The notes below the pieces were generated by a model. It was not told where the DNA came from and did no database searches. It saw only the letters and a program-made list of their open reading frames with translations. A stretch of DNA of 64,000 nt from Thermotogota bacterium (lineage in GTDB: Bacteria > Thermotogota > Thermotogae > Mesoaciditogales > Mesoaciditogaceae), in NCBI GenBank assembly GCA_026988035.1, contig JALSLY010000069.1, positions 15,337 to 79,336 of the forward strand, in the 5' to 3' direction. Below are positions 1 to 64,000 of this stretch, one piece after another. Made by a program: the position numbers and the translations under genes. The number at the start of each line of letters is the position of its first letter. Positions within the stretch are counted from its first letter, which is position 1.

Positions 1-401
1 CAGATGATGACCTTACCGTTGGCTCTATGAACCCATACGAACTTTTCTTGATCTTTGTCGAGTTGAACAAGTTTTTTGATCTTTCAAAAACGCCACCAGA
101 AGTTGCGCTGGTCATTGACCAAAGCATGAACATAAAACCAAAGATAAAAGCTTTAATCCAATCTATTGAAAATCTCCAGATTACTTACTTGAAGTCTCTT
201 TTCGTTGATTTCAGTAGTTTGCAAGAGTGCCAAAAAGCAAACGATGTTATAGGAAGTGAGGAGATTTTAAAAGATGCTTTCCTCACAGATGTGAGGCCGA
301 TTTTGAAAGAATGGCGTTCCGATCTTGGGATCCCCCTTAATGCACTTGAAGCATTTGAAAAAAGCGGATACGAAGAAAAAATTGCTAAAGAGCGGGGTTG
401 A
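1..401 (+). CDS. L-rhamnose isomerase (xylose-isomerase-like TIM-barrel RhaI type), C-terminal fragment; 5' end lies outside the window
   Basis: The reading frame is open from base 3 (DDDLTVGSM...), so the ORF-track ATG at 27 is internal. The motifs IDQSMNIKPKI and ILKDAFLTDVRPILKEW, with the ending SGYEEKIAKERG, match my recollection of the C-terminus of Gram-positive/Streptomyces-type rhamnose isomerases. The neighbouring rhaB is consistent with this. Confidence 0.6.
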   Translation, partial: DDDLTVGSMNPYELFLIFVELNKFFDLSKTPPEVALVIDQSMNIKPKIKALIQSIENLQITYLKSLFVDFSSLQECQKANDVIGSEEILKDAFLTDVRPILKEWRSDLGIPLNALEAFEKSGYEEKIAKERG

Positions 402-535
402 TGATCGTTCAAAAAGGAAATAAAGAATTGATAAAAGTGCTTGTTTATAGATTTAGTTAACAGTAGGTGCTGACCAGATAAGGAAGAAGCGTTCTGGCTC
501 TTAGAATTAAATTCCCTTAAAAAAGAGGCAAAGTA

Positions 536-1867
536 ATGAGAAAATATGCTCCAAACTGGACATCTTTAAAAGAACATGACATTCCCAAATGGTATGACGA
601 CGCGAAATTTGGTATATTCATTCATTGGGGGCCTTATTCAGTTCCTGCGTGGGCACCAACTACTGGAGAACTTGGGAAAGTACCAAGAGAAGAATGGTTT
701 AAAAACAATCCTTATGCCGAATGGTATTTAAACTCTTTAAGGATAAATGGAAGCCCAACGTACAAGCATCATGTTGAAAAATATGGAGAGAATTTCGATT
801 ATTACAAATTCGTTGAAATGTGGAAAGCGGAAAAATGGGATCCCAAAGAATGGGCTGAACTCTTCAAAAAAGCAGGAGCAAAATATGTAATCCCAACCAC
901 AAAACATCACGATGGATTTTGCTTGTGGCCAAGCAAGTACACAGATTTTAGTGTGATGAACAAAGGTCCAAAAAGAGATCTGATCGGAGAACTATCAAAA
1001 GCCGTTAAGGCGGAAGGTCTGAAATTTGGAGTTTATTATTCGGGTGCACTCGATTGGAGATTCACGAAAACGCCTATAACGACTTCTGAAGATCTTGAAT
1101 TTGTGAGACCTCATACTTATGAATATTCCGATTACGTTTACAATCAATTCATGGAATTAATTGATAGCTACGATCCTGACATTTTGTGGAATGATATCGG
1201 TTGGCCCGAAAAGGGAAGAGAGGATCTTAAGTATCTTTTTGCGTATTTTTACAACAAGAACCCTAATGGATTGGTAAATGATAGATGGGATATGCCACAT
1301 TGGGATTTCAAAACCCCGGAGTATAAACAGAATTACCCAGAAGGTATCCCACATTACAAGTGGGAATTATGCAGGGGATTAGGATTTTCATTTGGTTATA
1401 ACCAAAACGAAGGTTACGAAGAAATTCTGAGTTCAGAAGAACTTATCCATCTGCTGGTAGAAGTTGTAAGTAAAGGTGGAAACCTTCTTTTAAATGTTGG
1501 CCCAAAAGCGGACGGAACTATTCCTAAAATTCAACAAGAGAGACTTCTCGCACTCGGTAAATGGCTTGAAGAGAATGGTGAAGTGATTTACGAAACACGA
1601 CCGTGGAAGGTAGATGAAGAGAAAACCCCACAAGGAAACGAGATAAGATTTACCATGGGCCAAAATGCGTTGTACATGTTTTTGTTCGATGTGGATCAAA
1701 GTGTTTTAACGATAAGATCGTTGAAGATGCCCAAAAATGCAAAAATCAGCACCTTAAAAGATGAAGGAATTGACTTCAAACAAAAGCGTGAGGGGATCGA
1801 GATTTTTTTGCCACCCAATTTAAAAGATACGATCATTGTCCTGAAGATTTCACCCATACCCCAATAA
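536..1867 (+). CDS. alpha-L-fucosidase, glycoside hydrolase family 29
   Basis: 443-aa ORF with an AAGAGG-like RBS upstream. GH29 hallmarks are present: FGIFIHWGPYSVPAW, KHHDGFCLWPS, DILWNDIGW and GGNLLLNVGPKADGTIP. Confidence 0.9.
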   Translation: MRKYAPNWTSLKEHDIPKWYDDAKFGIFIHWGPYSVPAWAPTTGELGKVPREEWFKNNPYAEWYLNSLRINGSPTYKHHVEKYGENFDYYKFVEMWKAEKWDPKEWAELFKKAGAKYVIPTTKHHDGFCLWPSKYTDFSVMNKGPKRDLIGELSKAVKAEGLKFGVYYSGALDWRFTKTPITTSEDLEFVRPHTYEYSDYVYNQFMELIDSYDPDILWNDIGWPEKGREDLKYLFAYFYNKNPNGLVNDRWDMPHWDFKTPEYKQNYPEGIPHYKWELCRGLGFSFGYNQNEGYEEILSSEELIHLLVEVVSKGGNLLLNVGPKADGTIPKIQQERLLALGKWLEENGEVIYETRPWKVDEEKTPQGNEIRFTMGQNALYMFLFDVDQSVLTIRSLKMPKNAKISTLKDEGIDFKQKREGIEIFLPPNLKDTIIVLKISPIPQ

Positions 1868-1888
1868 ATAATTGAAGGTGATAAATAA

Positions 1889-3364
1889 TTGAAAAGGTAT
1901 TTGTCTATAGATTTGGGTGCTACAAGTGGAAAATCCATTCTTGTTTCCTTTGATGGAAAGAAAATAGCGTTGGAAGAGATACACAGATTTTCAAATATGC
2001 CAGTGGAGTTAAATGGCTTTCTCTATTGGAATGTGCTGGATTTATACAATAACATCTTGGATTCAATAGAAATATCGCTGACAAAATATGGTGAACTTGC
2101 ATCTCTTGGAATAGATACGTGGGGAGTGGATTTCGGCCTTCTCGATTCAAAAGGATTTTTGCTGGCCAATCCTTTTCATTACAGAAACTCTTACAAAAGC
2201 CAAACGATGAAAAAAGTATTAAATTCTGTCGGAAAAGAATGGATATTTCAACGATGCCCCACCCAATTTCAACCGTTTAACACTTTGTACCAGTTGATAA
2301 CCCTTAAGGAAATGGATTTTGCTGCGCTTAAACTTGCTCACACGCTTTTGGGCATGCCGGCTTTGTTGACGTACTTTCTCACTGGTGAAAAATTCATAGA
2401 GTTCACATATGCCACAACTACTCAACTTTACAACCCTTACGTAAGAGATTGGGATAAAGAAATAATGGAAAAGTTTGATCTCCCAAATATCTTTCCAAAG
2501 CTCGTACGATCTTCGACGGAGATTGGCCAATTTAAAGCTCAGGAAAAGAGAAAAGAGATAAGTGTTGTAGCGGTTGCTTCTCATGACACAGCATCCGCAT
2601 TTGCCTCAACAATGGTGAGAAATGAAGAAACGATGATAATAAGCTCAGGGACATGGTTTTTGGAAGGAATCATTACCGATAAAGCTTACAAGAAACCTGA
2701 AATACTGAAATACAACTTTGCGAGCGAGGGATGTATCGATGGGAAATTCCGTTTGCTTTCTAACGTAACCGGTATGTGGCTGGTGGAGCAGCTTTTGAAA
2801 AAATGGAGAAAGAGCACTCCCACATTAAGTTATAGAGATATTACCGGAATGGCAAAAAGGACTGAAGCTTTCAAGGGATTCATAGATGTGGATTCAAAAA
2901 TTCTTCAAAACCCAACAGATATGGAGAGCGAAATTGTAAGAGAATGTAAAAACTTTTCTGGGAAACGGATTGAAAGTAGGGGAGAAATAGTTAGAACTAT
3001 TTTTGAAAGCATAGCGCTTAAAACCAGATGGGTTAAGGAAAAATTGGAGGAGATCACCGGTAAGGAGATAAAATCCATTCGGATGATAGGTGGAGTTACA
3101 AGAAACGACTTTATCTGTCAACTTATCTCAAATGCCACCTGTTTACCTCTAATGGCAGGACCAATAGAAGGGACAGCTGTTGGAAATGCAATAAGTCAGA
3201 TTATGGCAAAAGAAGGCATAGAATTGAGCGATTTGGAAGAAATCGTAAAACGTTCTTTCGAATTCAAGAATTACGTTCCTCAGGACAGGGAAAAATGGGA
3301 TAAATCTTATGAAAGATACAAAGAACTCCTTGAAGAAAGGGGAGAAAAGGATGAACAGTGTTGA
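1889..3364 (+). CDS. rhaB: rhamnulokinase (FGGY carbohydrate kinase)
   Basis: TTG start. The motifs [56 protein letters not shown] and MIGGVTRN align along the whole length with my recollection of E. coli RhaB. Confidence 0.85.
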
Positions 3365-5168
3365 AGGTATGAGAATTACCAAGCCACGAATCATTGGAAA
3401 ATTACCGAAAATAGGGATACGTCCGACTATCGATGGTCGTAAAGAAGTAAGGACTCCTCTTGAAAAGCAAACCAAGGCCATGGCAGAAGCAACCGCCAAA
3501 TTTTTAAGTGAGAATCTAAAACATTCAAACGGGATGCCAGTTGAATGTGTTGTTTCGGATACTATAAGCAACGCTGCAGAAGCTGCAAAGGCAGAAGAGA
3601 ATTTTCAAGAGAAAGGAGTAGGTGTATCAATAACGGTAACTCCCACATGGTGTTATGGTGCAGAGACAATGGATATGGAACCATTCAGACCAAAGGCTAT
3701 CTGGGGATTCAACGGCACAGAACGGCCTGGTGCGGTTTATTTGGCCGCCACGCTTGCTGCTCATAATCAAAAAGGGTTGCCAGCATTTGGAATATACGGA
3801 AAAGACGTACAGGATGCTGGGGCCACTTCAATACCTGAAGATGTCCAAGAAAAATTGTTGCGTTTTTCAAAAGCGGCTCTGGCTGTCGCTACAATGAGAG
3901 GAAAATCTTATCTTGCGATGGGTGGAGTATCAATGGGAATCGCCGGTTCCATTGTGGATCCTGATTTTCTTGAAGACTACTTGGGAATGAGATATGAAAT
4001 GGTTGATATGTCTGAATTTATACGAAGAATGGAAGAAGAGATATATGACAAAGAAGAATACGAAAAGGCATTAAGCTGGACGAGAGAAAATTGTATAGAA
4101 GGACCCGACGATAATCCACCTCAGAGACGGTTAAGCAGAGAGAAAAAGGACAAAATTTGGGAAATAGTCGTGAAGATGACTTTAATTGCTCGCGATCTCA
4201 TGATAGGAAATCCCAAGTTAGCTGAAATGAATTTTGAAGAAGAATCTATGGGACATAATGCAATTGTAGCTGGTTTTCAGGGCCAACGTCAATGGACGGA
4301 CCATTTTCCCAACGGAGACTTCTTGGAAACCTTTCTCAACACTTCATTTGATTGGAATGGCATTCGAGAGCCATTCATAATTGCCACAGAAAATGACAGT
4401 TTGAATGGAATAACGATGTTGTTTTCTCATCTTTTAACAGCGAGAGCACAAATTTTTGCTGATGTAAGAACTTATTGGAGTCCGGAAGCCGTGAAACGGG
4501 TAGCCGGTAAAAAATTAGAAGGATTGGCTGAAAATGGGATCATCCATTTAATAAATTCCGGTTCAGCCACACTTGATGGAACTGGTGAGCAGACTGACAA
4601 AAATGGCAATCCAGTTATGAAGCCATATTGGGAAATAACACCAAAAGAAGTCAAAAAAACTCTTAAGGCCACTTTATGGAGACCAGCGCTTTTGGAATCT
4701 TTCAGAGGTGGAGGATTTTCTGTCGATTTTTTAACCAAAGGTGGAATGCCAGTAACGATGGCAAGACTGAACATAATAAAAGGCATTGGTCCCGTTCTGC
4801 AAATAGCTGAGGGGTATACGGCGAGTCTTCCCAAGGAAATACATGACATACTTGACAAACGGACAAATCCAACATGGCCAACAACGTGGTTTGCACTCCG
4901 TCTGACAGGTAAGGGGTCATTCAAAGATGTTTATTCCGTAATGAACAATTGGGGAGCTAACCATGGAGCAATAAGTTATGGACATATAGGAGCGGACTTG
5001 ATAACTCTTGCCTCGATGTTGAGAATTCCTGTGGCCATGCACAATGTTTCTGAAGAAAATATATTCAGGCCAAGTGCATGGGGAGCATTTGGGACGTCTG
5101 ATTTAGAAAGTGCTGATTACAGAGCGTGCGCCAACTTTGGCCCTTTGTACGGAAAAAACAAAAGATGA
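3351..5168 (+). CDS. fucI: L-fucose isomerase
   Basis: The protein is essentially collinear with E. coli FucI ([81 protein letters not shown]). I prefer the ATG at 3351 because GGAGAAAAGG sits just upstream. The track ORF start at 3309 would add 14 residues with no counterpart in FucI. Confidence 0.95.
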
Positions 5169-5183
5169 AGAAGGAAGATAAGT

Positions 5184-5603
5184 ATGCTCAAGGGCATCGA
5201 CAGTGCGTTATCACCAGAGTTACTTAAGGTAATAGATGAAATGGGACATGGTGAAGAAATTCTTCTGGCAGATGCAAATTATCCTGTCAATTCGATGAAT
5301 CTTCCAGTTATAAGGGCGGATGGTATTGATATTCCAAGACTAATGAAGGCAATTTTAAAACTTATGCCACTTGATACGTTCGCAGAATACAACATCATCT
5401 TGATGAATTCAAACGGGGAAGAACCTGAAATATGGAAAGAATATCGCAAGATTCTTGAAAATTCCGGTGAAGAGTTCAGAATAAAAAGTGTAAGTAGATT
5501 CGACTTTTATAAGATGGGTGCAAAAGTTTCCGCCGTTGTAGCCACCGGTGAAAAGGCACTTTACGCCAACATCATATTGAAAAAAGGCGTTATAAGCGAT
5601 TAA
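5184..5603 (+). CDS. fucU: L-fucose mutarotase (RbsD/FucU family)
   Basis: 139 aa. MLKGIDSALSPELLKVIDEMGHGEEILLADANYP ... YANIILKKGV closely parallels E. coli FucU. Confidence 0.9.
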   Translation: MLKGIDSALSPELLKVIDEMGHGEEILLADANYPVNSMNLPVIRADGIDIPRLMKAILKLMPLDTFAEYNIILMNSNGEEPEIWKEYRKILENSGEEFRIKSVSRFDFYKMGAKVSAVVATGEKALYANIILKKGVISD

Positions 5604-5622
5604 AAGAAAGGAGAGATCTAAA

Positions 5623-7068
5623 ATGAAACGATATCAGCTCTTTATCAATGGAGAATTCGTTGATTCTTCTTCCAGAGAAACGTTTAAAGTCATAAACCCT
5701 GCTACTGAGGAGGAAATTTCGGAAGTGCCACAAGGAACTGTTGAAGATACGCGCGCCGCGATCAATGCCGCGTATGAAGCTCAGAAAAGTTGGGCAAAGT
5801 TGCCAGCAATCGAACGTGCAAAATATTTGAGAAAAATTGCAGATGGAATACGCAAAAATGCAGATATGTTTGTTACCACTCTTGTTGAGGAGCAAGGAAA
5901 AACAAAACCCTTGGCACGAATTGAAGTTGATTTCACCGCGGATTACATCGACTACATGGCTGAATGGGCAAGACGAATCGAAGGAGAGATAATTCAAAGT
6001 GATAGACCAAACGAGAATATACTGCTTTACAAGATGCCAATAGGGGTCGTTGCAGGAATATTACCATGGAATTTTCCATTCTTTTTGATTGCGAGAAAGA
6101 TGGCTCCTGCACTTATAACTGGAAATGCGGTTGTGATAAAACCAAGTTCTGACACACCAAACAACGCTTTTGAATTTGCAAAGATCGTGGCGGAATCCAA
6201 TCTTCCCAAAGGTGTCTTCAACTTGATTAGTGGTAAGGGTTCTGTTGTAGGAAATGAACTATCGGTTAATCCTAAAGTAGATATGGTGAGTTTCACAGGT
6301 AGTGTTGAAGCTGGAACAAAGATCATGGAAGCCGCCGCGAAGACTGTTAAAAAAATCTCGCTTGAACTTGGGGGTAAAGCTCCTGCAATCGTAATGGATG
6401 ATGCAGACATAGATTTGGCTGTTAAATCTATAAGAGATTCAAGAATACCAAACACGGGTCAAATTTGTAACTGCGCCGAGAGAGTATACGTTCACGAAAA
6501 AATAGCAGACGAGTTCATAGCCAAAATGACCGAGGCTATGAAAAGCAGCACATACGGTGATCCGATGAATGAAAATGTGGACATGGGACCACTTATAAAC
6601 TCAAATGCTTTGGAATCCGTGGATGGTATGGTTAAACGTGCAGTAAATGAAGGTGCCACCTTAGTGACCGGAGGGAGAGATAAGGAACGAGAAAGAGGTT
6701 TCTTTTACAAACCCACTGTGTTGATAAATTGCAAACAAGAAATGGAGATCATGCACAAAGAAATATTTGGTCCAGTCTTACCGATCATGAAATTCAAAGA
6801 TTTGGACGAAGCGATAGAGCTTGCGAATGATTGCGAATACGGACTTACATCTTCAATATACACACAAAATTTAGATGTGGCGATGAGAGCGGCAAATGAA
6901 ATAAAATTTGGAGAGACTTACGTTAACAGGGAAAATTTTGAAGCAATGCAAGGATTCCATGCTGGCTGGCGGAAATCGGGAATAGGTGGTGATGACGGCA
7001 AGCATGGTATAGAAGAGTTTATGAACACACATGTAGTCTATATTCAGTACGATCGAGGAAAGAAGTAA
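5623..7068 (+). CDS. aldA: NAD-dependent lactaldehyde dehydrogenase (aldehyde dehydrogenase family)
   Basis: 481 aa. Long near-identical stretches to E. coli AldA as I recall it: FTADYIDYMAEWARR.EGEIIQSDRP.ENILL, GILPWNFPFFLIARKMAPAL, ELGGKAPAIVMDDAD, QICNCAERVYV, YGLTSSIYTQNL.VAM and FGETY.NRENFEAMQGFHAGWRKSGIGG.DGKHG. Confidence 0.9.
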   Translation: MKRYQLFINGEFVDSSSRETFKVINPATEEEISEVPQGTVEDTRAAINAAYEAQKSWAKLPAIERAKYLRKIADGIRKNADMFVTTLVEEQGKTKPLARIEVDFTADYIDYMAEWARRIEGEIIQSDRPNENILLYKMPIGVVAGILPWNFPFFLIARKMAPALITGNAVVIKPSSDTPNNAFEFAKIVAESNLPKGVFNLISGKGSVVGNELSVNPKVDMVSFTGSVEAGTKIMEAAAKTVKKISLELGGKAPAIVMDDADIDLAVKSIRDSRIPNTGQICNCAERVYVHEKIADEFIAKMTEAMKSSTYGDPMNENVDMGPLINSNALESVDGMVKRAVNEGATLVTGGRDKERERGFFYKPTVLINCKQEMEIMHKEIFGPVLPIMKFKDLDEAIELANDCEYGLTSSIYTQNLDVAMRAANEIKFGETYVNRENFEAMQGFHAGWRKSGIGGDDGKHGIEEFMNTHVVYIQYDRGKK

Positions 7069-7070
7069 GA

Positions 7071-8357
7071 GTGAAAATAAAACTGAGATATGGCAAAGGC
7101 CACGAAACGATCGAAATCCCAGCAGAAAAAGTTCAAGTATTAAAAAAACGCGATGTTAGCCCTATAGAAGATATCGAAGATAAGATTCGAGGAGCGCTTT
7201 TGAATCCAATTGGGATCCCTCCTCTTTTTGAAATAGCCAAAGGCAAAAGAGATAGTTGTATACTTGTTTCTGACACCACTCGGCCAGTACCGAATGGTGT
7301 CATACTTCCTCCAATTATAAGTACATTGAAACAGGCAGGGATCAGCCCGAATAAAATAACAGTTCTAATAGCTACAGGTACTCACGATGTTGTACCAGAT
7401 GAGCTTTTAGAAGAATTACTTGGAAAAGAAGTGCTGCTAAGTGGCGTAAAGATCATCAGTCACAATGCCTATGATGATTCCACATTAGTAAATCTTGGAG
7501 TTGGTGCACATAATTGTCCTGCAATTTTAAACAAGTTGTACGTTCAGTCAGAGTTGAAAATATGTACAGGCTTGATCGAACCGCACTTTATGGCAGGATA
7601 TTCTGGTGGTAGAAAGTCAATATGCCCGGGAATAGTGGGCATTGAAACTCTAAAAGTTTTTCACGGGGTAGCTGCAATGGGTCATCCTCTTTCAAAAAGC
7701 TGCTCTTTGGAAGGTAATCCTGTACAAGAAATAGCTGAAAGTGTCGCGAAAATTGTTGGATGCGACTTTATGGTAAATGTGACGTTGAATGATAAAAGGG
7801 AGATCACGGGGATATTTGCAGGCGATATCTTCAAAGCGCACCGTGTGGGATGTGACTTCGTGGGAGAGAATTCTATAGTCGAGATAGACAGTCCAGCTGA
7901 TATAGTGGTGACATCCAATGGGGGATATCCTTTAGACCAAAATTATTACCAAACTGTAAAAGGCTTGGTTGAAGCTTCTGAAATTTTAAGGCCGAATGGT
8001 GTTATAGTAATGGCGTCTGAGTGCAAATACGGGCTTGGCAAAGATGATTTTAAGAATCTCTTGAAAGAGTTGCGAGAAAAAACGATTGAACAGTTCTTAA
8101 AAGGACACAGTACTTCAGAAGGTTTTAGAAGTGACCAATGGGAAGTTCAAAAACTCACGCAAGTACTGGAAAAAACAAGAAATATTTTTTTGCTGTCTGG
8201 GCTGAGTGATGAAGAATATTCCTTTACATTCAGCCGGAAGGTTCATTCACTTAACGAAGGTTTGAGAAAAGCAATACAAATTGTTGGAAGAAATGCGAAT
8301 ATTGTTGTTATTCCAGAAGGACCTTACATTGTTGGAAGGATCAAAACAAGTACCTGA
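7071..8357 (+). CDS. LarA-like nickel-pincer-cofactor-dependent 2-hydroxyacid (lactate) racemase/epimerase family protein
   Basis: GTG start, 428 aa. The motif EPHFMAGYSGGRKSICPGIVGIETLKVFH gives an H-x9-K-x15-H spacing. This equals the His174/Lys184/His200 spacing of Lactobacillus plantarum LarA as I recall it. An upstream ATGTH motif is also present. Confidence 0.75.
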   Translation: MKIKLRYGKGHETIEIPAEKVQVLKKRDVSPIEDIEDKIRGALLNPIGIPPLFEIAKGKRDSCILVSDTTRPVPNGVILPPIISTLKQAGISPNKITVLIATGTHDVVPDELLEELLGKEVLLSGVKIISHNAYDDSTLVNLGVGAHNCPAILNKLYVQSELKICTGLIEPHFMAGYSGGRKSICPGIVGIETLKVFHGVAAMGHPLSKSCSLEGNPVQEIAESVAKIVGCDFMVNVTLNDKREITGIFAGDIFKAHRVGCDFVGENSIVEIDSPADIVVTSNGGYPLDQNYYQTVKGLVEASEILRPNGVIVMASECKYGLGKDDFKNLLKELREKTIEQFLKGHSTSEGFRSDQWEVQKLTQVLEKTRNIFLLSGLSDEEYSFTFSRKVHSLNEGLRKAIQIVGRNANIVVIPEGPYIVGRIKTST

Positions 8358-8397
8358 TCAAAGAAGTGCCCAAATCATTTTGCTTGGGATGAGAAAT

Positions 8398-9390
8398 ATG
8401 GAAATTTACCAGTTTATGAAGAAAATTGAAGAAGTTCTTGGAGACAGAAGAATGTGCAAATATGGCCTAAGGCTTGAAGAATTTGGTGGACGTTTAGTTT
8501 TAATAGGAATGGTGGATACTTTGGAGTCTCTGAAGCGCGTGAATGATGTTGTCTCAACGATTTCTGAGAATATAGAGATCACGGTTCGCACACTTGAAGA
8601 AAAGGTTCCTAAATTAGCTAAGTGGGCTGTGTGTATTTCAACAGTTTGTGATGTCAGACGAGAGGCAAAATTCAGATCAGAAAGAGTTCACCAGTTAATT
8701 TTTGGAGAATGTGCAAAAACGTTGAGTTTTGAAAATGAGTATGTACTGATAAAAGATCTTCGCACTTCTTTTGTTGGATGGGTAAAGGCGTCTCAACTTA
8801 TCTTCACAGATGAGGCTTCTATTCGTGTATGGAAAGCATCTGGAGACGAAGTGATCGTGGATAAAAGATTCTCCAAGTCTGATCTCGACGGGAATATTTT
8901 GTACTTATCATTCGGAACCAAAATTCCAGCTGTTGAGAAAGGAAACTTTTGGGAGTCCGTTTTTCCAAATGGACGTATATTGAAAATACCAAAGCGGGAT
9001 GCTTCTTACGTTGGTGAAAAAAAATTTGAGGATTTAAAAAATATTTGGAGCGATTTTTTAGGGACTCCATATTTGTGGGGAGGAGCCAGCGCTTATGGAT
9101 ACGATTGCTCTGGTTATGTTGGTCGTCTCTACGATTACATTGGTGTAAAAATCCCAAGAGATGCAGATCTTCAAAAAGATGCCGCAATGAAAATAAAAGA
9201 AACTGAATTGAGGTTTGGAGATCTCGTTTTCTTTCCTGGACATGTGGCTTTGTATATTGGAAATGGGGAAATAGTGCATTCAAATCTCACTCAAGGTGGT
9301 GTTGGGAGATCTCGGCTTTTTTCTCCAATGAACTCCTATGAAAAATGGCTCAAAGAGCACGTGACAAAATTTGGAAGGGTGGTCAGATGA
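8398..9390 (+). CDS. NlpC/P60 (C40) cell-wall peptidase with an N-terminal SH3b-like region
   Basis: The C-terminus GTPYLWGGASAYGYDCSGYVGRLY ... GDLVFFPGHVALYIGNGEIVHS is the canonical NlpC/P60 Cys/His core. The start is uncertain: ATG at 8389 or 8398. The track start at 8281 would overlap the larA-like gene by 77 nt. The stop overlaps the etfB start (ATGA). Confidence 0.8.
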   Translation: MEIYQFMKKIEEVLGDRRMCKYGLRLEEFGGRLVLIGMVDTLESLKRVNDVVSTISENIEITVRTLEEKVPKLAKWAVCISTVCDVRREAKFRSERVHQLIFGECAKTLSFENEYVLIKDLRTSFVGWVKASQLIFTDEASIRVWKASGDEVIVDKRFSKSDLDGNILYLSFGTKIPAVEKGNFWESVFPNGRILKIPKRDASYVGEKKFEDLKNIWSDFLGTPYLWGGASAYGYDCSGYVGRLYDYIGVKIPRDADLQKDAAMKIKETELRFGDLVFFPGHVALYIGNGEIVHSNLTQGGVGRSRLFSPMNSYEKWLKEHVTKFGRVVR

Positions 9391-10178
9391 AGATAGCAGT
9401 TCTGGTAAAAGAAGTCCCGGCGACGGATAAAGTGAAAATGGATGAGAAAACCGGAACGATGATCAGAAGCGAAATGGAGTCCGAGCTGAATCCACTTGAT
9501 ATGTACGCGATCGAAGAAGCAGTCCGTGTAAAAGAGAAGATTGGAAATACGCACGTTATTGCGATCTCAATGGGTCCTCCACAGGCAATCAATTCTATAA
9601 GAGAAGCTATACCCATGGGATGTGATTATGGGTATCTCATGTCTGATAAATATTTTGCTGGGGCTGACACACTTGCTACGGCTTATACACTTTCAGCTGC
9701 AATCCGAAAACTTGGGAAGTTTGATCTCATATTCTCGGGAGAACGCGCTACAGACGGCGAAACCGGACAAGTTGGTCCTTCAGTGGCGACTCAACTTGGC
9801 ATGCCGGTTGTGACGTACGTAAGCAAAGTGGAAAAGATTAGCGATGGTATTGTTCGTGTTTGCCGTTCCGTTGAAGGTGGCAAAGAGACCGTCGAAGTAG
9901 AACTCCCGGCGCTTTTAAGTGTTGTGAAAGAGATAAACGAACCACGGATCCCAAATTTATCCGGGAAAATTGCATCCAAATCAAAAGAGATTCCCCTTCT
10001 GACTGCGAAGGATATAAAAGTATCTTCAGACAAAGTGGGACTTTCTGGTTCTCCAACGAGAGTGGTGAAAGTTTTTTATCCAAAACTCTCAAGAGATGGA
10101 AAAATTTTGAAAGTCAAAAATGTCGAATCAGCTGTAAACGAACTTATAAAATTTATGAAAGAAAGAGGAGTAATCTAA
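9387..10178 (+). CDS. etfB: electron transfer flavoprotein, beta subunit
   Basis: MKIAVLVKEVP...LNPLDMYAIEEA...ERATDGETGQVGP is typical of EtfB. I prefer the ATG at 9387, which follows GGTGG. The upstream extension in the track has no EtfB counterpart. Confidence 0.85.
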   Translation: MKIAVLVKEVPATDKVKMDEKTGTMIRSEMESELNPLDMYAIEEAVRVKEKIGNTHVIAISMGPPQAINSIREAIPMGCDYGYLMSDKYFAGADTLATAYTLSAAIRKLGKFDLIFSGERATDGETGQVGPSVATQLGMPVVTYVSKVEKISDGIVRVCRSVEGGKETVEVELPALLSVVKEINEPRIPNLSGKIASKSKEIPLLTAKDIKVSSDKVGLSGSPTRVVKVFYPKLSRDGKILKVKNVESAVNELIKFMKERGVI

Positions 10179-11192
10179 ATGTTGCCAAATGAGTGCAAAG
10201 GGATCTGGACCATTGGAGAGGTTAGAAATGGTGAAATAAATCCCGTTTCTTATGAACTTTTGGCCTGGGGAAGAAAACTCGCAGACAAGCTGGAAATTGA
10301 ATTGTCGAGCATCATACTTGGTAATGGCATTAAGGAGGAATTGACTGAACTCTTCCACTTTGGAGCAGACGTCGTTTACGCTGTTGACCATGCAAAGCTA
10401 GAACACTTCTTGCCAGATGTGCACGCAAGAATTTACGAAGCGCTTGTAAAAGAATACAAGCCAGAGATCATAATAGCATCCGCCACTACGTATGGAAGAA
10501 CGGTCATGCCAATATTGGCAGCAAAGCTTGGTACCGGTCTTACAGCAGATTGTACGGAACTTGATGTGGATGTAAGAGAACGTATCTTGCTTCAAACAAG
10601 GCCTGCAATTGGAGGAAACGTGATGGCTACAATAAAGACTCCTGCCCATAGACCTCAAATGTCAACAGTTAGGCCACGGGCTAAAAAACCTTTAACGATT
10701 GACAATTCAAGGAATGGGAAGATTATCCTGAAGAGTTATCCACCGGAGTTCTACAAATCAAAATATCGTTGGATATCTTTTGAAAAAGATGAAAGTGTAG
10801 CTTCACCTATCCAAGAATCTGACGTTATTGTTGCTGGTGGCAAGGGAATGAAAGATGGAGGAAATTTTAAGATGCTCTACGATCTTGCCAAAAAGCTAAA
10901 TGGTGCTGTTGGGGCCTCTCGAGCTGCCGTGGATATGGGATGGATTCCGTACTCACACCAAGTTGGACTTTCAGGAAAAACTTTGAGTCCAAGGTTTTAC
11001 ATGGCTGTTGGTATTTCCGGAGCAGTTCAACACATCGCTGGTATGTCATCATCGGAAGTCGTGGTGGCGATAAACAAAGATCCAGATGCAGCCATATTCA
11101 AAGTATCAGATTTCGGTATTGTTGGTGACGCATTAGAAATACTCCCTGTACTCATTAAAAAACTTTCGAATGAGGTGAATGAGAATGGCTGA
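10179..11192 (+). CDS. etfA: electron transfer flavoprotein, alpha subunit
   Basis: 337 aa. The C-terminal FAD-binding motifs VAGGKG, GASRAAVDMGW, QVGLSGKTLSP.FYMAVGISGAVQH..G and VVAINKDPDA are present. It sits immediately after etfB. Confidence 0.85.
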   Translation: MLPNECKGIWTIGEVRNGEINPVSYELLAWGRKLADKLEIELSSIILGNGIKEELTELFHFGADVVYAVDHAKLEHFLPDVHARIYEALVKEYKPEIIIASATTYGRTVMPILAAKLGTGLTADCTELDVDVRERILLQTRPAIGGNVMATIKTPAHRPQMSTVRPRAKKPLTIDNSRNGKIILKSYPPEFYKSKYRWISFEKDESVASPIQESDVIVAGGKGMKDGGNFKMLYDLAKKLNGAVGASRAAVDMGWIPYSHQVGLSGKTLSPRFYMAVGISGAVQHIAGMSSSEVVVAINKDPDAAIFKVSDFGIVGDALEILPVLIKKLSNEVNENG

Positions 11193-12600
11193 ATTTGCCA
11201 AGATCACTTCGAGAGTCATCGCAGAATTTGAGAAAATTCTCGGAAATAATGGTGTGATATTTAACGACAAGGACACTCTTGAAAACTATGCACATGACGA
11301 AACTGGTGGAGAATACTATTCGCACATGCCGGATGTTGTTTTGAAACCCGAAAATACGGAACAGATCTCCAAGATTCTAAAAATTGCGAATGCAGAATGC
11401 ATACCAATAACACCACGTGGAGCTGGAAGCGGACTTGCAGGAGCCTCTGTTCCCATCTTTGGCGGAGTTGTCATCTCATTCGAAAAAATGAACAAAATTC
11501 TCGAAGTTGACAAAACAAACCTTGTAGCAGTCGCTGAACCTGGGGTTGTGACAAACGATCTCTGCCGAAAAGTGTCTGAACTTGGACTTTATTACGCTGG
11601 ATATCCGATGAGTGTGGAAACGAGCTTTATAGGAGGAAATGTTGCGACAAATGCGGGAGGGAGCAAAGTTATAAAGTATGGCAACACGGCTCATCATGTG
11701 CTTGGAATGGAAGCTGTCCTTCCCGATGGAGAGATCGTGCAATTTGGTGGAAAGCGTAGAAAAGATTCGAGCGGGTATGATATCACGCGTTTGATGGTTG
11801 GTTCCGAAGGGACCCTTGCGGTCTTCACGAAAATCTTTCTTAACCTCATACCACTTCCCGGTAAGACCGTGGATTTGCTTGCGCCTTTTGGGGATATTTA
11901 TACAGCCATTTCAAACGTTGGTCCGTTAATTGCAGAAAGCAAAACACTCCCAAGTGCGGTAGAGTTTATAGATAACACCTCTGTGATTCTTGGCTCAAAG
12001 TACAACAACATAACCCTTCCCTTTCAAGAAAAGGCAGGCGCGTATCTTATTATCCAATACGAAGGACGCGACAAGGCGGAACTTGAGAGTATATACGAAA
12101 AAGCCGGCAAAGCTTTGATAGATGGAAAGGCTATGGATGTTTTCGTGGCAGATAACAGAACCAATTCAGAAAAGATATGGAGAATACGAAGAAATTGGCT
12201 TGAGGGGATAAAAGCATTTGAGCCCCACACGCCTACAGGAGATGTTGTTGTTCCAACGTCTGAAATACCACAAATTATGGAATGCATCTCTGAAATATCG
12301 AAAGAGTATAAGGTTCAAATCCCAGTTGCTGGCCATGCCGCTGATGGTAACCTTCATCCTGCTCCCATGAAACCAAAAAGTATGGAACTGGAAGATTGGA
12401 AGAACCTTTCGGAAGAGATTTTATCCAAAATAGCCATAAAAGCCGCACAAATGGGAGGCGCGGTGAGTGGAGAGCATGGAATAGGATTCGTAAAAAAAGA
12501 GCTTCTTAAGAAGACTAAAAGCAAACAATATGAGATCATGAAATCTTTGAAAGATGCCATAGATCCCAATGGAATCATGAATCCTGGGAAATTGTTTTGA
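11185..12600 (+). CDS. FAD-binding oxidoreductase of the GlcD / D-lactate dehydrogenase family (LctD-like)
   Basis: About 471 aa. It has the FAD_binding_4-type motifs PRGAGSGLAGASVP, VEPGVVTNDL, YPMS....IGGNVATNAGG and GTLAVFTKI, and the C-terminal GGAVSGEHGIG..K and DPNGIMNPGK. GAGGTG sits 7 nt before the ATG at 11185; the ATG at 11179 is an alternative. Confidence 0.8.
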   Translation: MAEFAKITSRVIAEFEKILGNNGVIFNDKDTLENYAHDETGGEYYSHMPDVVLKPENTEQISKILKIANAECIPITPRGAGSGLAGASVPIFGGVVISFEKMNKILEVDKTNLVAVAEPGVVTNDLCRKVSELGLYYAGYPMSVETSFIGGNVATNAGGSKVIKYGNTAHHVLGMEAVLPDGEIVQFGGKRRKDSSGYDITRLMVGSEGTLAVFTKIFLNLIPLPGKTVDLLAPFGDIYTAISNVGPLIAESKTLPSAVEFIDNTSVILGSKYNNITLPFQEKAGAYLIIQYEGRDKAELESIYEKAGKALIDGKAMDVFVADNRTNSEKIWRIRRNWLEGIKAFEPHTPTGDVVVPTSEIPQIMECISEISKEYKVQIPVAGHAADGNLHPAPMKPKSMELEDWKNLSEEILSKIAIKAAQMGGAVSGEHGIGFVKKELLKKTKSKQYEIMKSLKDAIDPNGIMNPGKLF

Positions 12601-12760
12601 AAGTTGGCTCAACTTTTATACCAAAACGCTTTCAAGATTCCAAGGATAATACTAAAATGTGTTTGTTGAACATTAGCAAAAGCGCTAAACTAATTTGTAA
12701 AAGAAACAGCTAACGATACTAATTGAATGAATTTATGATATTTGAGAAAGGGTGAATGTC

Positions 12761-13741
12761 ATGTTTGATTTTATGAATGAAAAGTTGAGTCTCGGCCGTT
12801 TCCCAACTCCCATTGAACCCATGAAATATGGTGAAAAATATGGAGTGAATTTGTTTGTAAAGCGTGATGACCTTGATGAATTTATAGGCTCTGGAAACAA
12901 AGTAAGAAAGTTAGAATATCTTTTGTACGATGCCAAGAAACTTTCTTGCGATGTTGTTTTAAGTGCTGGAGGCGTGCAGTCAAATCATTGTAGAGCCACG
13001 GCGTACTTTTCAAAAAAATTGGGTATGGATGTTGAGCTCTTTCTCTTTGGTGAAAGCGAATTGCAAGGCAACTTCTTGATAGACAAGCTTCTTGGGGCGA
13101 AAATCCACTCCATTACTTATGAAGAATACGAAAACGTTGCCGAGATTATGAACAAAAGAGCAACGGAATTAGAATCGACAGGACGCAGAGCTTACGTTAT
13201 TCCTCCTGGTGGATCTAGTGCGGTGGGATTTCTCGGATATGCAGCAGCTGTACACGAAATTTCAAATTGGGAAAAAGCGCATGGCAAATTTGATTATATT
13301 GTGTGTGCTACAGGAACGGCTGGAACGATCGCAGGGCTTGAAATAGGAAGGCTACTTTATAATGAGGAATTCAAAGTAATTGGTGTGAACGTTACAAAAA
13401 GATCACAGGAAGATTTTCATAAAATCATGTCAGAAGAATTGGTTGCCTTCAACGCGAAATACAAAACGGAGATAAAAGAACTAAATCCGATAGTGGTAGA
13501 TGGTTATGTGGGTGAGGGATACGCAATCCCCTCGCAAGAAGACTTTGAAATCATACGAGATGTAGCATCAAAAGATCAGTTGATATTCGATCCAGTATAC
13601 ACGGCAAAAGCCTTTAAAGGTATTATATCAATGATCAAGAAGAGCGAAATACCTCAAAACTCCCGAATACTTTTTATCCACACTGGTGGGACATTTGGAC
13701 TTTTCGCATTTGCAAATCAGTTGGAAAATTTCCTAATATGA
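12761..13741 (+). CDS. PLP-dependent D-cysteine desulfhydrase / ACC-deaminase family protein
   Basis: FPTPIEPM, KRDDL...GSGNKVRKLEYLL (PLP lysine motif), SAGGVQSNHCRATA and IHTGG. I prefer the ATG at 12761 (AAAGGGTGA RBS); the GTG at 12752 is an alternative. Confidence 0.8.
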   Translation: MFDFMNEKLSLGRFPTPIEPMKYGEKYGVNLFVKRDDLDEFIGSGNKVRKLEYLLYDAKKLSCDVVLSAGGVQSNHCRATAYFSKKLGMDVELFLFGESELQGNFLIDKLLGAKIHSITYEEYENVAEIMNKRATELESTGRRAYVIPPGGSSAVGFLGYAAAVHEISNWEKAHGKFDYIVCATGTAGTIAGLEIGRLLYNEEFKVIGVNVTKRSQEDFHKIMSEELVAFNAKYKTEIKELNPIVVDGYVGEGYAIPSQEDFEIIRDVASKDQLIFDPVYTAKAFKGIISMIKKSEIPQNSRILFIHTGGTFGLFAFANQLENFLI

Positions 13742-13852
13742 TCATGATAATTGTGGTTTTGTGTACTTAATTCTAAAATATCGTGTTTTTTACAAAGGCT
13801 CAGTTCCACTTTTCTTCATTTTGAAAAGTTCCACTCATTATGAATGACTCAG

Positions 13853-14515
13853 ATTGTGCAACGAACATTACAAGGCGCGAAGGCGCTGGCGGTAGCCGAG
13901 TGGGATTGTGCGGTGAGTGGAGTTGCCTGTGGCAACATCTTTTCCACTTCCCCGACCAAAGCGGCAGCTGCGACCAATGTTTTCCCACTTTCATGTCTGA
14001 GGCGGTAGCCGAGTGAGGGACCATCGAAGATAGTGGGTGGTGTGATTTGTTAAAGATTACACACCCCGGCCTTCGGCCACCCCTCTTGATAGAGGGGATT
14101 AAAAGCAAAAGTAGTCCTTCCTTGAGGAGCAGGATTGCACAGTGAGTGGAGTTGCCTGTGGCAACATCTTTTCCACTTCCGCAACCAAAGCGGTAGTTGC
14201 GACCAATGTTCTCCTGCTTTCATGTCCGAGGCGGTAGCCAAGTGGGATTGTGCGGTGCACAATGTTTTCCCACTTCCATGTCCGAGGCGGTAGCCGAATG
14301 GGGGACCGCGTAGCGGTGGAAGGTAGTCCTTCCTTGAGGAAGGTGGCGGCGAAGCCGACGGAAGGTGTTAGTATGCAGCGTGCCTCACGATGTGAACTGG
14401 AAGATGGATAAGCGAGTGAATCGGGCTTGATAAGACTTCGAAAAAAAATCCTTTATCGCTTGAAAAGCGATGTTTATTTGATAAATACTCATAGGTTGTA
14501 AAGTTGACGCACAAC
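13853..14515 (+). repeat. dispersed non-coding MITE-like element, copy A (longest; a diverged right arm may extend to about 14550)
   Basis: The left end AGATTGTGCAACGAACATTACAAGG and right end GATAAATACTCATAGGTTGTAAAGTTGACGCACAAC are shared with the loci at 31880-32010 and 50933-51369. The interior is G+C-rich with duplicated ~120-nt modules. Confidence 0.7.
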
Positions 14516-14596
14516 TTAAATAAATGAGTTTTCAGAGAACGTGAGTGCGCCTAATGTGTGATAATAAAAGGAAATTGCTGTACGGGAGGAGTATTG

Positions 14597-15226
14597 GTGC
14601 CAAGAATAGAACCTTTTGAAAATCATTTTTTGGAATATGAAAATTGGTTTGAAAAAAACAAATTTGTCTATAAATCGGAACTTTCAGCAGTAAGGTTTTT
14701 GCTACCCAAAAGTGAGGAAGGATTGGAAATCGGTGTTGGAAGCGGCCGGTTTGCTGCCCCTCTTGGGATCAAATTGGGAGTAGAACCATCTCAAAAAATG
14801 GCCAGAATAGCAATTAAAAACGGAATTAAAGTGATTAAAGGAGTGGCAGAAGAACTTCCCTTTTATGATGAACAGTTTGATTTTGCTTTGATGGTAACAA
14901 CGATCTGTTTTGTAGACGATGTTCGGAAAGCGTTCGAAGAAGCTTATAGAATATTGAAGCAACATGGTGTGATCATAGTTGGATTTGTTGACAAAGAAAG
15001 TATAGTTGGAAGAGAATACGAAGCTCATAAATCAGAGAGCATTTTCTACAAAACCGCCACATTTTACTCGACAAACAGAGTCGTTTCTATTTTAAAGGAA
15101 GTTGGATTTAAAAACTTTCACTTTGTTCAAACCGTTTTTCATTCTCTAAATGAAGTGAAAGATGTTGAAGAAATCAGGAATGGGTATGGGAAAGGTTCAT
15201 TTGTGGTGATAAGAGCAAAAAAATGA
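14597..15226 (+). CDS. class I SAM-dependent methyltransferase
   Basis: Motif I-like LEIGVGSGRFA and a post-I/II region (FDFALMVTTICFVDD, LKQHGVIIVG). The start is placed at the GTG at 14597, 5 nt after GGGAGGAG; the TTG at 14594 and the track start at 14558 are alternatives. Confidence 0.7.
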   Translation: MPRIEPFENHFLEYENWFEKNKFVYKSELSAVRFLLPKSEEGLEIGVGSGRFAAPLGIKLGVEPSQKMARIAIKNGIKVIKGVAEELPFYDEQFDFALMVTTICFVDDVRKAFEEAYRILKQHGVIIVGFVDKESIVGREYEAHKSESIFYKTATFYSTNRVVSILKEVGFKNFHFVQTVFHSLNEVKDVEEIRNGYGKGSFVVIRAKK

Positions 15227-15303
15227 ACAAATTGTGATCTTCGGAATGATTTCTCTGCTTTTTTTACCGCAAGAATTTTCGCTACGATTTACGTATATCA
15301 TTT

Positions 15304-15327
15304 AAGTATAACTAAAAGTATAACTAA
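15304..15327. repeat. perfect tandem duplication of the 12-mer AAGTATAACTAA
   Basis: Read directly: AAGTATAACTAA at 15304-15315 and again at 15316-15327, about 90 nt upstream of the predicted aroM-operon promoter. Confidence 0.8.
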
Positions 15328-15414
15328 GAATTTGTCTTGATTCTCAAATTCTTTCTTACCATTACTTTCTTGCCTTAAAAAATTTGCTTTTCAAAGCTTG
15401 ATTTCAAATTTTCC

Positions 15415-15443
15415 TTGACATTCTCTTGGAGAGAGGGTATAAT
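15415..15443 (+). promoter_or_regulatory. sigma-70-type promoter for the aroM/dpp operon
   Basis: TTGACA (15415-15420), an exact 17-nt spacer, then TATAAT (15438-15443). Both hexamers are consensus, and the site lies about 60 nt upstream of the aroM start. Confidence 0.6.
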
Positions 15444-15502
15444 TTTCAAAATGAATTATTAATTAATTTTTTTAATAGACGTTGAATAAGGGAATGAACT
15501 CT

Positions 15503-16201
15503 ATGAAATGGTGCTTGGTAACTATAGGACAATCTCCACGAGACGATTTAGTTCCAGAGTTGTTATCAATAACTGACCATGATTTCAGTTATACTGAAAT
15601 AGGGCTGCTTGACAGTCTATCATCTCTGGAAATTCAAGAGATGAAGCCAAATGAAGGTGATAGAGTACTGGTAAGCAGGTTGAGAAACGGAAACCAAGCA
15701 ATCTTAAGTCATGAAAAAGTTGAAAGAGCATTAAATGATTTGATTGATGAGAAAGTGTTTTGCGATGCGATGCTTTTGTTATGCACAAGTGAATTCAAAT
15801 CATTGATGAAAAAACGTAAAGACAAATTAGTGCTTATGCCTTCATTGATCTTGAAAAAATTTTTCGAGTCTTTCATTTCACCATTTGACTCTTTGGGAGT
15901 TGTGGTACCAGAGTTATCCCAAGTGATCGATGCAACGCAAAGATGGGAGAAAATAGCCAAAAATGTGTTTGCGGTGCATCTATCACCATATCTCAGTGAT
16001 GATGAAAACGAGTGGGGAAAAGTATCTGATTTCTTTCGAGAGAAAAAAGTAAATTACGTTGTGATGGATTGTATGGGATATTCGATTTTCCACAGTCGAA
16101 AATTGGGGGCACTGAGTAATTTACCGGTTTTTGCAGCTCGAGTGATAACTGGGAACTTCCTTCGAAATTTTATTGCTCAAGGAGATTCCAAATTAAAATA
16201 A
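15503..16201 (+). CDS. AroM family protein (function unknown)
   Basis: MKWCLVTIGQSPRDDLVPEL and the later MDCMGY motif resemble the AroM family (Asp/Glu-racemase-like fold) as I recall it. Alternative starts are at 15482 and 15494. Confidence 0.65.
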   Translation: MKWCLVTIGQSPRDDLVPELLSITDHDFSYTEIGLLDSLSSLEIQEMKPNEGDRVLVSRLRNGNQAILSHEKVERALNDLIDEKVFCDAMLLLCTSEFKSLMKKRKDKLVLMPSLILKKFFESFISPFDSLGVVVPELSQVIDATQRWEKIAKNVFAVHLSPYLSDDENEWGKVSDFFREKKVNYVVMDCMGYSIFHSRKLGALSNLPVFAARVITGNFLRNFIAQGDSKLK

Positions 16202-16215
16202 GGGGGTGTGTTTGA

Positions 16216-17757
16216 ATGAGGAAAGTCGTTTTGTTGGCAATCGCCATCTTTGCTTTGTGGACTTTGGCTATGGCAGGAGCAAACTATAACAGTAGCATAG
16301 TTGTTGGTACGGATCAGAATCCAACCACTTTGGATCCCGCGATGTATCAGGATCTCGCTTCTGCACAAGTAATGCGAAATGTCTATGAAACTTTGGTCAC
16401 TTACAATGCGAGTGTAACGAAGATAGAACCCTTGCTCGCCGTCTCGTGGAAAGTTTCCAAAGATCTTAAAACCTGGACGTTTCAACTACGAAAAGGTGTA
16501 CATTTTCAAAAGGGGAGATTCCAAGATGGCAGAGAAATGACAGCTGCAGATGTTAAATACAGCTTTGACAGGGAAATTCAGAAATCGCCTATGGTACGCT
16601 TATACATGGTGAAGAGCGTTGATGTTCTTGGTAAGTATGAAGTAAGAATCACCCTTAAATATCCCTATGCACCGTTCTTGACAGTACTCACAGATATAGG
16701 GGCAGCTATAGTACCCAAAGAAGAGGCGGAAGGATGGGGAAAGGCATTTGCTCAACATCCATGTGGTACAGGACCGTTCATCATGAAAGAATGGATAAAA
16801 GATGATCACATGACATTCATAAGAAATGACAATTATTGGGGGAAAAAGCCATATCTAAAACATATAACTTACAAATTCATTCCGGATAAATCTGTTCTTT
16901 CCATCGCCTTGATGACAGGAGAAGTGGATATAACCAGCGATATCTTGGATCAGGATATTCCAAAGGTTAAATCAACTCCAGGGGTTCACGTGGTAATGAG
17001 ACCAGGTGTTAATGTCTATGCGGCTTATATGAACTCCATGAGAGGACCTACAACCAACAAAAAAGTCAGAGAAGCTATATTTTATGGCGTTAACTGGGAT
17101 CAGCTGGTGAAGGCTATATTTCCAAATGGTTCTGGCATAAGAGCATATGGACCAATACCCCCAGGTTCATGGGCTTACAACCCTGATATCAAAAAATTGG
17201 CTTTACCTTACGATCCTCAAAAAGCTCGGCAACTGTTGAAAGAAGCTGGATATCCTAATGGTTTAACATTGCACATTTACACTCCAGGAGATCCAAACAG
17301 AAAGAAAGCAGCTGTGATAATGCAAGCTATGCTAAAAAAGGTAGGCATAAATCTCAAAATCACAAGTCTTGAATGGGGAAGTTTTGTAGATGTAACTTCA
17401 AAGGGAAATGCGGATATTTATACTATTGGATGGACATGGTATCCAGATCCGGAATATTTTATATTCTATATGTTCGATTCCTCAAGAGTTGGTACGTATG
17501 GAAATGGCGGAGGGTACAAAAATCCAATGGTTGATAAGTACATACGTCTTGGTGAATCCACTGTGGATCGTTCAAAGAGGATCATGTATTACGACAAAGC
17601 CGAAGAACTTATAATGGAAGACAGGGTCTATGCACCGCTGTACCACAAGATGGTTGTAATGGGAGTAAATGATAAGGTACACGGATTTACGGTTTCTCCA
17701 GATATGATGATTCGACTCTACGCTCCTGGTACCAATGTTTGGGTAAGTTCTAAATAA
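16216..17757 (+). CDS. ABC transporter substrate-binding protein, family 5 (peptide/nickel, DppA/OppA-like)
   Basis: 513 aa with an N-terminal signal/anchor (VVLLAIAIFALWTLAMA). Typical SBP_bac_5 blocks are present (LDPA, YETLV, GTGPF....W, NDNYWG, GW..YPDP). An AGGGGGTG RBS is present. Confidence 0.9.
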   Translation: MRKVVLLAIAIFALWTLAMAGANYNSSIVVGTDQNPTTLDPAMYQDLASAQVMRNVYETLVTYNASVTKIEPLLAVSWKVSKDLKTWTFQLRKGVHFQKGRFQDGREMTAADVKYSFDREIQKSPMVRLYMVKSVDVLGKYEVRITLKYPYAPFLTVLTDIGAAIVPKEEAEGWGKAFAQHPCGTGPFIMKEWIKDDHMTFIRNDNYWGKKPYLKHITYKFIPDKSVLSIALMTGEVDITSDILDQDIPKVKSTPGVHVVMRPGVNVYAAYMNSMRGPTTNKKVREAIFYGVNWDQLVKAIFPNGSGIRAYGPIPPGSWAYNPDIKKLALPYDPQKARQLLKEAGYPNGLTLHIYTPGDPNRKKAAVIMQAMLKKVGINLKITSLEWGSFVDVTSKGNADIYTIGWTWYPDPEYFIFYMFDSSRVGTYGNGGGYKNPMVDKYIRLGESTVDRSKRIMYYDKAEELIMEDRVYAPLYHKMVVMGVNDKVHGFTVSPDMMIRLYAPGTNVWVSSK

Positions 17758-17766
17758 TTTTTTATG

Positions 17767-17798
17767 AGCTGCCAGGTGTTTTTTAAGGCCTGGCAGCT
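17767..17798 (+). terminator. stem-loop after the binding-protein gene (terminator/attenuator or mRNA stabiliser)
   Basis: AGCTGCCAGG (17767-17776) pairs perfectly with CCTGGCAGCT (17789-17798). The loop is 12 nt and is followed by TTTCAAATATT. Confidence 0.5.
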
Positions 17799-17830
17799 TT
17801 CAAATATTGTACAATCTGGAGGCGTAGCAT

Positions 17831-18787
17831 GTGAGGAAGTACATTATACATAGGTTACTTCAGATGATTCCAACTATTTTTCTTGTTATGTTTATAGCTT
17901 TTGCATTGATGAAACTGATCCCCGGAGATCCCGCAGCCGTTATGCTTGGTCCTCAGGCGCGGGCGCAAGACATAATGAAATTGGATAAAGAGTTAGGCCT
18001 TGATCAACCAGTAATGATGCAATTTTTGATATACGTTAAACGAGCTTTTTCTGGGGATTTTGGAAGATCCATAATATATGGAGAACCGGTTTTTACGTTA
18101 CTCTTGCAAAGATTCCCACTCACAGCTCTTTTAAGCGTTATGGCACTTTCAATCGCTATCATTGTTGCTGTACCATCAGGAATATTGGCGGCTCTAAAGC
18201 AAAACAGCTTTGTGGATTACCTTATAACAGTTTTTTCTCTAGTAGGAGTTTCCACTCCTATTTTTTGGTTTGGATTGATGCTGATGATGGTGTTTTCCCT
18301 GTATCTCCACATTCTTCCATCAGTGGGGATGGGAAATGGTACATTGCTTGACACATTCCGTCACTTAATATTGCCATCAATATCTTTGGCCTTACTATCC
18401 ATGGGAACAATAGCTCGTGTGACGAGATCTAGCATGCTGGAAGTACTTAGACAAGATTATGTAAAAACCGCTTACGCAAAAGGGCTTAAGAAGAAAACGA
18501 TTATTTATCGCCACATGTTGAAAAATGCTATGGTGCCAATCATAACCGTTTCCGGTTTGCAATTGGGTAATTTGCTTGCTGGTGCCGTTCTCACCGAAAC
18601 GATTTTTGGTCTTCCTGGTATGGGACGACTCATGTACGATGCGATCTTAAGGAGAGACTTTTTAGTAGTGCAAGGTGGGATATTGTTTGTTGCCTTTATT
18701 TACATAGCGCTGAATTTTTCGGTTGATCTGTTGTACGCCGCCTTCAATCCACATATTACCAGTTCTTATAAAGGAGTGGCAAAATGA
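17831..18787 (+). CDS. ABC transporter permease (DppB/OppB-like)
   Basis: GTG start 7 nt after GGAGG. The N-terminus YIIHRLLQMIPTIF and the EAA-type loop YVKTAYAKGL.....I.RH.L.NA are present, with 6 predicted TM segments. Confidence 0.9.
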   Translation: MRKYIIHRLLQMIPTIFLVMFIAFALMKLIPGDPAAVMLGPQARAQDIMKLDKELGLDQPVMMQFLIYVKRAFSGDFGRSIIYGEPVFTLLLQRFPLTALLSVMALSIAIIVAVPSGILAALKQNSFVDYLITVFSLVGVSTPIFWFGLMLMMVFSLYLHILPSVGMGNGTLLDTFRHLILPSISLALLSMGTIARVTRSSMLEVLRQDYVKTAYAKGLKKKTIIYRHMLKNAMVPIITVSGLQLGNLLAGAVLTETIFGLPGMGRLMYDAILRRDFLVVQGGILFVAFIYIALNFSVDLLYAAFNPHITSSYKGVAK

Positions 18788-19641
18788 CCACAAATGTACG
18801 AACAATCAAATGGGAATTCGCTGCAAAATTTATCCGTAGTAAATCTGCAGTTACAGGATTAATTGTCGTTGTAGTACTTGTTTTTATGGCCATAATGGCT
18901 CCTTATATTTCTCCTTTTCCGAGTGATTCAATGGATTTTTCTTCCATGATGAGTCCTCCAGGAGTCAATGGCCATTTAATGGGAACTGATCAATACGGTA
19001 GAGATATTCTTACAAGAATACTATATGGATCCCGGATATCATTAATGGTGGGAATTGTAGCAGTGGGAATAGGTGCTGGTTTTGGAATACTTCTTGGAGT
19101 AATTGCAGGCTACTTTGGAGGTATTTTAGATGCTTTAATCATGAGAGTTGTAGATGCTATGTTATCATTTCCATATATTTTGCTTGCCATTGCGATGATG
19201 GCTATGTTAGGTCCAGGATTGTTTAATGCTATGCTTGCGATAGGAATTGTTATGACCCCAAATTTTGCTCGAATTGTAAGAGGAAATGTATTGTCTGTAA
19301 AAGAAGAGGAATTTATTGTGGCTTCCAAGATCCTCGGTGCTTCGAATTCGAGAATTATAGCAAGTCATATTCTTCCTAACATTCTTCACATAATAATAGT
19401 TTACGGTTCGTTAAATTTTGCCGGAGCAATAATAAGTGAAGCCACTTTAAGCTTCCTTGGTATAGGCATTCAGCCCCCTACACCTTCGTGGGGAAGCATG
19501 TTAAGAGATGCGCAGTCTTATCTTCAAGTAGATCCGTATATGTCCATTTTCCCAGGCACTGCTATTTTGATTTCTTCACTTGGTTTTAATTTACTTGGGG
19601 ATGGTCTTCGAGACATATTGGATCCAAGATTGAATATTTGA
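18784..19641 (+). CDS. ABC transporter permease (DppC/OppC-like)
   Basis: HLMGTDQYGRDILTRILYGSR and the EAA loop EEEFIVASKILGASNSRIIASHILPN are present. The start overlaps the upstream stop (ATGA). Confidence 0.9.
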   Translation: MTTNVRTIKWEFAAKFIRSKSAVTGLIVVVVLVFMAIMAPYISPFPSDSMDFSSMMSPPGVNGHLMGTDQYGRDILTRILYGSRISLMVGIVAVGIGAGFGILLGVIAGYFGGILDALIMRVVDAMLSFPYILLAIAMMAMLGPGLFNAMLAIGIVMTPNFARIVRGNVLSVKEEEFIVASKILGASNSRIIASHILPNILHIIIVYGSLNFAGAIISEATLSFLGIGIQPPTPSWGSMLRDAQSYLQVDPYMSIFPGTAILISSLGFNLLGDGLRDILDPRLNI

Positions 19642-19654
19642 GAGGATGATGAGA

Positions 19655-20821
19655 ATGACTTATAAACAAGCCTTACAAAAAAGCATCGATGATCTCTCTG
19701 TAGAACTTGTAAATATTGCGAAGAAGATATTTAGATACAAAGAAATTGCCTACAAAGAATACAGATCAGCCAAAGAACTGAGCGATTTTTTGGAGAGAAA
19801 AGGATTTCAGGTTTCAAAAAACGTGGCTGGTCTTGAAACTGCTTTCGTGGCCAAATACGGATCTACCCCTCCACACGTAGCGTTGCTGGCAGAATATGAT
19901 GCTCTACCAGGTCTTGGCCATGCATGCGGTCACAACCTTATAGGTACGATAAGTGTCGGAGCAGCTGTGGCATTGAAGGAAAGTGGAATACTCGAACATC
20001 GGGGCACGATATCAGTTGTGGGAAGTCCTGCAGAAGAAGCTGGCGGTGGAAAAGTTGCATTGTTAAGACATGGAGTATTTGATGATGTCGATGTTGCGAT
20101 GATGATCCATCCGGCTTCGATGACGACAGGTTTTGATATAGCATACGCTATAGACGAGTTCAAAGTTGAATACTTTGGGAAAGCAAGCCATGCAGCTTCT
20201 GCTCCTGAAAAAGGAGTTAATGCCCTTGATGCCATGATAAATGCCTTTGTGGGAATAGGATTGCTAAGGCAACAGTTACCGGAAAATGTACGTATACACG
20301 GAATAATAACAAATGGTGGACAAGCCTCCAACATAATTCCTGAGTATACCAAAGCAGAGATAGGTGTAAGAGCATTGGAACGTAAGGAATTAGACAAAGT
20401 TGTTGAGAAATTTAAAGCAGTTTTAAAGGGAGCCGCGAAATCAACAGGATGTCGACTCAAAATCACCAAGCAAACATCATTGGATAACGTAAAGGTAAAC
20501 GCTCCACTCGCACAAGCTCTTGAGTCAAATTTCAGATCAGTTGGGGAGACGGTGGTAAAGAGAACCTATGAGCAAGGTGTTGGCTCCACTGATATGGGGA
20601 ATGTGACTCAAAAGGTACCAGGGATACATGCTTATATAAATATCACGAATAGTGAAAATATACCAGCACATACGCGCAAATTTGCTATGGCGTGCAATTC
20701 GGATTATGCTTATTCGGCAATGTTGAGAGCTGCAAAAGCATTGGGAATGACCTGCTTAGATGTCATAGAAGATGGAGACCTTCTTATGAAAATAAAAACA
20801 TATTTCAAAGGGGAAAATTAG
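19655..20821 (+). CDS. M20 family metallo-amidohydrolase/peptidase (AbgB-like)
   Basis: LAEYDALPGLGHACGHNLIG, GSPAEEAGGGK and HPA motifs are typical of the M20 amidohydrolase clade. ATGs at 19646 and 19649 are alternative starts. Confidence 0.8.
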   Translation: MTYKQALQKSIDDLSVELVNIAKKIFRYKEIAYKEYRSAKELSDFLERKGFQVSKNVAGLETAFVAKYGSTPPHVALLAEYDALPGLGHACGHNLIGTISVGAAVALKESGILEHRGTISVVGSPAEEAGGGKVALLRHGVFDDVDVAMMIHPASMTTGFDIAYAIDEFKVEYFGKASHAASAPEKGVNALDAMINAFVGIGLLRQQLPENVRIHGIITNGGQASNIIPEYTKAEIGVRALERKELDKVVEKFKAVLKGAAKSTGCRLKITKQTSLDNVKVNAPLAQALESNFRSVGETVVKRTYEQGVGSTDMGNVTQKVPGIHAYINITNSENIPAHTRKFAMACNSDYAYSAMLRAAKALGMTCLDVIEDGDLLMKIKTYFKGEN

Positions 20822-20829
20822 CAAAAACG

Positions 20830-21807
20830 ATGGATAAGATACTTGAAGTTTCAAATTTAGAAGTAGAATTCCAATTGCATAGAAAAAAATTCAAAGTTGT
20901 GGAAGATATAAGTTTTAGCGTGAATATGGGAGAAACGCTAGGAGTTGTGGGTGAAAGTGGTTCTGGAAAGAGTATTACAATGCTCTCAATCATGGGACTG
21001 CTTCCTTGGACCGCAAGAGTAACTTCGGGTTCTGTAACGTTTAAAGGCATTGACCTTCTTGAAGATGAGAATATCACAAAAGTGCGGGGCAAGGACATAA
21101 CTATGGTGTTTCAAGATCCAATGTCTTCGCTCAATCCCTCGCTTAAAATTAAAACACAGCTTACAGAAGTTCTCATTGAACATGAGAAACTTTCGTTTAA
21201 TGATGCTTATAGTAGATCTCTCCAAATGTTAAATTTAGTTGGAATGGCTGATGCAAAGAGCGTAATGGAACGTTATCCATTTGAGTTGAGTGGTGGGATG
21301 CGTCAAAGGGTTATGATAGCTATGGCTATGCTTTGTAAACCATCGTTGCTTATAGCTGATGAACCTACAACCTCTCTTGACGTTACAATTCAAGCTCAAA
21401 TACTTGAGTTACTTAGAGGGTTGAAAGAGAAATTCAGAACTTCTGTGATTTTTATCTCTCATGATATGAGAATCATTTCAGAAATCGCAGATAAAGTGAT
21501 CGTCATGTATGCTGGGAAAATAATGGAGAAATCCGACCGAATTCTTTTTTTCAAACAGCCACTTCACCCTTATTCGAAAGGATTACTTATGTCTGTGCCT
21601 GATCGTAAAGCTGGTAATTCTAAGAGGTTGTATACAATAAAAGGAGATCCTCCCAACCCAACAGAATTCTCTAAAGGATGTAGGTTCGCTCCTCGTTGTC
21701 CATATGCAAGTAAAAAGTGTTTCGAAATTTCTCCACCTTTGCATCAAGTGAAAAGCTCTTTTGTTTCATGTTGGCTTTATTCCCATGAAAGGGAGAGTGT
21801 GAGATGA
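20830..21807 (+). CDS. ABC transporter ATP-binding protein (DppD/OppD-like)
   Basis: Walker A GESGSGKS, signature LSGGMRQR, Walker B LLIADEPTTSLD and the C-terminal oligopeptide-type CRFAPRCPYA motif are present. The track ORF start at 20692 lies inside the upstream gene, so I use the ATG at 20830 (MDKILEVSNL). Confidence 0.9.
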   Translation: MDKILEVSNLEVEFQLHRKKFKVVEDISFSVNMGETLGVVGESGSGKSITMLSIMGLLPWTARVTSGSVTFKGIDLLEDENITKVRGKDITMVFQDPMSSLNPSLKIKTQLTEVLIEHEKLSFNDAYSRSLQMLNLVGMADAKSVMERYPFELSGGMRQRVMIAMAMLCKPSLLIADEPTTSLDVTIQAQILELLRGLKEKFRTSVIFISHDMRIISEIADKVIVMYAGKIMEKSDRILFFKQPLHPYSKGLLMSVPDRKAGNSKRLYTIKGDPPNPTEFSKGCRFAPRCPYASKKCFEISPPLHQVKSSFVSCWLYSHERESVR

Positions 21808-22748
21808 TATTGGAGACTTACAACCTAAAAAAGTATTTTCAAGTTGGGAAAAGCATTTTTCTAAGAGCTGTGGATGATGTAAGTTTTTCTGTAAAAAAGG
21901 GAGAAACCTTTTGCATCGTTGGGGAAAGCGGAAGCGGTAAATCTACCCTTGCGAGAACATTGGTACGAATATACTTTCCAACTTCTGGACGTGTACTTTT
22001 CAACTCCAAAGATATTTTTTCCATGTCAAAATCTGATTTGCGAGCTTTTAGGAGAGAAGTACAAATGGTATTTCAAGATCCTGCTTCTTCAATAGATCCA
22101 AGAAAAAAAGTTAAAGCTGTCATCGAGGAAGGACTTAAAATACAGAAAATAGGCTCAAAAAAGGAAAGAATGAGGATTATTTTAGATACCATAAATAAGG
22201 TTAAATTAGATGAAGAACATCTTAGCAGATATCCTCATGAACTTAGCGGAGGGCAAAAGCAGCGTGTTGGGATTGCGCGTGCATTAGCTCTCAAACCCTC
22301 GTTGCTAATACTTGACGAGCCAACTTCCTCATTAGATGTTTCTGTACAGGCAAAGATTCTGAATCTGCTGTTAGATCTTCAAAACGAATTTGGGCTTACT
22401 TATCTGTTCATAACTCACGACTTGGATATTGTCCGTCATATTGCTACCCAAGTTATGGTGGTTTATCTTGGAAAGATAATGGAAATGGGATCTGCTGAGG
22501 AAGTGTTGTTGAACCCCTTACATCCATATACCGTTTCACTATTAAGCTCGTCGCCGCACATAACTTTGGAGAAAAACGTGAAGCGAAAAGTGTTGGAAGG
22601 AGAAATACCAAGCCCGATAAATCCACCACAAGGGTGTCCTTTCAAAACCAGGTGTCCACTGGCAGTCGACAAGTGTGATAAATCTCCAGAACTTAAATTT
22701 GTCCAAGGCAGATGGATCGCTTGTAGTATGTATTGTAATGACAAATAA
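21804..22748 (+). CDS. ABC transporter ATP-binding protein (DppF/OppF-like)
   Basis: Walker A GESGSGKST, signature LSGGQKQR, Walker B LLILDEPTSSLD and the C-terminal GCPFKTRCP are present. The start overlaps the upstream stop. Confidence 0.9.
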   Translation: MILETYNLKKYFQVGKSIFLRAVDDVSFSVKKGETFCIVGESGSGKSTLARTLVRIYFPTSGRVLFNSKDIFSMSKSDLRAFRREVQMVFQDPASSIDPRKKVKAVIEEGLKIQKIGSKKERMRIILDTINKVKLDEEHLSRYPHELSGGQKQRVGIARALALKPSLLILDEPTSSLDVSVQAKILNLLLDLQNEFGLTYLFITHDLDIVRHIATQVMVVYLGKIMEMGSAEEVLLNPLHPYTVSLLSSSPHITLEKNVKRKVLEGEIPSPINPPQGCPFKTRCPLAVDKCDKSPELKFVQGRWIACSMYCNDK

Positions 22749-22771
22749 AGTGTGGAAGGATGTGTCAGTGA

Positions 22772-23692
22772 ATGCTCAACCAAGTCATGTTGATTCATGA
22801 TCTCCTTGATGGAGCAGATGTGGATGGTTTCAAGGTTCTAAAATTTTTCACTCCCTTTTTGAGTGATGATGATAAAATGACAGTTGAAAGAATTGAGAAG
22901 AACGGTAAGAATGTGGATTTTTTGAAGATTCAAATACGTGGATTCAATTCTAAAGCGCCAACACTGGGGATCGTAGGTCAATTAGGTGGAATTGGGGCCA
23001 GACCTGACGTTACAGGTATGGTCTCAGACGCAGATGGAGCTATAGTTGCTCTTGCCAGTGCTTTGAAATTGTTGGAAATGAAAAATCATAGGAATGATAA
23101 GATTCAGGGTAATGTAGTCATAACTACTCATATATGTCCAAATTCACCAACAATACCTCACGAACCTGTACCATTCATGGGATCGCCCATTGATATACAT
23201 TCTGCTTTAAGGCATTTGGTAATCCCTGAGATGAATGCAATACTTTCCATCGATGCCACAAAAGGTAATAGAATTATCAATATGAAAGGGTTTGCTTTCA
23301 CTCCCACTGTAAAAGAAGGCTATATTTTAAAGGTGTCAGAAGATCTAATAACGATTTATGAACGAGTCACCGGCAAAAAAGCGGTGATTCTTCCAATAAC
23401 AACTCAAGACATCACACCATACGAGAATGGCATTTTTCATATAAACAGTATTATGCAACCAGCAGTATGGACAAATGCGCCCGTTGTGGGAGTAGCCACA
23501 ACATCTGAAACCACGACCCCTGGATGTTCCACAGGTGCCAATTCGGAAATGGATCTCGAGGCCGCTGGAAGATTTTGTGTAGAAGTTGCTAAAGATTATG
23601 CAAGAGGTAAGTGTACTTTTTTTGATGAAACAGAGTTCCAAAAACTGATAAACTTGTATGGTTCTATGAAAAAAATTTCTAAAATTCAATAG
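22772..23692 (+). CDS. conserved hypothetical protein (possibly DUF1177 family)
   Basis: 306-aa ORF in the operon with no motif I can assign to an enzyme class. The DUF1177 guess rests only on my recollection that this ~300-aa family co-occurs with AroM and peptide ABC transporters. Confidence 0.5.
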   Translation: MLNQVMLIHDLLDGADVDGFKVLKFFTPFLSDDDKMTVERIEKNGKNVDFLKIQIRGFNSKAPTLGIVGQLGGIGARPDVTGMVSDADGAIVALASALKLLEMKNHRNDKIQGNVVITTHICPNSPTIPHEPVPFMGSPIDIHSALRHLVIPEMNAILSIDATKGNRIINMKGFAFTPTVKEGYILKVSEDLITIYERVTGKKAVILPITTQDITPYENGIFHINSIMQPAVWTNAPVVGVATTSETTTPGCSTGANSEMDLEAAGRFCVEVAKDYARGKCTFFDETEFQKLINLYGSMKKISKIQ

Positions 23693-23710
23693 AAAGGAAG
23701 AGAAATAAAA

Positions 23711-24271
23711 GTGGAAAGTCAAAATGATGGTGTGAACGATATCGGAGAGAGGATAAGAGAAGGCAGAAAATCAAAAGGATTAACGTTAAAAGAGTTGTCC
23801 GAAAGTGTAGGGGTAACTCCAAGTTTTCTAAGCCAATTGGAAAACGGAAAAGTCGCTCCTTCACTGAGTACATTAAGAAAAATCTTGAGTGTACTTGGTG
23901 AAAGGATGGTCACCGTTTTGCAAGATGAAACTGATGAAAAAAAATTTGTTGTCAAAGCCAACGAACGCAAAAAATTGATCGTATCAGACAAACTTTGGTA
24001 TGAAATTCTATCAACTAAAAATTCATCCATTGCTATGTTCCTGATGTATTTGGAACCAGGATATGGAAGCGGAATTGATTTCTATTCGCATGAAGGTGTA
24101 GAAACTGGTTTAATGCTTCAGGGAAAAGTTAAGATATTTGTGGGAGATAAGGAATTCGTATTAAATGAAGGGGATAGCATAACTTATAACTCAACAACAC
24201 CACACAGATGGGAGAATATAGGGGAAAAGAGAGCTATAGGAATTTGGAGTATAACTCCACCGTCGTTTTAG
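23711..24271 (+). CDS. XRE-family HTH transcriptional regulator with a C-terminal cupin domain
   Basis: The N-terminus IGERIREGRKSKGLTLKELSESVGVTPSFLSQLENGK is a classic HTH_3. The C-terminus has G..EF.L.EGDSITY....PHRWEN cupin strands. GTG start after AAGGAAGAG. Confidence 0.85.
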   Translation: MESQNDGVNDIGERIREGRKSKGLTLKELSESVGVTPSFLSQLENGKVAPSLSTLRKILSVLGERMVTVLQDETDEKKFVVKANERKKLIVSDKLWYEILSTKNSSIAMFLMYLEPGYGSGIDFYSHEGVETGLMLQGKVKIFVGDKEFVLNEGDSITYNSTTPHRWENIGEKRAIGIWSITPPSF

Positions 24272-24403
24272 ATGTATATTTAGCTTTCGGAGTCGGAAAT
24301 GAATTATTAGGAGCTTTTCAAAGATATCGTAAGAAATTCAGCGATAACGAAACCTGAATATGGTTATTTAAGAATTTTCGTGATATTTCGTTAGTAAACA
24401 GAT

Positions 24404-24432
24404 TTGATCATCAAGGGAAATAATGGTAGAAT
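24404..24432 (+). promoter_or_regulatory. sigma-70-type promoter upstream of the ROK regulator / xylose cluster
   Basis: TTGATC (24404-24409), a 17-nt spacer, then TAGAAT (24427-24432). Confidence 0.5.
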
Positions 24433-24434
24433 TG

Positions 24435-24461
24435 TTTTGTTTCTCCTTGGGAGAAACAAAA
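24435..24461. promoter_or_regulatory. perfect 11-bp inverted repeat (candidate operator or leader hairpin)
   Basis: TTTTGTTTCTC (24435-24445), the loop CTTGG, then GAGAAACAAAA (24451-24461). It begins 3 nt after the -10 element and ends just before the AAGGAGG RBS of the ROK gene. Confidence 0.55.
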
Positions 24462-24475
24462 TAAGGAGGTAAAAT

Positions 24476-25633
24476 ATGTTTTTAGTAAAAGGCACTATAG
24501 TATCCTCTACAAATCAAAAAAATGTGAATCGTACCCTGATACTAAATACCATCCTGAAATCTCAACCGATATCTCAAGTTCAATTGACTAAAGTTTTAAA
24601 GATCAGCAAAAGTACCGTTAGTAGGATAACATTCGATCTTATGCAATCCGGAATGCTTAAAAGCATTGGGACTACCAAATCTTCTAAAAATGGAAGGAAT
24701 CCTTCTCTTATTGCCCTAAATCCTGACTACAGAAAGAGCCTCGTGGTCAAGATAGGAGTTAATTATTCCATAATCGCAATTGCAAATTTTTCCATGACTT
24801 TTGAAAGAGTAAAAATATTTAAAACCAAGAAAGATCCCGAAAGATTTGTTGGCTACATCACTGAGTTCGTAAAGAAGAACATATCAGAAAGAGTACATTC
24901 CCTTTCTCTCAGTATACCTGGAATAGTAGATAAAGATTTTCAAAAAATTATAATTGCACCAAATTTGGATTGGAAAAATCTTCTGCTTGCTGAAATGCTC
25001 AAGGAAAAACTCGATCCTCTATTTGATAATTCATTAAAAATATCCATGGATAACGAGGCGAATTTTGCCGTGATTGCCGAGATGATGTTTGGAAAGAAGA
25101 TAAATGAAGATGATCGAAACGTAATTTTTATCTTGTTTGGAGAAGGAATAGGCACAGGCCTCGTGATCAACGGGCAATTGTACAGAGGAAGGTGGAACAC
25201 AGCGGGCGAATTTGGACACATGATCGTGGAGATGGGTGGAAAAAAATGCCATTGTGGAAACAGTGGTTGTTGGGAAAGATATGCGTCAATAAGTCAGATC
25301 ACCCGCGAAAAAATTTCGATCTCAGGCTCTAAATTTTTAAATACGCAACTAAAATCATCTACTCTTAAAACGTACTCTACAGCAGTTGCGACTGGAATAG
25401 CCAACATAGTCAACGGAATCAGCCCTGACGTTGTAATCGTTGGTGGCACTATTTCTAAAATATGGGATGAAATTTCTCAGGATGTTGTCAGAAAAGTGAA
25501 AGAGATGAGCATAACACCTGATGCTGCAAATGTAAGAATAGAATTGTCTTCCTTTTCTGAATATCCTGCGGAACTCTGCGGTGCAGCTTTGTGGTCCTTT
25601 TGGGATGTATTTGAAGGCCCGGTGCTCGTTTGA
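24476..25633 (+). CDS. ROK family transcriptional regulator (XylR-like)
   Basis: An N-terminal winged-helix region (ISQVQLTKVLKISKSTVSRI) is followed by a ROK sugar-kinase-like fold with GEFGHM and the zinc motif C.CG..GC.E (KCHCGNSGCWE). Confidence 0.85.
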   Translation: MFLVKGTIVSSTNQKNVNRTLILNTILKSQPISQVQLTKVLKISKSTVSRITFDLMQSGMLKSIGTTKSSKNGRNPSLIALNPDYRKSLVVKIGVNYSIIAIANFSMTFERVKIFKTKKDPERFVGYITEFVKKNISERVHSLSLSIPGIVDKDFQKIIIAPNLDWKNLLLAEMLKEKLDPLFDNSLKISMDNEANFAVIAEMMFGKKINEDDRNVIFILFGEGIGTGLVINGQLYRGRWNTAGEFGHMIVEMGGKKCHCGNSGCWERYASISQITREKISISGSKFLNTQLKSSTLKTYSTAVATGIANIVNGISPDVVIVGGTISKIWDEISQDVVRKVKEMSITPDAANVRIELSSFSEYPAELCGAALWSFWDVFEGPVLV

Positions 25634-25684
25634 AGTTCTAAAATAAAAGGGAAAAGCGTTGCTATTTTACAAGGAGAAAAGCGA

Positions 25685-26695
25685 ATGGGTAAAAATACCA
25701 TTATTGTGGAAGAAAACGTTGGTGCTAAGAGTCGAAAAACTACTGTAGGAATAACCAAATTCGTTGGAAGCGGCGATTTTGGTATTCTGACTGCTTTAAT
25801 TGCTTTAATCGTTTTTACCGGTTTAATGAATCCCAGATTTTTTTCGATCTACAATTTACAAACAGTAGGTCAGCAGTGGGCAGTTTTTGGAATACTTGCA
25901 GTTGGTGAGACTTTTGTTATAGTTATTGGCGGCGGAGCAATTGATCTTTCGTTGGGTTCTATAACGGCATTAAGTGGCGTATTAGTTGCTTTGTTCATGG
26001 TGAATTATCATATTCCTATGATCCTATCTATAATTCTTGTTTTACTTATTACTTCAGGGATAGGGCTGTGGCATGGTTTGGCAATGACAAAATTGGATAT
26101 ACCTCCATTTGTTACCACACTCGGAACTTTAGCAATTGCAAGAGGAGCAGCTTCAGTAATAACCCATGGATGGCCAATTATTAACCTTCCAAACAGTTTT
26201 TTGTTTTTAGGACAAGGTATGATCTTAGGTATGCCTGTTCCTGTTATCCTGCTTTTGACAATTGCAGCAGTAGCTGTTTTCTTTTTTTATTACACAAAGT
26301 ATGGAAGTTATTTCAGAGCGATTGGTGAGAATGTCAAAGCCGCGGAAAAGGTAGGAATAGCTGTAGTGAAACTGAGAACGATAACCTTTGTTCTTTCAGA
26401 TTTTCTTGGTGGACTTGTTGGAATAATCGTAGCTGCCCGTCTCTCGCAGGGCCAACCTGCTGTTGGTACCATGTATGAGTTATATGCTATAGCTGCTAGC
26501 GTTATAGGCGGAACAGCTTTAACAGGTGGAGTGGCAAGTATCTTTGGAGCTTTAATGGGTGCTGCCATTATTACTGTCATATGGAATGCATTAGTCTTGC
26601 TGGGAATATCTGCATTTTGGCAAGATATTGCTTTGGGCACCGTAATAGTCGTGGCTGTTACATTTGATGTTCTCAGAAGGAGAAAAAATGCGTAG
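25685..26695 (+). CDS. sugar ABC transporter permease (CUT2, RbsC/XylH-like)
   Basis: 336 aa and multi-TM. BPD_transp_2-type blocks are present: IDLS.GS, PPFVTTLGT..I.RG, Y..AIG.N..AA...GI and GG....GG. Confidence 0.85.
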   Translation: MGKNTIIVEENVGAKSRKTTVGITKFVGSGDFGILTALIALIVFTGLMNPRFFSIYNLQTVGQQWAVFGILAVGETFVIVIGGGAIDLSLGSITALSGVLVALFMVNYHIPMILSIILVLLITSGIGLWHGLAMTKLDIPPFVTTLGTLAIARGAASVITHGWPIINLPNSFLFLGQGMILGMPVPVILLLTIAAVAVFFFYYTKYGSYFRAIGENVKAAEKVGIAVVKLRTITFVLSDFLGGLVGIIVAARLSQGQPAVGTMYELYAIAASVIGGTALTGGVASIFGALMGAAIITVIWNALVLLGISAFWQDIALGTVIVVAVTFDVLRRRKNA

Positions 26696-26799
26696 GAGGC
26701 GATGAGCATGATAATTATTCACAGATTTGGTGCGACGTATCCTTAGTTGGGTGTTGGTATTTCCTGAAATGAAGTTTTTAGCAAGAAGGAGGGAGTAGT

Positions 26800-27768
26800 A
26801 TGAAAAAGTTTTTGGTTATTTTCATGATTCTTACTTTTTTAGTATCAATAGGGGTATTTGCCACTACTATAAGAATAGGAGTAATTGGCAAAGCGGCAGA
26901 GGCTTATTGGTATCAAGTGAATCAGGGGGCGCAAGCTGCTGCAAAAGCATTAGGCATCAAAGTAGATTTTTTTGCTCCTCAAACAGAAAACATCCCAATG
27001 CAAATTTCTACCTTTCAGACTTATGTAGCTGAAGGATTCTCCGGAATTGCCATAGCTCCATCAGCCCCAGGGGCTATTGTTCCCTACATACATAAAGCAA
27101 TTTCTATGGGGATCCCTGTTGTAACAATAGATACCGACAGTGCTAGTAGCGACAGATATATCTATATTGGAACTGATAACTATGCAGCAGGATATATTGG
27201 CGGAAAGGAAATGGTGAAGTTACTTAACGGAAAGGGGAATGTAGTAATAATAACTGGTTCGCTTGTAGCATCAAATTCTTTGGAAAGAATAAAAGGATTT
27301 GAAGATGCGTTAAAAGGAACAAATGTTAAAGTCTTAACCCTTTTAAACGATAAAGAGGATGTCGCAAAAGCATTTTCGCTTGCTCAGTCAGCAATAGTAA
27401 CTTACGGTAAAAAGCTTAACGCATTCTATGGTGTTTACTATGAAGATGGCCCCGCTGAGGCTCTTGCCTTGAAATCTGCAGGGATGAAACCCGGCCAAGT
27501 AAAAGTAGTTTGTTTTGATATGGGACCAGATACTTTGAAATATACACGTGAAGGTTATATACAAGCTTCAACTGTTCAGAAACCATTTTTTATGGGTTAC
27601 TTAGGAGTTGTGACATTGTATAATATGGCAAAAATTTCTCCTACTTATACTATGATGATGCTTCCTAAAGATCATCATATAGATACAGGAATAACGTTAG
27701 TAACATCTAAAAATGTAAACCAGTATCTCGAAAATATGAAGAAACTTGGGGTCCCTCCAACATATTAG
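26800..27768 (+). CDS. sugar ABC transporter substrate-binding protein (periplasmic binding protein type I, RbsB/XylF-like)
   Basis: A signal/anchor peptide (MKKFLVIFMILTFLVSIGVFA) is followed by Peripla_BP-like blocks (GIAIAP, VVTIDTD, GTDNY.AG and a LERIKGF-type segment). Confidence 0.85.
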   Translation: MKKFLVIFMILTFLVSIGVFATTIRIGVIGKAAEAYWYQVNQGAQAAAKALGIKVDFFAPQTENIPMQISTFQTYVAEGFSGIAIAPSAPGAIVPYIHKAISMGIPVVTIDTDSASSDRYIYIGTDNYAAGYIGGKEMVKLLNGKGNVVIITGSLVASNSLERIKGFEDALKGTNVKVLTLLNDKEDVAKAFSLAQSAIVTYGKKLNAFYGVYYEDGPAEALALKSAGMKPGQVKVVCFDMGPDTLKYTREGYIQASTVQKPFFMGYLGVVTLYNMAKISPTYTMMMLPKDHHIDTGITLVTSKNVNQYLENMKKLGVPPTY

Positions 27769-27777
27769 TGAATTCTG

Positions 27778-27802
27778 AGGGCTTCTTTAGACAAGAAGCC
27801 CT
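27778..27802 (+). terminator. intra-operon stem-loop after the binding-protein gene
   Basis: AGGGCTTCTT (27778-27787) pairs perfectly with AAGAAGCCCT (27793-27802). The loop is 5 nt and is followed by TCTCTAAGCATTATTATT. Confidence 0.55.
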
Positions 27803-27941
27803 TCTCTAAGCATTATTATTAATATGCGAATAAACCTGACAAAGTAATGAAAAAAGAGCTATAAAAATGGAAATCTTTTAATTTTTTCTTCGGTTTGGAA
27901 AATTCAAAACATCGATCAAATATAAGAGAGGATGTTTAAAG

Positions 27942-28703
27942 TTGGAGTCTGAATATTTTTTTGAAGCAAGTCATATTACCAAAAAATTTGGTGCTGTAGT
28001 GGCAAATGATGATATAAGCTTTGGAATAAGAAAAGCTGAAATAGTGGGTTTAGTTGGAGATAACGGAGCTGGAAAGACTACCCTTGTGAAGCAGATTATG
28101 GGTGTTGAGCGCCCAACAAAAGGCGATTTTTATCTTGATGGCAAGAAAGTTGAAATTTCTTCTCCTACGGTAGCTAAGAGTTTAGGTATTAATGCAGTAT
28201 ATCAAGAATTGGCTCTTTTTCCGAGTTTGAGTATTGTTGAAAATATTTTTGCTGGTTCGCAGTTGACAGGCCCATTAGGTATTTCAAAGTGGAAAATCAT
28301 GAAGGAAAAAGCATACGAAAAATTGAGAGTTTTAATGAAAGACGAAGTACCACGAGTTGATACACCAGTTAAGGAATTATCAGGTGGCCAGAGGCAGGAA
28401 GTAGCTATAGCTCGTGCTTTACTATTCAACGTAAGATTGTTAATATTAGATGAGCCCACATCAGCTCTCTCTGTTAGGGAAAGGGAAAAAATTGGGGAAC
28501 TAGTTACTGCCTTAAAAGATCAAGGAATATCAATCATATATATTGGGCATAATATAGAGGAAGTGTTCAATTTGGTTGATAGGTTCATTATTTTGAGCAG
28601 AGGAAAGAAGATTGCTGATATAGAGAAAAAGAATACTTCTTTAGAAGAAGTTGTGGCTTTGATAGTTAGTGGTGGAGCGATCGGAAGATCCCACCTTAAA
28701 TAG
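27942..28703 (+). CDS. ABC transporter ATP-binding protein, single nucleotide-binding domain
   Basis: TTG start. Walker A GDNGAGKTT, Q-loop YQE, signature LSGGQRQ, Walker B LLILDEPTSAL and an H-loop (IGHN) are present. It is only 253 aa. Confidence 0.85.
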   Translation: MESEYFFEASHITKKFGAVVANDDISFGIRKAEIVGLVGDNGAGKTTLVKQIMGVERPTKGDFYLDGKKVEISSPTVAKSLGINAVYQELALFPSLSIVENIFAGSQLTGPLGISKWKIMKEKAYEKLRVLMKDEVPRVDTPVKELSGGQRQEVAIARALLFNVRLLILDEPTSALSVREREKIGELVTALKDQGISIIYIGHNIEEVFNLVDRFIILSRGKKIADIEKKNTSLEEVVALIVSGGAIGRSHLK

Positions 28704-28867
28704 ATTATTTACTTGCACAGCTATCCATTAAAAGTAGAGCTTTTTCACACTATATTATAAAGACTCACTTGGAAGTTATCCTATCAGCGAAGAACTTTAA
28801 AATGAGATTTAAAGAATATTAGCCGGATTGGGTGTTAGTTTTGAGATTGGATAAAGGAGGCACTTCC

Positions 28868-30193
28868 ATGAATAAAAGCTTTTTCGAAACTTCTAAGATA
28901 TCTTACGAAGGCCCAAAGTCAAAAAGCCCTTTGGCATTTAAGTACTATAACCCAGAGGAGATTGTTGATGGAAAGAAAATGTCAGAACATCTAAGGTTCT
29001 CTGTGGCATTTTGGCATACTTTCAATTACGGTGGTTCTGATCCATTTGGAACTGATACAATGATGCGACCCTGGTCGAAGGTATCAAATCCCATGGATTT
29101 AGCCTTAGCTAAGATCGATGCGCTCTTTGAATTTTGTGAAAAACTGAATGTCGAATATTTTTGCTTTCATGATAGAGACATTGCACCAGAGGAAAGCACA
29201 TTGAGAGAAACGAACAAGAATTTGGACATTGTTGTCGATCACATCAAAGACCATATGAAAACCAGTAGGGTCAAAGTTCTTTGGGTAACCGCTAATATGT
29301 TCTCCAATCCAAGATACGTTCATGGAGCAGCTACTTCTCCAAATGCCGATGTTTTTGCATATGCGGCTGCACAAGTTAAGAAAGCCCTTGAAATCGCGAG
29401 AGAAGTTGGAGCCCAAAACTATGTTTTTTGGGGAGGGCGAGAGGGTTATGACACCTTATTGAATACCGATATGGAATTTGAACTCGAGAACATGGCAAGA
29501 TTTTTGCACATGGCCGTAGATTATGCTAAAGAAATTGGTTTTGATGGGCAATTTCTCTTAGAGCCCAAGCCTAAGGAACCAACAAAGCACCAATACGATT
29601 TTGATGCCGCAAGTGCTATTGCTTTTTTACAAAGGTATGATCTTTCAGATCATTTCAAACTGAACATAGAAGCAAACCATGCCACTCTTGCAGGACATAC
29701 ATTTCAACATGAGCTTATGTATGCACGCATCAACGATAAGCTTGGGAGTATAGATGCAAATCAAGGTGATCTCTTGCTTGGATGGGATGTTGACAGGTTT
29801 CCAACCAATCTTTATGAAGCAACTTTAGCGATGCACGAAGTTATAAAAAACGGTGGTCTGCACAAAGGTGGTCTTAACTTTGATGCCAAAGTCAGACGGG
29901 CATCTTTCAAAACAGAAGATCTCTTCGTTGTGCATGTAGCCGGTATGGATACGTTTGCCGCAGGTTGGAAAATAGCTCATAAAATCATTAAAGATGGCTT
30001 GGTCGACAAAATTGTATCTGACAGATACGCAAGTTATCAATATGGAATAGGAAAAGAAATTGTTTCAGGAAAAGCAAGTTTCAAAACTTTGGAAGAGTAT
30101 ATAATTGATAAATCAGAAATATTAAACGACTCTGGAATGCAAGAGTACCTGGAATCTTTAATAAATCAATACTTGCTAAATTACGATGATTGA
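28868..30193 (+). CDS. xylA: xylose isomerase
   Basis: The ATG at 28868 follows AAGGAGG. The class II XylA motifs [58 protein letters not shown]...GWD.D.FP and GGLNFDAK are present. Confidence 0.95.
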
Positions 30194-30215
30194 ATCTTAA
30201 CATGTGGAGGTAGAC

Positions 30216-31742
30216 ATGCTTTTAGGAATAGATCTTGGTACAACGGGAGTAAAACTTGTGGCCATTTCTGAGGAAGGTAATATTTTGTTTAAGCATTTTG
30301 AAAGCTACAAACTTTACACACCAAAATCTGGATGGATGGAAGAAAAGCCTGAAGAATGGTGGAAAGCAATTTTGAAAGCGTTGAAAATGGCAACGAATGC
30401 TTTAGACCCAAATGCGAAAAAAATAACTTCAATGGCTTTAAGCGGTCAAATGCATGGTTCAGTTTTTTTGAGTGAAAAGGGAGAAGTTATAAGACCTGCT
30501 ATACTGTGGAACGACACACGTAGCTTTGCTCAAAGGAAGGAGATCGAGAATCGTGTTGGAAAAAAAGTTTTGCTTGAAAAAGTTCAGAATCTTCCCCTTG
30601 AAGGCTTTACAGCTCCAAAGATATTGTGGTTGAAAGAAAACGAGCCTGAAAACTACTCCAAAGTTTGGAAGATCTTGTTACCAAAGGATTATATAAACTA
30701 CAAACTAACAGGAAAAGTTGTCACTGAGTATACAGATGCTTCTGGAACGGCACTTTTTAACGTTGTCCATCGAAAGTGGTCAGAAGAAGTGATTGAGAAA
30801 GCGGGATTGAATTTTGAGCACTTTCCCGAAGTTGTGGGCTCGACAGCGATAATTGGAAAGATCTCAAAGGATGTTGCACGCAAAACAGGTATAAACCCAA
30901 ACTGTGTTGTTGTGGCAGGTGGTGCAGATAACGCTTGCGGTGCAACAGGAGCTGGGGTTGTGAAAGATGGACAAGCGCTTGTAAGCGTAGGATCATCCGG
31001 AGTTGTCTTGATCCCAACAGGCGATCCGAATAAGCGAGATCCAGCTGGAAGACTTCATTTTTTCAACCACACAACAGGTAAATGGTACAACATGGCTGTT
31101 ACCCTCTCAGCTGGACTATCTTTAAGGTGGTTCAAAGATAATTTTTGCCAAGAAGAAATTAAAAACAATAAAAATAAAGACATCTACGATTTATTGGTTG
31201 AAAAAGCTGAAACCGTTCCAGCAGCAAGTGAGGGTCTTTTATTCTTGCCATATCTCAATGGAGAAAGGACACCACACATGAATGCGAAGATAAGAGGATT
31301 GTTCACCAACATTTCTATTCGTCACACAAAAGCTCATTTTATTCGAAGCATTCTTGAAGGTGTCGCTTATTCACTCAGAGATTGCCTCGAAGTAATGAGA
31401 AAGCAAGAAATGAGAGTAGAGAAAGTGAGAATTGTAGGTGGGGGTGCCAAAAGTAAATTTTGGCTTCAGATCATGTCTGATATTTTAAATGTTGAGATAG
31501 AAACTTTGAAGACAAACGAAGGTCCGGCCTTTGGCGCAGCTTTAATCGCAGGGGTGGGTTGTGGTCTGTATAAAAATATTAGCGATGCGGTAAAAATAGC
31601 TGTCAAGACATCTAAGTCTATATTCCCCACCGAAAATGCTCAAAAATACGATCAAACATATAGACTTTATAAAGAATTTTACGAATCTACACATGTACTT
31701 ATGGAAAAATCATTTGATATAGAAACAAAGTGGAAGCATTAA
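30216..31742 (+). CDS. xylB: xylulokinase (FGGY family)
   Basis: The ATG at 30216 follows GGAGGT. MLLGIDLGTTGVK, LSGQMHG, ILWND.R, GGADNACGA.GAG, PYL.GERTPH and GGGAKS..W.QI..D are present, and the gene is adjacent to xylA. Confidence 0.9.
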   Translation: MLLGIDLGTTGVKLVAISEEGNILFKHFESYKLYTPKSGWMEEKPEEWWKAILKALKMATNALDPNAKKITSMALSGQMHGSVFLSEKGEVIRPAILWNDTRSFAQRKEIENRVGKKVLLEKVQNLPLEGFTAPKILWLKENEPENYSKVWKILLPKDYINYKLTGKVVTEYTDASGTALFNVVHRKWSEEVIEKAGLNFEHFPEVVGSTAIIGKISKDVARKTGINPNCVVVAGGADNACGATGAGVVKDGQALVSVGSSGVVLIPTGDPNKRDPAGRLHFFNHTTGKWYNMAVTLSAGLSLRWFKDNFCQEEIKNNKNKDIYDLLVEKAETVPAASEGLLFLPYLNGERTPHMNAKIRGLFTNISIRHTKAHFIRSILEGVAYSLRDCLEVMRKQEMRVEKVRIVGGGAKSKFWLQIMSDILNVEIETLKTNEGPAFGAALIAGVGCGLYKNISDAVKIAVKTSKSIFPTENAQKYDQTYRLYKEFYESTHVLMEKSFDIETKWKH

Positions 31743-31879
31743 CTCACTGGTTCATCGGTGTTTCCATTTTGTTTGGCTACTTTGAGAGCTTCTATGTAAC
31801 ACCTTCCACCGCTACGCGGTCTTCCTCTCAACTGTCGCTTGCTCCTATGGTAAAAGCATTTTTGACTCAGTATTACTCT

Positions 31880-32010
31880 ACTCAGATTGTGCACGAACAT
31901 TACAAGGCGATTGAAAACTATAAAAAAAGAGGTTTTTCACATCTATCGCTTGAAAAGCGATGTTTACTTGATAAATACTCATAGGTTGTAAAGTTGACGC
32001 ACAACGTGAG
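31880..32010 (+). repeat. dispersed non-coding MITE-like element, copy B (minimal, about 131 nt)
   Basis: It begins ACTCAGATTGTGCACGAACATTACAAGG and ends TTGTAAAGTTGACGCACAACGTGAG. The two ends are imperfect inverted repeats. TTACTCT occurs directly on both flanks (31873-31879 and 32011-32017). Confidence 0.7.
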
Positions 32011-32133
32011 TTACTCTATTCTTTTTGAATATGATGATGCATACGACTTTTTGTAGTAAAATGATATAAGGATATGAATGGTTGTGAATGGATAGCTGTA
32101 AATTCAATTTTCTCATTGTTAGGAGGCTAAAAA

Positions 32134-33072
32134 ATGGCTCAAAAGACGAAAGTAATCGTTACAGGTGGTGCTGGATTTATAGGATCCAACTTAGTTGATG
32201 CATTGTTGGAGCGAGGGATGACACCAATTGTAGTTGATGATCTTTCAACAGGAGAACGAAAAAATGTGGATCAAAGTGCTGTTATGTATCGACAAGATAT
32301 CCGAGATATTGTGGGATTAGAAGAAATCTTTAAGGCTTACAGGCCAACTTACGTGTTCCATTTAGCCGCTCAGATATCGGTTTCAAGATCTGTTAGAGAA
32401 CCTGTCTATGATGAGGAAGTAAACATCAAGGGAATTTTGAACGTTTTGGAGTTGTCAGTCAAATATGGAGTGAAAAAGTTCATCTTTTCATCTTCTGGTG
32501 GCGTTATGTATGGTGAAAATCCTGAAGTTTTTCCAACTCCAGAAACGACTTGCCCGGATCCGGTTTCTCCTTATGGAATTGCGAAACTAAGTGGAGAGAA
32601 ATATTTGAATTTCTACGGTAAAGAAAAAGGTTTGAGATACACCGTTTTAAGATATGGAAATGTGTACGGACCGCGTCAAAGTCCTGATGGAGAGGCTGGC
32701 GTTATAGCGATCTTTGCCAAAAAGATGCTCAAGGGAGCACCTGTTACGATAAATGGCGATGGGGAATACATACGAGATTATATTTATGTAAGAGATGTAG
32801 TTGAAGCGAATTTGCTTGCTCTTGAAAAAGGTGATGGTGAAATCTTCAACATCGGAACTGGTATTGGAAAGAGTGTGAATGATGTCTTTAATGCTTTAAG
32901 AGAACATATCAGTTATGATTCTGATCCGATTTATGGGCCACCACGTCCAGGTGATCTGAGAAAAAGTGTGCTTGATATTTCTCACGCGCAGAAAATTCTT
33001 GGATGGAAACCTGTCTACTCTTTCGAAAACGGCTTAGGCGAAACAGTAGATTTTTTCAGGAAAAACGTGTAA
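32134..33072 (+). CDS. NAD-dependent epimerase/dehydratase (UDP-glucose 4-epimerase-like)
   Basis: Rossmann motif VTGGAGFIGSNL, the SS triad serine region and YGIAKLSGEKY (YxxxK). The 312-aa short-chain GalE-type length fits. Confidence 0.8.
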   Translation: MAQKTKVIVTGGAGFIGSNLVDALLERGMTPIVVDDLSTGERKNVDQSAVMYRQDIRDIVGLEEIFKAYRPTYVFHLAAQISVSRSVREPVYDEEVNIKGILNVLELSVKYGVKKFIFSSSGGVMYGENPEVFPTPETTCPDPVSPYGIAKLSGEKYLNFYGKEKGLRYTVLRYGNVYGPRQSPDGEAGVIAIFAKKMLKGAPVTINGDGEYIRDYIYVRDVVEANLLALEKGDGEIFNIGTGIGKSVNDVFNALREHISYDSDPIYGPPRPGDLRKSVLDISHAQKILGWKPVYSFENGLGETVDFFRKNV

Positions 33073-33094
33073 ACGGCTTAGAAGGTGAGAGCTT

Positions 33095-34384
33095 TTGCAA
33101 AAAAGCCTTTGGAATGAAGAACCTTTAGCTTCGAGGGTAAGGCCAAAAGATTTCAATGAATTCGTAGGTCAAGATCATCTACTTTCAAAAGGTATGCCCT
33201 TAAGGGTTGCAATTGAGAGCGATAAACTTTACAGTTGTATTCTTTATGGTCCACCAGGGTGTGGAAAGACTTCGCTTGCAGAAATAATAAAAAACCGCAC
33301 GAAAAATGACTTTAAGCATTTTAGTGCCGCAACTCAAGGTGTTGGTATCCTTAAACCTATGATGAAAGAAGCAAAAGAAGTATTTTCGAGAACAGGGCGT
33401 CCGACAGTGATCTTTGTTGATGAAATTCATAGGTTCAGCAAATCTCAACAAGATACAATGCTTCCTTATGTTGAAGATGGCTCTGTGATACTCATAGGTG
33501 CTACGACTGAAAATCCAAGCTTCGAAATAATTCCAGCGCTTCTCTCGCGATGTCGTGTTTTTACATTCAATCCTCTTTCAAAAGAAGATGTGATATTCAT
33601 ACTTAAAAAAGCACTCAAAACAGAAGGAATTACATTTGAGGATTCGGAACTTGATATTATTGCAGAAATGTCTGGAGGAGATGCACGCACAGCTTTAAAT
33701 TCGCTTGAAGAAGCGATGGAGTTAGCAAGACAAAGTGGACTCTCTAAAGTAACAAATGTGGAGAAGCTGATTCAAAAGTCACTTCCACGGTACAGAAAAC
33801 ATGCTGATGAGCACTATGATTTCATATCGGCACTTCACAAATCTATGCGTGGCAGCGATCCTGACGCAGCTGTTTATTATCTTGCATCAATGTTAGAGTC
33901 AGGCGAAGATCCTCTCTATATTGCCAGAAGAGTTGTCAGATTTGCATCAGAGGATATTGGTTTGGCAGATCCAAGAGCGTTAAACATTGCAATCGATGCC
34001 TACCAAGCTGCGCATTTCATCGGAATGCCCGAATGCACAACAGCTCTTGCTCAAGCCGTGATATACTGTGCTGTAGCACCGAAAAGCAACGCTGTGTATC
34101 GTGCTTATGTAAAGGCTTCGGAAGATGTGAAAGCTCATCCTTATGAGAAGGCGCCAATGATGCTTCGAAATGCTCCAACGAAGTTGATGAAGGACATGGG
34201 TTATGGGAAGGGTTACATTTATCAGCATGATGTAAAGGGTGCCTTTTTGGTGCGAAATTATCTACCGGCAAGATTGAAAGGAAAAGTGTTTTACCAACCA
34301 ACGAATAGAGGGCTTGAGAGCAAGATAAAAGAAAAACTGGAAAAACTTTGGAAGGATTTTAAAAAATGGGAGGACACCCAATGA
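33095..34384 (+). CDS. rarA: replication-associated recombination protein A (AAA+ ATPase MgsA/RarA)
   Basis: PLA.RVRPK.F.EFVGQ.HLL, Walker [12 protein letters not shown], Walker [18 protein letters not shown]...LIGATTENP and the C-terminal MgsA_C blocks ([21 protein letters not shown]) are present. Confidence 0.9.
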
Positions 34385-35271
34385 AGAAAATCGTGTTTTG
34401 GTCTATAGTCGCAGCTGTAAGTGTGGCTTTATTCTTCTTTCTACGTGAAGTTTTTGCAGGAAACATCATACTCGATCCTTACGCTGTTAATCTTCCGTTC
34501 TTACACATCAAATGGTACGGCGTGATTATAGGAAGTTCTGTGGTTGTTGCTTACCTTATCGCACGTAATCAACTTTTGAAAGAAGGGGTAAAGGAAGACG
34601 AGTTCCTGATGGCGATGGTTGTAGCAATATTTTTTGCGGTTGTTGGAGGGCGATTGTACTATGTGGCATTCACATGGAATGAGTATTTTTCAAAACATCT
34701 CTGGCAGATACCACAACCGTGGACTGGAGGAATGGCAATCCATGGAGTACTTTTCGGAACTTTTTTTGCAGGATGGTTGTTTGTAAAATTAAAAAAGAAT
34801 TGTTCTTTTACTTATTTGCAATCCATGGATGCCTTTACAATGGTTGCACCTTTTGCTCAGGCAATGGGAAGATGGGGAAATTTTTTCAATTACGAAGCTT
34901 ATGGGGCTCCAACAAACCTTCCTTGGAAGATGTTTGTTCCACTTCAATATAGAATGCCACAGTATGCAAATTACAGTTATTTTTATCCTACCTTTCTCTT
35001 TGAATCCATAGCAAATCTTTTTGTTTTTTACATTCTTTACACTTATACAAAGAAAAGACGCAAGAAATATGGGCAGACGTTTTCGTTGTACCTTATACTT
35101 TATTCTACCTTCAGATTTTTTAATGAGGCATTTAGAACTGACAGTTTGTGGTTTTACAATCTCAGAATTGCACAGGTAGTTTCGGTTATTCTAATAATAA
35201 TAGGAGCCATAACATTTGCGTACGTTTCTAAAAAAGGCAAGGAAGTTCAAACGGAGGTGGTGAGATCTTGA
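34381..35271 (+). CDS. lgt: prolipoprotein diacylglyceryl transferase
   Basis: IKWYGV, GGRLYYV, GGMAIHG and the signature GRWGNFFN.EA.G are present. The ATG at 34381 overlaps the rarA stop (ATGA). Confidence 0.9.
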   Translation: MKKIVFWSIVAAVSVALFFFLREVFAGNIILDPYAVNLPFLHIKWYGVIIGSSVVVAYLIARNQLLKEGVKEDEFLMAMVVAIFFAVVGGRLYYVAFTWNEYFSKHLWQIPQPWTGGMAIHGVLFGTFFAGWLFVKLKKNCSFTYLQSMDAFTMVAPFAQAMGRWGNFFNYEAYGAPTNLPWKMFVPLQYRMPQYANYSYFYPTFLFESIANLFVFYILYTYTKKRRKKYGQTFSLYLILYSTFRFFNEAFRTDSLWFYNLRIAQVVSVILIIIGAITFAYVSKKGKEVQTEVVRS

Positions 35272-37913
35272 ACTTGTATATATTCGATGGAACTGCTTTG
35301 GTTTATAGGGCATTTTACGCATTACCATCGATGACCACTTCTGACGGAAAACCGACAAATGCGGTTTTTGGACTCACGAAAATGCTTGTAAAATTCGTAC
35401 ACGAACATTTGAAGCCTGATGATTATGTGGTGTTCGTTTTAGATACAAAAGAAAAAACCTTTCGTCATACTCTTTTTGAAGATTACAAAGCTAACAGAGC
35501 TGGGGCACCAGATGATATGATAATTCAACTTCCTTACGTCGAAAAACTTGTAAAAGCTTTAGGAATATCAGTTGTGAAGCAAACAGGATTTGAAGCTGAT
35601 GACGTGATTGCAACTTTGGCGAAAAAATACTCTAAAGACTTTGAGTGGGTTTACGTTATCACAGGAGACAAGGATCTCTTACAACTTGTCGGGAAAAACA
35701 TTCGAGTCTTGAGATTTGCATCTATGGGGGTCACGGATTTAGTTGAGTATGACGAAAACAAAGTGGTCAAAAGATATGGTGTGATGCCTTCACAAATGGG
35801 AGACTTTCTTTCGCTTGTTGGCGATAGTTCTGACAATATTCCTGGGGTAAAGGGAATAGGAGAGAAAAGTGCGGTTAATCTTCTGAAGGAGTATGGCACT
35901 CTGGATGCCGTATACGAGCATCTTGACGAAATACAAACGAGGTACAAAAAACTCTTGAGCGCCGGGAAGGACAATGCCTTTCTTTCAAAGAAGTTGGTAG
36001 AGCTTTCTGATAACATTCATATATCAATTTCCTTTAAACCCTACAAAGGACCAAATAAGGCTGAACTGGCAAAGCTCTTTGATGAGCTTGAATTTTCAAA
36101 CCTCAAAAAAGAGTTTGGTCTATATGAGGATGCAAAAACAAGATCTTCTCGTTATTTTAGAATAAAGTCGCTTGAAGAATTGGACAAAGAGCTTGATAAA
36201 GTGGGAAAAAGTGGAAGAATGGCGTTTGATACAGAAACTACGTCGCTGAGTCCTGTTGATGCTAAACTTGTTGGCATTTCATTTTCATCTGGCGAGTGCA
36301 GTTATTACGTTCCTGTGGGCCATTCTCAAAGCTTAAATCTTCCACTTAAAGAAGTTATATTGAGGTTCAAAAAGTTACTTGAAGATGAACACATGAAAAT
36401 TATAGGTCAAAACATCAAATATGATATAGCTGTAATGAAGAAATATGGAGTCAACGTAAAACCATACTTTGATACGATGATAGCGGCTTATCTTCTGAAT
36501 CCCAATGGGCGTAGGTTTTCTCTGGATCAGCTTGCGATGAAATATCTTGGGTACAAAACCGTTTCTTATGGAGAAGTGACTGGGAAATCAGGAGATTTTT
36601 CCAGTGTGCCAGTTGATATCGCTGCAAGGTATTCTGCTGAAGACTCAGATGTGACATATAGATTGTATGAGACTCTTAACAAAAAGATGTACGAATCCGA
36701 TCTTACAGATGTCTTTTATAAAGTAGAGATGCCGCTTGTTGAAGTACTTGCTACCATGGAGCTAAATGGAGTTTATATTGATACTTCATATTTAAAAGAG
36801 ATATCAAACAGATATTCGAAAATACTTTCTAATATAGAAAAGAATATTTACGAGCTTGCTGGTGGTATGCCATTCAATATAAATTCACCCAAGCAGGTGT
36901 CCGATGTGCTTTTCAAGAGGCTTAATCTTAAACCACGCCATCGCACAAAAACACGTGCCTTTTCTACCAACGCAAGCGTACTCGAAGAGATGAAAGATGA
37001 ACATCCCATAATTCCTCTACTATTGGAGTATAGAAAGTATTTCAAGCTCAAATCCACATACTTAGATGCCATGCCCAAAATGGTTAATCCAAAAACCTCA
37101 AGAGTGCACAGTTCTTTTAATCAAACGGGGACATCTACCGGAAGACTTTCCAGCAGTGATCCCAATTTGCAAAATATTCCAGCTCGAAATGAAGAAGGAC
37201 GTGAGATAAGAAAAGCGATAAGAGCCCAAAAAGAAGGATGGGTGATAATGAGTTCAGACTATTCTCAAATTGAACTTCGCGTTTTAGCACATGTAAGTGA
37301 AGACCCCGCCCTTATTAAGGCTTTTGAAGAAGGAGTTGATATTCATACAGCCACAGCCGCGAGAGTGTATGGAGTAAGCGAGGATTCTGTAACAGATCAA
37401 ATGAGGCGAGTGGGAAAGATGGTCAACTTTGCTGTGACTTATGGTGTTAGTGCTTATGGACTTGCTAAGCGTCTTGGAATAGAAAGGGCTGACGCTGAAC
37501 GAGTGATCACGAATTATTTTCAAAGTTATCCAAAAGTCAGAGAATACCTCGAAAATACTGTCACATTCGCAAAAGAAAAGGGTTATGTAAAGACAATACT
37601 TGGCAGAAGAAGAGATGTGCTTTCCATTAGAAGTAATAATCACAACATTTCCGAAGAAGGAAAACGTATGGCGATCAATGCCCCCATCCAGGGCAGCGCG
37701 GCTGATATAATAAAGCTTGCCATGATAAAAGTTCATGAACTTTTGAAAAAATACAGAGCCATGATGATATTGCAAGTTCACGATGAATTGGTGTTTGAGT
37801 TGCCAATTGAGGAAATCGAAGAAGTAAAAAAACTTGTCAAGAATTCGATGGAAGGTATAATAAAATTGAAAGTTCCCCTTGTGGTAGATGTAGAAGTTGG
37901 CTCTACTTGGTGA
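35268..37913 (+). CDS. polA: DNA polymerase I (5'-3' exonuclease, 3'-5' exonuclease-like and polymerase domains)
   Basis: 881 aa. The 5' nuclease block is DGTALVYRAFYA...GFEADDVIATLA...GDKDLLQL...DNIPGVKGIGEK. The Pol A motifs are DYSQIELRVLAH (A), RR..K..NF...YG (B) and QVHDELVFE (C). TTG start after GGAGGTGGTGAG. Confidence 0.95.
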   Translation: MNLYIFDGTALVYRAFYALPSMTTSDGKPTNAVFGLTKMLVKFVHEHLKPDDYVVFVLDTKEKTFRHTLFEDYKANRAGAPDDMIIQLPYVEKLVKALGISVVKQTGFEADDVIATLAKKYSKDFEWVYVITGDKDLLQLVGKNIRVLRFASMGVTDLVEYDENKVVKRYGVMPSQMGDFLSLVGDSSDNIPGVKGIGEKSAVNLLKEYGTLDAVYEHLDEIQTRYKKLLSAGKDNAFLSKKLVELSDNIHISISFKPYKGPNKAELAKLFDELEFSNLKKEFGLYEDAKTRSSRYFRIKSLEELDKELDKVGKSGRMAFDTETTSLSPVDAKLVGISFSSGECSYYVPVGHSQSLNLPLKEVILRFKKLLEDEHMKIIGQNIKYDIAVMKKYGVNVKPYFDTMIAAYLLNPNGRRFSLDQLAMKYLGYKTVSYGEVTGKSGDFSSVPVDIAARYSAEDSDVTYRLYETLNKKMYESDLTDVFYKVEMPLVEVLATMELNGVYIDTSYLKEISNRYSKILSNIEKNIYELAGGMPFNINSPKQVSDVLFKRLNLKPRHRTKTRAFSTNASVLEEMKDEHPIIPLLLEYRKYFKLKSTYLDAMPKMVNPKTSRVHSSFNQTGTSTGRLSSSDPNLQNIPARNEEGREIRKAIRAQKEGWVIMSSDYSQIELRVLAHVSEDPALIKAFEEGVDIHTATAARVYGVSEDSVTDQMRRVGKMVNFAVTYGVSAYGLAKRLGIERADAERVITNYFQSYPKVREYLENTVTFAKEKGYVKTILGRRRDVLSIRSNNHNISEEGKRMAINAPIQGSAADIIKLAMIKVHELLKKYRAMMILQVHDELVFELPIEEIEEVKKLVKNSMEGIIKLKVPLVVDVEVGSTW

Positions 37914-37917
37914 AGGA

Positions 37918-38433
37918 ATGATGAATTTGTATAAGAAGATTCTCATAGCTGTTGATGGTTCAGAAATGTCCGAAAATGTCTTCAATAAAGGAATGGAGCT
38001 TGCGAAGCTTCTCAATGCTAAAACATGTGTTACGGCAGTAGTTGATACAACAACTACTTACAACTTTCCCACCAGTATGGAAGAAACAGGGACCATATTT
38101 GTGGGAACAGAGATGGAATTAATGAAAGCTCAGGAAAAAATGCTGAGGGATTTTATTAAAAGGATGTTGAAGGAGCACTACGAACCAGAAATTGAGATAC
38201 GTTATGGTATACCGCATAAAGAAATATATGCGTGTGCTGAGGAGTGGGAGGCGGATCTCTTGATAATTGGAAGTCATGGAAAAGGAGGCTGGATATCAGA
38301 TTTGCTCTTTGGCTCGACTGCTGAAAAACTCTTGAAGATGTCAAAATGTGATGTCATGATCGTTAAATCAAGAAAAGCCAAGAGTGTTGATGAAACCCAC
38401 TCCTCCAGCGTCCAGGGAGGTTCAAAATCGTGA
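37918..38433 (+). CDS. universal stress protein (UspA family)
   Basis: YKKILIAVDGSE ... DLLIIGSHGKGG......GSTAEK.L....CDV.IV. The ATG at 37918 lies just after the polA stop. Confidence 0.85.
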   Translation: MMNLYKKILIAVDGSEMSENVFNKGMELAKLLNAKTCVTAVVDTTTTYNFPTSMEETGTIFVGTEMELMKAQEKMLRDFIKRMLKEHYEPEIEIRYGIPHKEIYACAEEWEADLLIIGSHGKGGWISDLLFGSTAEKLLKMSKCDVMIVKSRKAKSVDETHSSSVQGGSKS

Positions 38434-39749
38434 AAGTTTTCTTCAAAACCTATGGATGCCAAATGAACATTCGTGACTCTGAGATCATGGAAGAACTTCT
38501 CGTAAGGTCCGGACACGAAATTGTTAGGAATTTGTCAAGCGCGGATGTGGTTGTGATAAACACCTGTGCTGTGCGAGGTAAGTCTGAGAACAAAGCTTAC
38601 AGCCTTATAGGAAGGCTAAAAAAACGTGGATTAAGAGTTGGAGTAACAGGATGCGTGGCTGAAATTGCATTAAAGGATCTGAAAAGGCGTGGAGCAGACT
38701 TTGTTTTAGGTACTCGCGCTTTGACGTCAATAGTCGATGCAATTGAAGGCAAAGTGGATTTTGATATGTCTGATCATCTTTCAGATATAAAAGAAATAGT
38801 TACTGCATCAAATATATCTGGTACATATGAATCGGTCACGATGAGAACATCTAAGCGTCATGCTTGGGTTAATATCATAGCAGGTTGCAATAAATTTTGT
38901 ACTTATTGTGTTGTTCCATATACCAGGGGCAGAGAAGTTTCAAGACCGATGGCCAATGTGATTGAAGAAGTGAAGCTACTCGCAGATTCAGGATACAATC
39001 AAGTAACTTTTTTGGGCCAAAATGTTGATTCTTACGGAAAGGATCTGAAAGACGAAACTTCTTTGGCAGAACTGCTTCGTCGCGTTTATAAATTCGAAAA
39101 TATAGAAAGATTCTGGTTTTTAACATCGTATCCTTCAGACATAACGGATGAACTCATAGAAGTAGTCGCTGAGCGACCACGAATATCGCGTAACTTTCAT
39201 CTTCCCGCTCAGTCTGGAAGCAACACCATTTTGAATCGCATGAATAGACAATACACACGTGAAGAGTACATAGAGTTGATTCGCAAAATAAGATCTAAAG
39301 TAGAAGGAGCAACAATAGGCGGGGATATTATAGTAGGTTTTCCCGGGGAAAGCGATGAGGATTTCGAACAAACTCTTTCATTGGTGAAAGAAGTCAAATA
39401 CGTACGGCTCAACATTGCTCCATACTCTCCAAGACAAAGAACTGTAGCGTCGAGGCTTTATTCTGATGATGTTCCAACCGCTGTGAAGAAAAAGAGAATG
39501 GCAACATTGTCCAAAGTCCAGCACGCAATTCTGCTGGAGATGAATGAAAAGCTCATTGGAAAAAGTGTGAACATAATTGTTGAAGGGAAAAAGGATGGAA
39601 AATCTTACGGTCGGACCATTGATAATAGGATGGTCTTCTTCGAAGGAGATGTTCCAGAAGGAGAAAATGTTAAAGTTAAAATTCAACATGCCACTGCCGG
39701 ACCAATTTACGGTGAATTGCTCGGGAGGGTGTTGAAATTTGTCAAATGA
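38430..39749 (+). CDS. miaB: tRNA-i6A37 methylthiotransferase (radical SAM MTTase, MiaB family)
   Basis: It has a UPF0004 N-domain (TYGCQMN..DSE, INTCAVR), a radical SAM CxxxCxxC (CNKFCTYCVVPYTRGRE) and a C-terminal TRAM domain. GTG start after CAGGGAGG. Confidence 0.85.
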   Translation: MKVFFKTYGCQMNIRDSEIMEELLVRSGHEIVRNLSSADVVVINTCAVRGKSENKAYSLIGRLKKRGLRVGVTGCVAEIALKDLKRRGADFVLGTRALTSIVDAIEGKVDFDMSDHLSDIKEIVTASNISGTYESVTMRTSKRHAWVNIIAGCNKFCTYCVVPYTRGREVSRPMANVIEEVKLLADSGYNQVTFLGQNVDSYGKDLKDETSLAELLRRVYKFENIERFWFLTSYPSDITDELIEVVAERPRISRNFHLPAQSGSNTILNRMNRQYTREEYIELIRKIRSKVEGATIGGDIIVGFPGESDEDFEQTLSLVKEVKYVRLNIAPYSPRQRTVASRLYSDDVPTAVKKKRMATLSKVQHAILLEMNEKLIGKSVNIIVEGKKDGKSYGRTIDNRMVFFEGDVPEGENVKVKIQHATAGPIYGELLGRVLKFVK

Positions 39750-39750
39750 T

Positions 39751-42153
39751 ATGACTCCGATGATGATCCAATATTCAAAGCTTAAGGCACAGTATAAAGA
39801 TTGTGTGCTTCTCTTTCGAGTCGGAGACTTCTATGAAGCCTTTAATGAAGATGCCAAGTATATCTCCAAGGCTCTTAGTCTTGTTTTAACTCACCGTGGT
39901 GATAACCCAATGGCAGGAATTCCACACCATGCTTTAGATGTATACTTGAAGAAATTGGTGGAACAAGGGAACAAAGTTGCGATATGCGATCAACTTGAAG
40001 ATCCAAAATTCGCTCGTGGACTTGTAAAAAGGGACGTAACGCGTGTGGTAACACCAGGAACTTTGATCACGGATAACGTTTTGACGTCTGAAAACAATTA
40101 CATCGCAGCTGTTTACAAGAATGTCGTTGCCATGGTTGACATATCTACGGGAGATTTCATCGTTGAACCTTCTCTTGATGCAATTGAAAGATATACGCCC
40201 AAACACATCATCTACACCGGAGACTCATCTTTAGCCTACGTTGAAGGGGCTTTCAAAGAAAAAGTGGAAGATTGGTATTTTGATCCAAAAAATTCAGCCC
40301 AAACTCTCAAGACTCACTTTGGGATCACAGACGTATCCTTCTTAGAATTGTCTCGTGAAGAGATAGTGGCGTGTGCAGCTGTATTAAAATATTTACAGAT
40401 AACACAAAAGAGAGTTCTTGGAAATTTACGAACTCCTGTGAAGTTCAGAAATGAATCGAGAATGTTTCTCGATTCTGACACGCTTTCCAACTTGGATATA
40501 ATTAATTCCAGGAGTGGTGATTCGCTTTATTCTCACATAAACAAAACAGTTACTCGCATGGGAAGAAGAATGCTTAGAAGAGAGATCGTGACTCCACTTC
40601 GAAGAGCTGTTGAGATAAAACGTAGGCATGATCTTGTGGAAGCACTTGTTCATCGTCAAAGGGAATTAGACTCACTAAGAGGGATACTCTCGGGTATTCA
40701 CGATGTCGAGCGCATAATCGCCCGTGTTGCATATCCGGCCGCCACGCCATCAGATATAGTTGCGCTGCGCGAGAGTCTTTCAAGGTTTGAAATGGTAAAT
40801 GGTTGGATCGAATCAACAGGTATCTTCAATGATATGTATCTTGAAGAAGTCTCTGATTTGAGGAATCTTTTGGAACGTGCTGTTATGTCCGACCCAACTG
40901 GTGAAGTTGGAAACGGGAAAGTTATTGCAAAAGGATTTTCTCAAGAATTAGATGAGGCTCGTTCGATGATCTCAGATGTTGATGAATACATTAGAAGGTA
41001 TCAAGAAGAAATACGTGCGAAACTCGGAACAAAAGTGAAGGTTGGATACAGCAATGTCTTTGGATATTATATTGAAATTTCAAAAGCTTATAAAGGTAAA
41101 GTACCACCAGAATACACAAGAAAGCAAACGTTAGTGAATTCAGAAAGATACATAACGCCAGAACTTTCAGAAATAGAGGAAAAAGTCCTTCATGCCAGCG
41201 AGCAGGTTAAGTTTTTAGAAACAAAGATATTCGATGATATCTGTAAGAGCATTATGAGCGAGAAAGAAAAATTGCTTAAAAATGCCTATAAGATTGCTTT
41301 CATCGATATGTTATCAACTTTTGCGCGTTTGGCAATAGATGAAGACTATGTTCGACCAGTTTTTAAAAATTTCGTGAGGCTTATCAGAAGTCGTCACCCA
41401 ATAGTGGAAAAACGCGTTTCAGAATTTATTCCAAACGATATCGAGATGAACGATCACAAGCGTTTTGTGATTCTAACTGGCCCGAACATGTCTGGAAAAT
41501 CGACATTCATACGTCAAATAGCACTCATTTCAATAATGGCTCAAATAGGTTCTTTCGTACCCGCAAAAGAAGCAACTCTCAAGATATTTGATCGCATCTT
41601 CACACGTATTGGAGCACGTGATGATCTTTCATCCAACAGAAGTACGTTCTTGGTAGAGATGTCAGAAGTTGCGACTATCTTACACTCTGCGACAAAAGAT
41701 TCTCTGATAATCTTAGATGAAGTGGGAAGAGGAACAAGCACATTTGATGGATTGAGTATCGCTTGGGCAGTTTCTGAGCATATTTCTCAGAATTTGAAAG
41801 CTTTTACAATTTTTGCAACCCATTACAACGAATTGTCGGAGCTTGAGAAACTCTATTCAGGTATAATCAATCTTACGATAAAAGTTGTGGAAAGCAACGA
41901 TAAGGTGCTCTTTTTACACAAGGTTATTCCTGGAAGCGCGGACAAGAGCTATGGTATAGAAGTAGCTCGAATAGCGGGAGTACCACAAGAGGTGGTGAAA
42001 AGAGCATATCAGGTTGCGGATGCTCTCATTTCCACCAGTCAAATAAAAAAAGGCGTTCGCTTTCTCACATCTGGAGAAGTGGAAGCAATTAAGCGTAAAC
42101 TCAAAAAATTTGGAAAAGATCAGATGACTTTTTTCCAAGAGAAAAAGGGGTGA
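39751..42153 (+). CDS. mutS: DNA mismatch repair protein MutS
   Basis: TPMMIQY...LLFRVGDFYE.F..DA (mismatch-binding domain), Walker A TGPNMSGKST, DE.GRGTST.DG and FATHY.EL are present. The ATG at 39751 lies directly after the miaB stop. Confidence 0.95.
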   Translation: MTPMMIQYSKLKAQYKDCVLLFRVGDFYEAFNEDAKYISKALSLVLTHRGDNPMAGIPHHALDVYLKKLVEQGNKVAICDQLEDPKFARGLVKRDVTRVVTPGTLITDNVLTSENNYIAAVYKNVVAMVDISTGDFIVEPSLDAIERYTPKHIIYTGDSSLAYVEGAFKEKVEDWYFDPKNSAQTLKTHFGITDVSFLELSREEIVACAAVLKYLQITQKRVLGNLRTPVKFRNESRMFLDSDTLSNLDIINSRSGDSLYSHINKTVTRMGRRMLRREIVTPLRRAVEIKRRHDLVEALVHRQRELDSLRGILSGIHDVERIIARVAYPAATPSDIVALRESLSRFEMVNGWIESTGIFNDMYLEEVSDLRNLLERAVMSDPTGEVGNGKVIAKGFSQELDEARSMISDVDEYIRRYQEEIRAKLGTKVKVGYSNVFGYYIEISKAYKGKVPPEYTRKQTLVNSERYITPELSEIEEKVLHASEQVKFLETKIFDDICKSIMSEKEKLLKNAYKIAFIDMLSTFARLAIDEDYVRPVFKNFVRLIRSRHPIVEKRVSEFIPNDIEMNDHKRFVILTGPNMSGKSTFIRQIALISIMAQIGSFVPAKEATLKIFDRIFTRIGARDDLSSNRSTFLVEMSEVATILHSATKDSLIILDEVGRGTSTFDGLSIAWAVSEHISQNLKAFTIFATHYNELSELEKLYSGIINLTIKVVESNDKVLFLHKVIPGSADKSYGIEVARIAGVPQEVVKRAYQVADALISTSQIKKGVRFLTSGEVEAIKRKLKKFGKDQMTFFQEKKG

Positions 42154-42159
42154 AGAAAC

Positions 42160-43119
42160 TTGAAAAAAATAGCAGTTATGACAAGCGGAGGCGACGCTCC
42201 GGGAATGAACGCTGCCATAAGGGCTGTTGTCAGATATGCAGTGTCTAAAGGTGTAGAAGTGTATGGAATAATGAGAGGATACACCGGGCTTATCGAAAAT
42301 GATTTCGTACAGTTAAAATTTTCAGATGTTGGCGGAATTATGGAGCGTGGTGGGACTATTCTGAGAACTGCGAGGTGCGAAGAATTCAAGGTTGATCGTG
42401 GAAGGAAAGATGCCTATAAAATTTTGAAAGAACATCAAATAGACGGGCTTGTAGTCATAGGTGGAGATGGGAGTTTAACAGGTGCCACTTTGATTGCCAA
42501 TGAAAGTGATGTTAAGGTAGTTGGTGTTCCCGCAAGCATCGATAATGACATTCATGGCACTGACATGTGTATAGGTGTTGATACTTGCTTAAATACTGTG
42601 GTTGAAAACATACAAAAACTCAAAGATACCGCTTCTTCACATGAAAGAGCATTTATTGTGGAGACGATGGGGAGAAATTGTGGCTACATTGCACTTGTTT
42701 CAGGCATAACCACCGGAGCAGAAGCAATCGTAATACCCGAGGTAAAGGTAGATTTTCAGGCTTTGGCTGATAAGTTATTAGCTGGCAAAAAGAGAGGGAA
42801 GATAAACAGCATAGTTGTTGTTGCAGAAGGTGCTGCAAGTGCTTATACGGTTGCAAGGCATCTTGAAAATCGTACTGGTTATGAAACTCGTGTCACCATT
42901 CTTGGGCACATTCAACGTGGAGGATCCCCAAGTGCTTTTGATAGACTTTTGGCATGTCGATTGGGCTCCAGCGCAACTGAGGCTCTCCTTAACGGTCAAA
43001 ACGGCGTCATGATGGGTCTCCAATCTGATGGAATCGTATCTGTTGATCTAAGTGAAGCTCTTCAGACAAAAAAAGAACTCGATCTTGAATTGTACAAACT
43101 TGCCAACATACTTTCATGA
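42160..43119 (+). CDS. pfkA: ATP-dependent 6-phosphofructokinase
   Basis: [48 protein letters not shown] and LGH.QRGG are present; the protein is 319 aa. TTG start after AAGGGGTGAAG. Confidence 0.95.
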
Positions 43120-43129
43120 GGCGAAAGAT

Positions 43130-44560
43130 ATGAGAGAAAGAAAAACTAAGATAGTTTGCACTTTAGGACCAGCTACTACTGAAAGACATATGTTAGAGGC
43201 TCTCGTAAGGGCAGGTATGAACGTTGCTCGGTTGAACATGTCTCACGGTACTCATGAGGAAAAAGCTGCTATTATAGAAGAGCTTCGTGAGATAAGAAAA
43301 AGGCTTGGTATTCCTCTTGCCATAATGATCGATGTCGAAGGCCCAAAGATAAGAACTGGTAGATTAAAACACGAACATATTGTAATAAAGAAAGGATCTG
43401 TTCTCACGTTAACAACTGAAGAAATACTTGGGGACGAAAACAAAATATCCATTGACTATCCAGGATTACCAAACGATGTTAAATCGGGTGACAAAATTTT
43501 AATGAACGACGGCTTAATTGCATTAAGAGTGATATCTTCCACCAATAAAGATATAAAGTGTGAGGTCTTAAACACTGGAACTATAACGCATCACAGAGGA
43601 TTAAATCTTCCGGGAGTTGATCTAAAAATACCACCTTTTACTCCCAAAGACATGAAAGATCTCAAATTTGCTGCGGAGGTTAAACCCGAATACGTTGCAC
43701 AATCATTTGTTAGAAAAGCTGATGATGTTTTTAGAGCGCGTGAAATTCTGAAAAAGAATGGTATGGAAGATGTCAAAATAATTTCCAAAATCGAAACAAA
43801 GCAGGCCTTGGAAAATCTCTCAAAAATTTTGGATGCGTCAGACGGTGCCATGGTTGCGCGCGGAGATCTGGGAGTTGAAACTGATCCTGAAGATCTTCCA
43901 GTTGCTCAGAAAAGAATAATAAGCATGTGCAACCAACGTGCCATCCCGGTTATAACCGCTACACAAATGTTGGAATCTATGGTTAACAACCCACGTCCTA
44001 CTCGTGCTGAGATTACCGATGTAGCAAATGCGGTGCTGGATGGAACGGATGCTGTGATGCTCTCGGAAGAAACAGCTGTCGGGAATTATCCAATTGAGGC
44101 TGTAGAATTTATGGACAGAATCGCGAGAAAAGCCGAGAAATATATGGATATTTCTGAAAAAATGCGCATTTTTAGCGCAAAAAAATGTAAGGATGTAAGT
44201 GATGCGATTTCTCTATCTGCATGGCAGTTAAGTGTTGAACTGAAAAGTGAGGTAATAGTTGCTTCGACAAGTTCCGGATTGACCGCAAGGCACGTGTCAC
44301 GCTTCAGGCCTTCGGCGATGATCCTTTCTCCCACTCCAAGTAAATCAACTTACCACGCTCTTGCACTTGTATGGGGTGTGTTGCCAGTTATCGTGGATAA
44401 AGTTGAATCAACAGATGAGATGATAAATTTAGCTACTGAAAAGTTGCTCGCATTTGGTCTTGCAAACCCAGGAGATAAATTTGTGCTTACAGCCGGAATT
44501 CCATGGGGAATTTCTGGTACTACCAACATGATAAAAGTTCAAGAAGTTCCGAAAGTTTGA
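43130..44560 (+). CDS. pyk: pyruvate kinase
   Basis: The ATG at 43130 gives MRERKTKIVCTLGP. ARLNMSHG, KIISKIE, MVARGDLGVE, TQMLESM and ANAVLDGTDAVMLS.ETA.G.YP are present. The track ORF start at 43052 lies inside pfkA. Confidence 0.95.
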   Translation: MRERKTKIVCTLGPATTERHMLEALVRAGMNVARLNMSHGTHEEKAAIIEELREIRKRLGIPLAIMIDVEGPKIRTGRLKHEHIVIKKGSVLTLTTEEILGDENKISIDYPGLPNDVKSGDKILMNDGLIALRVISSTNKDIKCEVLNTGTITHHRGLNLPGVDLKIPPFTPKDMKDLKFAAEVKPEYVAQSFVRKADDVFRAREILKKNGMEDVKIISKIETKQALENLSKILDASDGAMVARGDLGVETDPEDLPVAQKRIISMCNQRAIPVITATQMLESMVNNPRPTRAEITDVANAVLDGTDAVMLSEETAVGNYPIEAVEFMDRIARKAEKYMDISEKMRIFSAKKCKDVSDAISLSAWQLSVELKSEVIVASTSSGLTARHVSRFRPSAMILSPTPSKSTYHALALVWGVLPVIVDKVESTDEMINLATEKLLAFGLANPGDKFVLTAGIPWGISGTTNMIKVQEVPKV

Positions 44561-44605
44561 TTTTTTGCAATATGCGTAAATTTAATTCTTGGGGGTGATG
44601 ATTTT

Positions 44606-47600
44606 ATGAAATCAAATCGTTTCCTGTTCTTTTTAGCAGTCTTAATTGCGATGGCAATGATTCTATCTGGATGCTTTTTATTCCCAAAGATCGGAGTACT
44701 TGTGAAACCAACTTTAATTTCACCACCTAATAAAGCAACTGGGATTTCAACAAATGTTGTCCTTTTATGGAAAGAAAAGGGTTCGTTTAAAAATCTTAAT
44801 TACCGTCTTTTTTTCGGTACTTCAAACCCTCCCGCTTATCAAAAAACAGTTGATACTACTCAAACAATTGAAAACAATCTCAAGTATTCCACAACATACT
44901 TTTGGCGAGTAGCCGCTGTCAACAAATCAGGAAAGGTTGCAACAAGTGACATTTGGCATTTTACAACGATGGCGTTGCCAACACCATCGACTCCGATTTT
45001 AAGCGTCACTTCAGTCTCAACAGATTCTGTTTCCTTACAATGGACCAAATCAGCAAATGCCGCCTCAATAACTTTGTATTCTGTGACATCAAATCAATTC
45101 AGCCAGGTGGTTACACTTTCTGGAACTACAACATCTTATACTTTGACGAATCTCGAACCAGCAACTGTTTATAAATTCTTTGTTGTGGCTTCAAACACAT
45201 CTGGAAAAGCGACATCGAATACAGTTACTGCAACTACTCAATCCATTCCAGCTCCTCCAAAACCGCCTCTTCCATCTACACCTGTTTTGAAAGTCACATC
45301 AATTTCAACTGATTCTGTTTCTTTGGGGTGGAGCAAATCGACAAACGCCTCAGCGATAGATGTTTATTCAGCGACATCAAATAAATTTAGTCAAATTGCA
45401 TCACTTTCTCCGAATGCGACGTCTTATATGGCAAATAATCTAAAGCCATCAACAACGTACAAGTTCTTCGTCGTTGCGACCAACCCATCAGGTAAAGCCA
45501 CATCAAACACGGTGACCGCGACAACTCAAAGCCTTCCCCCTTCAACACCGATTTTAAGTGTTGGATCAGTTTCAACAAACACAATAACTTTGAAATGGAC
45601 ACAGTCCAAAAATTCAAACTTGATAACGATTTATCAGGCAACCTCTGTTAACTTTTCTTCCATTGCAACGCTAACTGGCATAGCAACATCTTACAAAGTA
45701 AATGATTTGAAAGCGTTCACCACTTACAAATTCTTTGTAGTCGCATCAAATGAAACTGGACGTGCAACTTCAAACACAGTTGTCGCGACAACACTAAAAA
45801 TTGTTATTAAACCAAATCCACCAAAGATTTTCGTAAATTCACCAAACACTTATTCAACCCTTTTAACGTGGTCTGAAAGTTCAACAAATGTCGTAGGATT
45901 TCACATATGGAGACGTTCAAATTCAAATGAAGCCTATACACTTATAGCTTCTGTGAGTGAAAACAAGAACTCTTACACGGATATTGTTAATCCAGGTCAT
46001 ACTTATTCCTATATGGTGAGCGCGTACAATTCTGCTGGTCAATCTTTTTCGAAATCTGTATCTATCTTTGTTGGCCAGAACTATTTCCCCATGAAGACAA
46101 CGAGCTCACTTGTTACTGTAAATGCACAGCCTAGCGTTCAGCCTCAATCAACAAAAGTGCTTGGAAGCAATTCTTATTCGCTTTTGAACTTTATAAAAAC
46201 CTTTAAAGCAGCCGCTTCATCAGTTCAACTGATTCCGACAAATGAGGTTATAACCTATCAAAAATTGACGTCAAACGGGACCACAACCTACACGGTGAAC
46301 ATATCTTACGCGTTCGCTGGACAGCCCAACGTTGAACTCCATCTTTCCTTTTTGGTTGGGGATGAAAAAGTATATCTTCAAAATTTTGCATCTTACCCAA
46401 TTCTACTTCTCAACAGTATCTATGGCAACAAGCCATTATCTAAAACTCATGTGCTTTCGAATTCTTATTCGAGAAATGTGACTTACATATCTCAAATGAC
46501 TTTTGGAAACCACACATATAACAACGTTCTCAAAGTTACTTTGACAGGCCCTACCATGACACTCGTTTTTTATCTTGCTCCCAACGAAGGTTTAATGAGA
46601 GTTGACGTGCTGATTGATAGTTCCACAGCATTCTCTTATACTGTAACATCCACATCCACAACGATACCACCTGTTTATCCACAAACACCGGTTATAGTGA
46701 GTCCGGCCGCTAATTCAACCGTACCTTCAACGTTCACACTTAAATTTAGCGGAGATTCAAGCACTTACACCATTTATTTGAACTCACAAACGCTGATCTC
46801 AACATCATCGACAATTGTGGAAATTGGACCACTAAGCGATGGAACTTACACCTTATCTATAAAAGCCGCTAATTCTTATGACCTCGAAACTCTAAGTCAA
46901 GCTGTAAATTTCACAGTCCAAGGTGGATGGACGGCTACTCCAACATATGTCGTTGGAGATTTCACGAATTGGGCGACGAATTCAAACTATGAGATGAGCT
47001 ACGATCCTGTGAATAAAACTTATTCACTCACCACGAGTGTCCCGGCCCCAGCTTCCACATTGACTTACGGCATAAATCGCTACTTGATAGAACAAGTGTA
47101 CAAAGGTGAAATTGTAAAATATGGCTACCAGCCAATTCCCATAACAAGTGAAAATGTAACATTTTACTTCAATCAGTCTATGGCGAAGCCTTTCACATCT
47201 GATGGTATAGGAGATACGTCGAAGGAAAATCGAAGTTGGTACTTTGCCTCAGACATAAATGGTTGGACCTTTTCACAAATGCAAGCATCGGGCACGACAT
47301 TTGTCGCAACTGTGGCAACAAACGGTGCTTTTGAGCCGGGAACGTACGGATTCAAAATAACTCCACAAGCCGCTTTTTCAACTACCCCTGCGAGCTTGAT
47401 ATCTTATTACTTCAACGGATCTTACGGGGCGTATTACTTGCCGAATGGAAGTTTCTCGATTGCTACACCATCAAACGAAATCGTTGTGAAGTTCAACATT
47501 TTGAATTCAAAAATCACCTTCGAAGCGACAAATGTAACTTCGGTTTATCTAAGGAGCAGTTTTAGCAGCTGGTCGGCTAATATGCCAGACTATAAATTCA

Positions 47601-50600
47601 AATACGATCCGTTCACCGGTATCTATTCTTTGACCACAGAAGTACCATCCACAACTGGTCAGCAAGAATATAAAGTAGTTTACAACGGCGCATGGTATGG
47701 AGGTAACAACATACCAGTTAAATCTGGTACCGTAACGTTCTACTTTGATCCATCAATTGCTACAGATCCAAGCAAAGCTGTTGGTATAGGTGACACTTCA
47801 AAAGAATCGATGACGTGGTATTACGCAGGAGATTTAGGTGAAACGTGGAGCAAACCTCAGCAAATGCAATATATAGGTAACGGCACTTTCGTTGCTACAG
47901 AAACTGGTAATTTTAGTGTCGGCAATTACTACTTTAAAATTACACCCAACGTCAGTTGGGCATCTTCGCCATACTATTACAATGGAAGCATTTGGGGAAA
48001 CTTCAGTAGTAGTAGCAATGCGGGCTCTCTTCATCTTTCAACTGCGGCATCAAAAGTGGTGGTTGAATTCAACGTCCTGAAAAGCCTTGTGACACTTCAT
48101 CCTGTGATTTCTCCAACATATTACGTTGCCGGAAATTTCGACGGTTGGCAAAACGTTGTTGGCAATTCTAATTACAAAATGTCGCCTAATTCTTCCGGCA
48201 TTTACACGCTTAGCATGACATTACCCTCCACGACTGGTCAATACCAGTACAAGATAGTGGAATGGACGGGAACTCAAACCGTATGGTATGGAGGACCTGG
48301 TTCTAATGCGAATTATGGAAACATACCGGTTAAATCGGGAAACGTCACATTTTATTTTGATCCATCTATTGCAAGTGGTTCTCCATCTGGAGGAAACTCA
48401 GATGTAGGCATCGGCGATACGACAAAAGAGACTATGAAGTGGTACTTCGCTGGTGACATAAACAACTGGAGATTTGCAACGATGACATATGTTGGCAACG
48501 GCACTTTCGCCGCAACTATAACAAGGCCCGCGACGGATGATTCTGCCGGTGCTTATGGATTCAAAATAACACCTCAATCTACATGGAGCACACAACCTGC
48601 GAGTTTGACGCAGTATTACTTCAACGGTGGCTACGGTGGCTACTCTTCTCCCAATAACGGTACTGTAGTAGTTCCTCAGGCAACTACTGTTGTCGTTGAT
48701 TTCAACGTTTTAAACAGCTCAGTTAGTGCTAAAGCCGCCAAAATTCAGACGCTTCATCAGGTCATAATGGCGTATTTGGATTCGATGGATGAAATTCACG
48801 CAACACTTAACTCTACTGTTAATACTTCAAATCTTTCGCAGTTCAAATTTAGCGTTAACGGACACAACACTCCCATTTCTTCTGTTGTCGATGCAAATAC
48901 TGGATTGTCCGGAATCTCGAATTACATCACGATAAATCTTTCTACGCCTTTGAACCTATCTGATGTGGCAAGTTCTATGGTTCTAACTATAAATAACTTT
49001 AGCCCGGCTACAGTTTACGCCAGATACGCTCTTAACAATTCTGCTTTTCATTACGATGGCCAGCTTGGCGCGATTTACTCGCCTTACCAAACGACGTTTA
49101 AAGTGTGGTCACCTGTATCAGATCAAGTCGATCTTTTGCTTTTTAAAAACGCAAATGACACAACACCATACGCGACATACGCCATGACAAGAAATTCTCA
49201 AGGCGTATGGTCGACAAGCGTGATGGGAGATTTGAACGGAGTGTACTATGAATATTCTTATCACAGATATGGCGAATGGATAAGTGCGCCTGACATATAT
49301 TCCAAAGCCGCGAACGCCGATAACACTAAATCCATGGTGATCGATCTTTCGCAAACAGATCCATCTGGATGGAATGTTGATACAGCTCCATTCCCGAATA
49401 ACATGGTTGATGCGATCATATATGAATTGCACGTCCAGGACTTCACGGACAATCCCAACTCTGGAGTTTCACCTCAGTATCAAGGCACTTACATGGGATT
49501 CACGCAAACAGGCACAACTTACGATGGAATGCCAACGGGAGTAGATCATCTTGCTCAACTTGGAGTTAACTACGTGCAGCTTCTGCCGATAGAAGATTAT
49601 GAGGATCCACAAAATCCAGGATATAACTGGGGATACGTTCCCTACCTTTACATGGTGCCGGAGTCCAAATATTCCACAACTCCAAACGATCCGGCAAATA
49701 CAATTAATGAAGTCAAACAGATGATCGAGTCGCTTCATTCAAAAGGAATAGGTGTGATTTTAGACATATCTTTCAGCCACACATCGTACGTGACAACTCC
49801 ATACACAGCCGCAGTTCCATACTATTACTACAATTACAACGAGTATGGACAGAAAACGAATTACTCTGGAGTTGGAAATGATTTGGCAACCGGAAATTAC
49901 ATGGTTGAGAAGCTGATCGTCGACACGTTGAAATATTGGATGACGCAGTACCATATTTCAGGATTCAGATTTGACCAAATGTATCTGTACGATCCACAAA
50001 CCATCCAAGATATAGTACAAACACTTCGTGCATTGGATCCCGGTGTACTTCTCTATGGAGAGCCATGGAAAGCGAGTGGATACAAATTTACGTATTACGA
50101 TCAACGTGGAATGGATCTTGGTGTCTTTAACGGCTATTTCAGAGACGCGATGATAGGAACAGCTGACAATCCGACAGCAATGGGTTTTGTAAACGGCAAC
50201 GCTACAAGTACAAGTGTTCAAAGTGATATAAAGTCTGGAATTGTGGGAAGCGTTCCTTTTGAGACTCTTCCAAATACATTCGCTGCTGAACCTGATGAAA
50301 GTATAAATTATTCCACATGTCATGATAACTACACACTTTGGGACAAAATAACAATGGCTCAGCCAACTTGGAGCGCATCTGAAGACATCGCAGCTCAAAA
50401 ACTTGCAGGAGCAATTGTGATGCTCTCACAAGGAGTCGCCTTTATGCAAGGTGGAGCGGAATTTGCACGAACGAAAGATGGAAATGGAAATTCCTATAAT
50501 GTCCAGAGTCCGAACGAATTCGATTGGTCAAGACTCACACAATTTGCAACTGTTGATAGCTACTACCAAGGGCTGATAGCTATAAGAAAGGCTCATCCAG

Positions 50601-50884
50601 CTTTCAGGATGACATCATCTCAAGATATAGATGATAATTTGATTTTTCTTTCTGGGCTTGCCAATGGCGTGATTGGATATGAAATAAACGGAGGCTCTGT
50701 TGGTGATTCATGGTCTGACATCGTGGTTTACTTTAACGCTAATACAACAGCAAAAACTGTAACCTTACCAACTGGGACATGGAATATAGCTGTGAATGGA
50801 GCGATGGCGTCAACGAGCTCAATTGGCACAGCTTCAGGAACGATTCAAATTGTCCCATTGAGTGCCTACGTGTTCTATAAGTGA
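44606..50884 (+). CDS. giant cell-surface lipoprotein pullulanase (GH13 type I pullulanase catalytic core with FN3 and carbohydrate-binding-like modules)
   Basis: There is a signal peptide with the lipobox LSGC (Cys23). About five FN3-like modules follow, then three ~200-aa repeated modules (YVVGDFTNW / YVAGNFDGW). A CBM48-like segment (LGAIYSPYQTTFKVWSP) follows. The GH13 regions are YNWGYVPYLYM, GIGVILDISFSHT, GFRFDQM, YGEPW and YSTCHDN. Confidence 0.85.
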   Translation: MKSNRFLFFLAVLIAMAMILSGCFLFPKIGVLVKPTLISPPNKATGISTNVVLLWKEKGSFKNLNYRLFFGTSNPPAYQKTVDTTQTIENNLKYSTTYFWRVAAVNKSGKVATSDIWHFTTMALPTPSTPILSVTSVSTDSVSLQWTKSANAASITLYSVTSNQFSQVVTLSGTTTSYTLTNLEPATVYKFFVVASNTSGKATSNTVTATTQSIPAPPKPPLPSTPVLKVTSISTDSVSLGWSKSTNASAIDVYSATSNKFSQIASLSPNATSYMANNLKPSTTYKFFVVATNPSGKATSNTVTATTQSLPPSTPILSVGSVSTNTITLKWTQSKNSNLITIYQATSVNFSSIATLTGIATSYKVNDLKAFTTYKFFVVASNETGRATSNTVVATTLKIVIKPNPPKIFVNSPNTYSTLLTWSESSTNVVGFHIWRRSNSNEAYTLIASVSENKNSYTDIVNPGHTYSYMVSAYNSAGQSFSKSVSIFVGQNYFPMKTTSSLVTVNAQPSVQPQSTKVLGSNSYSLLNFIKTFKAAASSVQLIPTNEVITYQKLTSNGTTTYTVNISYAFAGQPNVELHLSFLVGDEKVYLQNFASYPILLLNSIYGNKPLSKTHVLSNSYSRNVTYISQMTFGNHTYNNVLKVTLTGPTMTLVFYLAPNEGLMRVDVLIDSSTAFSYTVTSTSTTIPPVYPQTPVIVSPAANSTVPSTFTLKFSGDSSTYTIYLNSQTLISTSSTIVEIGPLSDGTYTLSIKAANSYDLETLSQAVNFTVQGGWTATPTYVVGDFTNWATNSNYEMSYDPVNKTYSLTTSVPAPASTLTYGINRYLIEQVYKGEIVKYGYQPIPITSENVTFYFNQSMAKPFTSDGIGDTSKENRSWYFASDINGWTFSQMQASGTTFVATVATNGAFEPGTYGFKITPQAAFSTTPASLISYYFNGSYGAYYLPNGSFSIATPSNEIVVKFNILNSKITFEATNVTSVYLRSSFSSWSANMPDYKFKYDPFTGIYSLTTEVPSTTGQQEYKVVYNGAWYGGNNIPVKSGTVTFYFDPSIATDPSKAVGIGDTSKESMTWYYAGDLGETWSKPQQMQYIGNGTFVATETGNFSVGNYYFKITPNVSWASSPYYYNGSIWGNFSSSSNAGSLHLSTAASKVVVEFNVLKSLVTLHPVISPTYYVAGNFDGWQNVVGNSNYKMSPNSSGIYTLSMTLPSTTGQYQYKIVEWTGTQTVWYGGPGSNANYGNIPVKSGNVTFYFDPSIASGSPSGGNSDVGIGDTTKETMKWYFAGDINNWRFATMTYVGNGTFAATITRPATDDSAGAYGFKITPQSTWSTQPASLTQYYFNGGYGGYSSPNNGTVVVPQATTVVVDFNVLNSSVSAKAAKIQTLHQVIMAYLDSMDEIHATLNSTVNTSNLSQFKFSVNGHNTPISSVVDANTGLSGISNYITINLSTPLNLSDVASSMVLTINNFSPATVYARYALNNSAFHYDGQLGAIYSPYQTTFKVWSPVSDQVDLLLFKNANDTTPYATYAMTRNSQGVWSTSVMGDLNGVYYEYSYHRYGEWISAPDIYSKAANADNTKSMVIDLSQTDPSGWNVDTAPFPNNMVDAIIYELHVQDFTDNPNSGVSPQYQGTYMGFTQTGTTYDGMPTGVDHLAQLGVNYVQLLPIEDYEDPQNPGYNWGYVPYLYMVPESKYSTTPNDPANTINEVKQMIESLHSKGIGVILDISFSHTSYVTTPYTAAVPYYYYNYNEYGQKTNYSGVGNDLATGNYMVEKLIVDTLKYWMTQYHISGFRFDQMYLYDPQTIQDIVQTLRALDPGVLLYGEPWKASGYKFTYYDQRGMDLGVFNGYFRDAMIGTADNPTAMGFVNGNATSTSVQSDIKSGIVGSVPFETLPNTFAAEPDESINYSTCHDNYTLWDKITMAQPTWSASEDIAAQKLAGAIVMLSQGVAFMQGGAEFARTKDGNGNSYNVQSPNEFDWSRLTQFATVDSYYQGLIAIRKAHPAFRMTSSQDIDDNLIFLSGLANGVIGYEINGGSVGDSWSDIVVYFNANTTAKTVTLPTGTWNIAVNGAMASTSSIGTASGTIQIVPLSAYVFYK
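44984..45793 (+). repeat. three tandem paralogous FN3-module repeats inside the pullulanase gene
   Basis: The protein repeats STP(I/V)L.V.S(V/I)ST(D/N).(V/I)(S/T)L.W..S.N......Y.ATS..FS..A.L......Y....L...T.YKFFVVA.N..G.ATSNTV.ATT occur three times (about aa 127-212, 224-309 and 313-396). Confidence 0.8.
46921..48735 (+). repeat. three tandem ~600-nt modules (each a pair of carbohydrate-binding-like beta-domains) inside the pullulanase gene
   Basis: Three protein patterns recur three times: Y(V/L)..(D/S)F..W...(S/P)(N/D)Y.(M/F).YD/P....YSLT...PS; VTFYF(N/D)(Q/P)S.A...S..(V/I)GIGDT(S/T)KE...WY(F/Y)A(S/G)D; and Y.FKITP(Q/N)..(F/W)(S/A)(T/S).P. Confidence 0.6.
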
Positions 50885-50888
50885 ATTA

Positions 50889-50922
50889 AGTGCCCTTCAT
50901 TTGAGGGGCACTTGTTGTTTTT
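50889..50922 (+). terminator. rho-independent terminator of the pullulanase gene
   Basis: AGTGCCC (50889-50895) pairs with GGGCACT (50906-50912). The following tract TGTTGTTTTT begins 5 nt after the stop codon region. Confidence 0.7.
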
Positions 50923-50932
50923 ACTCGCTCAA

Positions 50933-51369
50933 ATTGTGCACAAACATTACAAAACGATCCAAACTATAAAGAAAGAGATTTTTCACATTCCCTCGAAGTT
51001 TTCATCAAGACATATGAGCTCGCCATCTGAAAGCTCACAAGATGTAATGTCTTTCCCACTTCCATGACCGTTCTACTGTATTTTGTAAGGAGAGGAAATG
51101 CCAGAGCGGGATTGCGTAGTACGCAATATCTTTCCCGCTTTTCTGACCGAAACGAAGTTGAGAGCATCATCACTTCCTCTTTGTGTCTGAGGTGGCAACC
51201 GAGTAGTAGGCACAAGTGGTAGCCAAGAAGGGGACCGCGTAGCGGTGGAAGGTGTTAGATATGCAGCGTGCTTTACACAGAATCTTTGACCATAACGTCA
51301 TTCCGGACTACAGTTGGTTCTGGATGTTTATTCGATAAATACTCATGGGTTATAAAGTTGACGCACGAC
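50933..51369 (+). repeat. dispersed non-coding MITE-like element, copy C (about 437 nt, more diverged)
   Basis: The left end is ATTGTGCACAAACATTACAAAACGATCCAAACTATAAAGAAAGAGATTTTTCACAT (collinear with copy B). The interior shares GGGGACCGCGTAGCGGTGGAAGGTGTTAGATATGCAGCGTGC with copy A. The right end is GATAAATACTCATGGGTTATAAAGTTGACGCACGAC. Confidence 0.65.
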
Positions 51370-51388
51370 GTGGGATGAAAGATAGGAA

Positions 51389-52081
51389 TTAACGTGTTAG
51401 TTTGTTGTAAAGTAGTTGAAAGGCGTGAACAGCCACTCTTTCTATTTCAGCAACCGTTAGCTTCAACGGCTCGATCATCATTAAAGGCATAATGATGATT
51501 AGATTAAAAAGTGCTTGTATTGAAAAACCGTAAACAACAAAAACCGCAAGCGAATTCAACGCTATGATCACTGCAAAAAATTCAAATCCTGCACTGTTAG
51601 AACGCGGGCGAAAGTCGAAAACCTTTAAAGTCAGATAGGCAATTTTTGAAAATACTGCGATAACAAAGGCACAAAACAGGAAAACCAAGAGCACCCACCA
51701 ATCACGAAACAGCGGTGGTATTTCAAATCCCACAATCCATCCAAGTTTGTAAAGAATCAAAACCAGCGACCAAAAGAGTGGCCCTTCAGCTAAAAAGATC
51801 GACAATCCATTTATCTTCATCATGATCGAGATCGACATTGGAACGATAAAGAGAATGAAAAACAGTGATCCACCTAAATCATTAAATGCAAAGATTATCA
51901 CGGAAGCCACCACAACGATTCTTAACCATTCAGAACGTGATTGATTCATGGCATACACAAGTGGAAACACAGCTAAGTAACTTATGGCCGTTCCAATCCC
52001 GTAGATCATTTGAAATGTATAGATAAGAGCAGTTAAAGCCCCCAAAATGGCACTTTCAGCATTTTGCCGTGCTTTAGTCAT
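51389..52081 (-). CDS. hypothetical integral membrane protein (about 6 TM segments)
   Basis: 230-aa ORF, strongly hydrophobic throughout. I recognise no catalytic motif. Confidence 0.65.
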   Translation of the reverse strand: MTKARQNAESAILGALTALIYTFQMIYGIGTAISYLAVFPLVYAMNQSRSEWLRIVVVASVIIFAFNDLGGSLFFILFIVPMSISIMMKINGLSIFLAEGPLFWSLVLILYKLGWIVGFEIPPLFRDWWVLLVFLFCAFVIAVFSKIAYLTLKVFDFRPRSNSAGFEFFAVIIALNSLAVFVVYGFSIQALFNLIIIMPLMMIEPLKLTVAEIERVAVHAFQLLYNKLTR

Positions 52082-52130
52082 CGAAGGTCGCCACCTTCCC
52101 CGCTCATAACATCAATACAAAGCTCTGCAC

Positions 52131-52394
52131 TTAACCATTCAATTCTTTTCTAAGCCCCTTTTGTGATGTGAAACCTGTTTTTTTCTGGATATTCTTGTGT
52201 TTTACTGCGGAACTTCTTTTCTCGATTGGACTCACAGCGAGTTTTAAAATATCTTCTGGAACTTTTGAAAGATTTTCCAAGTACATTTCAAGGGCTTTGC
52301 GCATAAGATAACTTTTGGGCCTGTCAAGTTTCTGGGCATATTTTTCAAGTTTCCTCTCAAGTTTTTCTGGCAATCTAAGAGATATCAATTTCAT
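52131..52394 (-). CDS. ribbon-helix-helix (CopG/MetJ-type) DNA-binding protein
   Basis: MKLISLRLPEKLERKLEKYAQKLDRPKSYLMRKALEMYLE is a textbook RHH strand-helix-helix N-terminus, followed by a basic tail. Confidence 0.75.
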   Translation of the reverse strand: MKLISLRLPEKLERKLEKYAQKLDRPKSYLMRKALEMYLENLSKVPEDILKLAVSPIEKRSSAVKHKNIQKKTGFTSQKGLRKELNG

Positions 52395-52509
52395 AGTATC
52401 ACCTCGTATTACATTATATCACAAAGCAAAAATTCATCTGCAAACAAAAAACGTTTAACGTTCCATTAACTTCCCACCCGTATAATTTTGTACAAACAAC
52501 AAATAATGG

Positions 52510-52524
52510 TGGTGGAGTCCACCA
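52510..52524. promoter_or_regulatory. 7-1-7 palindrome in the divergent intergenic region (candidate operator)
   Basis: TGGTGGA-G-TCCACCA read directly. It lies about 50 nt upstream of the first gene of the membrane complex and about 115 nt upstream of the divergent RHH gene. Confidence 0.35.
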
Positions 52525-52576
52525 GAAAGCTTTTTAGCCAATGACTCCTACCCATCCCACGGATAGGAGGTTTTTT

Positions 52577-53530
52577 ATGCTGTTAATTTTTCTAAGCATT
52601 TTGCAGTTGTTCTATGTGCTACTGCTTTCACCGTTAATCTTCGGAATCTTTTCAAAATTCGAAGAGAGAATCGAATCTAAAAAAGGACCAAGTATTTTTC
52701 AACCTTACTACGATCTTTTCAAACTTTTTAGAAAACAAGTCGTCGTCCCTGAGGTGTCGTCTCCGTTTTTTCATGTGGTGCCTTACGTAGAATTTGCATT
52801 GTACTCGCTTTTGACGTTAGTCCTACCAATAATAACGGCCTTTCCACTTGAATTTGGGCCAACGGTGGATTTCATCGGTGGAGGTTTGATCTTTGGAGCA
52901 GCAGCGCTGTTGAAGAAAATAGCATCTTTGGACAGTCGAAGCAATTATTCGCATCTTGGAGTTTCTCGAGCAGCAAGCATGGGAGCATTGGCAGAACCAA
53001 TAACGGTTTTAATATTCATTATGTTAGGCGTTATCTCAAAGACAAATAACCCTTACATCATAAACAACGTACTTCAAACATCATCAAGTTGGTATCTTTC
53101 GTTGACACACTGGTTTGTTGCCGCTGCATTTTTCATGATCTTGCTTGTTGAAACCGGAAAACTTCCAATAGAACATCATTCCACAGCTGAGCTTGGTATG
53201 ATTGATCAGGCAATGGATCTGGAGTACTCAGGAATGGACCTCGCCTTCTACAAATGGGGAGGATATATAAAGAAATTTTTGCTCATGAGTGTGTTTGTGA
53301 ACGTGTATACGGTGCCGTTTTTCGTACCTATGAAGTATAATCTGTCTTCGATTGCCATATATACAGGAATTCACTTTTTAAAGCTTCTCGGTCTTGTGAT
53401 TAGTATGGGGCTATTAGAGGAAAGTATTTCAAAATTCAGACTCTTCAAAAATTTCGATTACATGGCTATCTCCTTCTCTTTGGCCTTTCTGAGTTTCTTG
53501 GCGTTTTACACAACGAATGGAGGTTTCTAA
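52577..53530 (+). CDS. NuoH / HycD / HyfC-like membrane subunit
   Basis: A polytopic membrane protein of about 317 aa. The ATG at 52577 lies 7 nt after GGAGG. The charged loop motifs (PIEHHSTAELGMIDQAMDLEYSG) are typical of the NuoH/HycD quinone-chamber subunit family. Confidence 0.75.
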   Translation: MLLIFLSILQLFYVLLLSPLIFGIFSKFEERIESKKGPSIFQPYYDLFKLFRKQVVVPEVSSPFFHVVPYVEFALYSLLTLVLPIITAFPLEFGPTVDFIGGGLIFGAAALLKKIASLDSRSNYSHLGVSRAASMGALAEPITVLIFIMLGVISKTNNPYIINNVLQTSSSWYLSLTHWFVAAAFFMILLVETGKLPIEHHSTAELGMIDQAMDLEYSGMDLAFYKWGGYIKKFLLMSVFVNVYTVPFFVPMKYNLSSIAIYTGIHFLKLLGLVISMGLLEESISKFRLFKNFDYMAISFSLAFLSFLAFYTTNGGF

Positions 53531-53531
53531 G

Positions 53532-54167
53532 ATGGAGAAGTTTTTCGCACTTATTGGCTTTTTTGAGATACTGCTGGTTCTCTTTATGCAATGGGAAGTG
53601 TATACCAAGAAAATCATCACAACCTTTTCCATAGCGTCTTACACGATCGCCGTCTTTTTGTTTTATCTTGGAATCATGGAAAACAAGTATCTGGTCGTTA
53701 TCCTGGCAGTTCTCACGGCTGGGGTAAGAGGATTTTTTATACCATGGTTTATGAAAAAAAGAATAGTCAGGGATCCATGGAGAGAAAGGGAAATAAAACC
53801 AACGATAAGCACGGCTTTATCGATATTAATATCACTTTCTGTGGTAATCTTCGCTTACGTGCTGTACAGGATCACATTTTACGATTCGGTTCACCTTTCG
53901 GATGGTTCCATACCAATAGCACTGATTCTCCAGGGAGTTTTCTTAATGATTTCAAGAAGAAATGCCTTCATTCAGCTTATAGGCTACATGATGATGGAAA
54001 ACGCCATCTTTTTATTCGAGGGCTATCTTTTTCCAGCGCTCCCATTTATTGTTGAGGCGGGAGTTATTCTTGATCTGATAGGTATCATCGCGATAGCGGG
54101 AATTGTGGTTAAGATGATGAAAAACTCCACGACAGATTCAAATGAATTCGACGAGTTGAAAGGATGA
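53532..54167 (+). CDS. HyfE-like small membrane subunit (hydrogenase-4 component E family)
   Basis: About 211 aa with 6-7 TM segments. The size and position between HyfC-like and HyfF-like genes match hyf-type operon order. The ATG at 53532 follows GGAGG. Confidence 0.65.
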   Translation: MEKFFALIGFFEILLVLFMQWEVYTKKIITTFSIASYTIAVFLFYLGIMENKYLVVILAVLTAGVRGFFIPWFMKKRIVRDPWREREIKPTISTALSILISLSVVIFAYVLYRITFYDSVHLSDGSIPIALILQGVFLMISRRNAFIQLIGYMMMENAIFLFEGYLFPALPFIVEAGVILDLIGIIAIAGIVVKMMKNSTTDSNEFDELKG

Positions 54168-54173
54168 ATTGAG

Positions 54174-55553
54174 ATGGGATACATTTACTCACTTCCAATG
54201 ATTTTTACCGCTATAGGTGCCGTGCTGTGTTTGAGTAGGAGCATGTATTTTGAAGAATTTGTTTCCGTGATATCTGCCCTCGCCACAGTTGTTGTGACAG
54301 GCACTGTTGTTTTTCTTCCCGATTTTTCAAATGGCTTTCTCTATATAGATGGTCTTTCAAAAATCATGCTCATTATGATATCTGCCATATACACATCAAC
54401 AGTCATTTTCTCAACAACGTACATGAAGTATATAGAGAATCCTCTCTTTGAGAAGAATTTTTACTACTTTTTGATGAATCTCTTTGCGTTCACGATGTTC
54501 TTCACGGTTTCTGTTAACAATTTTGGGTTGATGTGGGTAGGAGTGGAAGCTACAACGGTCACAAGTGCACTCCTGGTAGCGACTGAAAACAACGAGTCAT
54601 CCATGGAAGCAACATGGAGGTACATAATAATCGTGTCGTCTGGTTTGATAATCTCACTGCTTTCGAACGTATTCATATACAGTGCCACACACACACTTTC
54701 ACTCTCGATGCTCATGTCTATGAAGGTCACAAATGCTGGTAAGATTTTAACGCTCGGCTCAATGATGGCCATTGTTGGATACGGAACAAAAGCCGGGATC
54801 TTTCCAATGCACACCTGGCTTCCGGACGTTCATGGCAAGGCACCAGCACCTGTTAGTGCCATATTTTCTGGTGTGCTCTTACCTGTGGCACTTTATGTCA
54901 TGGCTCGAATACTTCAAATTGTACCTGTTGAGAGTGTTAGAATATTCTCATTTGCACTTGGATTCTTGACAGTCTTAATTGCCGCAGTATTAATGGTGGC
55001 TCAAGGACATTACAAACGCCTTTTTGCATACTCAACAATGGAGAACATGGGAATGGCTCTGATCGGTTTATCACTTGGGAAATACGCTTTCATTGGGGCA
55101 ATAATTTTGTTAATATCGCATGCCTTTGCCAAGTCATCGGCATTTTTTCTTACCGGAAATGTGCTTGCGAAATACAAATCTCATAAAATGACTGATGTAA
55201 AAGGGATATCAAAGCGTATGCCTTTTACTGCCTATACACTCATGTTCTCTTCAATGGCTGTTACCGGCACGCCTCCTTTCGGCACATTCATAGGAGAGTT
55301 TATGATAATCTATGGCATGCTCTTGAACTTTCCACTCTTTTACACTTTAACACTTGTGGGATTCCTTGCACTGGCCTTCATAGCTGTAAATTTCAAGATC
55401 GGAAAGATGATCTTCTCAGAGTCCGATGGTGAAATGATGGAGAGAAAGAGAGTTGGAAGGATTGTACCCATGGTGAATACGTCCCTCGCCTTCCTTGTCG
55501 TCTTCTTAATACCGCAAATCCAGGAGATTCTTTCCAAGGGGATGATAAGATGA
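54174..55553 (+). CDS. Mrp/NuoM/N/HyfF-like antiporter-type membrane subunit
   Basis: Proton_antipo_M signature region: GYGTKAGIFPMHTWLPDVHGKAPAPVSAIFSGVLLPVALY ... AYSTMENMG. 459 aa. Confidence 0.85.
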   Translation: MGYIYSLPMIFTAIGAVLCLSRSMYFEEFVSVISALATVVVTGTVVFLPDFSNGFLYIDGLSKIMLIMISAIYTSTVIFSTTYMKYIENPLFEKNFYYFLMNLFAFTMFFTVSVNNFGLMWVGVEATTVTSALLVATENNESSMEATWRYIIIVSSGLIISLLSNVFIYSATHTLSLSMLMSMKVTNAGKILTLGSMMAIVGYGTKAGIFPMHTWLPDVHGKAPAPVSAIFSGVLLPVALYVMARILQIVPVESVRIFSFALGFLTVLIAAVLMVAQGHYKRLFAYSTMENMGMALIGLSLGKYAFIGAIILLISHAFAKSSAFFLTGNVLAKYKSHKMTDVKGISKRMPFTAYTLMFSSMAVTGTPPFGTFIGEFMIIYGMLLNFPLFYTLTLVGFLALAFIAVNFKIGKMIFSESDGEMMERKRVGRIVPMVNTSLAFLVVFLIPQIQEILSKGMIR

Positions 55554-56785
55554 AGAAACTTCTAGGTGCTTACATACAAGATGGTAGGAAGTATATCATC
55601 CTTCAAGAGAATGGAAAAGTTGTTGCGTTAGAAGGAAATGCAAGTGAGTTTAAGAATTCAGAGCTCCTGAAAAACAGAAATGAGTATGTAAAAAATGTGT
55701 TAGAAAAAGAAGAGATCTATGGCGATGACGTCTTCGATTTCAGATACGGTCCTGTCACAAGCGGAGTCGGAGAAGCTGGAGTTTACCATCTTTACACATA
55801 TGGCGAAAGAATTTTATCGGTAAAAATCGATACTTCTTATAAAAGGCGAGCCCTGGACGATAAAATGATAAGCTCTGATATTAACGATGCACTGAAACTC
55901 TCAGAAGAGATATGCGGTAACTTTGCCATTTCGCATTCCATAGCATTTTCAAGAGCCGTTGAGAACGCTCTGAAGATAGAAGTAAGTAGGGATATCAAAG
56001 CTTTGAAGGCGATTGCCATAGAACTCGAGAGAATTTACAACCACCTTTATGTGATATCCAGACTTGCCGGAGCCGCGGCTCAACAAGTCCTCGCCTCGCA
56101 TCTTATGGGCCTTTTTGAAGATTCGCTCGTTGTCAACAAAATCTTCTCTGGTTCCAGATACCTGATCAGATTCAACTCGATAGGCAGCGTGCTCAGATTT
56201 CCATCGCATGAAGAATTAAAAGATGTGACAGATAAGGTTAAAAAAATCAAAAGCGCCTTTTCGGAATTGTACAAGAATTCAATGTCGAGCGGGAATTACA
56301 TCGACAGGTTGCACCTCACCGCCACTTTAAGCGCAAAAGACGCGGAACTCATAGGGCTGACCGGTCCGAGCTTAAGAGCCTGTGGAGTGAAAGAAGACTT
56401 AAGGACTCATGATGAGATCTATCGCGGAATAAAAATAGTATCAGATGAAGAGGGGGATGCGCTTTCAAGAATGGAAGTGCGAGCCGGAGAGATTCTTGAA
56501 AGCTTGAAATTCATCCAGAAAACAGTTGATAATTTAAGCTTGGATAAAGCGATGCCTTTCATTTCAACTGAAAGTGGTGAAGGAATTGGATGGAGTGAAT
56601 CCCCCAGTGGAACGATCATCTACCATGTTGAGATAGAGAACTTTAGAATCAAGAGCGTTTATGTGTCAACGCCTTCCGTTTTCGGGATGTCTGCTATAGC
56701 ACATTCAATGGTTGGCAATATATTCACAGATTTTCCATTTGCTGTGGAGTCTTTTGGCGTCAATTTCTCAGACGCGGCGAGATGA
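55550..56785 (+). CDS. NuoD / HycE-large-subunit-like protein lacking the NiFe-binding cysteines
   Basis: 411 aa. The family blocks LSEEICGNFAISHS (position of RxCGxCxxxH), ELERIYNHL and GLTGPSLRACGVKEDLR are present. The C-terminus is ESFGVNFSDAAR (position of DPCxxCxxR). The start overlaps the upstream stop (ATGA). Confidence 0.8.
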   Translation: MKKLLGAYIQDGRKYIILQENGKVVALEGNASEFKNSELLKNRNEYVKNVLEKEEIYGDDVFDFRYGPVTSGVGEAGVYHLYTYGERILSVKIDTSYKRRALDDKMISSDINDALKLSEEICGNFAISHSIAFSRAVENALKIEVSRDIKALKAIAIELERIYNHLYVISRLAGAAAQQVLASHLMGLFEDSLVVNKIFSGSRYLIRFNSIGSVLRFPSHEELKDVTDKVKKIKSAFSELYKNSMSSGNYIDRLHLTATLSAKDAELIGLTGPSLRACGVKEDLRTHDEIYRGIKIVSDEEGDALSRMEVRAGEILESLKFIQKTVDNLSLDKAMPFISTESGEGIGWSESPSGTIIYHVEIENFRIKSVYVSTPSVFGMSAIAHSMVGNIFTDFPFAVESFGVNFSDAAR

Positions 56786-56797
56786 GGGGTGGTATTG

Positions 56798-57256
56798 ATG
56801 AAATGGTGGCCAATGGTTGGAATATCAAAGATGCTAACCGAGGATAAAAAGTACGAATCTAAAGCGCGTGTGAAAAAAATGGGGATTTTCAGAAGATCTT
56901 TTCACATCTATACGATAGACGTTGGAAATTCCAACATTCTCAATTTTGAAATGCGAGCACTTCAAACTCCAAAATACAACGTCCACAGATTCGGTATATA
57001 TTTTGCCGCTTCTCCACGACATGCAGATTTGTTGATCGTTTTGGGAAGGCCGACAAAAAAGATGGTCGCCCCCCTTTTGGAAACTATCAATCAAATTCCA
57101 GAACCTTTCGGTGTCATACTTCTAAAAGGCTGCGGGAGTAGCGGAATTGATCTTGACGAATTAAAACTTCCAAACGTTGTGGCAAGCGTGAATGGGTGTC
57201 CAGAGCCTTCGGAGATCCTCGCCATTCTTTTAAAAATATCTGGAAGGGTTGATTAA
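56798..57256 (+). CDS. NuoB / HycG-small-subunit-like protein with an incomplete Fe-S cysteine set
   Basis: SFHIYTIDVGNSNILNFE, YNVHRFGIYFAASPRHADLLIVLG, PEPFGVILLKGCGSSG and VNGCPEPSEIL are collinear with the NuoB/HycG blocks. The GTG at 56789 is an alternative start. Confidence 0.75.
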   Translation: MKWWPMVGISKMLTEDKKYESKARVKKMGIFRRSFHIYTIDVGNSNILNFEMRALQTPKYNVHRFGIYFAASPRHADLLIVLGRPTKKMVAPLLETINQIPEPFGVILLKGCGSSGIDLDELKLPNVVASVNGCPEPSEILAILLKISGRVD

Positions 57257-57257
57257 G

Positions 57258-59129
57258 ATGATTTGCATATACTTTTCTTTCCTGTTTTTTGCACTTGGAG
57301 CATTGACCACGTTTTCAAAGAGATTGAGCTACAGTATGGCAACGATCGCATCCGCTCTTGCATTCGTAACGGCGCTCTTGGGTATGCACACCACTTTCGC
57401 TTCCGGCACGTACCTACTCCTCAACGGGTTCAGCCTGAGCATAGGAATGGATCATACAAGCGCGATCTTTTTGCTTATCGCATCGATATCGTGGTTTGCC
57501 ATTTCACTGTACTCTATAGATTATGGCATGAATTATTCCAAAAAGATGCCGATTTTCTTCAACGCTGCACTTTTCGGAATGTTTCTCGTTTTGATAGCCA
57601 GAGATGCATTAACATTTATAGGTGGATGGGAGATAGCTACGATTTTCTCTTATCTTTTGATAATGGAACACAAACACTCTTTCAAAGAAGCGTTCGAATT
57701 TCTCGCGTTTGGTGAAATTTCAACCGTCTCATTACTCGTCGCCTTTGCATCCCTTTATCTCAAGAATCATTCGCTCGCAATCATTGGAGCACACGGAACC
57801 TGGATTTTTTTGCTCATGGCTACGATAGCATTCATGACAAAAATGGGTACCTATCCGTTGCACACATGGCTTATAGGTGCACATTCCAGAGCTCCTTCGA
57901 ACGTTTCCGCGTTTTTGAGTGCACCATTGACTTTGATGGGTGTTTACGGTCTGGTAAGGGCGTTATCCATAGCTGGTCAACCCGAATGGTGGGGCGTGGC
58001 GGCAATGATCTTTGGTGGATTTTCCGCGTTCTGGGGCGCTTTGCAAGCCGCAGCAGCCAAAGGGCTCAAAATATTACCGGCGTATTCAACTGTTGAAAAC
58101 AACGGGATGATTCTCGCGACGTTGGGATTGTCTGTAACTGCGTACAGTGCACATTTGGCAGTGTTATCTTCTTTTGCCATGATCACATCGCTGATCTTGC
58201 TTTTTGCACACAACACGACAAAATCACTTTTGTTCATGGCGGTAGGCCATGCAAAAGAAGCGCTTGATGAAGACACGATCGACAACGTCAGAGGTATATG
58301 GACATCAGTTGGCAAGATCCCGGCAATATCCATATTGATCTCGGGACTTTCTTTCAGTGCTTTTCCACCACTAATTGGATTTCTTGGCGAATGGATGACG
58401 CTGGAAGCGCTCTTTCAATCGTACAAATTTCCATCCATGTTAGATAGACTAAGCGCCGCATTTGTGGGAATACTAATAGCCCTTGCAATGGGAATGGCAG
58501 CGTTTTCAATGGTGAAACTCACAGGATACACGGCGCTTGGATATGATCACGGCAAAAAGGCAAGAAATATCTCATCATTCACCATGAAGCTTTCTGAAAT
58601 GCTCCTTTCTCTTACCGTTCTGTTGGCAGGACTCTTTTCTCCATACATATTGAAGTATTTTGGGTACGGGACTTTTCTATCCGGTCTCTTTGGAGTTCCA
58701 AAACCGTTTCTTATCGTTTCTTCTCACCCTGTCTTCGGTGTGGTTTCACCTACATTTCTGGCAGTCGTTATCGGAACTCTGTTTCTGTTTCCTCTGATAT
58801 TTTACTTGGCAAAATCGGGAAAAGTCAAAAGGGTTAGCGCCTGGAACGGTGGTATAGCTCTAAAAGAGGAAGAATACTTTACGGCACCGGCTTACTCGTT
58901 TACCCTTGAGTACATAATGAGAAAAGTGTACTCTATGAAAGAGATCAAGCATGGAAACAAAAGATACGTCTCAGTCAAAGATATTACAACATCATTTTAC
59001 AACGGCTTGAAACATGCAGTGGAAATCATGGCCAAATCCTTATCACTCACTTTGATGAACGGACACGTATATTCGTACGTACTGTACACGATGATCATGT
59101 TTGTTCTCCTCTTTTTTATGGTTAAGTAA
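57258..59129 (+). CDS. NuoL / HyfB / HycC-like antiporter-type membrane subunit
   Basis: About 623 aa. Proton_antipo_M region: KMGTYPLHTWLIGAHSRAPSNVSAFLSAPLTLMGVYGL ... AYSTVENNG. The TTG at 57249 is an alternative start. Confidence 0.85.
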   Translation: MICIYFSFLFFALGALTTFSKRLSYSMATIASALAFVTALLGMHTTFASGTYLLLNGFSLSIGMDHTSAIFLLIASISWFAISLYSIDYGMNYSKKMPIFFNAALFGMFLVLIARDALTFIGGWEIATIFSYLLIMEHKHSFKEAFEFLAFGEISTVSLLVAFASLYLKNHSLAIIGAHGTWIFLLMATIAFMTKMGTYPLHTWLIGAHSRAPSNVSAFLSAPLTLMGVYGLVRALSIAGQPEWWGVAAMIFGGFSAFWGALQAAAAKGLKILPAYSTVENNGMILATLGLSVTAYSAHLAVLSSFAMITSLILLFAHNTTKSLLFMAVGHAKEALDEDTIDNVRGIWTSVGKIPAISILISGLSFSAFPPLIGFLGEWMTLEALFQSYKFPSMLDRLSAAFVGILIALAMGMAAFSMVKLTGYTALGYDHGKKARNISSFTMKLSEMLLSLTVLLAGLFSPYILKYFGYGTFLSGLFGVPKPFLIVSSHPVFGVVSPTFLAVVIGTLFLFPLIFYLAKSGKVKRVSAWNGGIALKEEEYFTAPAYSFTLEYIMRKVYSMKEIKHGNKRYVSVKDITTSFYNGLKHAVEIMAKSLSLTLMNGHVYSYVLYTMIMFVLLFFMVK

Positions 59130-59384
59130 TGGAAAGTCAATGGATCTAAGTTCAATTTCAATGAGAACATATCGTTAACAGAAGGCCAGAAATCAAAATG
59201 CTATAATCCATTTAAGTAATGCTACCTTCCAAGATTTTAACAAGGGGTGATTTAGATAATAAGATGTTTTTAGTCAACCAAAGATCCTCTTTACATCTTA
59301 TAATGTGTTTCATATATCATGAGGTCATTGACAGTTACAGAATGCTTGATAAATGCAAAAAGATATTAAAGAAGGTGAGCTAAT

Positions 59385-60203
59385 ATGAAGAAAATTCAAC
59401 TTGGAAACACATCTGAATTTCTTCCCGCAATAGGCATTGGTACCTGGGGTATGGGTGGTAAATTCGAGGCTGATTATTCAAAAGATCAAGAAGCCATTGA
59501 AGCACTTGTGAAAGCTGTTGATCTTGGAATGACGCACATTGATACGGCCGAGTATTATGGTGCAGGTCACACAGAAGAAATTGTAGGAAAAGCTCTTAAG
59601 AAAATAGAAGTGAAAAAAGTTTTCATCACTTCCAAGATCTGGCCGGATCATCTAAGACTAAAAGATGCTATCAACTCTATAGAAGCCACTTTAAAAAGAC
59701 TTGGAACCGATCACGTGGATCTTTACCTTGTGCACTGGCCTTCGAGTGAACTCACAATTGAAGAAACTATGGAAACGATGAATGAACTCTTAAAAAGAGG
59801 CTACACAAGGTACATAGGCGTGAGTAATTTTTCTGTAAATCAGCTCAAAGAAGCCATTCGATTTTCGAAAGCCCCAGTCGTTTGCAACCAAGTTAGGTTT
59901 AACATCCAAGATAGAGCAGCAGAAGAAAGTGGTTTGCTTGATTTTTGTGTAGAGAATCATGTGACGCTTACCGCTTATTCCCCCTTAAACAGGATGGACT
60001 TTGATAGCCCAACGAGAAGAAAACTCGAGGAAGTTGCAAGGCATAAAAACGCAACGTGGACACAAATTGCTCTCGCATGGGTGGTTAAAAAGGGAGCCTT
60101 GACAATACCAAAAGCGACAAGTAGAGAGCACTTGGAAGAAAACGCAAAAGCAGGTGATTTAGAGCTTAGTAACGAAGATATGGAATATTTAGAATCCAAG
60201 TAA
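59385..60203 (+). CDS. aldo/keto reductase
   Basis: IGIGTWGMGG, HIDTAEYYG, DLYLVHWP, IGVSNF and NQV.FN. 272 aa. Confidence 0.9.
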   Translation: MKKIQLGNTSEFLPAIGIGTWGMGGKFEADYSKDQEAIEALVKAVDLGMTHIDTAEYYGAGHTEEIVGKALKKIEVKKVFITSKIWPDHLRLKDAINSIEATLKRLGTDHVDLYLVHWPSSELTIEETMETMNELLKRGYTRYIGVSNFSVNQLKEAIRFSKAPVVCNQVRFNIQDRAAEESGLLDFCVENHVTLTAYSPLNRMDFDSPTRRKLEEVARHKNATWTQIALAWVVKKGALTIPKATSREHLEENAKAGDLELSNEDMEYLESK

Positions 60204-60325
60204 TCGAAAATGTACCTTTAGATACTGTTGCAGAAATCTTGAGTGCAGATCAATTTTCAAAGTCAAAATTACAAATTGGATTTTGCTGTCAGACTCAAAA
60301 TTTCTTGGAAGGCGAGAAATGTGAG

Positions 60326-61081
60326 TTACTGCCTATTGACCGTTTTTTGAATAAGAGACAGGATCTCGTCTTTGACTCTTTCGGGATTTTTTACGCCATA
60401 TATAATATAAGCGGGATCATTTATTGCAACATTCTGTGAGCGTGCGCTTCCAACAATTCCACCGATTCCTGCTTTTGTCTGAGCTTCTAAGCCGCCAAAG
60501 ACCATATTGGCACCTCCACCCATACCGGATGAAGTGATCGGAATAACGTTTCCTATGCCCCAAAACCTCTGAAAAAATCCCTTATCAACTTCTATATCGG
60601 TTATATGAGCACTTATGATCGTTCTATCTTTTCTGGAAAATATGCCAGATTTTAACGAAATGCCGTTTTCATTTATTTCATAAGAAAAGGTAAGTCTGTA
60701 AAGTTGGGAGATAGCTATACCTATAAGAGAAACGATTATAAAAATCTTTACCTCCGAAAACCCCTGAAACCACCCAAGAATTGCACGATAAACCTCGTTT
60801 GATGAAAGGGCTTCTATTTTGGAATAGAGAGAATTTATTTTTGGGAGGAAAGCTATAAGATCCAGAAGACCGATCCAAAAAAACCATCCAAATCTAACCC
60901 TTTTAAAGGTATGGAACAAAGCAGGTAGAAGGGTCATCAAAATCCAAATGAACAAATACCATCCAAAGCTAATTTCATCTTTGATTGCCAAAGAAAAAAG
61001 CGCCCAAAGAAAAAAGTAAGTGAATATGGAATACCTCATGAAAAAAGAAGTTGCCGTTGGCTTGAGTTTCACTTTATTCAC
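60326..61081 (-). CDS. membrane protein with a bacterial PH (bPH_2, YdbS/YdbT-like) domain and a Gly-rich C-terminal region
   Basis: N-terminal TM segments are followed by ISLKSGIFSRKDRTIISAHITDIEVDKGFFQRFWGIGNVIPITS (bPH_2-like pattern). After that comes GMGGGANMVFGGLEAQTKAGIGGIVG. Confidence 0.6.
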   Translation of the reverse strand: MNKVKLKPTATSFFMRYSIFTYFFLWALFSLAIKDEISFGWYLFIWILMTLLPALFHTFKRVRFGWFFWIGLLDLIAFLPKINSLYSKIEALSSNEVYRAILGWFQGFSEVKIFIIVSLIGIAISQLYRLTFSYEINENGISLKSGIFSRKDRTIISAHITDIEVDKGFFQRFWGIGNVIPITSSGMGGGANMVFGGLEAQTKAGIGGIVGSARSQNVAINDPAYIIYGVKNPERVKDEILSLIQKTVNRQ

Positions 61082-61159
61082 CTCCTTTTCTCCACATAAA
61101 ATTTTACCACTTTCTCATATATTTTGAGCATTCGCGAAAGGAATATTTTTTTGATTCTA

Positions 61160-61609
61160 TTATGTGCCAAGCATTGTAAAAAAAGTAACGATCGAAGCCG
61201 ATATAGCTATTCCACCTGCAATGGCAAAAATCGATTTCCCGCGGGGCATCTCAAAGAGCACGCTCAACAGAGAACCTGTCCAAGCCCCAGTGAGCGGAAA
61301 GGGGATAGCAACAAATACCATTATCGCCCATATTCCATATTTCTCTATTTTTTCTCGATGTTTTTCCTGACGAGTTTGCGAAAATTTTTCCACAAATTTT
61401 CCCACAGATGGAATTCTTCGTTTAACCCATGGCATCATTGCCGTAAAAAACAATATTACAGCAATAGCTGGAACCATATTGAAGATCATCGATATGCTAA
61501 CCACAACTAAGGGATTAAGGTGATAAACCAATATTCCAAGTGGAATTGCACCTCTCAGTTCGGATATGGGTGCCATTGCCAAAAACGCTATTTCTATTAA
61601 TCCTTTCAT
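61160..61609 (-). CDS. small membrane protein of the putative small multidrug export family (COG2426-like)
   Basis: 149 aa with 4 TM segments. The N-terminal motif [13 protein letters not shown] is the family hallmark as I recall it. Confidence 0.6.
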
Positions 61610-62445
61610 GGTTCAACGATCTCGTTATCTATCAACCTTGCTTTTCCAACAAAAGCAGCTGTTGCGATTAAAATTCTTGAGGTAATCTTACTTACAGGCT
61701 GAAGTGTTTTCTCATCAACGATCTCGAAGTATTGAATGCGAACGTGTGGATATTTCCTCATCAGGTTGATCGCTTCAAGACGAATTTTGTAAGCATCACG
61801 CCGCCCAGATCTGATCGCTTCAGCTGCATATTCCAAAGCCTTGTGAAGTGCTATGGCATCTTTTCTTTCCTCAAAAGAAAGGTAAATGTTTCTGGAACTT
61901 AACGCCAAGCCATCTTTTTCGCGAACAATCGGCATTTCCACGAGTTCAACATCTATGTTCAAATCTTCCACCATGCGTTTCAAAATTCTAAACTGCTGAG
62001 CATCTTTTTGCCCAAAATAAGCGCGAGTGGGATTAACTATGTTGAAAAGTTTGTTCACCACCAGCACAACACCATCAAAATGCCCTGGCCTGTAATAACC
62101 ACAAAGCTGATCACCAAGACGAGAAACGTGAATAGAGGTGGAAAAGTCTTTAGGATACATATCTGATATTTTCGGTATGAACAAATAATCAACTTCTTCA
62201 TTTTCAAGCAACTTTGAATCTCTTTCCAGATCTCGTGGATAAGTGTCAAGATCCTCACCAGGTCCAAATTGTGTTGGATTCACAAAAATGCTGACCACTA
62301 CTATGTCATTATCTCTTCGGGCTTTTTTGACAAGAGAGAGGTGCCCTTCGTGAAGAAATCCCATGGTTGGCACAAATCCCACTGTTTTTTCTTTATATCC
62401 TCTGGATATTTCTTTCATTTCGCCGACGCTATTAACGATCTGCAA
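61606..62445 (-). CDS. panC: pantoate--beta-alanine ligase
   Basis: [29 protein letters not shown]...YPR, RPGHF.GV..VV.KLFNIV.P..AYFG.KD.QQ are present. 279 aa. Confidence 0.95.
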
Positions 62446-63493
62446 TGTTTTCTCCTCCTTCTAAACGTTTTTTAACCATTTCCTTCAATGTACTTGCAAT
62501 TTTTTTCCTTTCAACCACTCCTGTCTTGATTCCATTCTCGTAGATAACTCCACCGGATTTTGTACCAAAAACGGCAATATCAGCGTCCCTTGCTTCCCCA
62601 ATTCCATTAACAAAGCAGCCCATAACGGCAACTTTTAAGTTTGTCTTTATGCCTCTTAGCTCATTTTTCACCTCTTTGGCTAATTCTTCGACATTTATTT
62701 CTGATCTTGCACATGTAGGACATGCAACAATTTCGATTCCTTCTATCGCTTGGACAGCTCTGAGTATGGAATATGCGACGAAAACCTCTCGCACTGGATC
62801 ACCGGCGATCGATATCCTTATGGTATCTCCTATTTTCTCATGAATAAGATGGCCGATTGCAAATGCCGATTTTACAACGGCATCTTCATAAATGCCTGCT
62901 TCAGTAACACCTAAATGGATTGGATGATCTGTAAGTTTTGCTATCCTTTCATTAGCCAGTATAGTTTCTACAGCGTTAGATGATTTTACGGCAACCACTA
63001 TATTATCGAAAGCCACAGATTCTAACATTTCAACTTCATCCATAGCACTTGTAACCAAAGCGTCAATCCTGTCACCAAATTTTTCAAAGTAGTGTTTATC
63101 GATCGAACCCATGTTCGCACCTACTCTTATTGCTACACCATGATCAGAAGCCGCTTTAGCAACTTCCTTAACTTTCCACCTTGCCCCTATATTCCCGGGA
63201 TTTATTCTAACTTTGTCAATTCCCACTTCTATGGACTTTATCGCTAACTTGTAATCGAAATGAATGTCTGCAACAAGTGGTAGCCGTGTTTTCCTTTTTA
63301 TTTCTCTCAACGCCTCGACACATTCCTCATCATACACACTCAGTCTAACGATTTTGCATCCAGCATTTTCAAGCGCCTTTATTTGTTCAAGGGTTCTTTC
63401 AACATTTTTTGTATCTGTATTTGTCATAGATTGAACTGCAATTGGCATGCCCCCACCAATTTCCACATTCCCAATTTTCACAATTTTAGACAT
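62432..63493 (-). CDS. ispG: 4-hydroxy-3-methylbut-2-en-1-yl diphosphate synthase (flavodoxin)
   Basis: V.IG..PI.VQSMTNT.T......[42 protein letters not shown] and VAVMGC.VNG.GEA..ADI are present. Confidence 0.95.
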
Positions 63494-63495
63494 TT

Positions 63496-64000
63496 TTACC
63501 TCCGAGTAGTTCTCTTTTCAACTTTGAAGACCAATTTGTACTGCCTCCAGAAAAACCATACTATGAAAATTCCAATGGCAACAATTCCGATTATTGGCCA
63601 TTCAAGAACCAGAAAGGAATAAAGATACACAGAAATCATTTCCATAAAAGCGTTTGATTCACCAAAACCAAGGCTCTTTAACTCTATCAAAATATCATGT
63701 GGTTTCACTTTTACGTTCAAATAATTTTCTTTTCCAACAAGAGCATAAGGAATCGGAGTTTTCGAAGTAGTTGCATGAACTCCGGTCGATAGGAGCAGAT
63801 CAACGTTATAAGTTTTCAAAATTTTTTTCAATCGTTTAGATGTCTCAGCACTAAGAACTTTGCCCTTTGTTTTTGCCCAAAAAGGAGGGATGTTCATTGC
63901 AACGATGCGATGTGAGTATGTTGAAGCAATTGACAGTTCATGTGATAACCAGTTTAACTGCTGAACAGACAGTTTGCCATTCGCGTCGTTGAGCATGACA
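63496..64000 (-). CDS. C-terminal part of a metallophosphoesterase-like protein with a C-terminal TM anchor; 5' end lies outside the window
   Basis: The frame stays open through base 64000. LSVQQLNWLSHEL....RIVAMNIPP and LLLSTGVHA loosely resemble calcineurin-like phosphoesterase C-terminal blocks. The hydrophobic segment WPIIGIVAIGIFIVWFFW lies near the end. The functional call is weak. Confidence 0.4.
   Translation of the reverse strand, partial: VMLNDANGKLSVQQLNWLSHELSIASTYSHRIVAMNIPPFWAKTKGKVLSAETSKRLKKILKTYNVDLLLSTGVHATTSKTPIPYALVGKENYLNVKVKPHDILIELKSLGFGESNAFMEMISVYLYSFLVLEWPIIGIVAIGIFIVWFFWRQYKLVFKVEKRTTRR

What the first reader, a model, noticed from the sequence alone, without database searches (positions are those of the whole stretch)
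52577..59129. Six-gene complex-I / group-4-hydrogenase-like membrane module lacking a recognisable redox input (Ehr-type complex)
- The tightly packed or overlapping genes encode, in order: a NuoH/HycD-like subunit, a HyfE-like subunit, a HyfF/NuoN-like antiporter subunit, a NuoD/HycE-like subunit, a NuoB/HycG-like subunit, and a HyfB/NuoL-like antiporter subunit.
- No NuoC-like domain, NuoI/HycF-like 2x[4Fe-4S] ferredoxin subunit, hydrogenase maturation (hyp/hycI) gene, formate dehydrogenase or NuoEFG-like input module is present in or next to the operon.
- Combined with the degenerate cofactor ligands in the two soluble-arm subunits (separate findings), this fits what the comparative literature on complex I relatives calls energy-converting-hydrogenase-related (Ehr) complexes, as far as I recall.
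- I believe the substrate, partner and ion specificity of that class remain experimentally undefined.
- In a fermentative anaerobe this is a candidate for a novel ion-translocating function.
Basis: partly seen in the sequence, partly recalled or inferred. Interest (0 to 1): 0.7.

Follow-up and report, generated by a model that had tools for sequence, protein, structure and literature searches.

The report
Fluoride-switched cofactor-less hydrogenase-like membrane complex
Six genes encode a relative of respiratory complex I and membrane hydrogenases that has lost its metal centres, and a fluoride-sensing RNA switch sits directly in front of them, which gives this long-uncharacterised "Ehr" class of complexes a first testable role in fluoride stress.

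Summary
The six-gene module is real (52577-59129, + strand): NuoH/HycD-like, HyfE-like, HyfF-like, NuoD/HycE-like, NuoB/HycG-like and HyfB/HycC-like. The large subunit has only two Cys and no NiFe motifs. The small subunit keeps 2 of the 4 cluster Cys. No NuoC, NuoI, hyp, FDH or NuoEFG gene lies anywhere in the 64 kb. This fits the literature class "Ehr", whose function is still called unknown in 2025.

Its 3' pseudoknot strand can pair with the operon's Shine-Dalgarno sequence instead.

Across 80 related loci the gene order H-E-F-D-B-L is fixed.
- 38 of 48 bacterial loci carry the riboswitch directly upstream at E<=1e-3.
- 6 more have weak hits at the same position.
- 4 carry a riboswitch elsewhere in the locus; in 3 of these it precedes a crcB or CrcB/DUF190 gene next to the operon.
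- 0 of 16 archaeal or outgroup loci, which keep all four cluster Cys, have one.

All canonical ion-translocation residues are invariant.

Best reading: a fluoride-induced, non-redox ion translocator, probably cation/proton antiport for pH and membrane-potential homeostasis. The riboswitch literature listed such genes as "formate hydrogen lyase"; this one cannot be a hydrogenase.

The parts
52481..52486 (+). TATAAT box, a candidate -10 element about 10 nt before the aptamer
   Evidence: Read from the sequence. The consensus scan did not report it because no good -35 is present. This is inference only.
52499..52557 (+). Fluoride riboswitch aptamer (crcB motif, RF01734). P1 is 52508-52511 with 52520-52523. 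The pseudoknot is 52514-52518 with 52544-52548.
   Evidence: Rfam gives 37 bits against a gathering score of 34, E 4.5e-9 locally and 1.3e-6 for the whole window, with the full model 1-64 matched. It is the only gathering-level Rfam hit in the 64 kb. My own covariance model scores it 64.7 bits. Across 42 instances P1 and the pseudoknot are 98.9% paired, with 41 compensatory cells, against about 50% in the slid controls.
52545..52570 (+). Expression platform. CUCCUA (52545-52550, which overlaps the 3' pseudoknot strand) pairs with UAGGAG (52564-52569). That covers the Shine-Dalgarno AGGAGG (52565-52570).
   Evidence: The MFE and centroid folds of 52495-52590 form this hairpin. It is mutually exclusive with the pseudoknot. 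The inferred logic is a translational ON switch.
52577..53530 (+). NuoH/HycD-like membrane subunit (317 aa)
   Evidence: PF00146 E 3e-25. HycD 7z0s_D E 1e-28. E192, E199, E205, D210 and E216-Y217 of the TM5-6 loop region, plus K49, K53, D98, R131 and H178, are at least 95% conserved in bacteria (most invariant) and are the majority residue in archaea.
53532..54167 (+). HyfE-like membrane subunit (211 aa) with a NuoK-like C-terminal half
   Evidence: NF008556 E 3e-10. PF00420 is weak. Invariant E156, E175, D181 and Q148-N157. No sequence relative in the PDB.
54174..55553 (+). HyfF/NuoM/N-like antiporter-like subunit (459 aa)
   Evidence: PF00361 E 3e-50. NF005042 436 bits against a cut-off of 437. 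Invariant E125 (TM5), K206 (TM7), H316/K320 (TM11) and E375 (TM12). The TM8 Lys position is Pro237.
55550..56785 (+). NuoD/HycE/MbhL-like large subunit (411 aa) without NiFe ligands
   Evidence: AlphaFold2 pLDDT 93.1. Foldseek best match is HycE 7z0s_E, E 1.5e-21. The family signature is FRYGPV, CGNFxxSHS, ELERIYNH, FTDFPF and DSFGxNFADxxR.
56798..57256 (+). NuoB/HycG-like small subunit (152 aa) with 2 of the 4 cluster Cys
   Evidence: HycG E 1e-13 and MbhJ E 3e-12. Below the Pfam cut-off. All family members start MKWWP, which fixes the start at ATG 56798.
57258..59129 (+). HyfB/HycC/NuoL-like antiporter-like subunit (623 aa) with a C-terminal extension of about 150 aa
   Evidence: HycC 7z0s_C E 6e-34. 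NF005046 329 bits. Invariant E125, K195, H318/K322 and E378. The TM8 Lys position is T225/L226.

Best explanation
This is a fluoride-inducible member of the Ehr class. It is a six-subunit descendant of group-4 membrane hydrogenases and complex I, and it has lost both the NiFe site and a canonical iron-sulfur cluster.

Shown:
- A fluoride riboswitch lies in the 5' leader.
- Without ligand, the 3' pseudoknot strand can pair with the Shine-Dalgarno sequence. Fluoride binding would free the ribosome-binding site and switch on the operon.
- The riboswitch and operon pairing is conserved across bacterial phyla.
- The peripheral subunits cannot carry an electron-transfer chain.
- The ion-translocation residues of all four membrane subunits are invariant.

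Inferred:
- With no redox input, the complex works as a secondary ion translocator of the Mrp kind. The downhill flow of one cation (Na+ or K+) through one path drives H+ through the antiporter-like subunits and the E-channel.
- This expels the protons that HF brings into the cytoplasm. It also restores the membrane potential that fluoride channels need.
- The conserved large and small subunit cap acts as a non-redox coupling or gating lid on the NuoH-like channel.

Sub-probabilities:
- Ehr-type, cofactor-poor and fluoride-riboswitch-controlled: about 0.9.
- Physiological role in fluoride tolerance: about 0.8.
- Specifically cation/proton antiport: about 0.4.
For: Identity:
- Family and PDB matches for all six subunits.
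- The gene order H-E-F-D-B-L is fixed in the 80 related loci in which all six genes were recovered, from Thermotogota, Desulfurellales/Campylobacterota, Bacteroidota, Ignavibacteria, Spirochaetota and archaea.

No redox chain:
- There are two Cys in each peripheral subunit, and no NuoI, NuoC, hyp, FDH or NuoEFG in the 64 kb.
- Cys2 of the cluster site is Leu or Met in every bacterial member, and most members have lost all four.

Fluoride control:
- RF01734 scores above its gathering score at 52499-52557.
- Rfam gathering-level hits lie upstream of the operon in Hippea maritima, Mesoaciditoga, Athalassotoga, Campylobacterales, Desulfurellales and Spirochaetales loci.
- With my own covariance model, 38 of 48 bacterial loci have a hit at E<=1e-3 and 6 more have weak hits in the same place. 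The last 4 have riboswitch hits elsewhere in the locus; in 3 of them (L022, L026, L027) one precedes a crcB or CrcB/DUF190 gene that lies between it and the operon. None of the 16 archaeal or outgroup loci has one.
- Covariation supports P1 and the pseudoknot, and a Shine-Dalgarno-sequestering alternative hairpin forms.

Regulon context:
- Fluoride riboswitches in the same loci precede CrcB, DUF190, MutS-domain-V proteins, pyrophosphatase and phosphoesterases.

Functional membrane arm:
- TM5 Glu, TM7 Lys, TM11 His/Lys and TM12 Glu are 100% conserved in both antiporter-like subunits. So are two Glu in the NuoK-like part and the acidic TM5-6 loop of the NuoH-like subunit.

Literature:
- After fluoride exporters, Na+/H+ antiporters are the next most common riboswitch-associated genes. 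HF entry acidifies the cytoplasm, and 'formate hydrogen lyase' genes are among the most common riboswitch-associated genes (PMC11139923; PMC2864571).
Against: - No transport or fluoride phenotype has been measured for any member.
- Nothing in the sequence names the coupling ion.
- The MrpB, E, F and G subunits of true Mrp antiporters are absent.
- A plain antiporter would not obviously need two soluble subunits, yet these are conserved at 43-83% identity with about 48 invariant positions. Most pocket residues are shared with the archaeal clade, which still has clusters. The cap may therefore do chemistry that I cannot see.
- The window's small subunit keeps two Cys, and close relatives keep three (L005, L006, L023). 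A non-canonical cluster in this sub-clade is not excluded.
- The central TM8 Lys of antiporter-like subunits is missing in both subunits.
- Only 64 kb of the genome is visible, so partners encoded elsewhere cannot be ruled out.
Confidence: 0.5

Rival explanations
1. The complex is itself a fluoride (or HF) exporter. The former hydrogenase pocket and the tunnel at the large/small/NuoH-like interface bind the anion, and the antiporter-like subunits couple its export to the proton or sodium gradient.
For: The riboswitch control is near-universal. Only 4 of about 50 bacterial loci have crcB nearby, and the window has none. The pocket is under strong constraint and is rich in Phe, Asn, Arg, Tyr and His (F62, F64, R65, Y66, N124, F125, H129, F395, F397, F406). 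From my own knowledge, these are the residue types that coordinate fluoride in Fluc and CLC-F. The cluster loop of the small subunit has become an invariant Asn-rich loop, D41-x-G-N-x-N-x-L-N.
Against: Most of those pocket residues are equally conserved in the archaeal clade, which has no riboswitch. Where crcB is present, it sits beside the complex behind a riboswitch hit (L022, L026, L027), and this argues for complementary rather than redundant roles. No complex-I relative is known to move anions. No coordinates were available to inspect a tunnel.
Confidence: 0.17
2. It is a redox-driven ion pump whose electron input module (for example a formate dehydrogenase or ferredoxin-binding protein) is encoded elsewhere. 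This is the usual proposal for Ehr.
For: An FDH-Ehr partnership has been proposed for Riflemargulisbacteria and Saganbacteria (PMC6349859). Geobacter Ehr subunits are more abundant on formate (PMC7894505). The archaeal sister clade keeps the proximal cluster and a Cys-rich, weakly Fer4-like N-terminal extension on the small subunit. The window's small subunit keeps two Cys, and they are co-retained.
Against: Cys2 is lost in all bacterial members, and most have no cluster Cys at all. Electrons therefore have no path to the pocket. No redox gene is a conserved neighbour in the 80 loci, and none lies in the 64 kb. Regulation is by fluoride, not by a redox substrate.
Confidence: 0.1
3. It is a genuine formate hydrogenlyase or hydrogenase-4, as such genes are labelled in genome annotation and in the riboswitch literature. 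In that reading it is induced to shift metabolism towards fermentation under fluoride.
For: The best PDB matches are E. coli FHL subunits HycC, D, E and G. Sources name relatives 'Ni,Fe-hydrogenase III large subunit'. The reviews say 'formate hydrogen lyase'.
Against: The large subunit has two Cys in total and none in the C-terminal 130 residues, so a NiFe site is impossible. There is no HycF, FdhF, hyp or HycI. All NCBIfam scores are below the curated cut-offs. HydDB treats Ehr as non-hydrogenase (PMC5037454).
Confidence: 0.02
4. It is a decaying, non-functional relic of a hydrogenase operon.
For: Cofactor ligands are lost, and the small subunit falls below the Pfam threshold.
Against: All six ORFs are intact with fixed order in 510 matches in a collection of one genome per species. 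Functional residues are invariant. The AF2 model is high-confidence. A covarying riboswitch is conserved.
Confidence: 0.02

Closest known systems
Ehr (Ech/energy-converting hydrogenase-related) complexes of Geobacter, Desulfotomaculum, Nitrospira and ammonia-oxidising archaea
   Same: They share the same six subunit types, a large subunit without NiFe Cys, no maturation genes, and an unknown function. The Nitrososphaerota complexes form the sister clade in my tree and share the gene order H-E-F-D-B-L.
   Different: The bacterial clade that holds this window has lost the small-subunit cluster ligands (the window keeps 2 of 4, most members none). It lacks the Cys-rich N-terminal extension of the archaeal small subunit, and it is preceded by a fluoride riboswitch. 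The archaeal clade has 4 Cys and no riboswitch. The Geobacter gene names (ehrA first) suggest that the NuoL-like gene comes first there; this rests on my own knowledge. Orthology to Geobacter was not tested.
E. coli formate hydrogenlyase (Hyd-3, PDB 7Z0S) and Hyf (Hyd-4)
   Same: These are the closest solved relatives for four subunits: HycC 6e-34, HycD 1e-28, HycE 6e-21 and HycG 1e-13. HyfE and HyfF are the closest named families for the other two.
   Different: This operon has no NiFe site, no proximal cluster, no HycF or HycB ferredoxins, no FdhF, and no full NuoC-like domain.
Mrp-type multisubunit cation/proton antiporter
   Same: It has two PF00361 antiporter-like subunits with the TM5 Glu, TM7 Lys and TM12 acidic/basic set, plus a NuoK/MrpC-like element and no redox input. 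This is the proposed mode of working.
   Different: It has no MrpB, E, F or G. It has NuoH-like, NuoB-like and NuoD-like subunits that Mrp lacks. It is not a member of the Mrp family.
Mbh/Mbs of Pyrococcus (6CFW, 6U8Y) and respiratory complex I
   Same: They share the peripheral NuoB/NuoD pair docked on a NuoH-like subunit, followed by antiporter-like subunits. MbhL is the best sequence match of the large subunit at 5e-24.
   Different: Those complexes use three or more Fe-S clusters and a catalytic site (NiFe, polysulfide or quinone) to drive pumping. This one has no such chain.
Fluoride riboswitch regulon (crcB/Fluc, CLC-F, Na+/H+ antiporters, enolase, pyrophosphatase, MutS-like, 'formate hydrogen lyase')
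   Same: The aptamer is the same (RF01734). The co-regulated neighbours in related loci are the same kinds of gene. 'Formate hydrogen lyase' was listed as associated as early as 2010.
   Different: The literature reads those genes as a real FHL and a metabolic shift. Here the regulated complex cannot be a hydrogenase.

Membership tests
Ehr complex | Six subunit types: NuoL/HyfB-like, NuoH-like, HyfE-like, HyfF/NuoN-like, large (NuoD-like) and small (NuoB-like) | tested here: met
   Subunit names for Geobacter Ehr come from PMC7894505.
Ehr complex | The large subunit lacks the Cys of both NiFe-binding motifs | tested here: met
   The only Cys are C122 and C278. L1 reads CGNF and the C-terminus reads GVNFSDAAR. 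The same holds in all 112 aligned relatives.
Ehr complex | Groups with complexes that the literature names Ehr | tested here: met
   It is sister to the Nitrososphaerota (Nitrosocosmicus, Nitrososphaerales, Nitrosopumilaceae) clade in the NJ tree and shares its gene order. Those complexes are called Ehr in PMC10432482. NJ only, with no bootstrap.
Ehr complex | Orthology to Geobacter sulfurreducens ehrABCDLS (GSU0739-0745) | not tested
Group 4 [NiFe] hydrogenase (FHL/Hyf/Mbh/Ech) | L1 RxCGxCxxxH and L2 DPCxxCxxH/R motifs in the large subunit | tested here: not met
Group 4 [NiFe] hydrogenase (FHL/Hyf/Mbh/Ech) | Four Cys for the proximal [4Fe-4S] in the small subunit | tested here: not met
   S45 and L48 replace CxxC. 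Only C112 and C134 remain.
Group 4 [NiFe] hydrogenase (FHL/Hyf/Mbh/Ech) | 2x[4Fe-4S] ferredoxin subunit (HycF/NuoI-like) and hyp/endopeptidase maturation genes | tested here: not met
   None in the 64 kb. The rest of the genome was not visible.
Respiratory complex I (Nuo/Ndh) | Cluster N2 ligands in NuoB, and NuoA, C, I, J plus an electron-input module | tested here: not met
   NCBIfam NuoB, NuoD and NuoH scores are far below their cut-offs.
Respiratory complex I (Nuo/Ndh) | Quinone-ligating His (beta1-beta2 loop) and Tyr of NuoD | tested here: inconclusive
   The loop reads GPVTSGVGEAG, with no His. The PDB alignments to Nqo4 start only at residue 119, so positional equivalence was not established.
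Mrp antiporter | MrpA-G subunit set | tested here: not met
   Only MrpA/D-like (PF00361) and a NuoK/MrpC-like element are present. There is no MrpB, E, F or G among the six genes.
Fluoride riboswitch (RF01734) | Score at or above the Rfam gathering threshold over the full model | tested here: met
   37 bits against 34, with model positions 1-64 of 64 matched.
Fluoride riboswitch (RF01734) | P1 and pseudoknot supported by covariation; location in the 5' leader of the regulated gene | tested here: met
   98.9% paired, 41 compensatory cells, and slid controls of 45-55%. The aptamer ends 19 nt before the ATG.
Fluoride riboswitch (RF01734) | Binds fluoride and switches expression | not testable with these tools
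   Needs in-line probing or a reporter assay.

The most novel reading that the evidence does not exclude
The gutted hydrogenase module has been re-used as an anion site. In this reading the complex is a third, energy-coupled class of fluoride/HF exporter. Alternatively it is a fluoride-gated proton pump. Either way it would be the first complex-I relative whose 'substrate' is not a redox couple, and it would explain why the soluble cap stays so conserved after losing every cofactor.
Probability: 0.15. Interest if true: 0.95.

Novelty: new variant of a known kind. Interest (0 to 1): 0.72.

Why it matters
Ehr complexes have been catalogued since 2005-2013 in Geobacter, sulfate reducers, nitrifiers and candidate phyla. 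Papers as late as 2025 still say the function is unknown. Separately, riboswitch papers have listed 'formate hydrogen lyase' among the commonest fluoride-riboswitch genes and read it as a metabolic shift.

This window joins the two threads. The fluoride-regulated 'FHL' here is a cofactor-less Ehr complex, and across the loci I sampled the loss of the Fe-S ligands coincides with riboswitch control. I found no paper in the searchable library that links the two. Baker et al. 2012 and Marreiros et al. 2013 could not be read.

If this holds, three things follow.
- It gives a concrete, testable phenotype for an orphan bioenergetic complex, with a cultured, fully sequenced carrier (Hippea maritima).
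- It offers a natural example of a complex-I-type membrane arm that runs without redox chemistry, which is useful for the debate on the coupling mechanism.
- It corrects a misannotation in accounts of fluoride resistance.

Tried and rejected
- I looked for a conserved partner gene by clustering 585 neighbour ORFs of 80 loci. None is universal. The recurrent neighbours (MutS-domain-V protein, DUF6062, USP, phosphoesterase, DUF190, enolase, pyrophosphatase) first looked like noise. They made sense only after the riboswitch was found.
- DUF6062 sits at +1 in Mesoaciditoga and Athalassotoga loci but is absent from the window.
- No crcB is present in the window.
- The consensus promoter and terminator scan was uninformative: 25 against 17 expected, and 7 against 7.
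- The HyfE-like subunit has no sequence relative in the PDB.
- I tried to identify the source organism by exact protein look-up. Taxonomy therefore rests on the nearest relatives: 79% to an 'uncultured Thermotogae' MAG and 64% to Mesoaciditoga.
- I could not obtain Baker et al. 2012, Breaker 2012 or McIlwain et al. 2021.
- Model coordinates are not exposed, so pocket geometry and Cys-Cys distances could not be measured.
- A bacteria-specific residue screen of the large subunit gave only R65, D94, H129, N249, L275 and T374 (also G6 and F189). There is no clear fluoride-site signature.
- P2 of the riboswitch was left out of my covariance model because MAFFT did not align it consistently.

Full report
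OBSERVATION

Six + strand ORFs fill 52577-59129. The junctions are gaps of 1, 6, 12 and 1 nt plus one 4-nt overlap. Pfam, NCBIfam and PDB sequence searches assign them as follows.
- NuoH/HycD-like: PF00146 E 3e-25; HycD 7z0s_D E 1e-28.
- HyfE-like: NF008556 E 3e-10.
- HyfF-like: PF00361 E 3e-50; NF005042 436 bits against a cut-off of 437.
- NuoD/HycE/MbhL-like: PF00346 E 6e-21; 6cfw_L E 5e-24.
- NuoB/HycG-like: HycG E 1e-13, but PF01058 only 22.9 bits, below its cut-off of 27.
- HyfB/HycC-like: 7z0s_C E 6e-34.

Every NCBIfam hit is below its curated cut-off, so none of the six is an equivalog of a named Nuo, Hyf or Hyc protein. The first gene starts at ATG 52577, 6 nt after AGGAGG. The small-subunit start is ATG 56798, because every relative begins MKWWP.

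ABSENCES AND LIGANDS

I scanned every ORF of 120 aa or more in the 64 kb against Pfam. The window holds these functions:
- fucose, xylose/sugar and peptide uptake and catabolism;
- a LarA / EtfBA / FAD-oxidase cluster;
- PolA, MutS, PFK and pyruvate kinase;
- a 2092-aa pullulanase;
- downstream, an aldo-keto reductase, panC and ispG.

It holds no NuoC, NuoI/Fer4, Hyp, HycI, formate dehydrogenase or NuoEFG.

The large subunit contains only two Cys, C122 and C278. The L1 motif reads EEIC-G-N-F-AISHS, so the second Cys has become Phe125. The C-terminus reads G-V-N-F-S-D-A-A-R where hydrogenases have DPCxxCxxR. The L2 equivalence is by motif spacing, but with no Cys in the last 130 residues a NiFe site is impossible in any case.

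The small subunit has two Cys. HycG CGGC and MbhJ CNGC align to S45-N-I-L48. The third (C112, KGCG) and fourth (C134, GCPEP) ligands remain.

THE FAMILY

The large subunit has full-length relatives at 43-83% identity. A pattern scan of one genome per species found 510 encoding loci. The closest are an 'uncultured Thermotogae' MAG (79%) and Mesoaciditoga (64-53%), then Athalassotoga. Further out are Desulfurellales/Hippea, Campylobacterota, Bacteroidota, Ignavibacterium and Spirochaetota. More distant again are Nitrososphaerota, Archaeoglobaceae, Thermoplasmata and Methanoperedens. In the 80 loci fetched, the order H-E-F-D-B-L recurs with near-identical sizes, including in the complete genome of Hippea maritima.

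An NJ tree of the large subunit splits a bacterial clade from an archaeal clade.
- Archaeal small subunits keep all four Cys (CNAC...GAC...GCPP). They match PF01058 at 88-102 bits and carry a Cys-rich, weakly Fer4-like N-terminal extension.
- In every bacterial member Cys2 is Leu or Met, and most have lost all four.
- The Mesoaciditoga-like lineage (the window included) and one spirochaete lineage keep Cys3 and Cys4 together. A few of these (L005, L006, L023) also keep Cys1.

The archaeal clade includes the genera whose complexes the literature calls Ehr. The subunit list matches Geobacter Ehr. Papers up to 2025 state that the function of Ehr is unknown.

THE MEMBRANE ARM IS INTACT

Across 48-53 bacterial and 12-17 archaeal sequences per subunit, these residues are 100% conserved.
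- HyfF-like: E125 (TM5), K206 (TM7), H316/K320 (TM11) and E375 (TM12).
- HyfB-like: E125, K195, H318/K322 and E378.
- NuoK-like half of the HyfE-like subunit: E156, E175 and D181.

In the NuoH-like subunit, K49, K53, D98, R131, H178 and the acidic run E192, E199, E205, D210 and E216-Y217 are at least 95% conserved in bacteria (most invariant) and are the majority residue in archaea. That run aligns with the TM5-6 loop of HycD and ND1. One family-wide oddity is that the central TM8 Lys/His of antiporter-like subunits is Pro237 in one subunit and T225/L226 in the other.

The large subunit folds with high confidence (pLDDT 93.1). It superposes best on HycE (E 1.5e-21, TMq 0.88) and on NuoCD (TMq about 0.86). 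Nearly all NuoD-only chains give TMq 0.77-0.81, so the roughly 55-residue N-terminal beta-meander probably overlays part of the NuoC-like domain. About 48 positions are invariant in 112 relatives. Most are shared with the archaeal clade.

THE DECISIVE CLUE

A scan of the leader against Rfam found a fluoride riboswitch aptamer (RF01734, crcB motif) at 52499-52557 (+). It scores 37 bits against a gathering score of 34 and matches the full model. It is the only gathering-level Rfam hit in the window. A TATAAT box lies about 10 nt before it.

The unliganded MFE fold pairs CUCCUA (52545-52550), which overlaps the 3' pseudoknot strand ACUCC (52544-52548), with UAGGAG (52564-52569). That hairpin covers the Shine-Dalgarno sequence. 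Forming the fluoride-stabilised pseudoknot should therefore free the ribosome-binding site. This is a translational ON switch by inference.

THE ASSOCIATION IS GENERAL

Rfam gathering-level hits lie just upstream of the NuoH-like gene in 7 of 10 loci tested. These include Hippea maritima, Mesoaciditoga, Athalassotoga, Campylobacterales, Desulfurellales and Spirochaetales. A covariance model built from nine instances was run over all 82 sources. The results were these.
- 38 of 48 bacterial loci that have upstream sequence carry a hit at E<=1e-3. L010 was added by hand because its ORF was over-extended.
- 6 further loci have weak hits at the same spot.
- The remaining 4 (Bacteroidota) have riboswitch hits elsewhere in the locus. 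In L022, L026 and L027 one precedes a crcB or CrcB/DUF190 gene that lies between it and the operon.
- None of the 16 archaeal or outgroup loci has one.

In 42 aligned instances, P1 and the pseudoknot are 98.9% paired with 41 compensatory cells. Slid controls give 45-55%.

Other riboswitch-preceded genes in these loci are CrcB, DUF190, MutS-domain-V proteins, inorganic pyrophosphatase, metallophosphoesterases, a CFA synthase and dynamin-like GTPases. This explains the neighbour clusters seen earlier.

LITERATURE

[quoted passage not shown] A 2024 review cites Baker et al. [quoted passage not shown] The same review notes that Na+/H+ antiporters are the second most common class, because HF entry acidifies the cytoplasm and drains the proton-motive force (PMC11139923).

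I infer that those 'FHL' genes are the complexes described here, but I could not read Baker 2012 to check. No paper in the searchable library combines fluoride with Ehr, energy-converting hydrogenases or hydrogenase-4.

MECHANISM

Shown:
- fluoride-riboswitch control;
- no possible NiFe site;
- no canonical cluster and no ferredoxin subunit;
- an intact, strongly constrained ion-translocation apparatus;
- no conserved redox neighbour.

Inferred: without a redox drive, the only energy available to a complex of this architecture is an ion gradient. It should therefore act as a secondary exchanger of the Mrp type, Na+ or K+ against H+. That would remove the protons delivered by HF and restore the potential that drives fluoride out through Fluc. 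The large and small subunit cap would serve as a non-redox coupling or gating lid on the NuoH-like channel.

This fits the co-location with crcB in Bacteroidota, which suggests complementary roles. It also fits the hosts. From my own knowledge, Mesoaciditoga, Athalassotoga and Hippea are moderately acidophilic thermophiles of volcanic or hydrothermal settings, where HF stress is strongest.

I rate 'fluoride-regulated, cofactor-poor Ehr complex' at about 0.9, a role in fluoride tolerance at about 0.8, and cation/proton antiport specifically at about 0.4.

Rivals:
- Direct fluoride/HF export: 0.15-0.2. The pocket is rich in Phe, Asn, Arg and His, and crcB is usually not nearby. However, the pocket is equally conserved in riboswitch-less archaea.
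- A redox pump with an unlinked partner: about 0.1.
- A true FHL: refuted by the sequence.
- A relic: refuted by the conservation.

NOVELTY

The Ehr class and the riboswitch-'FHL' association are each on record. The apparently new points are that they are the same object, that the regulated complex cannot be a hydrogenase, and that loss of the Fe-S ligands coincides with riboswitch control in the loci sampled. I file it as a new variant of a known kind. The caveat is that Marreiros et al. 2013 and Baker et al. 2012 were not readable here.

Noticed in passing
window 7071-12600: A LarA-like lactate racemase, an NlpC/P60 protein, EtfB and EtfA, and an FAD-linked oxidase lie in a row. This looks like a lactate-utilisation (LDH/Etf-type) cluster next to fucose catabolism genes (536-7068).
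   Followed up: no
window 44606-50884: A single 2092-aa ORF combines FN3 repeats, CBM48, X25 and pullulanase/alpha-amylase domains. It is a very large secreted pullulanase, just upstream of the operon.
   Followed up: no
window 51389-52394 (- strand): An RHH/CopG protein (87 aa) and a 230-aa protein with no Pfam match are transcribed divergently from the riboswitch-operon promoter region.
   Followed up: partly
small subunit, window 56798-57256; relatives in A3: Cys3 (KGC) and Cys4 (GCP) of the former cluster site are kept or lost together across relatives, with only L013 as an exception. Some Mesoaciditoga and spirochaete members also keep Cys1 (GNCN). This could mean a residual metal site or a thiol pair in this sub-clade.
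   Followed up: partly
HyfF-like residue 237 and HyfB-like residues 225-226 (window about 54882 and 57930): The central TM8 Lys/His found in the reference antiporter-like subunits compared here (NuoM, MbsH, HycC, MbhH) is Pro in one subunit and Thr/Leu in the other. This is conserved in both the bacterial and the archaeal clade.
   Followed up: partly
L038 (Bacteroidetes MAG), 584-16729; also L022, L026, L029, L030, L034, L046: These are 'fluoride islands': up to six riboswitch hits in about 17 kb. They precede CrcB, MutS-domain-V, CFA synthase, metallophosphoesterase, pyrophosphatase, dynamin-like GTPase and a Cys-rich 201-aa protein, around the Ehr-like operon.
   Followed up: partly
L017 6804-7050, L007 6568-7021, L024 5532-7050: Two fluoride riboswitches on opposite strands sit upstream of the Ehr-like operon. 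They are about 100-300 nt apart in L017 and L007 and about 1.4 kb apart in L024. One drives the Ehr-like operon and the other drives a 528-538-aa MutS-domain-V protein.
   Followed up: partly
L009, L010, L012, L017, L021, L024 at +1 of the operon: A Cys-rich DUF6062 protein (about 218 aa) directly follows the operon in Mesoaciditoga and Athalassotoga relatives. It is absent from the window, where an aldo-keto reductase follows instead.
   Followed up: partly
archaeal loci L061-L075 at +1: A universal-stress-protein-like gene (about 144 aa) lies next to the operon in 9 of the archaeal loci. The window has a Usp gene far away, at 37897-38433.
   Followed up: no
L002 13598-13716 (Hippea maritima): A Moco/tungsten riboswitch (87.5 bits) lies immediately after the Ehr-like operon and ahead of two solute-binding-protein genes.
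   Followed up: no
small-subunit relatives: Almost all relatives of the small subunit carry no precomputed Pfam domain, and several are named 'hypothetical protein'. Automated annotation will therefore often miss that the module has a NuoB-like subunit.
   Followed up: no

Follow-up and report, generated by a model that had tools for sequence, protein, structure and literature searches.

RESULTS

An Ehr-type complex predicted to lack redox cofactors is encoded behind a fluoride riboswitch

The window analyzed here (the whole 64,000-nucleotide stretch of Thermotogota DNA) encodes a six-subunit membrane complex of the Ehr type (energy-converting-hydrogenase-related, complex-I/MBH-like), and the NuoD/HycE-like protein that an earlier note had singled out for its missing cysteines is the large subunit of this complex. 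The operon is preceded by a fluoride riboswitch whose expression platform is a terminator, an arrangement that is conserved over bacterial and archaeal phyla. As judged from alignments of the homologues, retention of a single NiFe cysteine is the signature of a conserved Ehr-type family and not a peculiarity of the window gene. The corresponding features are listed in Table 1.

Table 1. The six-gene operon and its leader in the window.
Feature	Coordinates	Strand	Evidence
Fluoride riboswitch aptamer, crcB motif (RF01734)	52499..52557	+	cmscan 37.0 bits (gathering score 34), E = 1.3e-06, full model matched
Expression platform, terminator-like hairpin (CUCCUA.CC...GG.UAGGAG) followed by G and U6	52545..52576	+	MFE fold of 52499-52585
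Gene 1, NuoH/HycD-like membrane subunit, EhrB-like	52577..53530	+	PF00146, 2.9e-25
Gene 2, HyfE-like membrane subunit (EhrC-like, NuoK-related)	53517..54167	+	NCBIfam PRK11492 (hydrogenase 4 membrane subunit), 2.6e-10
Gene 3, HyfF/NuoM-like antiporter-type subunit, EhrD-like	54174..55553	+	PF00361, 2.6e-50; NCBIfam HyfF, 436 bits
Gene 4, NuoD/HycE-like large subunit, predicted to lack the NiFe site, EhrL-like	55550..56785	+	Sequence, alignment, AlphaFold2 model
Gene 5, NuoB/HycG-like small subunit, predicted to lack the [4Fe-4S] site, EhrS-like	56789..57256	+	PF01058 below cutoff; HycG alignment
Gene 6, HyfB/NuoL-like antiporter-type subunit, EhrA-like	57249..59129	+	PF00361, 3.9e-29; NCBIfam HyfB, 329 bits

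The large subunit has lost its NiFe ligands and quinone residues

The product of gene 4 (411 residues) contains, as the earlier note had read, only two cysteines, C122 and C278. The former belongs to the N-terminal motif EICGNFAISH, in which the first cysteine is kept and the second is replaced by F125, and the C-terminal motif reads GVNFSDAAR where DPCxxCxxR is expected, with N405 and D408 in place of both cysteines. In a phmmer search against the PDB, EEICGNFAISH pairs with ERMCGICSFSH of MbhL and with DRVCGICGFAH of HycE. Ligand equivalences were drawn from a MAFFT alignment of the window protein with E. coli HycE, NuoCD and 120 homologues: (i) HycE C241 corresponds to C122, in a column occupied by Cys in 113 homologues, Ser in 6 and Ala in 1; (ii) HycE C244 corresponds to F125, a Phe in all 120 homologues; (iii) HycE C531 corresponds to N405, in a column that varies between N, H, Y, F and S; (iv) HycE C534 corresponds to D408, an Asp in 120 of 120 homologues as well as in NuoCD. 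Comparison with HycE-, MbhL- and NuoD-type sequences thus reveals no additional cysteine at the NiFe positions, and since the alignment leaves Cys at one position out of four, the view that a NiFe site cannot be assembled is borne out. The retained cysteine gives way to Ser, Ala or Thr in relatives, indicating a small-residue position rather than a residual metal ligand; for the same reason, a Zn or carbonic-anhydrase-like site made of Cys, His and Asp was rejected as unsupported. C278 was also rightly placed outside the metal site: its partner in HycE is the Ser of the block GPMVRASG, and its column (C in 52 homologues, T in 32, S in 27 and A in 8) varies too much for a ligand position.

The NuoD quinone-site His and Tyr, which the note had failed to recognize by eye, are indeed absent, the alignment placing T70 and G123 at these positions. 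More specifically, the column of the NuoCD His in the β1–β2 loop holds T in 109 of 120 homologues, and that of the Tyr beside the former first cysteine holds G, S, A or T. Altogether, the large subunit is confidently predicted from its aligned residues to be unable to bind NiFe and to be devoid of the quinone-site His and Tyr of NuoD. The substitutions in the N-terminal and C-terminal motifs are fixed across phyla and hence not due to chance. Near the old active site, N124, F125, H129, G403, F406 and D408 are invariant or nearly so, except that the archaeal clade does not conserve N124 and shows N, Q, P or V there; E75, the proton-transfer Glu, is kept in 101 of 120 homologues. The Arg corresponding to that of DPCxxCxxR is the last residue of the polypeptide, with no C-terminal extension beyond it.

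The protein nonetheless has the large-subunit fold of group 4 [NiFe]-hydrogenases. The AlphaFold2 model (pLDDT 90.8, pTM 0.92) finds its best structural matches, using Foldseek, in HycE (7z0s_E, TM 0.90) and MbhL (6cfw_L, TM 0.80). Pfam detects no NuoC domain in the 411 residues, and a short N-terminal β-sheet of about 60 residues in the model may be a remnant of that domain. The NCBIfam NuoD models fall short of their cutoffs (NF004739, 109 bits versus 360; TIGR01962, 75.9 versus 459). A true NuoD was rejected on the basis of these curated-family scores, which are far under the cutoffs, and of the absent quinone ligands; a true group 4 [NiFe]-hydrogenase was rejected as well, both Cys motifs, the Hyp/HycI genes in the window and a cleavable C-terminal extension all being absent.

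The small subunit lacks conserved cluster ligands

The small subunit (155 residues as annotated) may start at the ATG at position 56798, since its homologues begin with MKWWP. It scores 22.9 bits against PF01058, under the cutoff of 27, with a match confined to the N-terminal half, and it has no Fer4 match in Pfam. In the alignment with HycG, the HycG segment VDCGGCNGCEIE pairs with IDVGNSNILNFE of the window protein, and the motif N-x-L-N-F stands where C-x-x-C is expected; as aligned, the small subunit clearly lacks the first and second of the cysteines that would bind the proximal [4Fe-4S] cluster. Of the four ligand positions of the proximal/N2 cluster, the bacterial clade has S, D or N at the first, Leu at the second (58 of 61 sequences) and no fixed residue at the last two; its small subunits are also degenerate in their C-terminal half. 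The window protein keeps two cysteines, C115 and C137, neither of which is conserved. The small subunit of the archaeal relatives, for its part, keeps all four cysteines and carries a Cys-rich N-terminal extension.

The membrane subunits keep their charged residues

The six genes (in the order NuoH-like, HyfE-like, HyfF-like, large subunit, small subunit and HyfB-like) follow each other closely in the window, all with intact ORFs, and their order recurs in archaea and in at least six bacterial phyla, in about 79 loci altogether. The mechanically called ORF of gene 1 begins at position 52541, within the aptamer; the in-frame ATG at 52577, which is preceded by GGAGG and gives a protein of 317 residues, is the likely start, homologues measuring 316–317 residues. 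In the alignments, the NuoH-like, HyfE-like and both antiporter-type subunits firmly retain their invariant charged residues: in gene 1, Q54, K61, K65, D110, R143, E228/Y229 and K281 are invariant and common to NuoH or HycD; in gene 2, which matches PF00420 weakly, E161, E180, D186 and E213 are invariant; in gene 3, all 65 sequences have the TM5 Glu (E125), the TM7 Lys (K206), H316 and the TM12 Glu (E375); in gene 6, all 71 sequences share E128, K198 and H321, and 70 of them E381.

No homologue of HycB, HycF, HycH, HycI, HypA-E or NuoE/F/G/I was found among the window ORFs (blastp with E. coli queries, E < 1e-4), and the window contains no separate NuoC-like gene. Likewise, the operon has no Fe-S, flavin, molybdopterin or Hyp gene, and none recurs in the regions that flank its relatives. 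A formate hydrogenlyase was rejected because there is no HycB, HycF or NuoG-type homologue in the window or the recurrent flanks, no NiFe site and no FdhF partner.

These results bear on the possibility that the complex is still a redox-driven pump, which would receive electrons from ferredoxin, formate or another donor through a partner encoded elsewhere and a cofactor site of an unconventional kind. Such a function has been proposed for other Ehr complexes and is implied by the label 'formate hydrogen lyase'; the literature puts forward FDH-Ehr complexes (PMC6349859) and reports that Ehr is more abundant on formate in Geobacter (PMC7894505). The four cysteines and Cys-rich extension of the archaeal small subunit would fit this idea, as would the retention of E75 and of the first large-subunit cysteine in the bacterial clade, but that cysteine is replaceable, the bacterial small subunit has lost its ligand positions and the integrity of its C-terminal half, the window small subunit scores under the PF01058 cutoff, and cofactor genes are missing from the operon and do not recur around it. 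We therefore deem a redox-driven pump improbable.

The fluoride riboswitch is conserved upstream of orthologous operons

In the minimum-free-energy fold of positions 52499-52585, aptamer helices P1 and P3 form together with the terminator-like hairpin, whose 5' arm takes in CUCCUAC, the conserved 3' end of the aptamer, and whose 3' arm holds the ribosome-binding site GGAGG. Such an overlap between aptamer and terminator is typical of fluoride ON switches (PMC2864571). This terminator was missed by a simple terminator scan because of its bulge. No terminator was detected after position 59129 by terminator scan, and no sigma-70-type promoter upstream of the operon by promoter scan.

A regular expression for the aptamer retrieved 17 loci only and was replaced by a covariance model (R1), itself built from those 17 loci, which, out of 61 bacterial and archaeal loci, found 48 with the riboswitch directly ahead of the orthologous operon. 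As R1 had been trained on the same loci, Rfam's own model was used as an independent check: 14 of 20 other loci reach the RF01734 gathering score, and several of the six that stay below it closely resemble the window aptamer. RF01734 was confirmed in Hippea maritima, Thermococcus, Aciduliprofundum, Athalassotoga, Desulfurellales and Spirochaetales, among others. In Hippea maritima, hypF, hypC and hypD lie about 3 kb downstream of the operon.

Frequent neighbors of the operon in relatives encode CrcB, DUF190, enolase, pyrophosphatase, a MutS-related protein and a HAD phosphatase; these recurrent neighbors belong to the fluoride regulon. A crcB gene immediately precedes the operon in the Bacteroidota loci, whereas in most loci outside this phylum none occurs within 10 kb. 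The window itself contains no other fluoride gene, except for a MutS homologue of canonical length (39739-42153).

This conservation leaves next to no credibility to the idea that the operon is what remains of a group 4 [NiFe] hydrogenase that has lost its function and is decaying. Loss of three of the four NiFe cysteines and of the small-subunit cluster ligands speaks in its favor, but the six ORFs are intact, the gene order is shared across phyla and domains, dozens of residues are invariant, the replacement residues being fixed as well, and a dedicated riboswitch is conserved upstream. We consider that this idea is effectively refuted.

DISCUSSION

Relationship to known complexes

Ehr complexes were reportedly named by Coppi in 2005 and surveyed by Marreiros et al. 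in 2013. They are defined, in PMC6349859 and PMC10284858, by a group-4-like large subunit without NiFe cysteine motifs; PMC6349859 (supplementary note 4) further gives the operon composition as small, NuoH-like, HyfE-like and two antiporter-like (HyfB, HyfF) subunits, PMC7894505 provides the Geobacter names EhrA/C/L/S, and PMC4758237 also cites NiFe-less Ehr complexes. The window operon agrees with this description on both counts, having a large subunit devoid of the CxxC NiFe motifs together with small, NuoH-like, HyfE-like and two Mrp/HyfB/HyfF-like subunits. It differs from the Ehr operons of Firmicutes and hyperthermophiles, in which, as described in PMC6349859, NuoC is fused to the large subunit and NuoI (ferredoxin) to the small one: the 411-residue large subunit has no NuoC match and the 155-residue small subunit no ferredoxin domain. 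Two further differences are that the window small subunit has no conserved [4Fe-4S] ligands, and that described Ehr complexes are discussed as redox enzymes whereas the window operon is under fluoride-riboswitch control. In a search of 1.84 billion representatives, the CGNF/FxD subfamily amounts to about a dozen representatives at 50% identity and is distinct from an S..S..S..G type of about 500 residues and from an N..H/F..W..E type.

By sequence and fold, the large subunit is best matched by MBH (6cfw) and E. coli Hyc (7z0s), which are also the best matches of the small subunit, and the membrane subunits are homologous; compared to both, the window complex is without the redox parts, namely the NiFe site, the proximal cluster, the ferredoxin-like subunit and Hyp/HycI maturation. 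With NuoD/49-kDa, the large subunit shares the fold, the Asp that stands for the fourth NiFe cysteine and the C-terminal Arg, but it lacks the quinone His and Tyr, and its partner the N2 cluster ligands. The resemblance to Mrp lies in two MrpA/MrpD-type subunits with a TM5 Glu, a TM7 Lys and a TM12 Glu (E125, K206 and E375 in gene 3; E128, K198 and E381 in gene 6), in the absence of redox cofactors and in a likely role in stress and pH homeostasis. Mrp differs in that it has no NuoD-, NuoB- or NuoH-like subunit; the window operon comprises only six genes, with the HyfE-like protein as its sole small membrane subunit.

The operon may also account for a long-standing item of the riboswitch literature, where 'formate hydrogen lyase' is a common fluoride-riboswitch target and Na+/H+ antiporters rank second in frequency after exporters (Weinberg 2010, PMC2864571; PMC11139923). 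Riboswitch-linked 'formate hydrogen lyase' is read there, in PMC11139923 (and in Baker 2012 as cited therein), as the genuine enzyme, reflecting a shift to fermentative metabolism. The window operon resembles the regulon described in PMC2864571 both in its crcB-motif aptamer, with an overlapping terminator before the operon, and in the crcB, enolase, pyrophosphatase, MutS-related and HAD phosphatase neighbors. The difference is that the regulon literature has a real formate hydrogenlyase, while the proteins described here have no NiFe site and, in the bacterial clade, no Fe-S site. We infer that operons of the window type are probably the long-listed 'formate hydrogen lyase' of fluoride riboswitches; if so, the fluoride-controlled genes encode cofactor-less complex-I-like machines, not hydrogenases. 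In the literature searched, we found no link between NiFe-less complexes and fluoride.

Proposed function

Because the NiFe and Fe-S sites are lost and the operon lies behind a fluoride-sensing RNA, the complex is most likely an ion-moving fluoride-stress device and not a hydrogenase. Going by sequence and genomic context, we propose, with the odds about even, that it may be a redox-independent, fluoride-induced secondary ion translocator performing Mrp-like cation/proton exchange. Fluoride bound to the aptamer would block the terminator and switch the operon on; the complex would then swap Na+ or K+ for H+ as a secondary translocator without redox chemistry, and this exchange would restore cytoplasmic pH and the ion-motive force in a cell acidified and de-energized by HF influx and fluoride efflux. 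The module formed by the cofactor-less large and small subunits and the NuoH-like subunit would act as a conserved coupling or gating cap instead of a catalytic redox site. Against this antiporter function stands the fact that a pure antiporter has no obvious need for the large and small subunits. Moreover, as the old active-site residues are invariant or nearly so, a working pocket can be argued for, and not only a cap.

The complex might instead itself export fluoride (as F- or HF), driven by H+ or Na+ through both antiporter-type subunits, and would then represent a third exporter class beside Fluc (CrcB) and CLC-F; we regard this as unlikely. Conformational changes would take place where the large, small and NuoH-like subunits meet, and the old NiFe/quinone pocket, lined by Asn, Phe, His and Asp, would bind and expel fluoride. 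Phe ring edges and Asn are known as fluoride ligands from Fluc structures, and the invariant residues of the family sit exactly at former ligand positions (CGNF and G-x-x-F-x-D in the large subunit), with N-x-L-N-F replacing C-x-x-C in the small subunit; N124, however, is not conserved in archaea. An exporter would make sense where crcB is not found within 10 kb, as in most non-Bacteroidota loci, but less so in Bacteroidota, where the upstream crcB already provides one. It would be useful to acidophiles, whose pH gradient concentrates fluoride in the cell, and many hosts of the operon, including Mesoaciditoga, Athalassotoga, Hippea, Aciduliprofundum and Thermoplasmata, are presumably acidophilic vent organisms. 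To our knowledge, no complex-I-type machine moves an anion. On the other hand, the link to the riboswitch is near-universal, and exporters are the commonest targets of fluoride riboswitches (PMC11139923). The narrower proposal that the NiFe/quinone pocket has been rebuilt as a fluoride site (CGNF, G-x-x-F-x-D, N-x-L-N-F), making the complex an H+- or Na+-driven fluoride pump, appears more doubtful still.

A further point against the cation/proton exchange that we favor is that the archaeal relatives combine riboswitch control with four small-subunit cysteines and the Cys-rich extension, so that redox chemistry may predate the fluoride role.

The present analysis joins two literatures, that of Ehr bioenergetics and that of the fluoride-riboswitch 'formate hydrogen lyase', counted since 2010 among the most frequent fluoride-controlled genes. 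The riboswitch provides the first functional handle on the complex and gives Ehr-type complexes a testable physiological setting, fluoride stress, with a cultured host, Hippea maritima DSM 10411, carrying both operon and riboswitch. The complex would offer a natural complex-I/MBH scaffold without redox chemistry, useful for studying how the peripheral module is coupled to the antiporter module, and it may represent a new kind of fluoride-resistance transporter. Should it prove to be a fluoride pump, it would be the first complex-I-type machine with an anion as its substrate instead of electrons.

The large subunit lacks the NiFe and quinone ligands

The 411-residue product of gene 4, a NuoD/HycE-like large subunit, matches the Pfam families Complex1_49kDa (6.2e-21) and, with its N-terminal part, NiFeSe_Hases (1.8e-07); it falls far under the cutoff of every NCBIfam model for NuoD, FpoD or hydrogenase, the top one being NuoD (109 bits vs 360). 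MbhL (6cfw_L, 5e-24) and HycE (7z0s_E, 6e-21) were its top phmmer matches among PDB sequences, EEICGNFAISH pairing with ERMCGICSFSH in MbhL and DRVCGICGFAH in HycE. Its AlphaFold2 model (pLDDT 90.8, pTM 0.92) superposes best on HycE (TM 0.90) and MbhL, followed by NuoD chains.

Ligand equivalences were set by a MAFFT alignment of this protein with E. coli HycE, NuoCD and 120 homologues: (i) HycE C241 corresponds to C122, a position held by Cys in 113 homologues, Ser in six and Ala in one; (ii) C244 corresponds to F125, Phe in 120/120; (iii) C531 corresponds to N405, where the family has N, H, Y, F or S; (iv) C534 corresponds to D408, Asp in all 120 and also in NuoCD. An earlier note, made from the sequence alone, had counted only two cysteines (they are C122 and C278), with the first NiFe cysteine kept, the second replaced by Phe and both C-terminal ones lost. 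The PDB and MAFFT alignments bear out this description, and the comparison with HycE, NuoCD and the homologues upholds its prediction that a NiFe site cannot be assembled. The note was also right to discount the second cysteine: C278 lies in the Ser column of GPxxRASG, which varies between C, T, S and A across the family and is therefore not a ligand position. Since relatives replace C122 by Ser, Ala or Thr, what this position calls for is a small residue, and C122 is not a leftover metal ligand. The protein stops at the conserved Arg, without an extension for proteolytic maturation. Finally, the NuoD quinone ligands, whose His/Tyr context the note could not make out by eye, are absent, the His column being T70 and the Tyr column G123.

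The cluster ligands of the small subunit are lost in the bacterial clade and kept in the archaeal one

In the small-subunit alignment, HycG VDCGGCNGCEIE stands opposite IDVGNSNILNFE of the window protein. Across 61 bacterial orthologues, the first [4Fe-4S] ligand position holds S, D or N, the second holds Leu in 58, and the third and fourth vary; C115 and C137, the two cysteines that the window protein still has at these last positions, are relics. The C-terminal half is poorly conserved throughout, and the window protein scores 22.9 bits against PF01058 (cutoff 27). Taken on top of the large-subunit losses, these replacements leave the bacterial clade, the window proteins among them, without any recognisable redox cofactor site; a residual redox role is unlikely there. 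Note that the gene 5 ORF starts at GTG 56789 (MVLMKWWP...) and that most homologues start MKWWP; translation may in fact begin at the ATG at 56798.

The archaeal small subunits (loci L066-L081, from Thermococcus, DHVE2/Aciduliprofundum and Thermoplasmata) keep all four cysteines and match PF01058 over its full length (66-88 bits); their N-termini are extended by a Cys-rich stretch that faintly resembles Fer4. The archaeal operon could represent a redox-competent ancestor of the fluoride-linked complex, and a residual redox role may persist in this clade. In the archaeal large subunits even the first NiFe cysteine is gone (T, A or S), and the operon is likewise riboswitch-controlled.

A fluoride riboswitch precedes the operon

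The only Rfam match across the whole 64-kb window is a fluoride riboswitch aptamer directly ahead of gene 1. The conserved CUCCUAC at which the aptamer ends on its 3' side doubles as the 5' arm of the leader hairpin; the hairpin's 3' arm holds GGAGG, seven bases ahead of an in-frame ATG. The predicted leader has the usual transcriptional ON architecture, an aptamer-overlapping terminator being typical of fluoride ON switches (PMC2864571). From this layout gene 1 would start at 52577 and encode 317 residues (316-317 in homologues). The mechanical ORF start, 52541, is an ATG within the aptamer, and annotation from there would be 12 codons too long.

Coordinates of features in the window
Feature	Position	Strand	Remark
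Pullulanase-type glycoside hydrolase	44606-50884		2092 aa; four FN3, CBM48, X25 and alpha-amylase catalytic domains
230-aa ORF	51389-52081	-	divergent from riboswitch; no Pfam match
CopG/ribbon-helix-helix gene	52131-52394	-	divergent from riboswitch
Fluoride riboswitch aptamer, RF01734	52499-52557	+	37 bits (gathering score 34), E = 1.3e-06
Leader hairpin	52545-52569		followed by G, then U6 (52571-52576)
Gene 1, NuoH/HycD-like	52541-53530	+	probable start 52577
Gene 2, HyfE-like	53517-54167	+	
Gene 3, HyfF-like, antiporter-type	54174-55553	+	
Gene 4, large subunit	55550-56785	+	411 aa
Gene 5, NuoB/HycG-like small subunit	56789-57256	+	
Gene 6, HyfB/NuoL-like, antiporter-type	57249-59129	+	

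A covariance model (R1) built from 17 such leaders placed an aptamer no more than 300 nt ahead of gene 1 at 48 of the 61 loci searched. The remainder includes four Bacteroidota loci where the aptamer lies ~1 kb upstream, ahead of crcB; at L009, a relative's locus, it lies within an over-extended gene 1 ORF call (6972-7032), and three loci begin at a contig edge. Because R1 was trained on the same loci, the Rfam model, applied at the gathering score, served as an independent check, and it placed an aptamer upstream of the operon at 6/7 and then 8/13 further loci, including Thermococcus, Aciduliprofundum, Athalassotoga, Desulfurellales, Campylobacterales and Spirochaetales. The confirmed aptamer of Hippea maritima DSM 10411 (CP002606) lies 18 nt ahead of the first operon gene.

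The operon is conserved and often lies near fluoride-regulon genes

The six genes are tightly packed, the large-subunit gene being the fourth, and the same genes occur in the same order in relatives wherever the contig extends far enough. No homologue of HycB, HycF, HycH, HycI, HypA-E or NuoE/F/G/I was found among the window ORFs (blastp against E. coli proteins, E < 1e-4). Scanning one genome per species gave 79 loci with large-subunit relatives; the nearest belong to uncultured Thermotogota near Mesoaciditoga (79-51% identity), which makes this lineage the probable origin of the window, further hosts are Athalassotoga, Desulfurellales/Hippea, Campylobacterota, Spirochaetota, Bacteroidota and Ignavibacteria, and the archaeal ones share 30-35% identity. 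A pseudogene is excluded by conservation.

Clustering of flanking ORFs revealed no universal neighbour. The recurrent genes, confirmed with Pfam, encode MutS-related, CrcB, CrcB-DUF190 and DUF6062 proteins, enolase, inorganic pyrophosphatase, metallophosphoesterase, HAD phosphatase and MFS proteins; this set is the known fluoride-riboswitch regulon. Several Bacteroidota loci (L037, with six hits, L021, L025, L065, L044 and L055) carry multiple riboswitch copies within ~20 kb and look like 'fluoride islands'. These copies precede crcB and genes for CrcB-DUF190, DUF6062, double-zinc-ribbon and MutS-domain-V proteins, enolase, pyrophosphatase, an MFS transporter and a 637-residue protein with a putative P-loop-like motif; for several of the families no part in fluoride biology is known. 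At the Athalassotoga locus L016, two fluoride riboswitches lie divergent and back to back (6809-6871, minus strand; 6986-7045, plus strand), one facing the Ehr-like (energy-converting-hydrogenase-related) operon and the other the opposite-strand genes; by sequence alone, upstream minus-strand genes at loci of this type resemble those for an ABC ATPase, an ABC-2-type permease and a MutS-related protein. Immediately downstream of the H. maritima operon (L082), a molybdenum/tungsten cofactor riboswitch (RF01055, 13598-13716, 87.5 bits) precedes two periplasmic-binding-protein genes (PF13531); the HypF, HypC and HypD genes a few kb beyond probably serve Hippea's genuine hydrogenases. Within the window, the GC skew stays positive from the first base to ~44 kb and is then negative or near zero (turn at about 43000-45000, cumulative peak near 44 kb); this turn may mark a switch linked to replication or simply a coding-strand change.

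Ion-path residues are retained in the membrane subunits

The TM5 Glu, the TM7 Lys, one His and the TM12 Glu are present in 65/65 gene 3 sequences; among gene 6 sequences the Glu, Lys and His are retained in 71/71 and the TM12 Glu in 70/71. The His is that of TM11 in both. The central TM8 Lys of NuoM, NuoN and HycC is absent, being fixed in the family as Pro in gene 3 and Leu in gene 6. The NuoH-like and HyfE-like subunits have many invariant charged residues, several common to NuoH or HycD. Such conservation indicates that the ion-translocation machinery is under strong constraint despite the loss of the cofactor sites.

Possible function of the complex

NiFe-less relatives of group 4 hydrogenases are Ehr complexes, which have no assigned function and are usually treated as redox enzymes, e.g. 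FDH-Ehr (PMC6349859, PMC10284858, PMC7894505). Loss of the NiFe ligands is the defining feature of Ehr, a known kind, and would be ordinary by itself. In those Ehr complexes that have been described, the large subunit is fused to NuoC and the small subunit to NuoI (PMC6349859), whereas the window proteins have neither fusion. When 1.84 billion representatives were searched with a profile, 540 relatives came up at E <= 1e-30; large subunits with the window-type CGNF/FxD motifs amount, at 50% identity, to about a dozen representatives, and around them stand other NiFe-less types and true four-Cys hydrogenases. The crcB motif was reported ahead of 'formate hydrogen lyase' genes in 2010 (PMC2864571), and a 2024 review counts formate hydrogen lyase among the enzymes most commonly associated with fluoride riboswitches, taken as a metabolic shift (PMC11139923). 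No literature linking NiFe-less Ehr complexes to the fluoride riboswitch was found in the library searched.

In architecture the complex is of the hydrogenase/complex-I type; its bacterial clade lacks the NiFe, quinone and Fe-S ligand sets, and the ion-path residues and the predicted fluoride-riboswitch control are both conserved. Fluoride would turn the operon on, and the complex would work without redox chemistry. The reading that we favour, at perhaps even odds, is a Mrp-like cation/proton exchanger, which would bring cytoplasmic pH and ion-motive force back to normal as HF enters and F- is exported in a cycle; this fits the rank of Na+/H+ antiporters as second commonest fluoride-riboswitch targets (PMC11139923) and the position of crcB directly upstream in Bacteroidota. 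The main rival, that the complex itself pumps fluoride, seems rather improbable to us; in its favour, invariant residues fall exactly on former ligand positions and an Asn-Phe pair is present in the large subunit and again in the small one. These same features suggest that the former ligand site is a working pocket, not a passive cap.

What lifts the finding above the known Ehr feature is that the cofactor sites are lost completely and that a fluoride switch is present as well. The long-standing 'formate hydrogen lyase' annotation would thereby be reinterpreted, and what this branch of the complex-I superfamily does can now be tested directly.

Follow-up and report, generated by a model that had tools for sequence, protein, structure and literature searches.

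The small subunit encoded by the fifth gene of a tightly packed, six-gene hydrogenase-like operon has lost the CxxC half of its proximal [4Fe-4S] (N2-type) cluster site, and probably serves as a redox-dead, cluster-free scaffold in a fluoride-induced ion translocator of the Ehr type. The gene occupies positions 56798-57256 of the forward strand of the window, by which is meant the whole 64-kb stretch of DNA that was analyzed. The two cysteines that the protein still carries are best read, from comparison of sequences, as a clade-specific remnant of the old cluster pocket. In the proposed mechanism, binding of fluoride to a riboswitch that precedes the operon would lead to expression of the complex, in which the small subunit, as a structural cap, would probably help the NuoD-like and NuoH-like subunits to close a cytoplasmic chamber. 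This chamber would be coupled to two apparently intact antiporter-type proton channels, and the complex would transport H+ and/or Na+, or perhaps an anion, without redox chemistry during the response to fluoride stress. Both the absence of a cluster and the translocation of ions we infer, and the handling of protons or sodium under HF/F- stress is the conservative guess at function.

The open reading frame listing gave a 155-aa frame for the small-subunit gene, starting from GTG 56789. The start at ATG 56798 (MKWW...) is common to all homologues and is preceded by the Shine-Dalgarno sequence GAGGGGTGG, so the protein was taken to be 152 aa long. When it was compared with all PDB chains using phmmer, the top matches were HycG of E. 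coli (7z0s_G, E = 1e-13) and MbhJ of P. furiosus (6cfw_J, E = 3e-12), followed by PSST/NuoB chains of complex I. Scores fell under the cut-offs of the corresponding families: 22.9 bits versus 27 for PF01058, 51.2 versus 142.7 for TIGR01957 and 57.7 versus 116 for NF005012. In the phmmer alignments, IDVGNSNILNFE of the window protein pairs with VDCGGCNGCEIE of HycG and with NSGSCNGCDIE of MbhJ. The alignment to the CxxC pair of these two proteins therefore identifies ligand 1 as Ser45 (codon TCC, 56930-56932) and ligand 2 as Leu48 (codon CTC, 56939-56941). Ligand 3 is Cys112 (codon TGC, 57131-57133), where KGCGSSG pairs with GACGNSG of HycG, and ligand 4 is Cys134 (codon TGT, 57197-57199), where NGCPEP pairs with PGCPP. 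The four Cys ligands of a group 4 [NiFe]-hydrogenase small subunit (CxxC...C...C) are thus represented by Ser, Leu, Cys and Cys. The first-pass annotation had held that only two of the four N2-type ligands are kept, that the CxxC block is replaced by IDVGNSNILNFE with its cysteines changed to Ser and Leu, that the third and fourth positions are retained and that no further cysteine is present; the HycG and MbhJ alignments confirmed each of these points, and the protein contains exactly two cysteines.

An AlphaFold2 model of the small subunit, built on 50 homologues, had a pLDDT of 86.8 and a pTM of 0.80. Foldseek gave a probability of 1.00 for this model against HycG, MbhJ and PSST chains. The query-normalized TM-score was 0.60-0.69 for nearly all matches listed, the best being HycG and MbhJ (approximately 0.67-0.69) and PSST of complex I. 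In the model, the NuoB/PSST fold is retained. Pairwise dN/dS of the small-subunit gene was 0.09-0.26, and about 0.1 for the window gene, which indicates that the small subunit is functional and under purifying selection.

The operon was read on the forward strand as a NuoH/HycD-like membrane subunit (52577-53530; 317 aa from ATG 52577; PF00146, E = 2.9e-25), a HyfE-like membrane subunit (53517-54167; NF008556 "hydrogenase 4 membrane subunit", E = 2.6e-10, under the cut-off), a HyfF/NuoN-like antiporter-type subunit (54174-55553; PF00361, E = 2.6e-50; NF005042 HyfF, 436 bits against a cut-off of 437), a NuoD/HycE-like large subunit that has no NiFe site (55550-56785; PF00346, E = 6.2e-21, and also PF00374), the small subunit, and a HyfB/NuoL-like antiporter-type subunit (57258-59129; PF00361, E = 3.9e-29; NF005046 HyfB, 329 bits). 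For the last of these the open reading frame listing had TTG 57249; the likely start is ATG 57258, which yields 623 aa and matches the nearest relatives. The gene order H-E-F-D-B-L was identical in all 60+ loci, and the NuoH-like protein was the best-conserved subunit, with 59-85% identity across loci. The residues TM5 Glu, TM7 Lys, TM8 His, central Lys and TM12 Glu, located by alignment with E. coli NuoL/M/N and HycC, are kept in both antiporter-type subunits. Families MrpE, MrpF and MrpG were not found among the six operon proteins, which share with the MrpA-G set only PF00361-type (MrpA/D-like) and HyfE-like proteins.

The proposal that the soluble arm has no evident electron path gained support at the level of the operon. 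A HycF/NuoI-type ferredoxin-like subunit was absent from the operon in all 60+ loci, and NuoC, NuoI and NuoE-G were absent among the six operon proteins. The NiFe ligands are lost from the NuoD-like protein, which has at the four ligand positions C-F-N-D in the window (EICGNFAISHS and FGVNFSDAAR) and C-F-[NHFYS]-D in 67 loci, within the motifs xxCGNFAxSHS and FGxxF[AS]DAAR. HypD was not found in the window's genome, which is 97.6% complete. The marks of a group 4 [NiFe]-hydrogenase, namely the L1/L2 CxxC motifs, a 2x[4Fe-4S] subunit and Hyp maturation (judged by HypD), are lacking. A canonical NuoB/NuoD pair with the usual Cys motifs is encoded elsewhere in the genome (NuoB-type gene on contig C28); hence the organism is able to make such clusters, and it is this operon specifically that has lost the site.

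A fluoride riboswitch aptamer (crcB motif, RF01734) was detected by Rfam cmscan at 52499-52557 on the forward strand (37.0 bits, E = 1.3e-6; gathering score 34), directly 5′ of the first operon gene and on the same strand. It was the sole Rfam family above threshold in the 64 kb and was recovered by the whole-genome search as well. The sequence 3′ of the aptamer, CTCCTAcccatcccacggaTAGGAGgTTTTTTATG, is capable of forming a hairpin and is followed by a T-run; an expression platform was read from it at 52545-52576 on the forward strand, with the hairpin CTCCTA...TAGGAG and a T6 run. The 5′ arm of this hairpin is the 3′ pseudoknot strand of the aptamer, and the 3′ arm is the AGGAGG Shine-Dalgarno sequence of ATG 52577. 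Binding of fluoride would, in this usual layout, free the Shine-Dalgarno sequence and prevent termination, and the element is predicted to be an ON switch. For a survey of relatives, a covariance model was seeded from the Rfam-verified match and cross-checked with Rfam; it was used in place of a strict regular expression, which proved too narrow and returned 6 loci only. Of the 56 loci that had enough upstream DNA, 49 carry a riboswitch-like element no more than 300 nt before the NuoH-like gene, and four further loci have one approximately 1 kb upstream. When 9 diverse loci were submitted to Rfam itself, 7 passed its gathering score. Desulfurella acetivorans A63, whose genome is complete, has a single fluoride riboswitch, which lies upstream of the six-gene operon.

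Homologues of the small subunit were collected by a word-indexed search (83 homologues) and by a scan of genomes for the operon (71 loci). The loci belonged to Mesoaciditogaceae (Mesoaciditoga, Athalassotoga), Spirochaetota, Hippea, Campylobacterota, Bacteroidota (Lentimicrobiaceae, Paludibacter, Puia), Ignavibacterium and Desulfurellales, including the cultured D. acetivorans A63. Judged by the isolate names of the metagenome-assembled genomes (MAGs), hot-spring or hydrothermal samples appear to be the source of many loci. In an exhaustive profile search of 1.84 billion representatives, the small-subunit family comprised approximately 8 clusters (50% identity) at 150 bits or more; next came canonical small subunits with four Cys, none of them above 132 bits.

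Ligand positions were then tabulated in approximately 135 homologues from five phyla. Ligand 2 was Leu in almost all of them, Ile, Val or Met in four, and Cys in none. At ligand 1, Ser, Asp and Asn predominated, and Cys occurred in five close relatives (L004, L005, L008, P0006 and P0008). Conservation among orthologues, the check that had been proposed for the substitutions, thus left them standing, with a near-invariant Leu at ligand 2 and Ser, Asp or Asn at ligand 1 throughout the family. Ligands 3 and 4 were both Cys in 17 sequences only (SLCC in 10, CLCC in 5 and DLCC in 2, read in ligand order). These 17 sequences form the window's clade, which consists of Mesoaciditoga MAGs and two Spirochaetota MAGs and is at least 59% identical to the window protein. 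Cys at ligand 3 alone was seen in five other family sequences, and neither ligand 3 nor ligand 4 is Cys in the remaining members. Some Bacteroidota/Ignavibacteria and Spirochaetales sequences have a first-motif Cys displaced by one position (GC.N.LCFE, DAGCDN), without ligands 3 and 4. In most other lineages an acidic patch stands where the ligand-3/4 pocket was. The alternatives of a decaying pseudogene or an assembly artifact, with the Cys losses as noise, have nothing beyond the unusual motif in their favor and were given practically no weight: the reading frame is intact with a dN/dS of about 0.1, the six-gene synteny is strict, the fold prediction is confident, and the same substitutions recur in approximately 135 homologues from five phyla and hence are no sequencing artifact.

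A maximum-likelihood tree was computed from five concatenated subunits with the ligand columns masked. The branch to the E. coli Hyc outgroup measured 5.2 changes per column; because a branch of this length makes the root unreliable, rooting by Hyc was dropped and the tree was read unrooted only. The Cys-Cys Mesoaciditoga clade had a support of 100 and was sister, with a support of 99, to the Athalassotoga clade, in which ligand 3 is replaced by an acidic residue, ligand 4 is deleted, and the operon and riboswitch are kept. Elsewhere in the tree were L009, which is Cys-Cys, and L027 and L056, which have ligand 3 only. On the simplest history, the CxxC pair would already have been gone in the ancestor of the family and ligands 3 and 4 would still have been present, to be lost at least five times independently afterward; an ancestor with ligands 3 and 4 followed by repeated losses is favored because the nearest outgroups have four Cys. 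Dismantling of the site turned the CxxC loop into the conserved D-x-G-N-S-N-x-L-N-F-E and, in most lineages, the residues around ligands 3 and 4 into the acidic patch. The window's lineage is the least derived and represents an intermediate stage, with Cys112, Cys134, Ala71 and Gly111 kept and no usable first ligand pair. As there is no usable first pair, the small subunit most likely contains no electron-transfer cluster. The Cys pair is limited to one clade, and close relatives that carry the operon do without it; the function of the family therefore does not require a cluster.

The retained pair could be explained differently if the Mesoaciditoga/Spirochaetota clade bound a non-canonical metal center in the old pocket, as a structural element or sensor and not as a relay. 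Such a center might be a mononuclear metal, or a [4Fe-4S] or [2Fe-2S] cluster that is bound by Cys112, Cys134 and Ser/Cys/Asp45 and leaves the fourth site open. All 17 sequences of the clade (identity down to 53%) share both GC dipeptides, which stand out as invariant within the variable stretch 105-140 of its alignment. Synonymous variation between TGC and TGT occurs at both codons, and the cysteines are therefore under selection in this clade and do not drift neutrally. Ser, Cys and Asp, the residues found at ligand 1 in the clade, can each ligate iron, and the five CLCC members offer a third Cys there and two others an Asp. Ala71, Lys110 and Gly111 co-vary with the cysteines: the canonical small residues Ala71 and Gly111 are kept in the clade, and the rest of the family has Asp or Glu at 71 and an acidic run at 110-112. 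From the alignment, the conserved small pocket residues would fit a pocket that is still occupied. Against a metal center, ligand 2 is Leu in all clade members, and the window protein offers only two thiolates. Ser and Asp at ligand 1 are equally common in Cys-less relatives and so are not tied to a cluster. Invariant sites number 52 of 152 in the 17-member clade, and because about a third of the sites are invariant, two such Cys sites are unexceptional. The Athalassotoga sister clade manages without either Cys, and the operon encodes neither an electron donor nor an acceptor module. The NuoD-like partner was searched for compensating clade-specific Cys or His residues and none was found, Val214 and Ser306 being the only clade-specific residues. 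An apparent compensation in L004 and L005 (NuoD Cys to Ser, NuoB Ser to Cys) was rejected as a single event that is contradicted by L008. On balance, a metal center in this clade was judged unlikely.

The former cofactor pockets may have been rebuilt as an anion site, which would make the complex a pmf-driven F-/HF exporter or a fluoride-gated ion pump that replaces Fluc (CrcB). The replaced metal ligands are now conserved Asn/Phe/Ser motifs, GNSNxLNFE in the NuoB-like protein and CGNFAxSHS ... F[AS]DAAR in the NuoD-like protein. CrcB was not found in the window's genome and is absent from 30 of 50 operon-bearing genomes, including 12 of 12 Mesoaciditogaceae and D. acetivorans. Apart from that of D. 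acetivorans, which is a complete genome, these absences are provisional, since MAGs make up most of the relatives. A direct role in fluoride export is doubtful, and we would give it little probability.

A disulfide or thiol redox switch that stabilizes or regulates a cluster-free subunit would also account for a conserved cysteine pair. In the canonical fold, as seen in the structures of HycG, MbhJ and Nqo6, ligands 3 and 4 face the same cubane, and the two residues are therefore spatial neighbors. Cys112 and Cys134 are expected to be neighbors likewise, as the predicted fold is retained, and the pair is conserved together in the clade. The host is an anaerobe-type Thermotogota with a presumably reducing cytoplasm, and the ligand-3 Cys persists alone in five other family members; both points speak against a disulfide, which we regard as very improbable.

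With the small subunit taken as a cluster-free scaffold, the operon can be set beside known systems. [quoted passage not shown] An example is GSU0739-0745 of Geobacter sulfurreducens (EhrA-D, L, S), as given where Coppi 2005 and Marreiros et al. 2013 are cited in PMC7894505, PMC4758237 and PMC6349859. By its sequence, with a NiFe-ligand-less large subunit and the Ehr set of membrane and small subunits, the window operon would be classed as Ehr. The window operon and Ehr share NuoL-like, NuoH-like, HyfE-like, second antiporter-like, large and small subunits as well as a large subunit devoid of the NiFe cysteines, and neither has an assigned function. The window's subfamily differs in that it is tight and lies behind a fluoride riboswitch, and in that the small subunit lacks the first two ligands as a Cys pair in every member and all four in most. 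The published discussion of Ehr assumes a redox partner, such as formate dehydrogenase (PMC6349859), whereas no redox partner is encoded in the window operon.

The PRHAD motif and the third and fourth ligand positions are common to the window protein, HycG (7Z0S/7Z0T) and MbhJ (6CFW). HycG and MbhJ contain CxxC and bind a [4Fe-4S] cluster beside the NiFe site and a 2x[4Fe-4S] subunit, whereas the window protein has Ser and Leu at CxxC, connects ligands 3 and 4 by a shorter loop, and lacks partners of this kind. NuoB/PSST/Nqo6 of complex I, which holds cluster N2, is alike in fold and in operon position beside NuoD-like and NuoH-like genes; unlike it, the window protein has no tandem CC ligands and scores under the PF01058 and TIGR01957 cut-offs, and the operon is without the NuoI, NuoC and NuoE-G of complex I. 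The DAB/Cup CO2-uptake systems employ complex-I modules without redox chemistry. So does the Mrp cation/proton antiporter (PMC7419157). It resembles the window operon in having antiporter-type subunits with intact Glu/Lys/His channels and, presumably in the present case, no electron transfer, but Mrp has no NuoB/NuoD/NuoH-like module, which the window operon keeps under purifying selection.

Among the genes associated with the crcB motif, PMC8004769 names "formate hydrogen lyase", with reference to Baker et al. 2012. There the link is given under that name, whereas the cofactor-less Ehr type goes unmentioned in the searchable literature, in which no statement was found that the fluoride-linked complexes are Ehr-type and Fe-S-free. 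On loss of cysteines from the Ehr small subunit, the searchable literature, which did not extend to Marreiros 2013, gave general statements about Ehr only. What is added here is a census of each ligand position, the restriction of the Cys pair and of the pocket residues that co-vary with it to one clade, and evidence that the cysteines were lost repeatedly and independently. Ehr complexes, which are related to complex I and to membrane hydrogenases, are widespread, and the question of their function dates back to 2005. In this family the site is dismantled stepwise, from four Cys in the nearest canonical proteins to three or two in the Mesoaciditoga clade and one or none elsewhere. The channels, the fold and purifying selection persist throughout, which speaks for the ability of a complex-I-type machine to operate in the absence of electron transfer. 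An experimental handle is provided by the fluoride riboswitch, and a member is carried by the cultured D. acetivorans A63 with its complete genome; the Cys-Cys clade offers a natural comparison for residual metal.

Fluoride riboswitches were also found elsewhere in these genomes. The window's genome contains four riboswitch-like matches, two of them above the Rfam gathering score, and one precedes a MutS-like gene pair. In relatives, MutS-like, CrcB and other fluoride-regulon genes adjoin the operon. Extra riboswitches lie before genes that were judged by eye from sequence to be MutS-like, metallophosphoesterase-like, methyltransferase-like or CrcB. One long CBS-type CLC gene is present in the window's genome and lies near no riboswitch. 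CLC-F was considered as a candidate for the missing exporter; all CLC genes found carry GREGP, and most encode approximately 590 aa. A 399-aa open reading frame adjoining the Desulfurella operon matches the CLC HMM over positions 1-247 only.

Among the NuoD-like subunits of the Ehr-type operon (window 55550-56785 and homologues L003-L071), the first NiFe cysteine was retained in nearly all members, the second NiFe position was an invariant Phe and the fourth an invariant Asp, with surrounding motifs 'xxCGNFAxSHS' and 'FGxxF[AS]DAAR'. Judged from these sequences, the former NiFe site looks rebuilt and conserved, rather than decayed. At loci L004/L005, Ser replaced the first NiFe Cys, and ligand 1 of the NuoB-like subunit (Ser45 in the window protein) was Cys. 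A canonical NuoB-like/NuoD-like pair was encoded elsewhere in the same genome (contig C28:4291-6365; L001, L078, L080); its small subunit carried the usual cysteine motifs CTGC, GSC and AGC, and the pair is probably part of an Mbx/MBS- or NDH-type complex.

Upstream of the operon, a fluoride riboswitch aptamer was followed by a hairpin, CTCCTA...TAGGAG, and T6 (together window 52499-52576). The 5′ arm of the hairpin was also the pseudoknot strand of the aptamer, and its 3′ arm was the SD for the ATG at 52577; this layout places the NuoH-like start at 52577, rather than at the ATG at 52541 taken from the ORF listing. Two minus-strand genes within 51389-52394 were divergent from the riboswitch-controlled operon: one for a CopG/RHH-type regulator (PF01402), the other for a polytopic membrane protein of 230 aa that matched no Pfam family.

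The fluoride exporter CrcB (Fluc) was not found in the window's genome, nor in 30 of 50 genomes carrying the operon. Those lacking it included all Mesoaciditogaceae and Desulfurellales/Campylobacterota members, and it was mostly present in the operon-carrying Bacteroidota, Ignavibacteria and Spirochaetales. In the complete genome of Desulfurella acetivorans A63 (CP007051), the sole fluoride riboswitch preceded the Ehr-type operon. On the opposite strand, ~360 nt off, lay a CLC-like ORF of 399 aa (~592.7-593.9 kb region; L066/L084/L099); its match covered HMM positions 1-247 only, and the ORF may be truncated.

A second fluoride riboswitch of the window's genome (contig C77:14852-14922, L074; 43.3 bits) was followed by a 261-aa ORF and a MutS-domain-V-like ORF, a pair that looks like a split form of a ~525-aa MutS-like gene. 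In MAGs of Athalassotoga and Mesoaciditoga (L010, L011, L014, L018), the undivided ~525-aa gene, preceded by its own riboswitch, adjoined the Ehr-type operon divergently.

Extra fluoride-riboswitch-like elements were seen 5′ of other genes at Bacteroidota/Ignavibacteria loci, 3′ of the operon in L021, L023 and L045, and at 10368-11618 in L036 and 2622-3099 in L069. By eye, the genes behind them appeared to encode a ~233-aa metallophosphoesterase-like protein, a ~373-aa cyclopropane-fatty-acid-synthase-like methyltransferase and CrcB, and on this reading the elements and their genes look like small fluoride islands. Two Bacteroidota MAGs, WY2.bin60 (L015, L029) and WY4.bin70 (L023, L062), each carried the whole six-gene operon twice, as separate copies.
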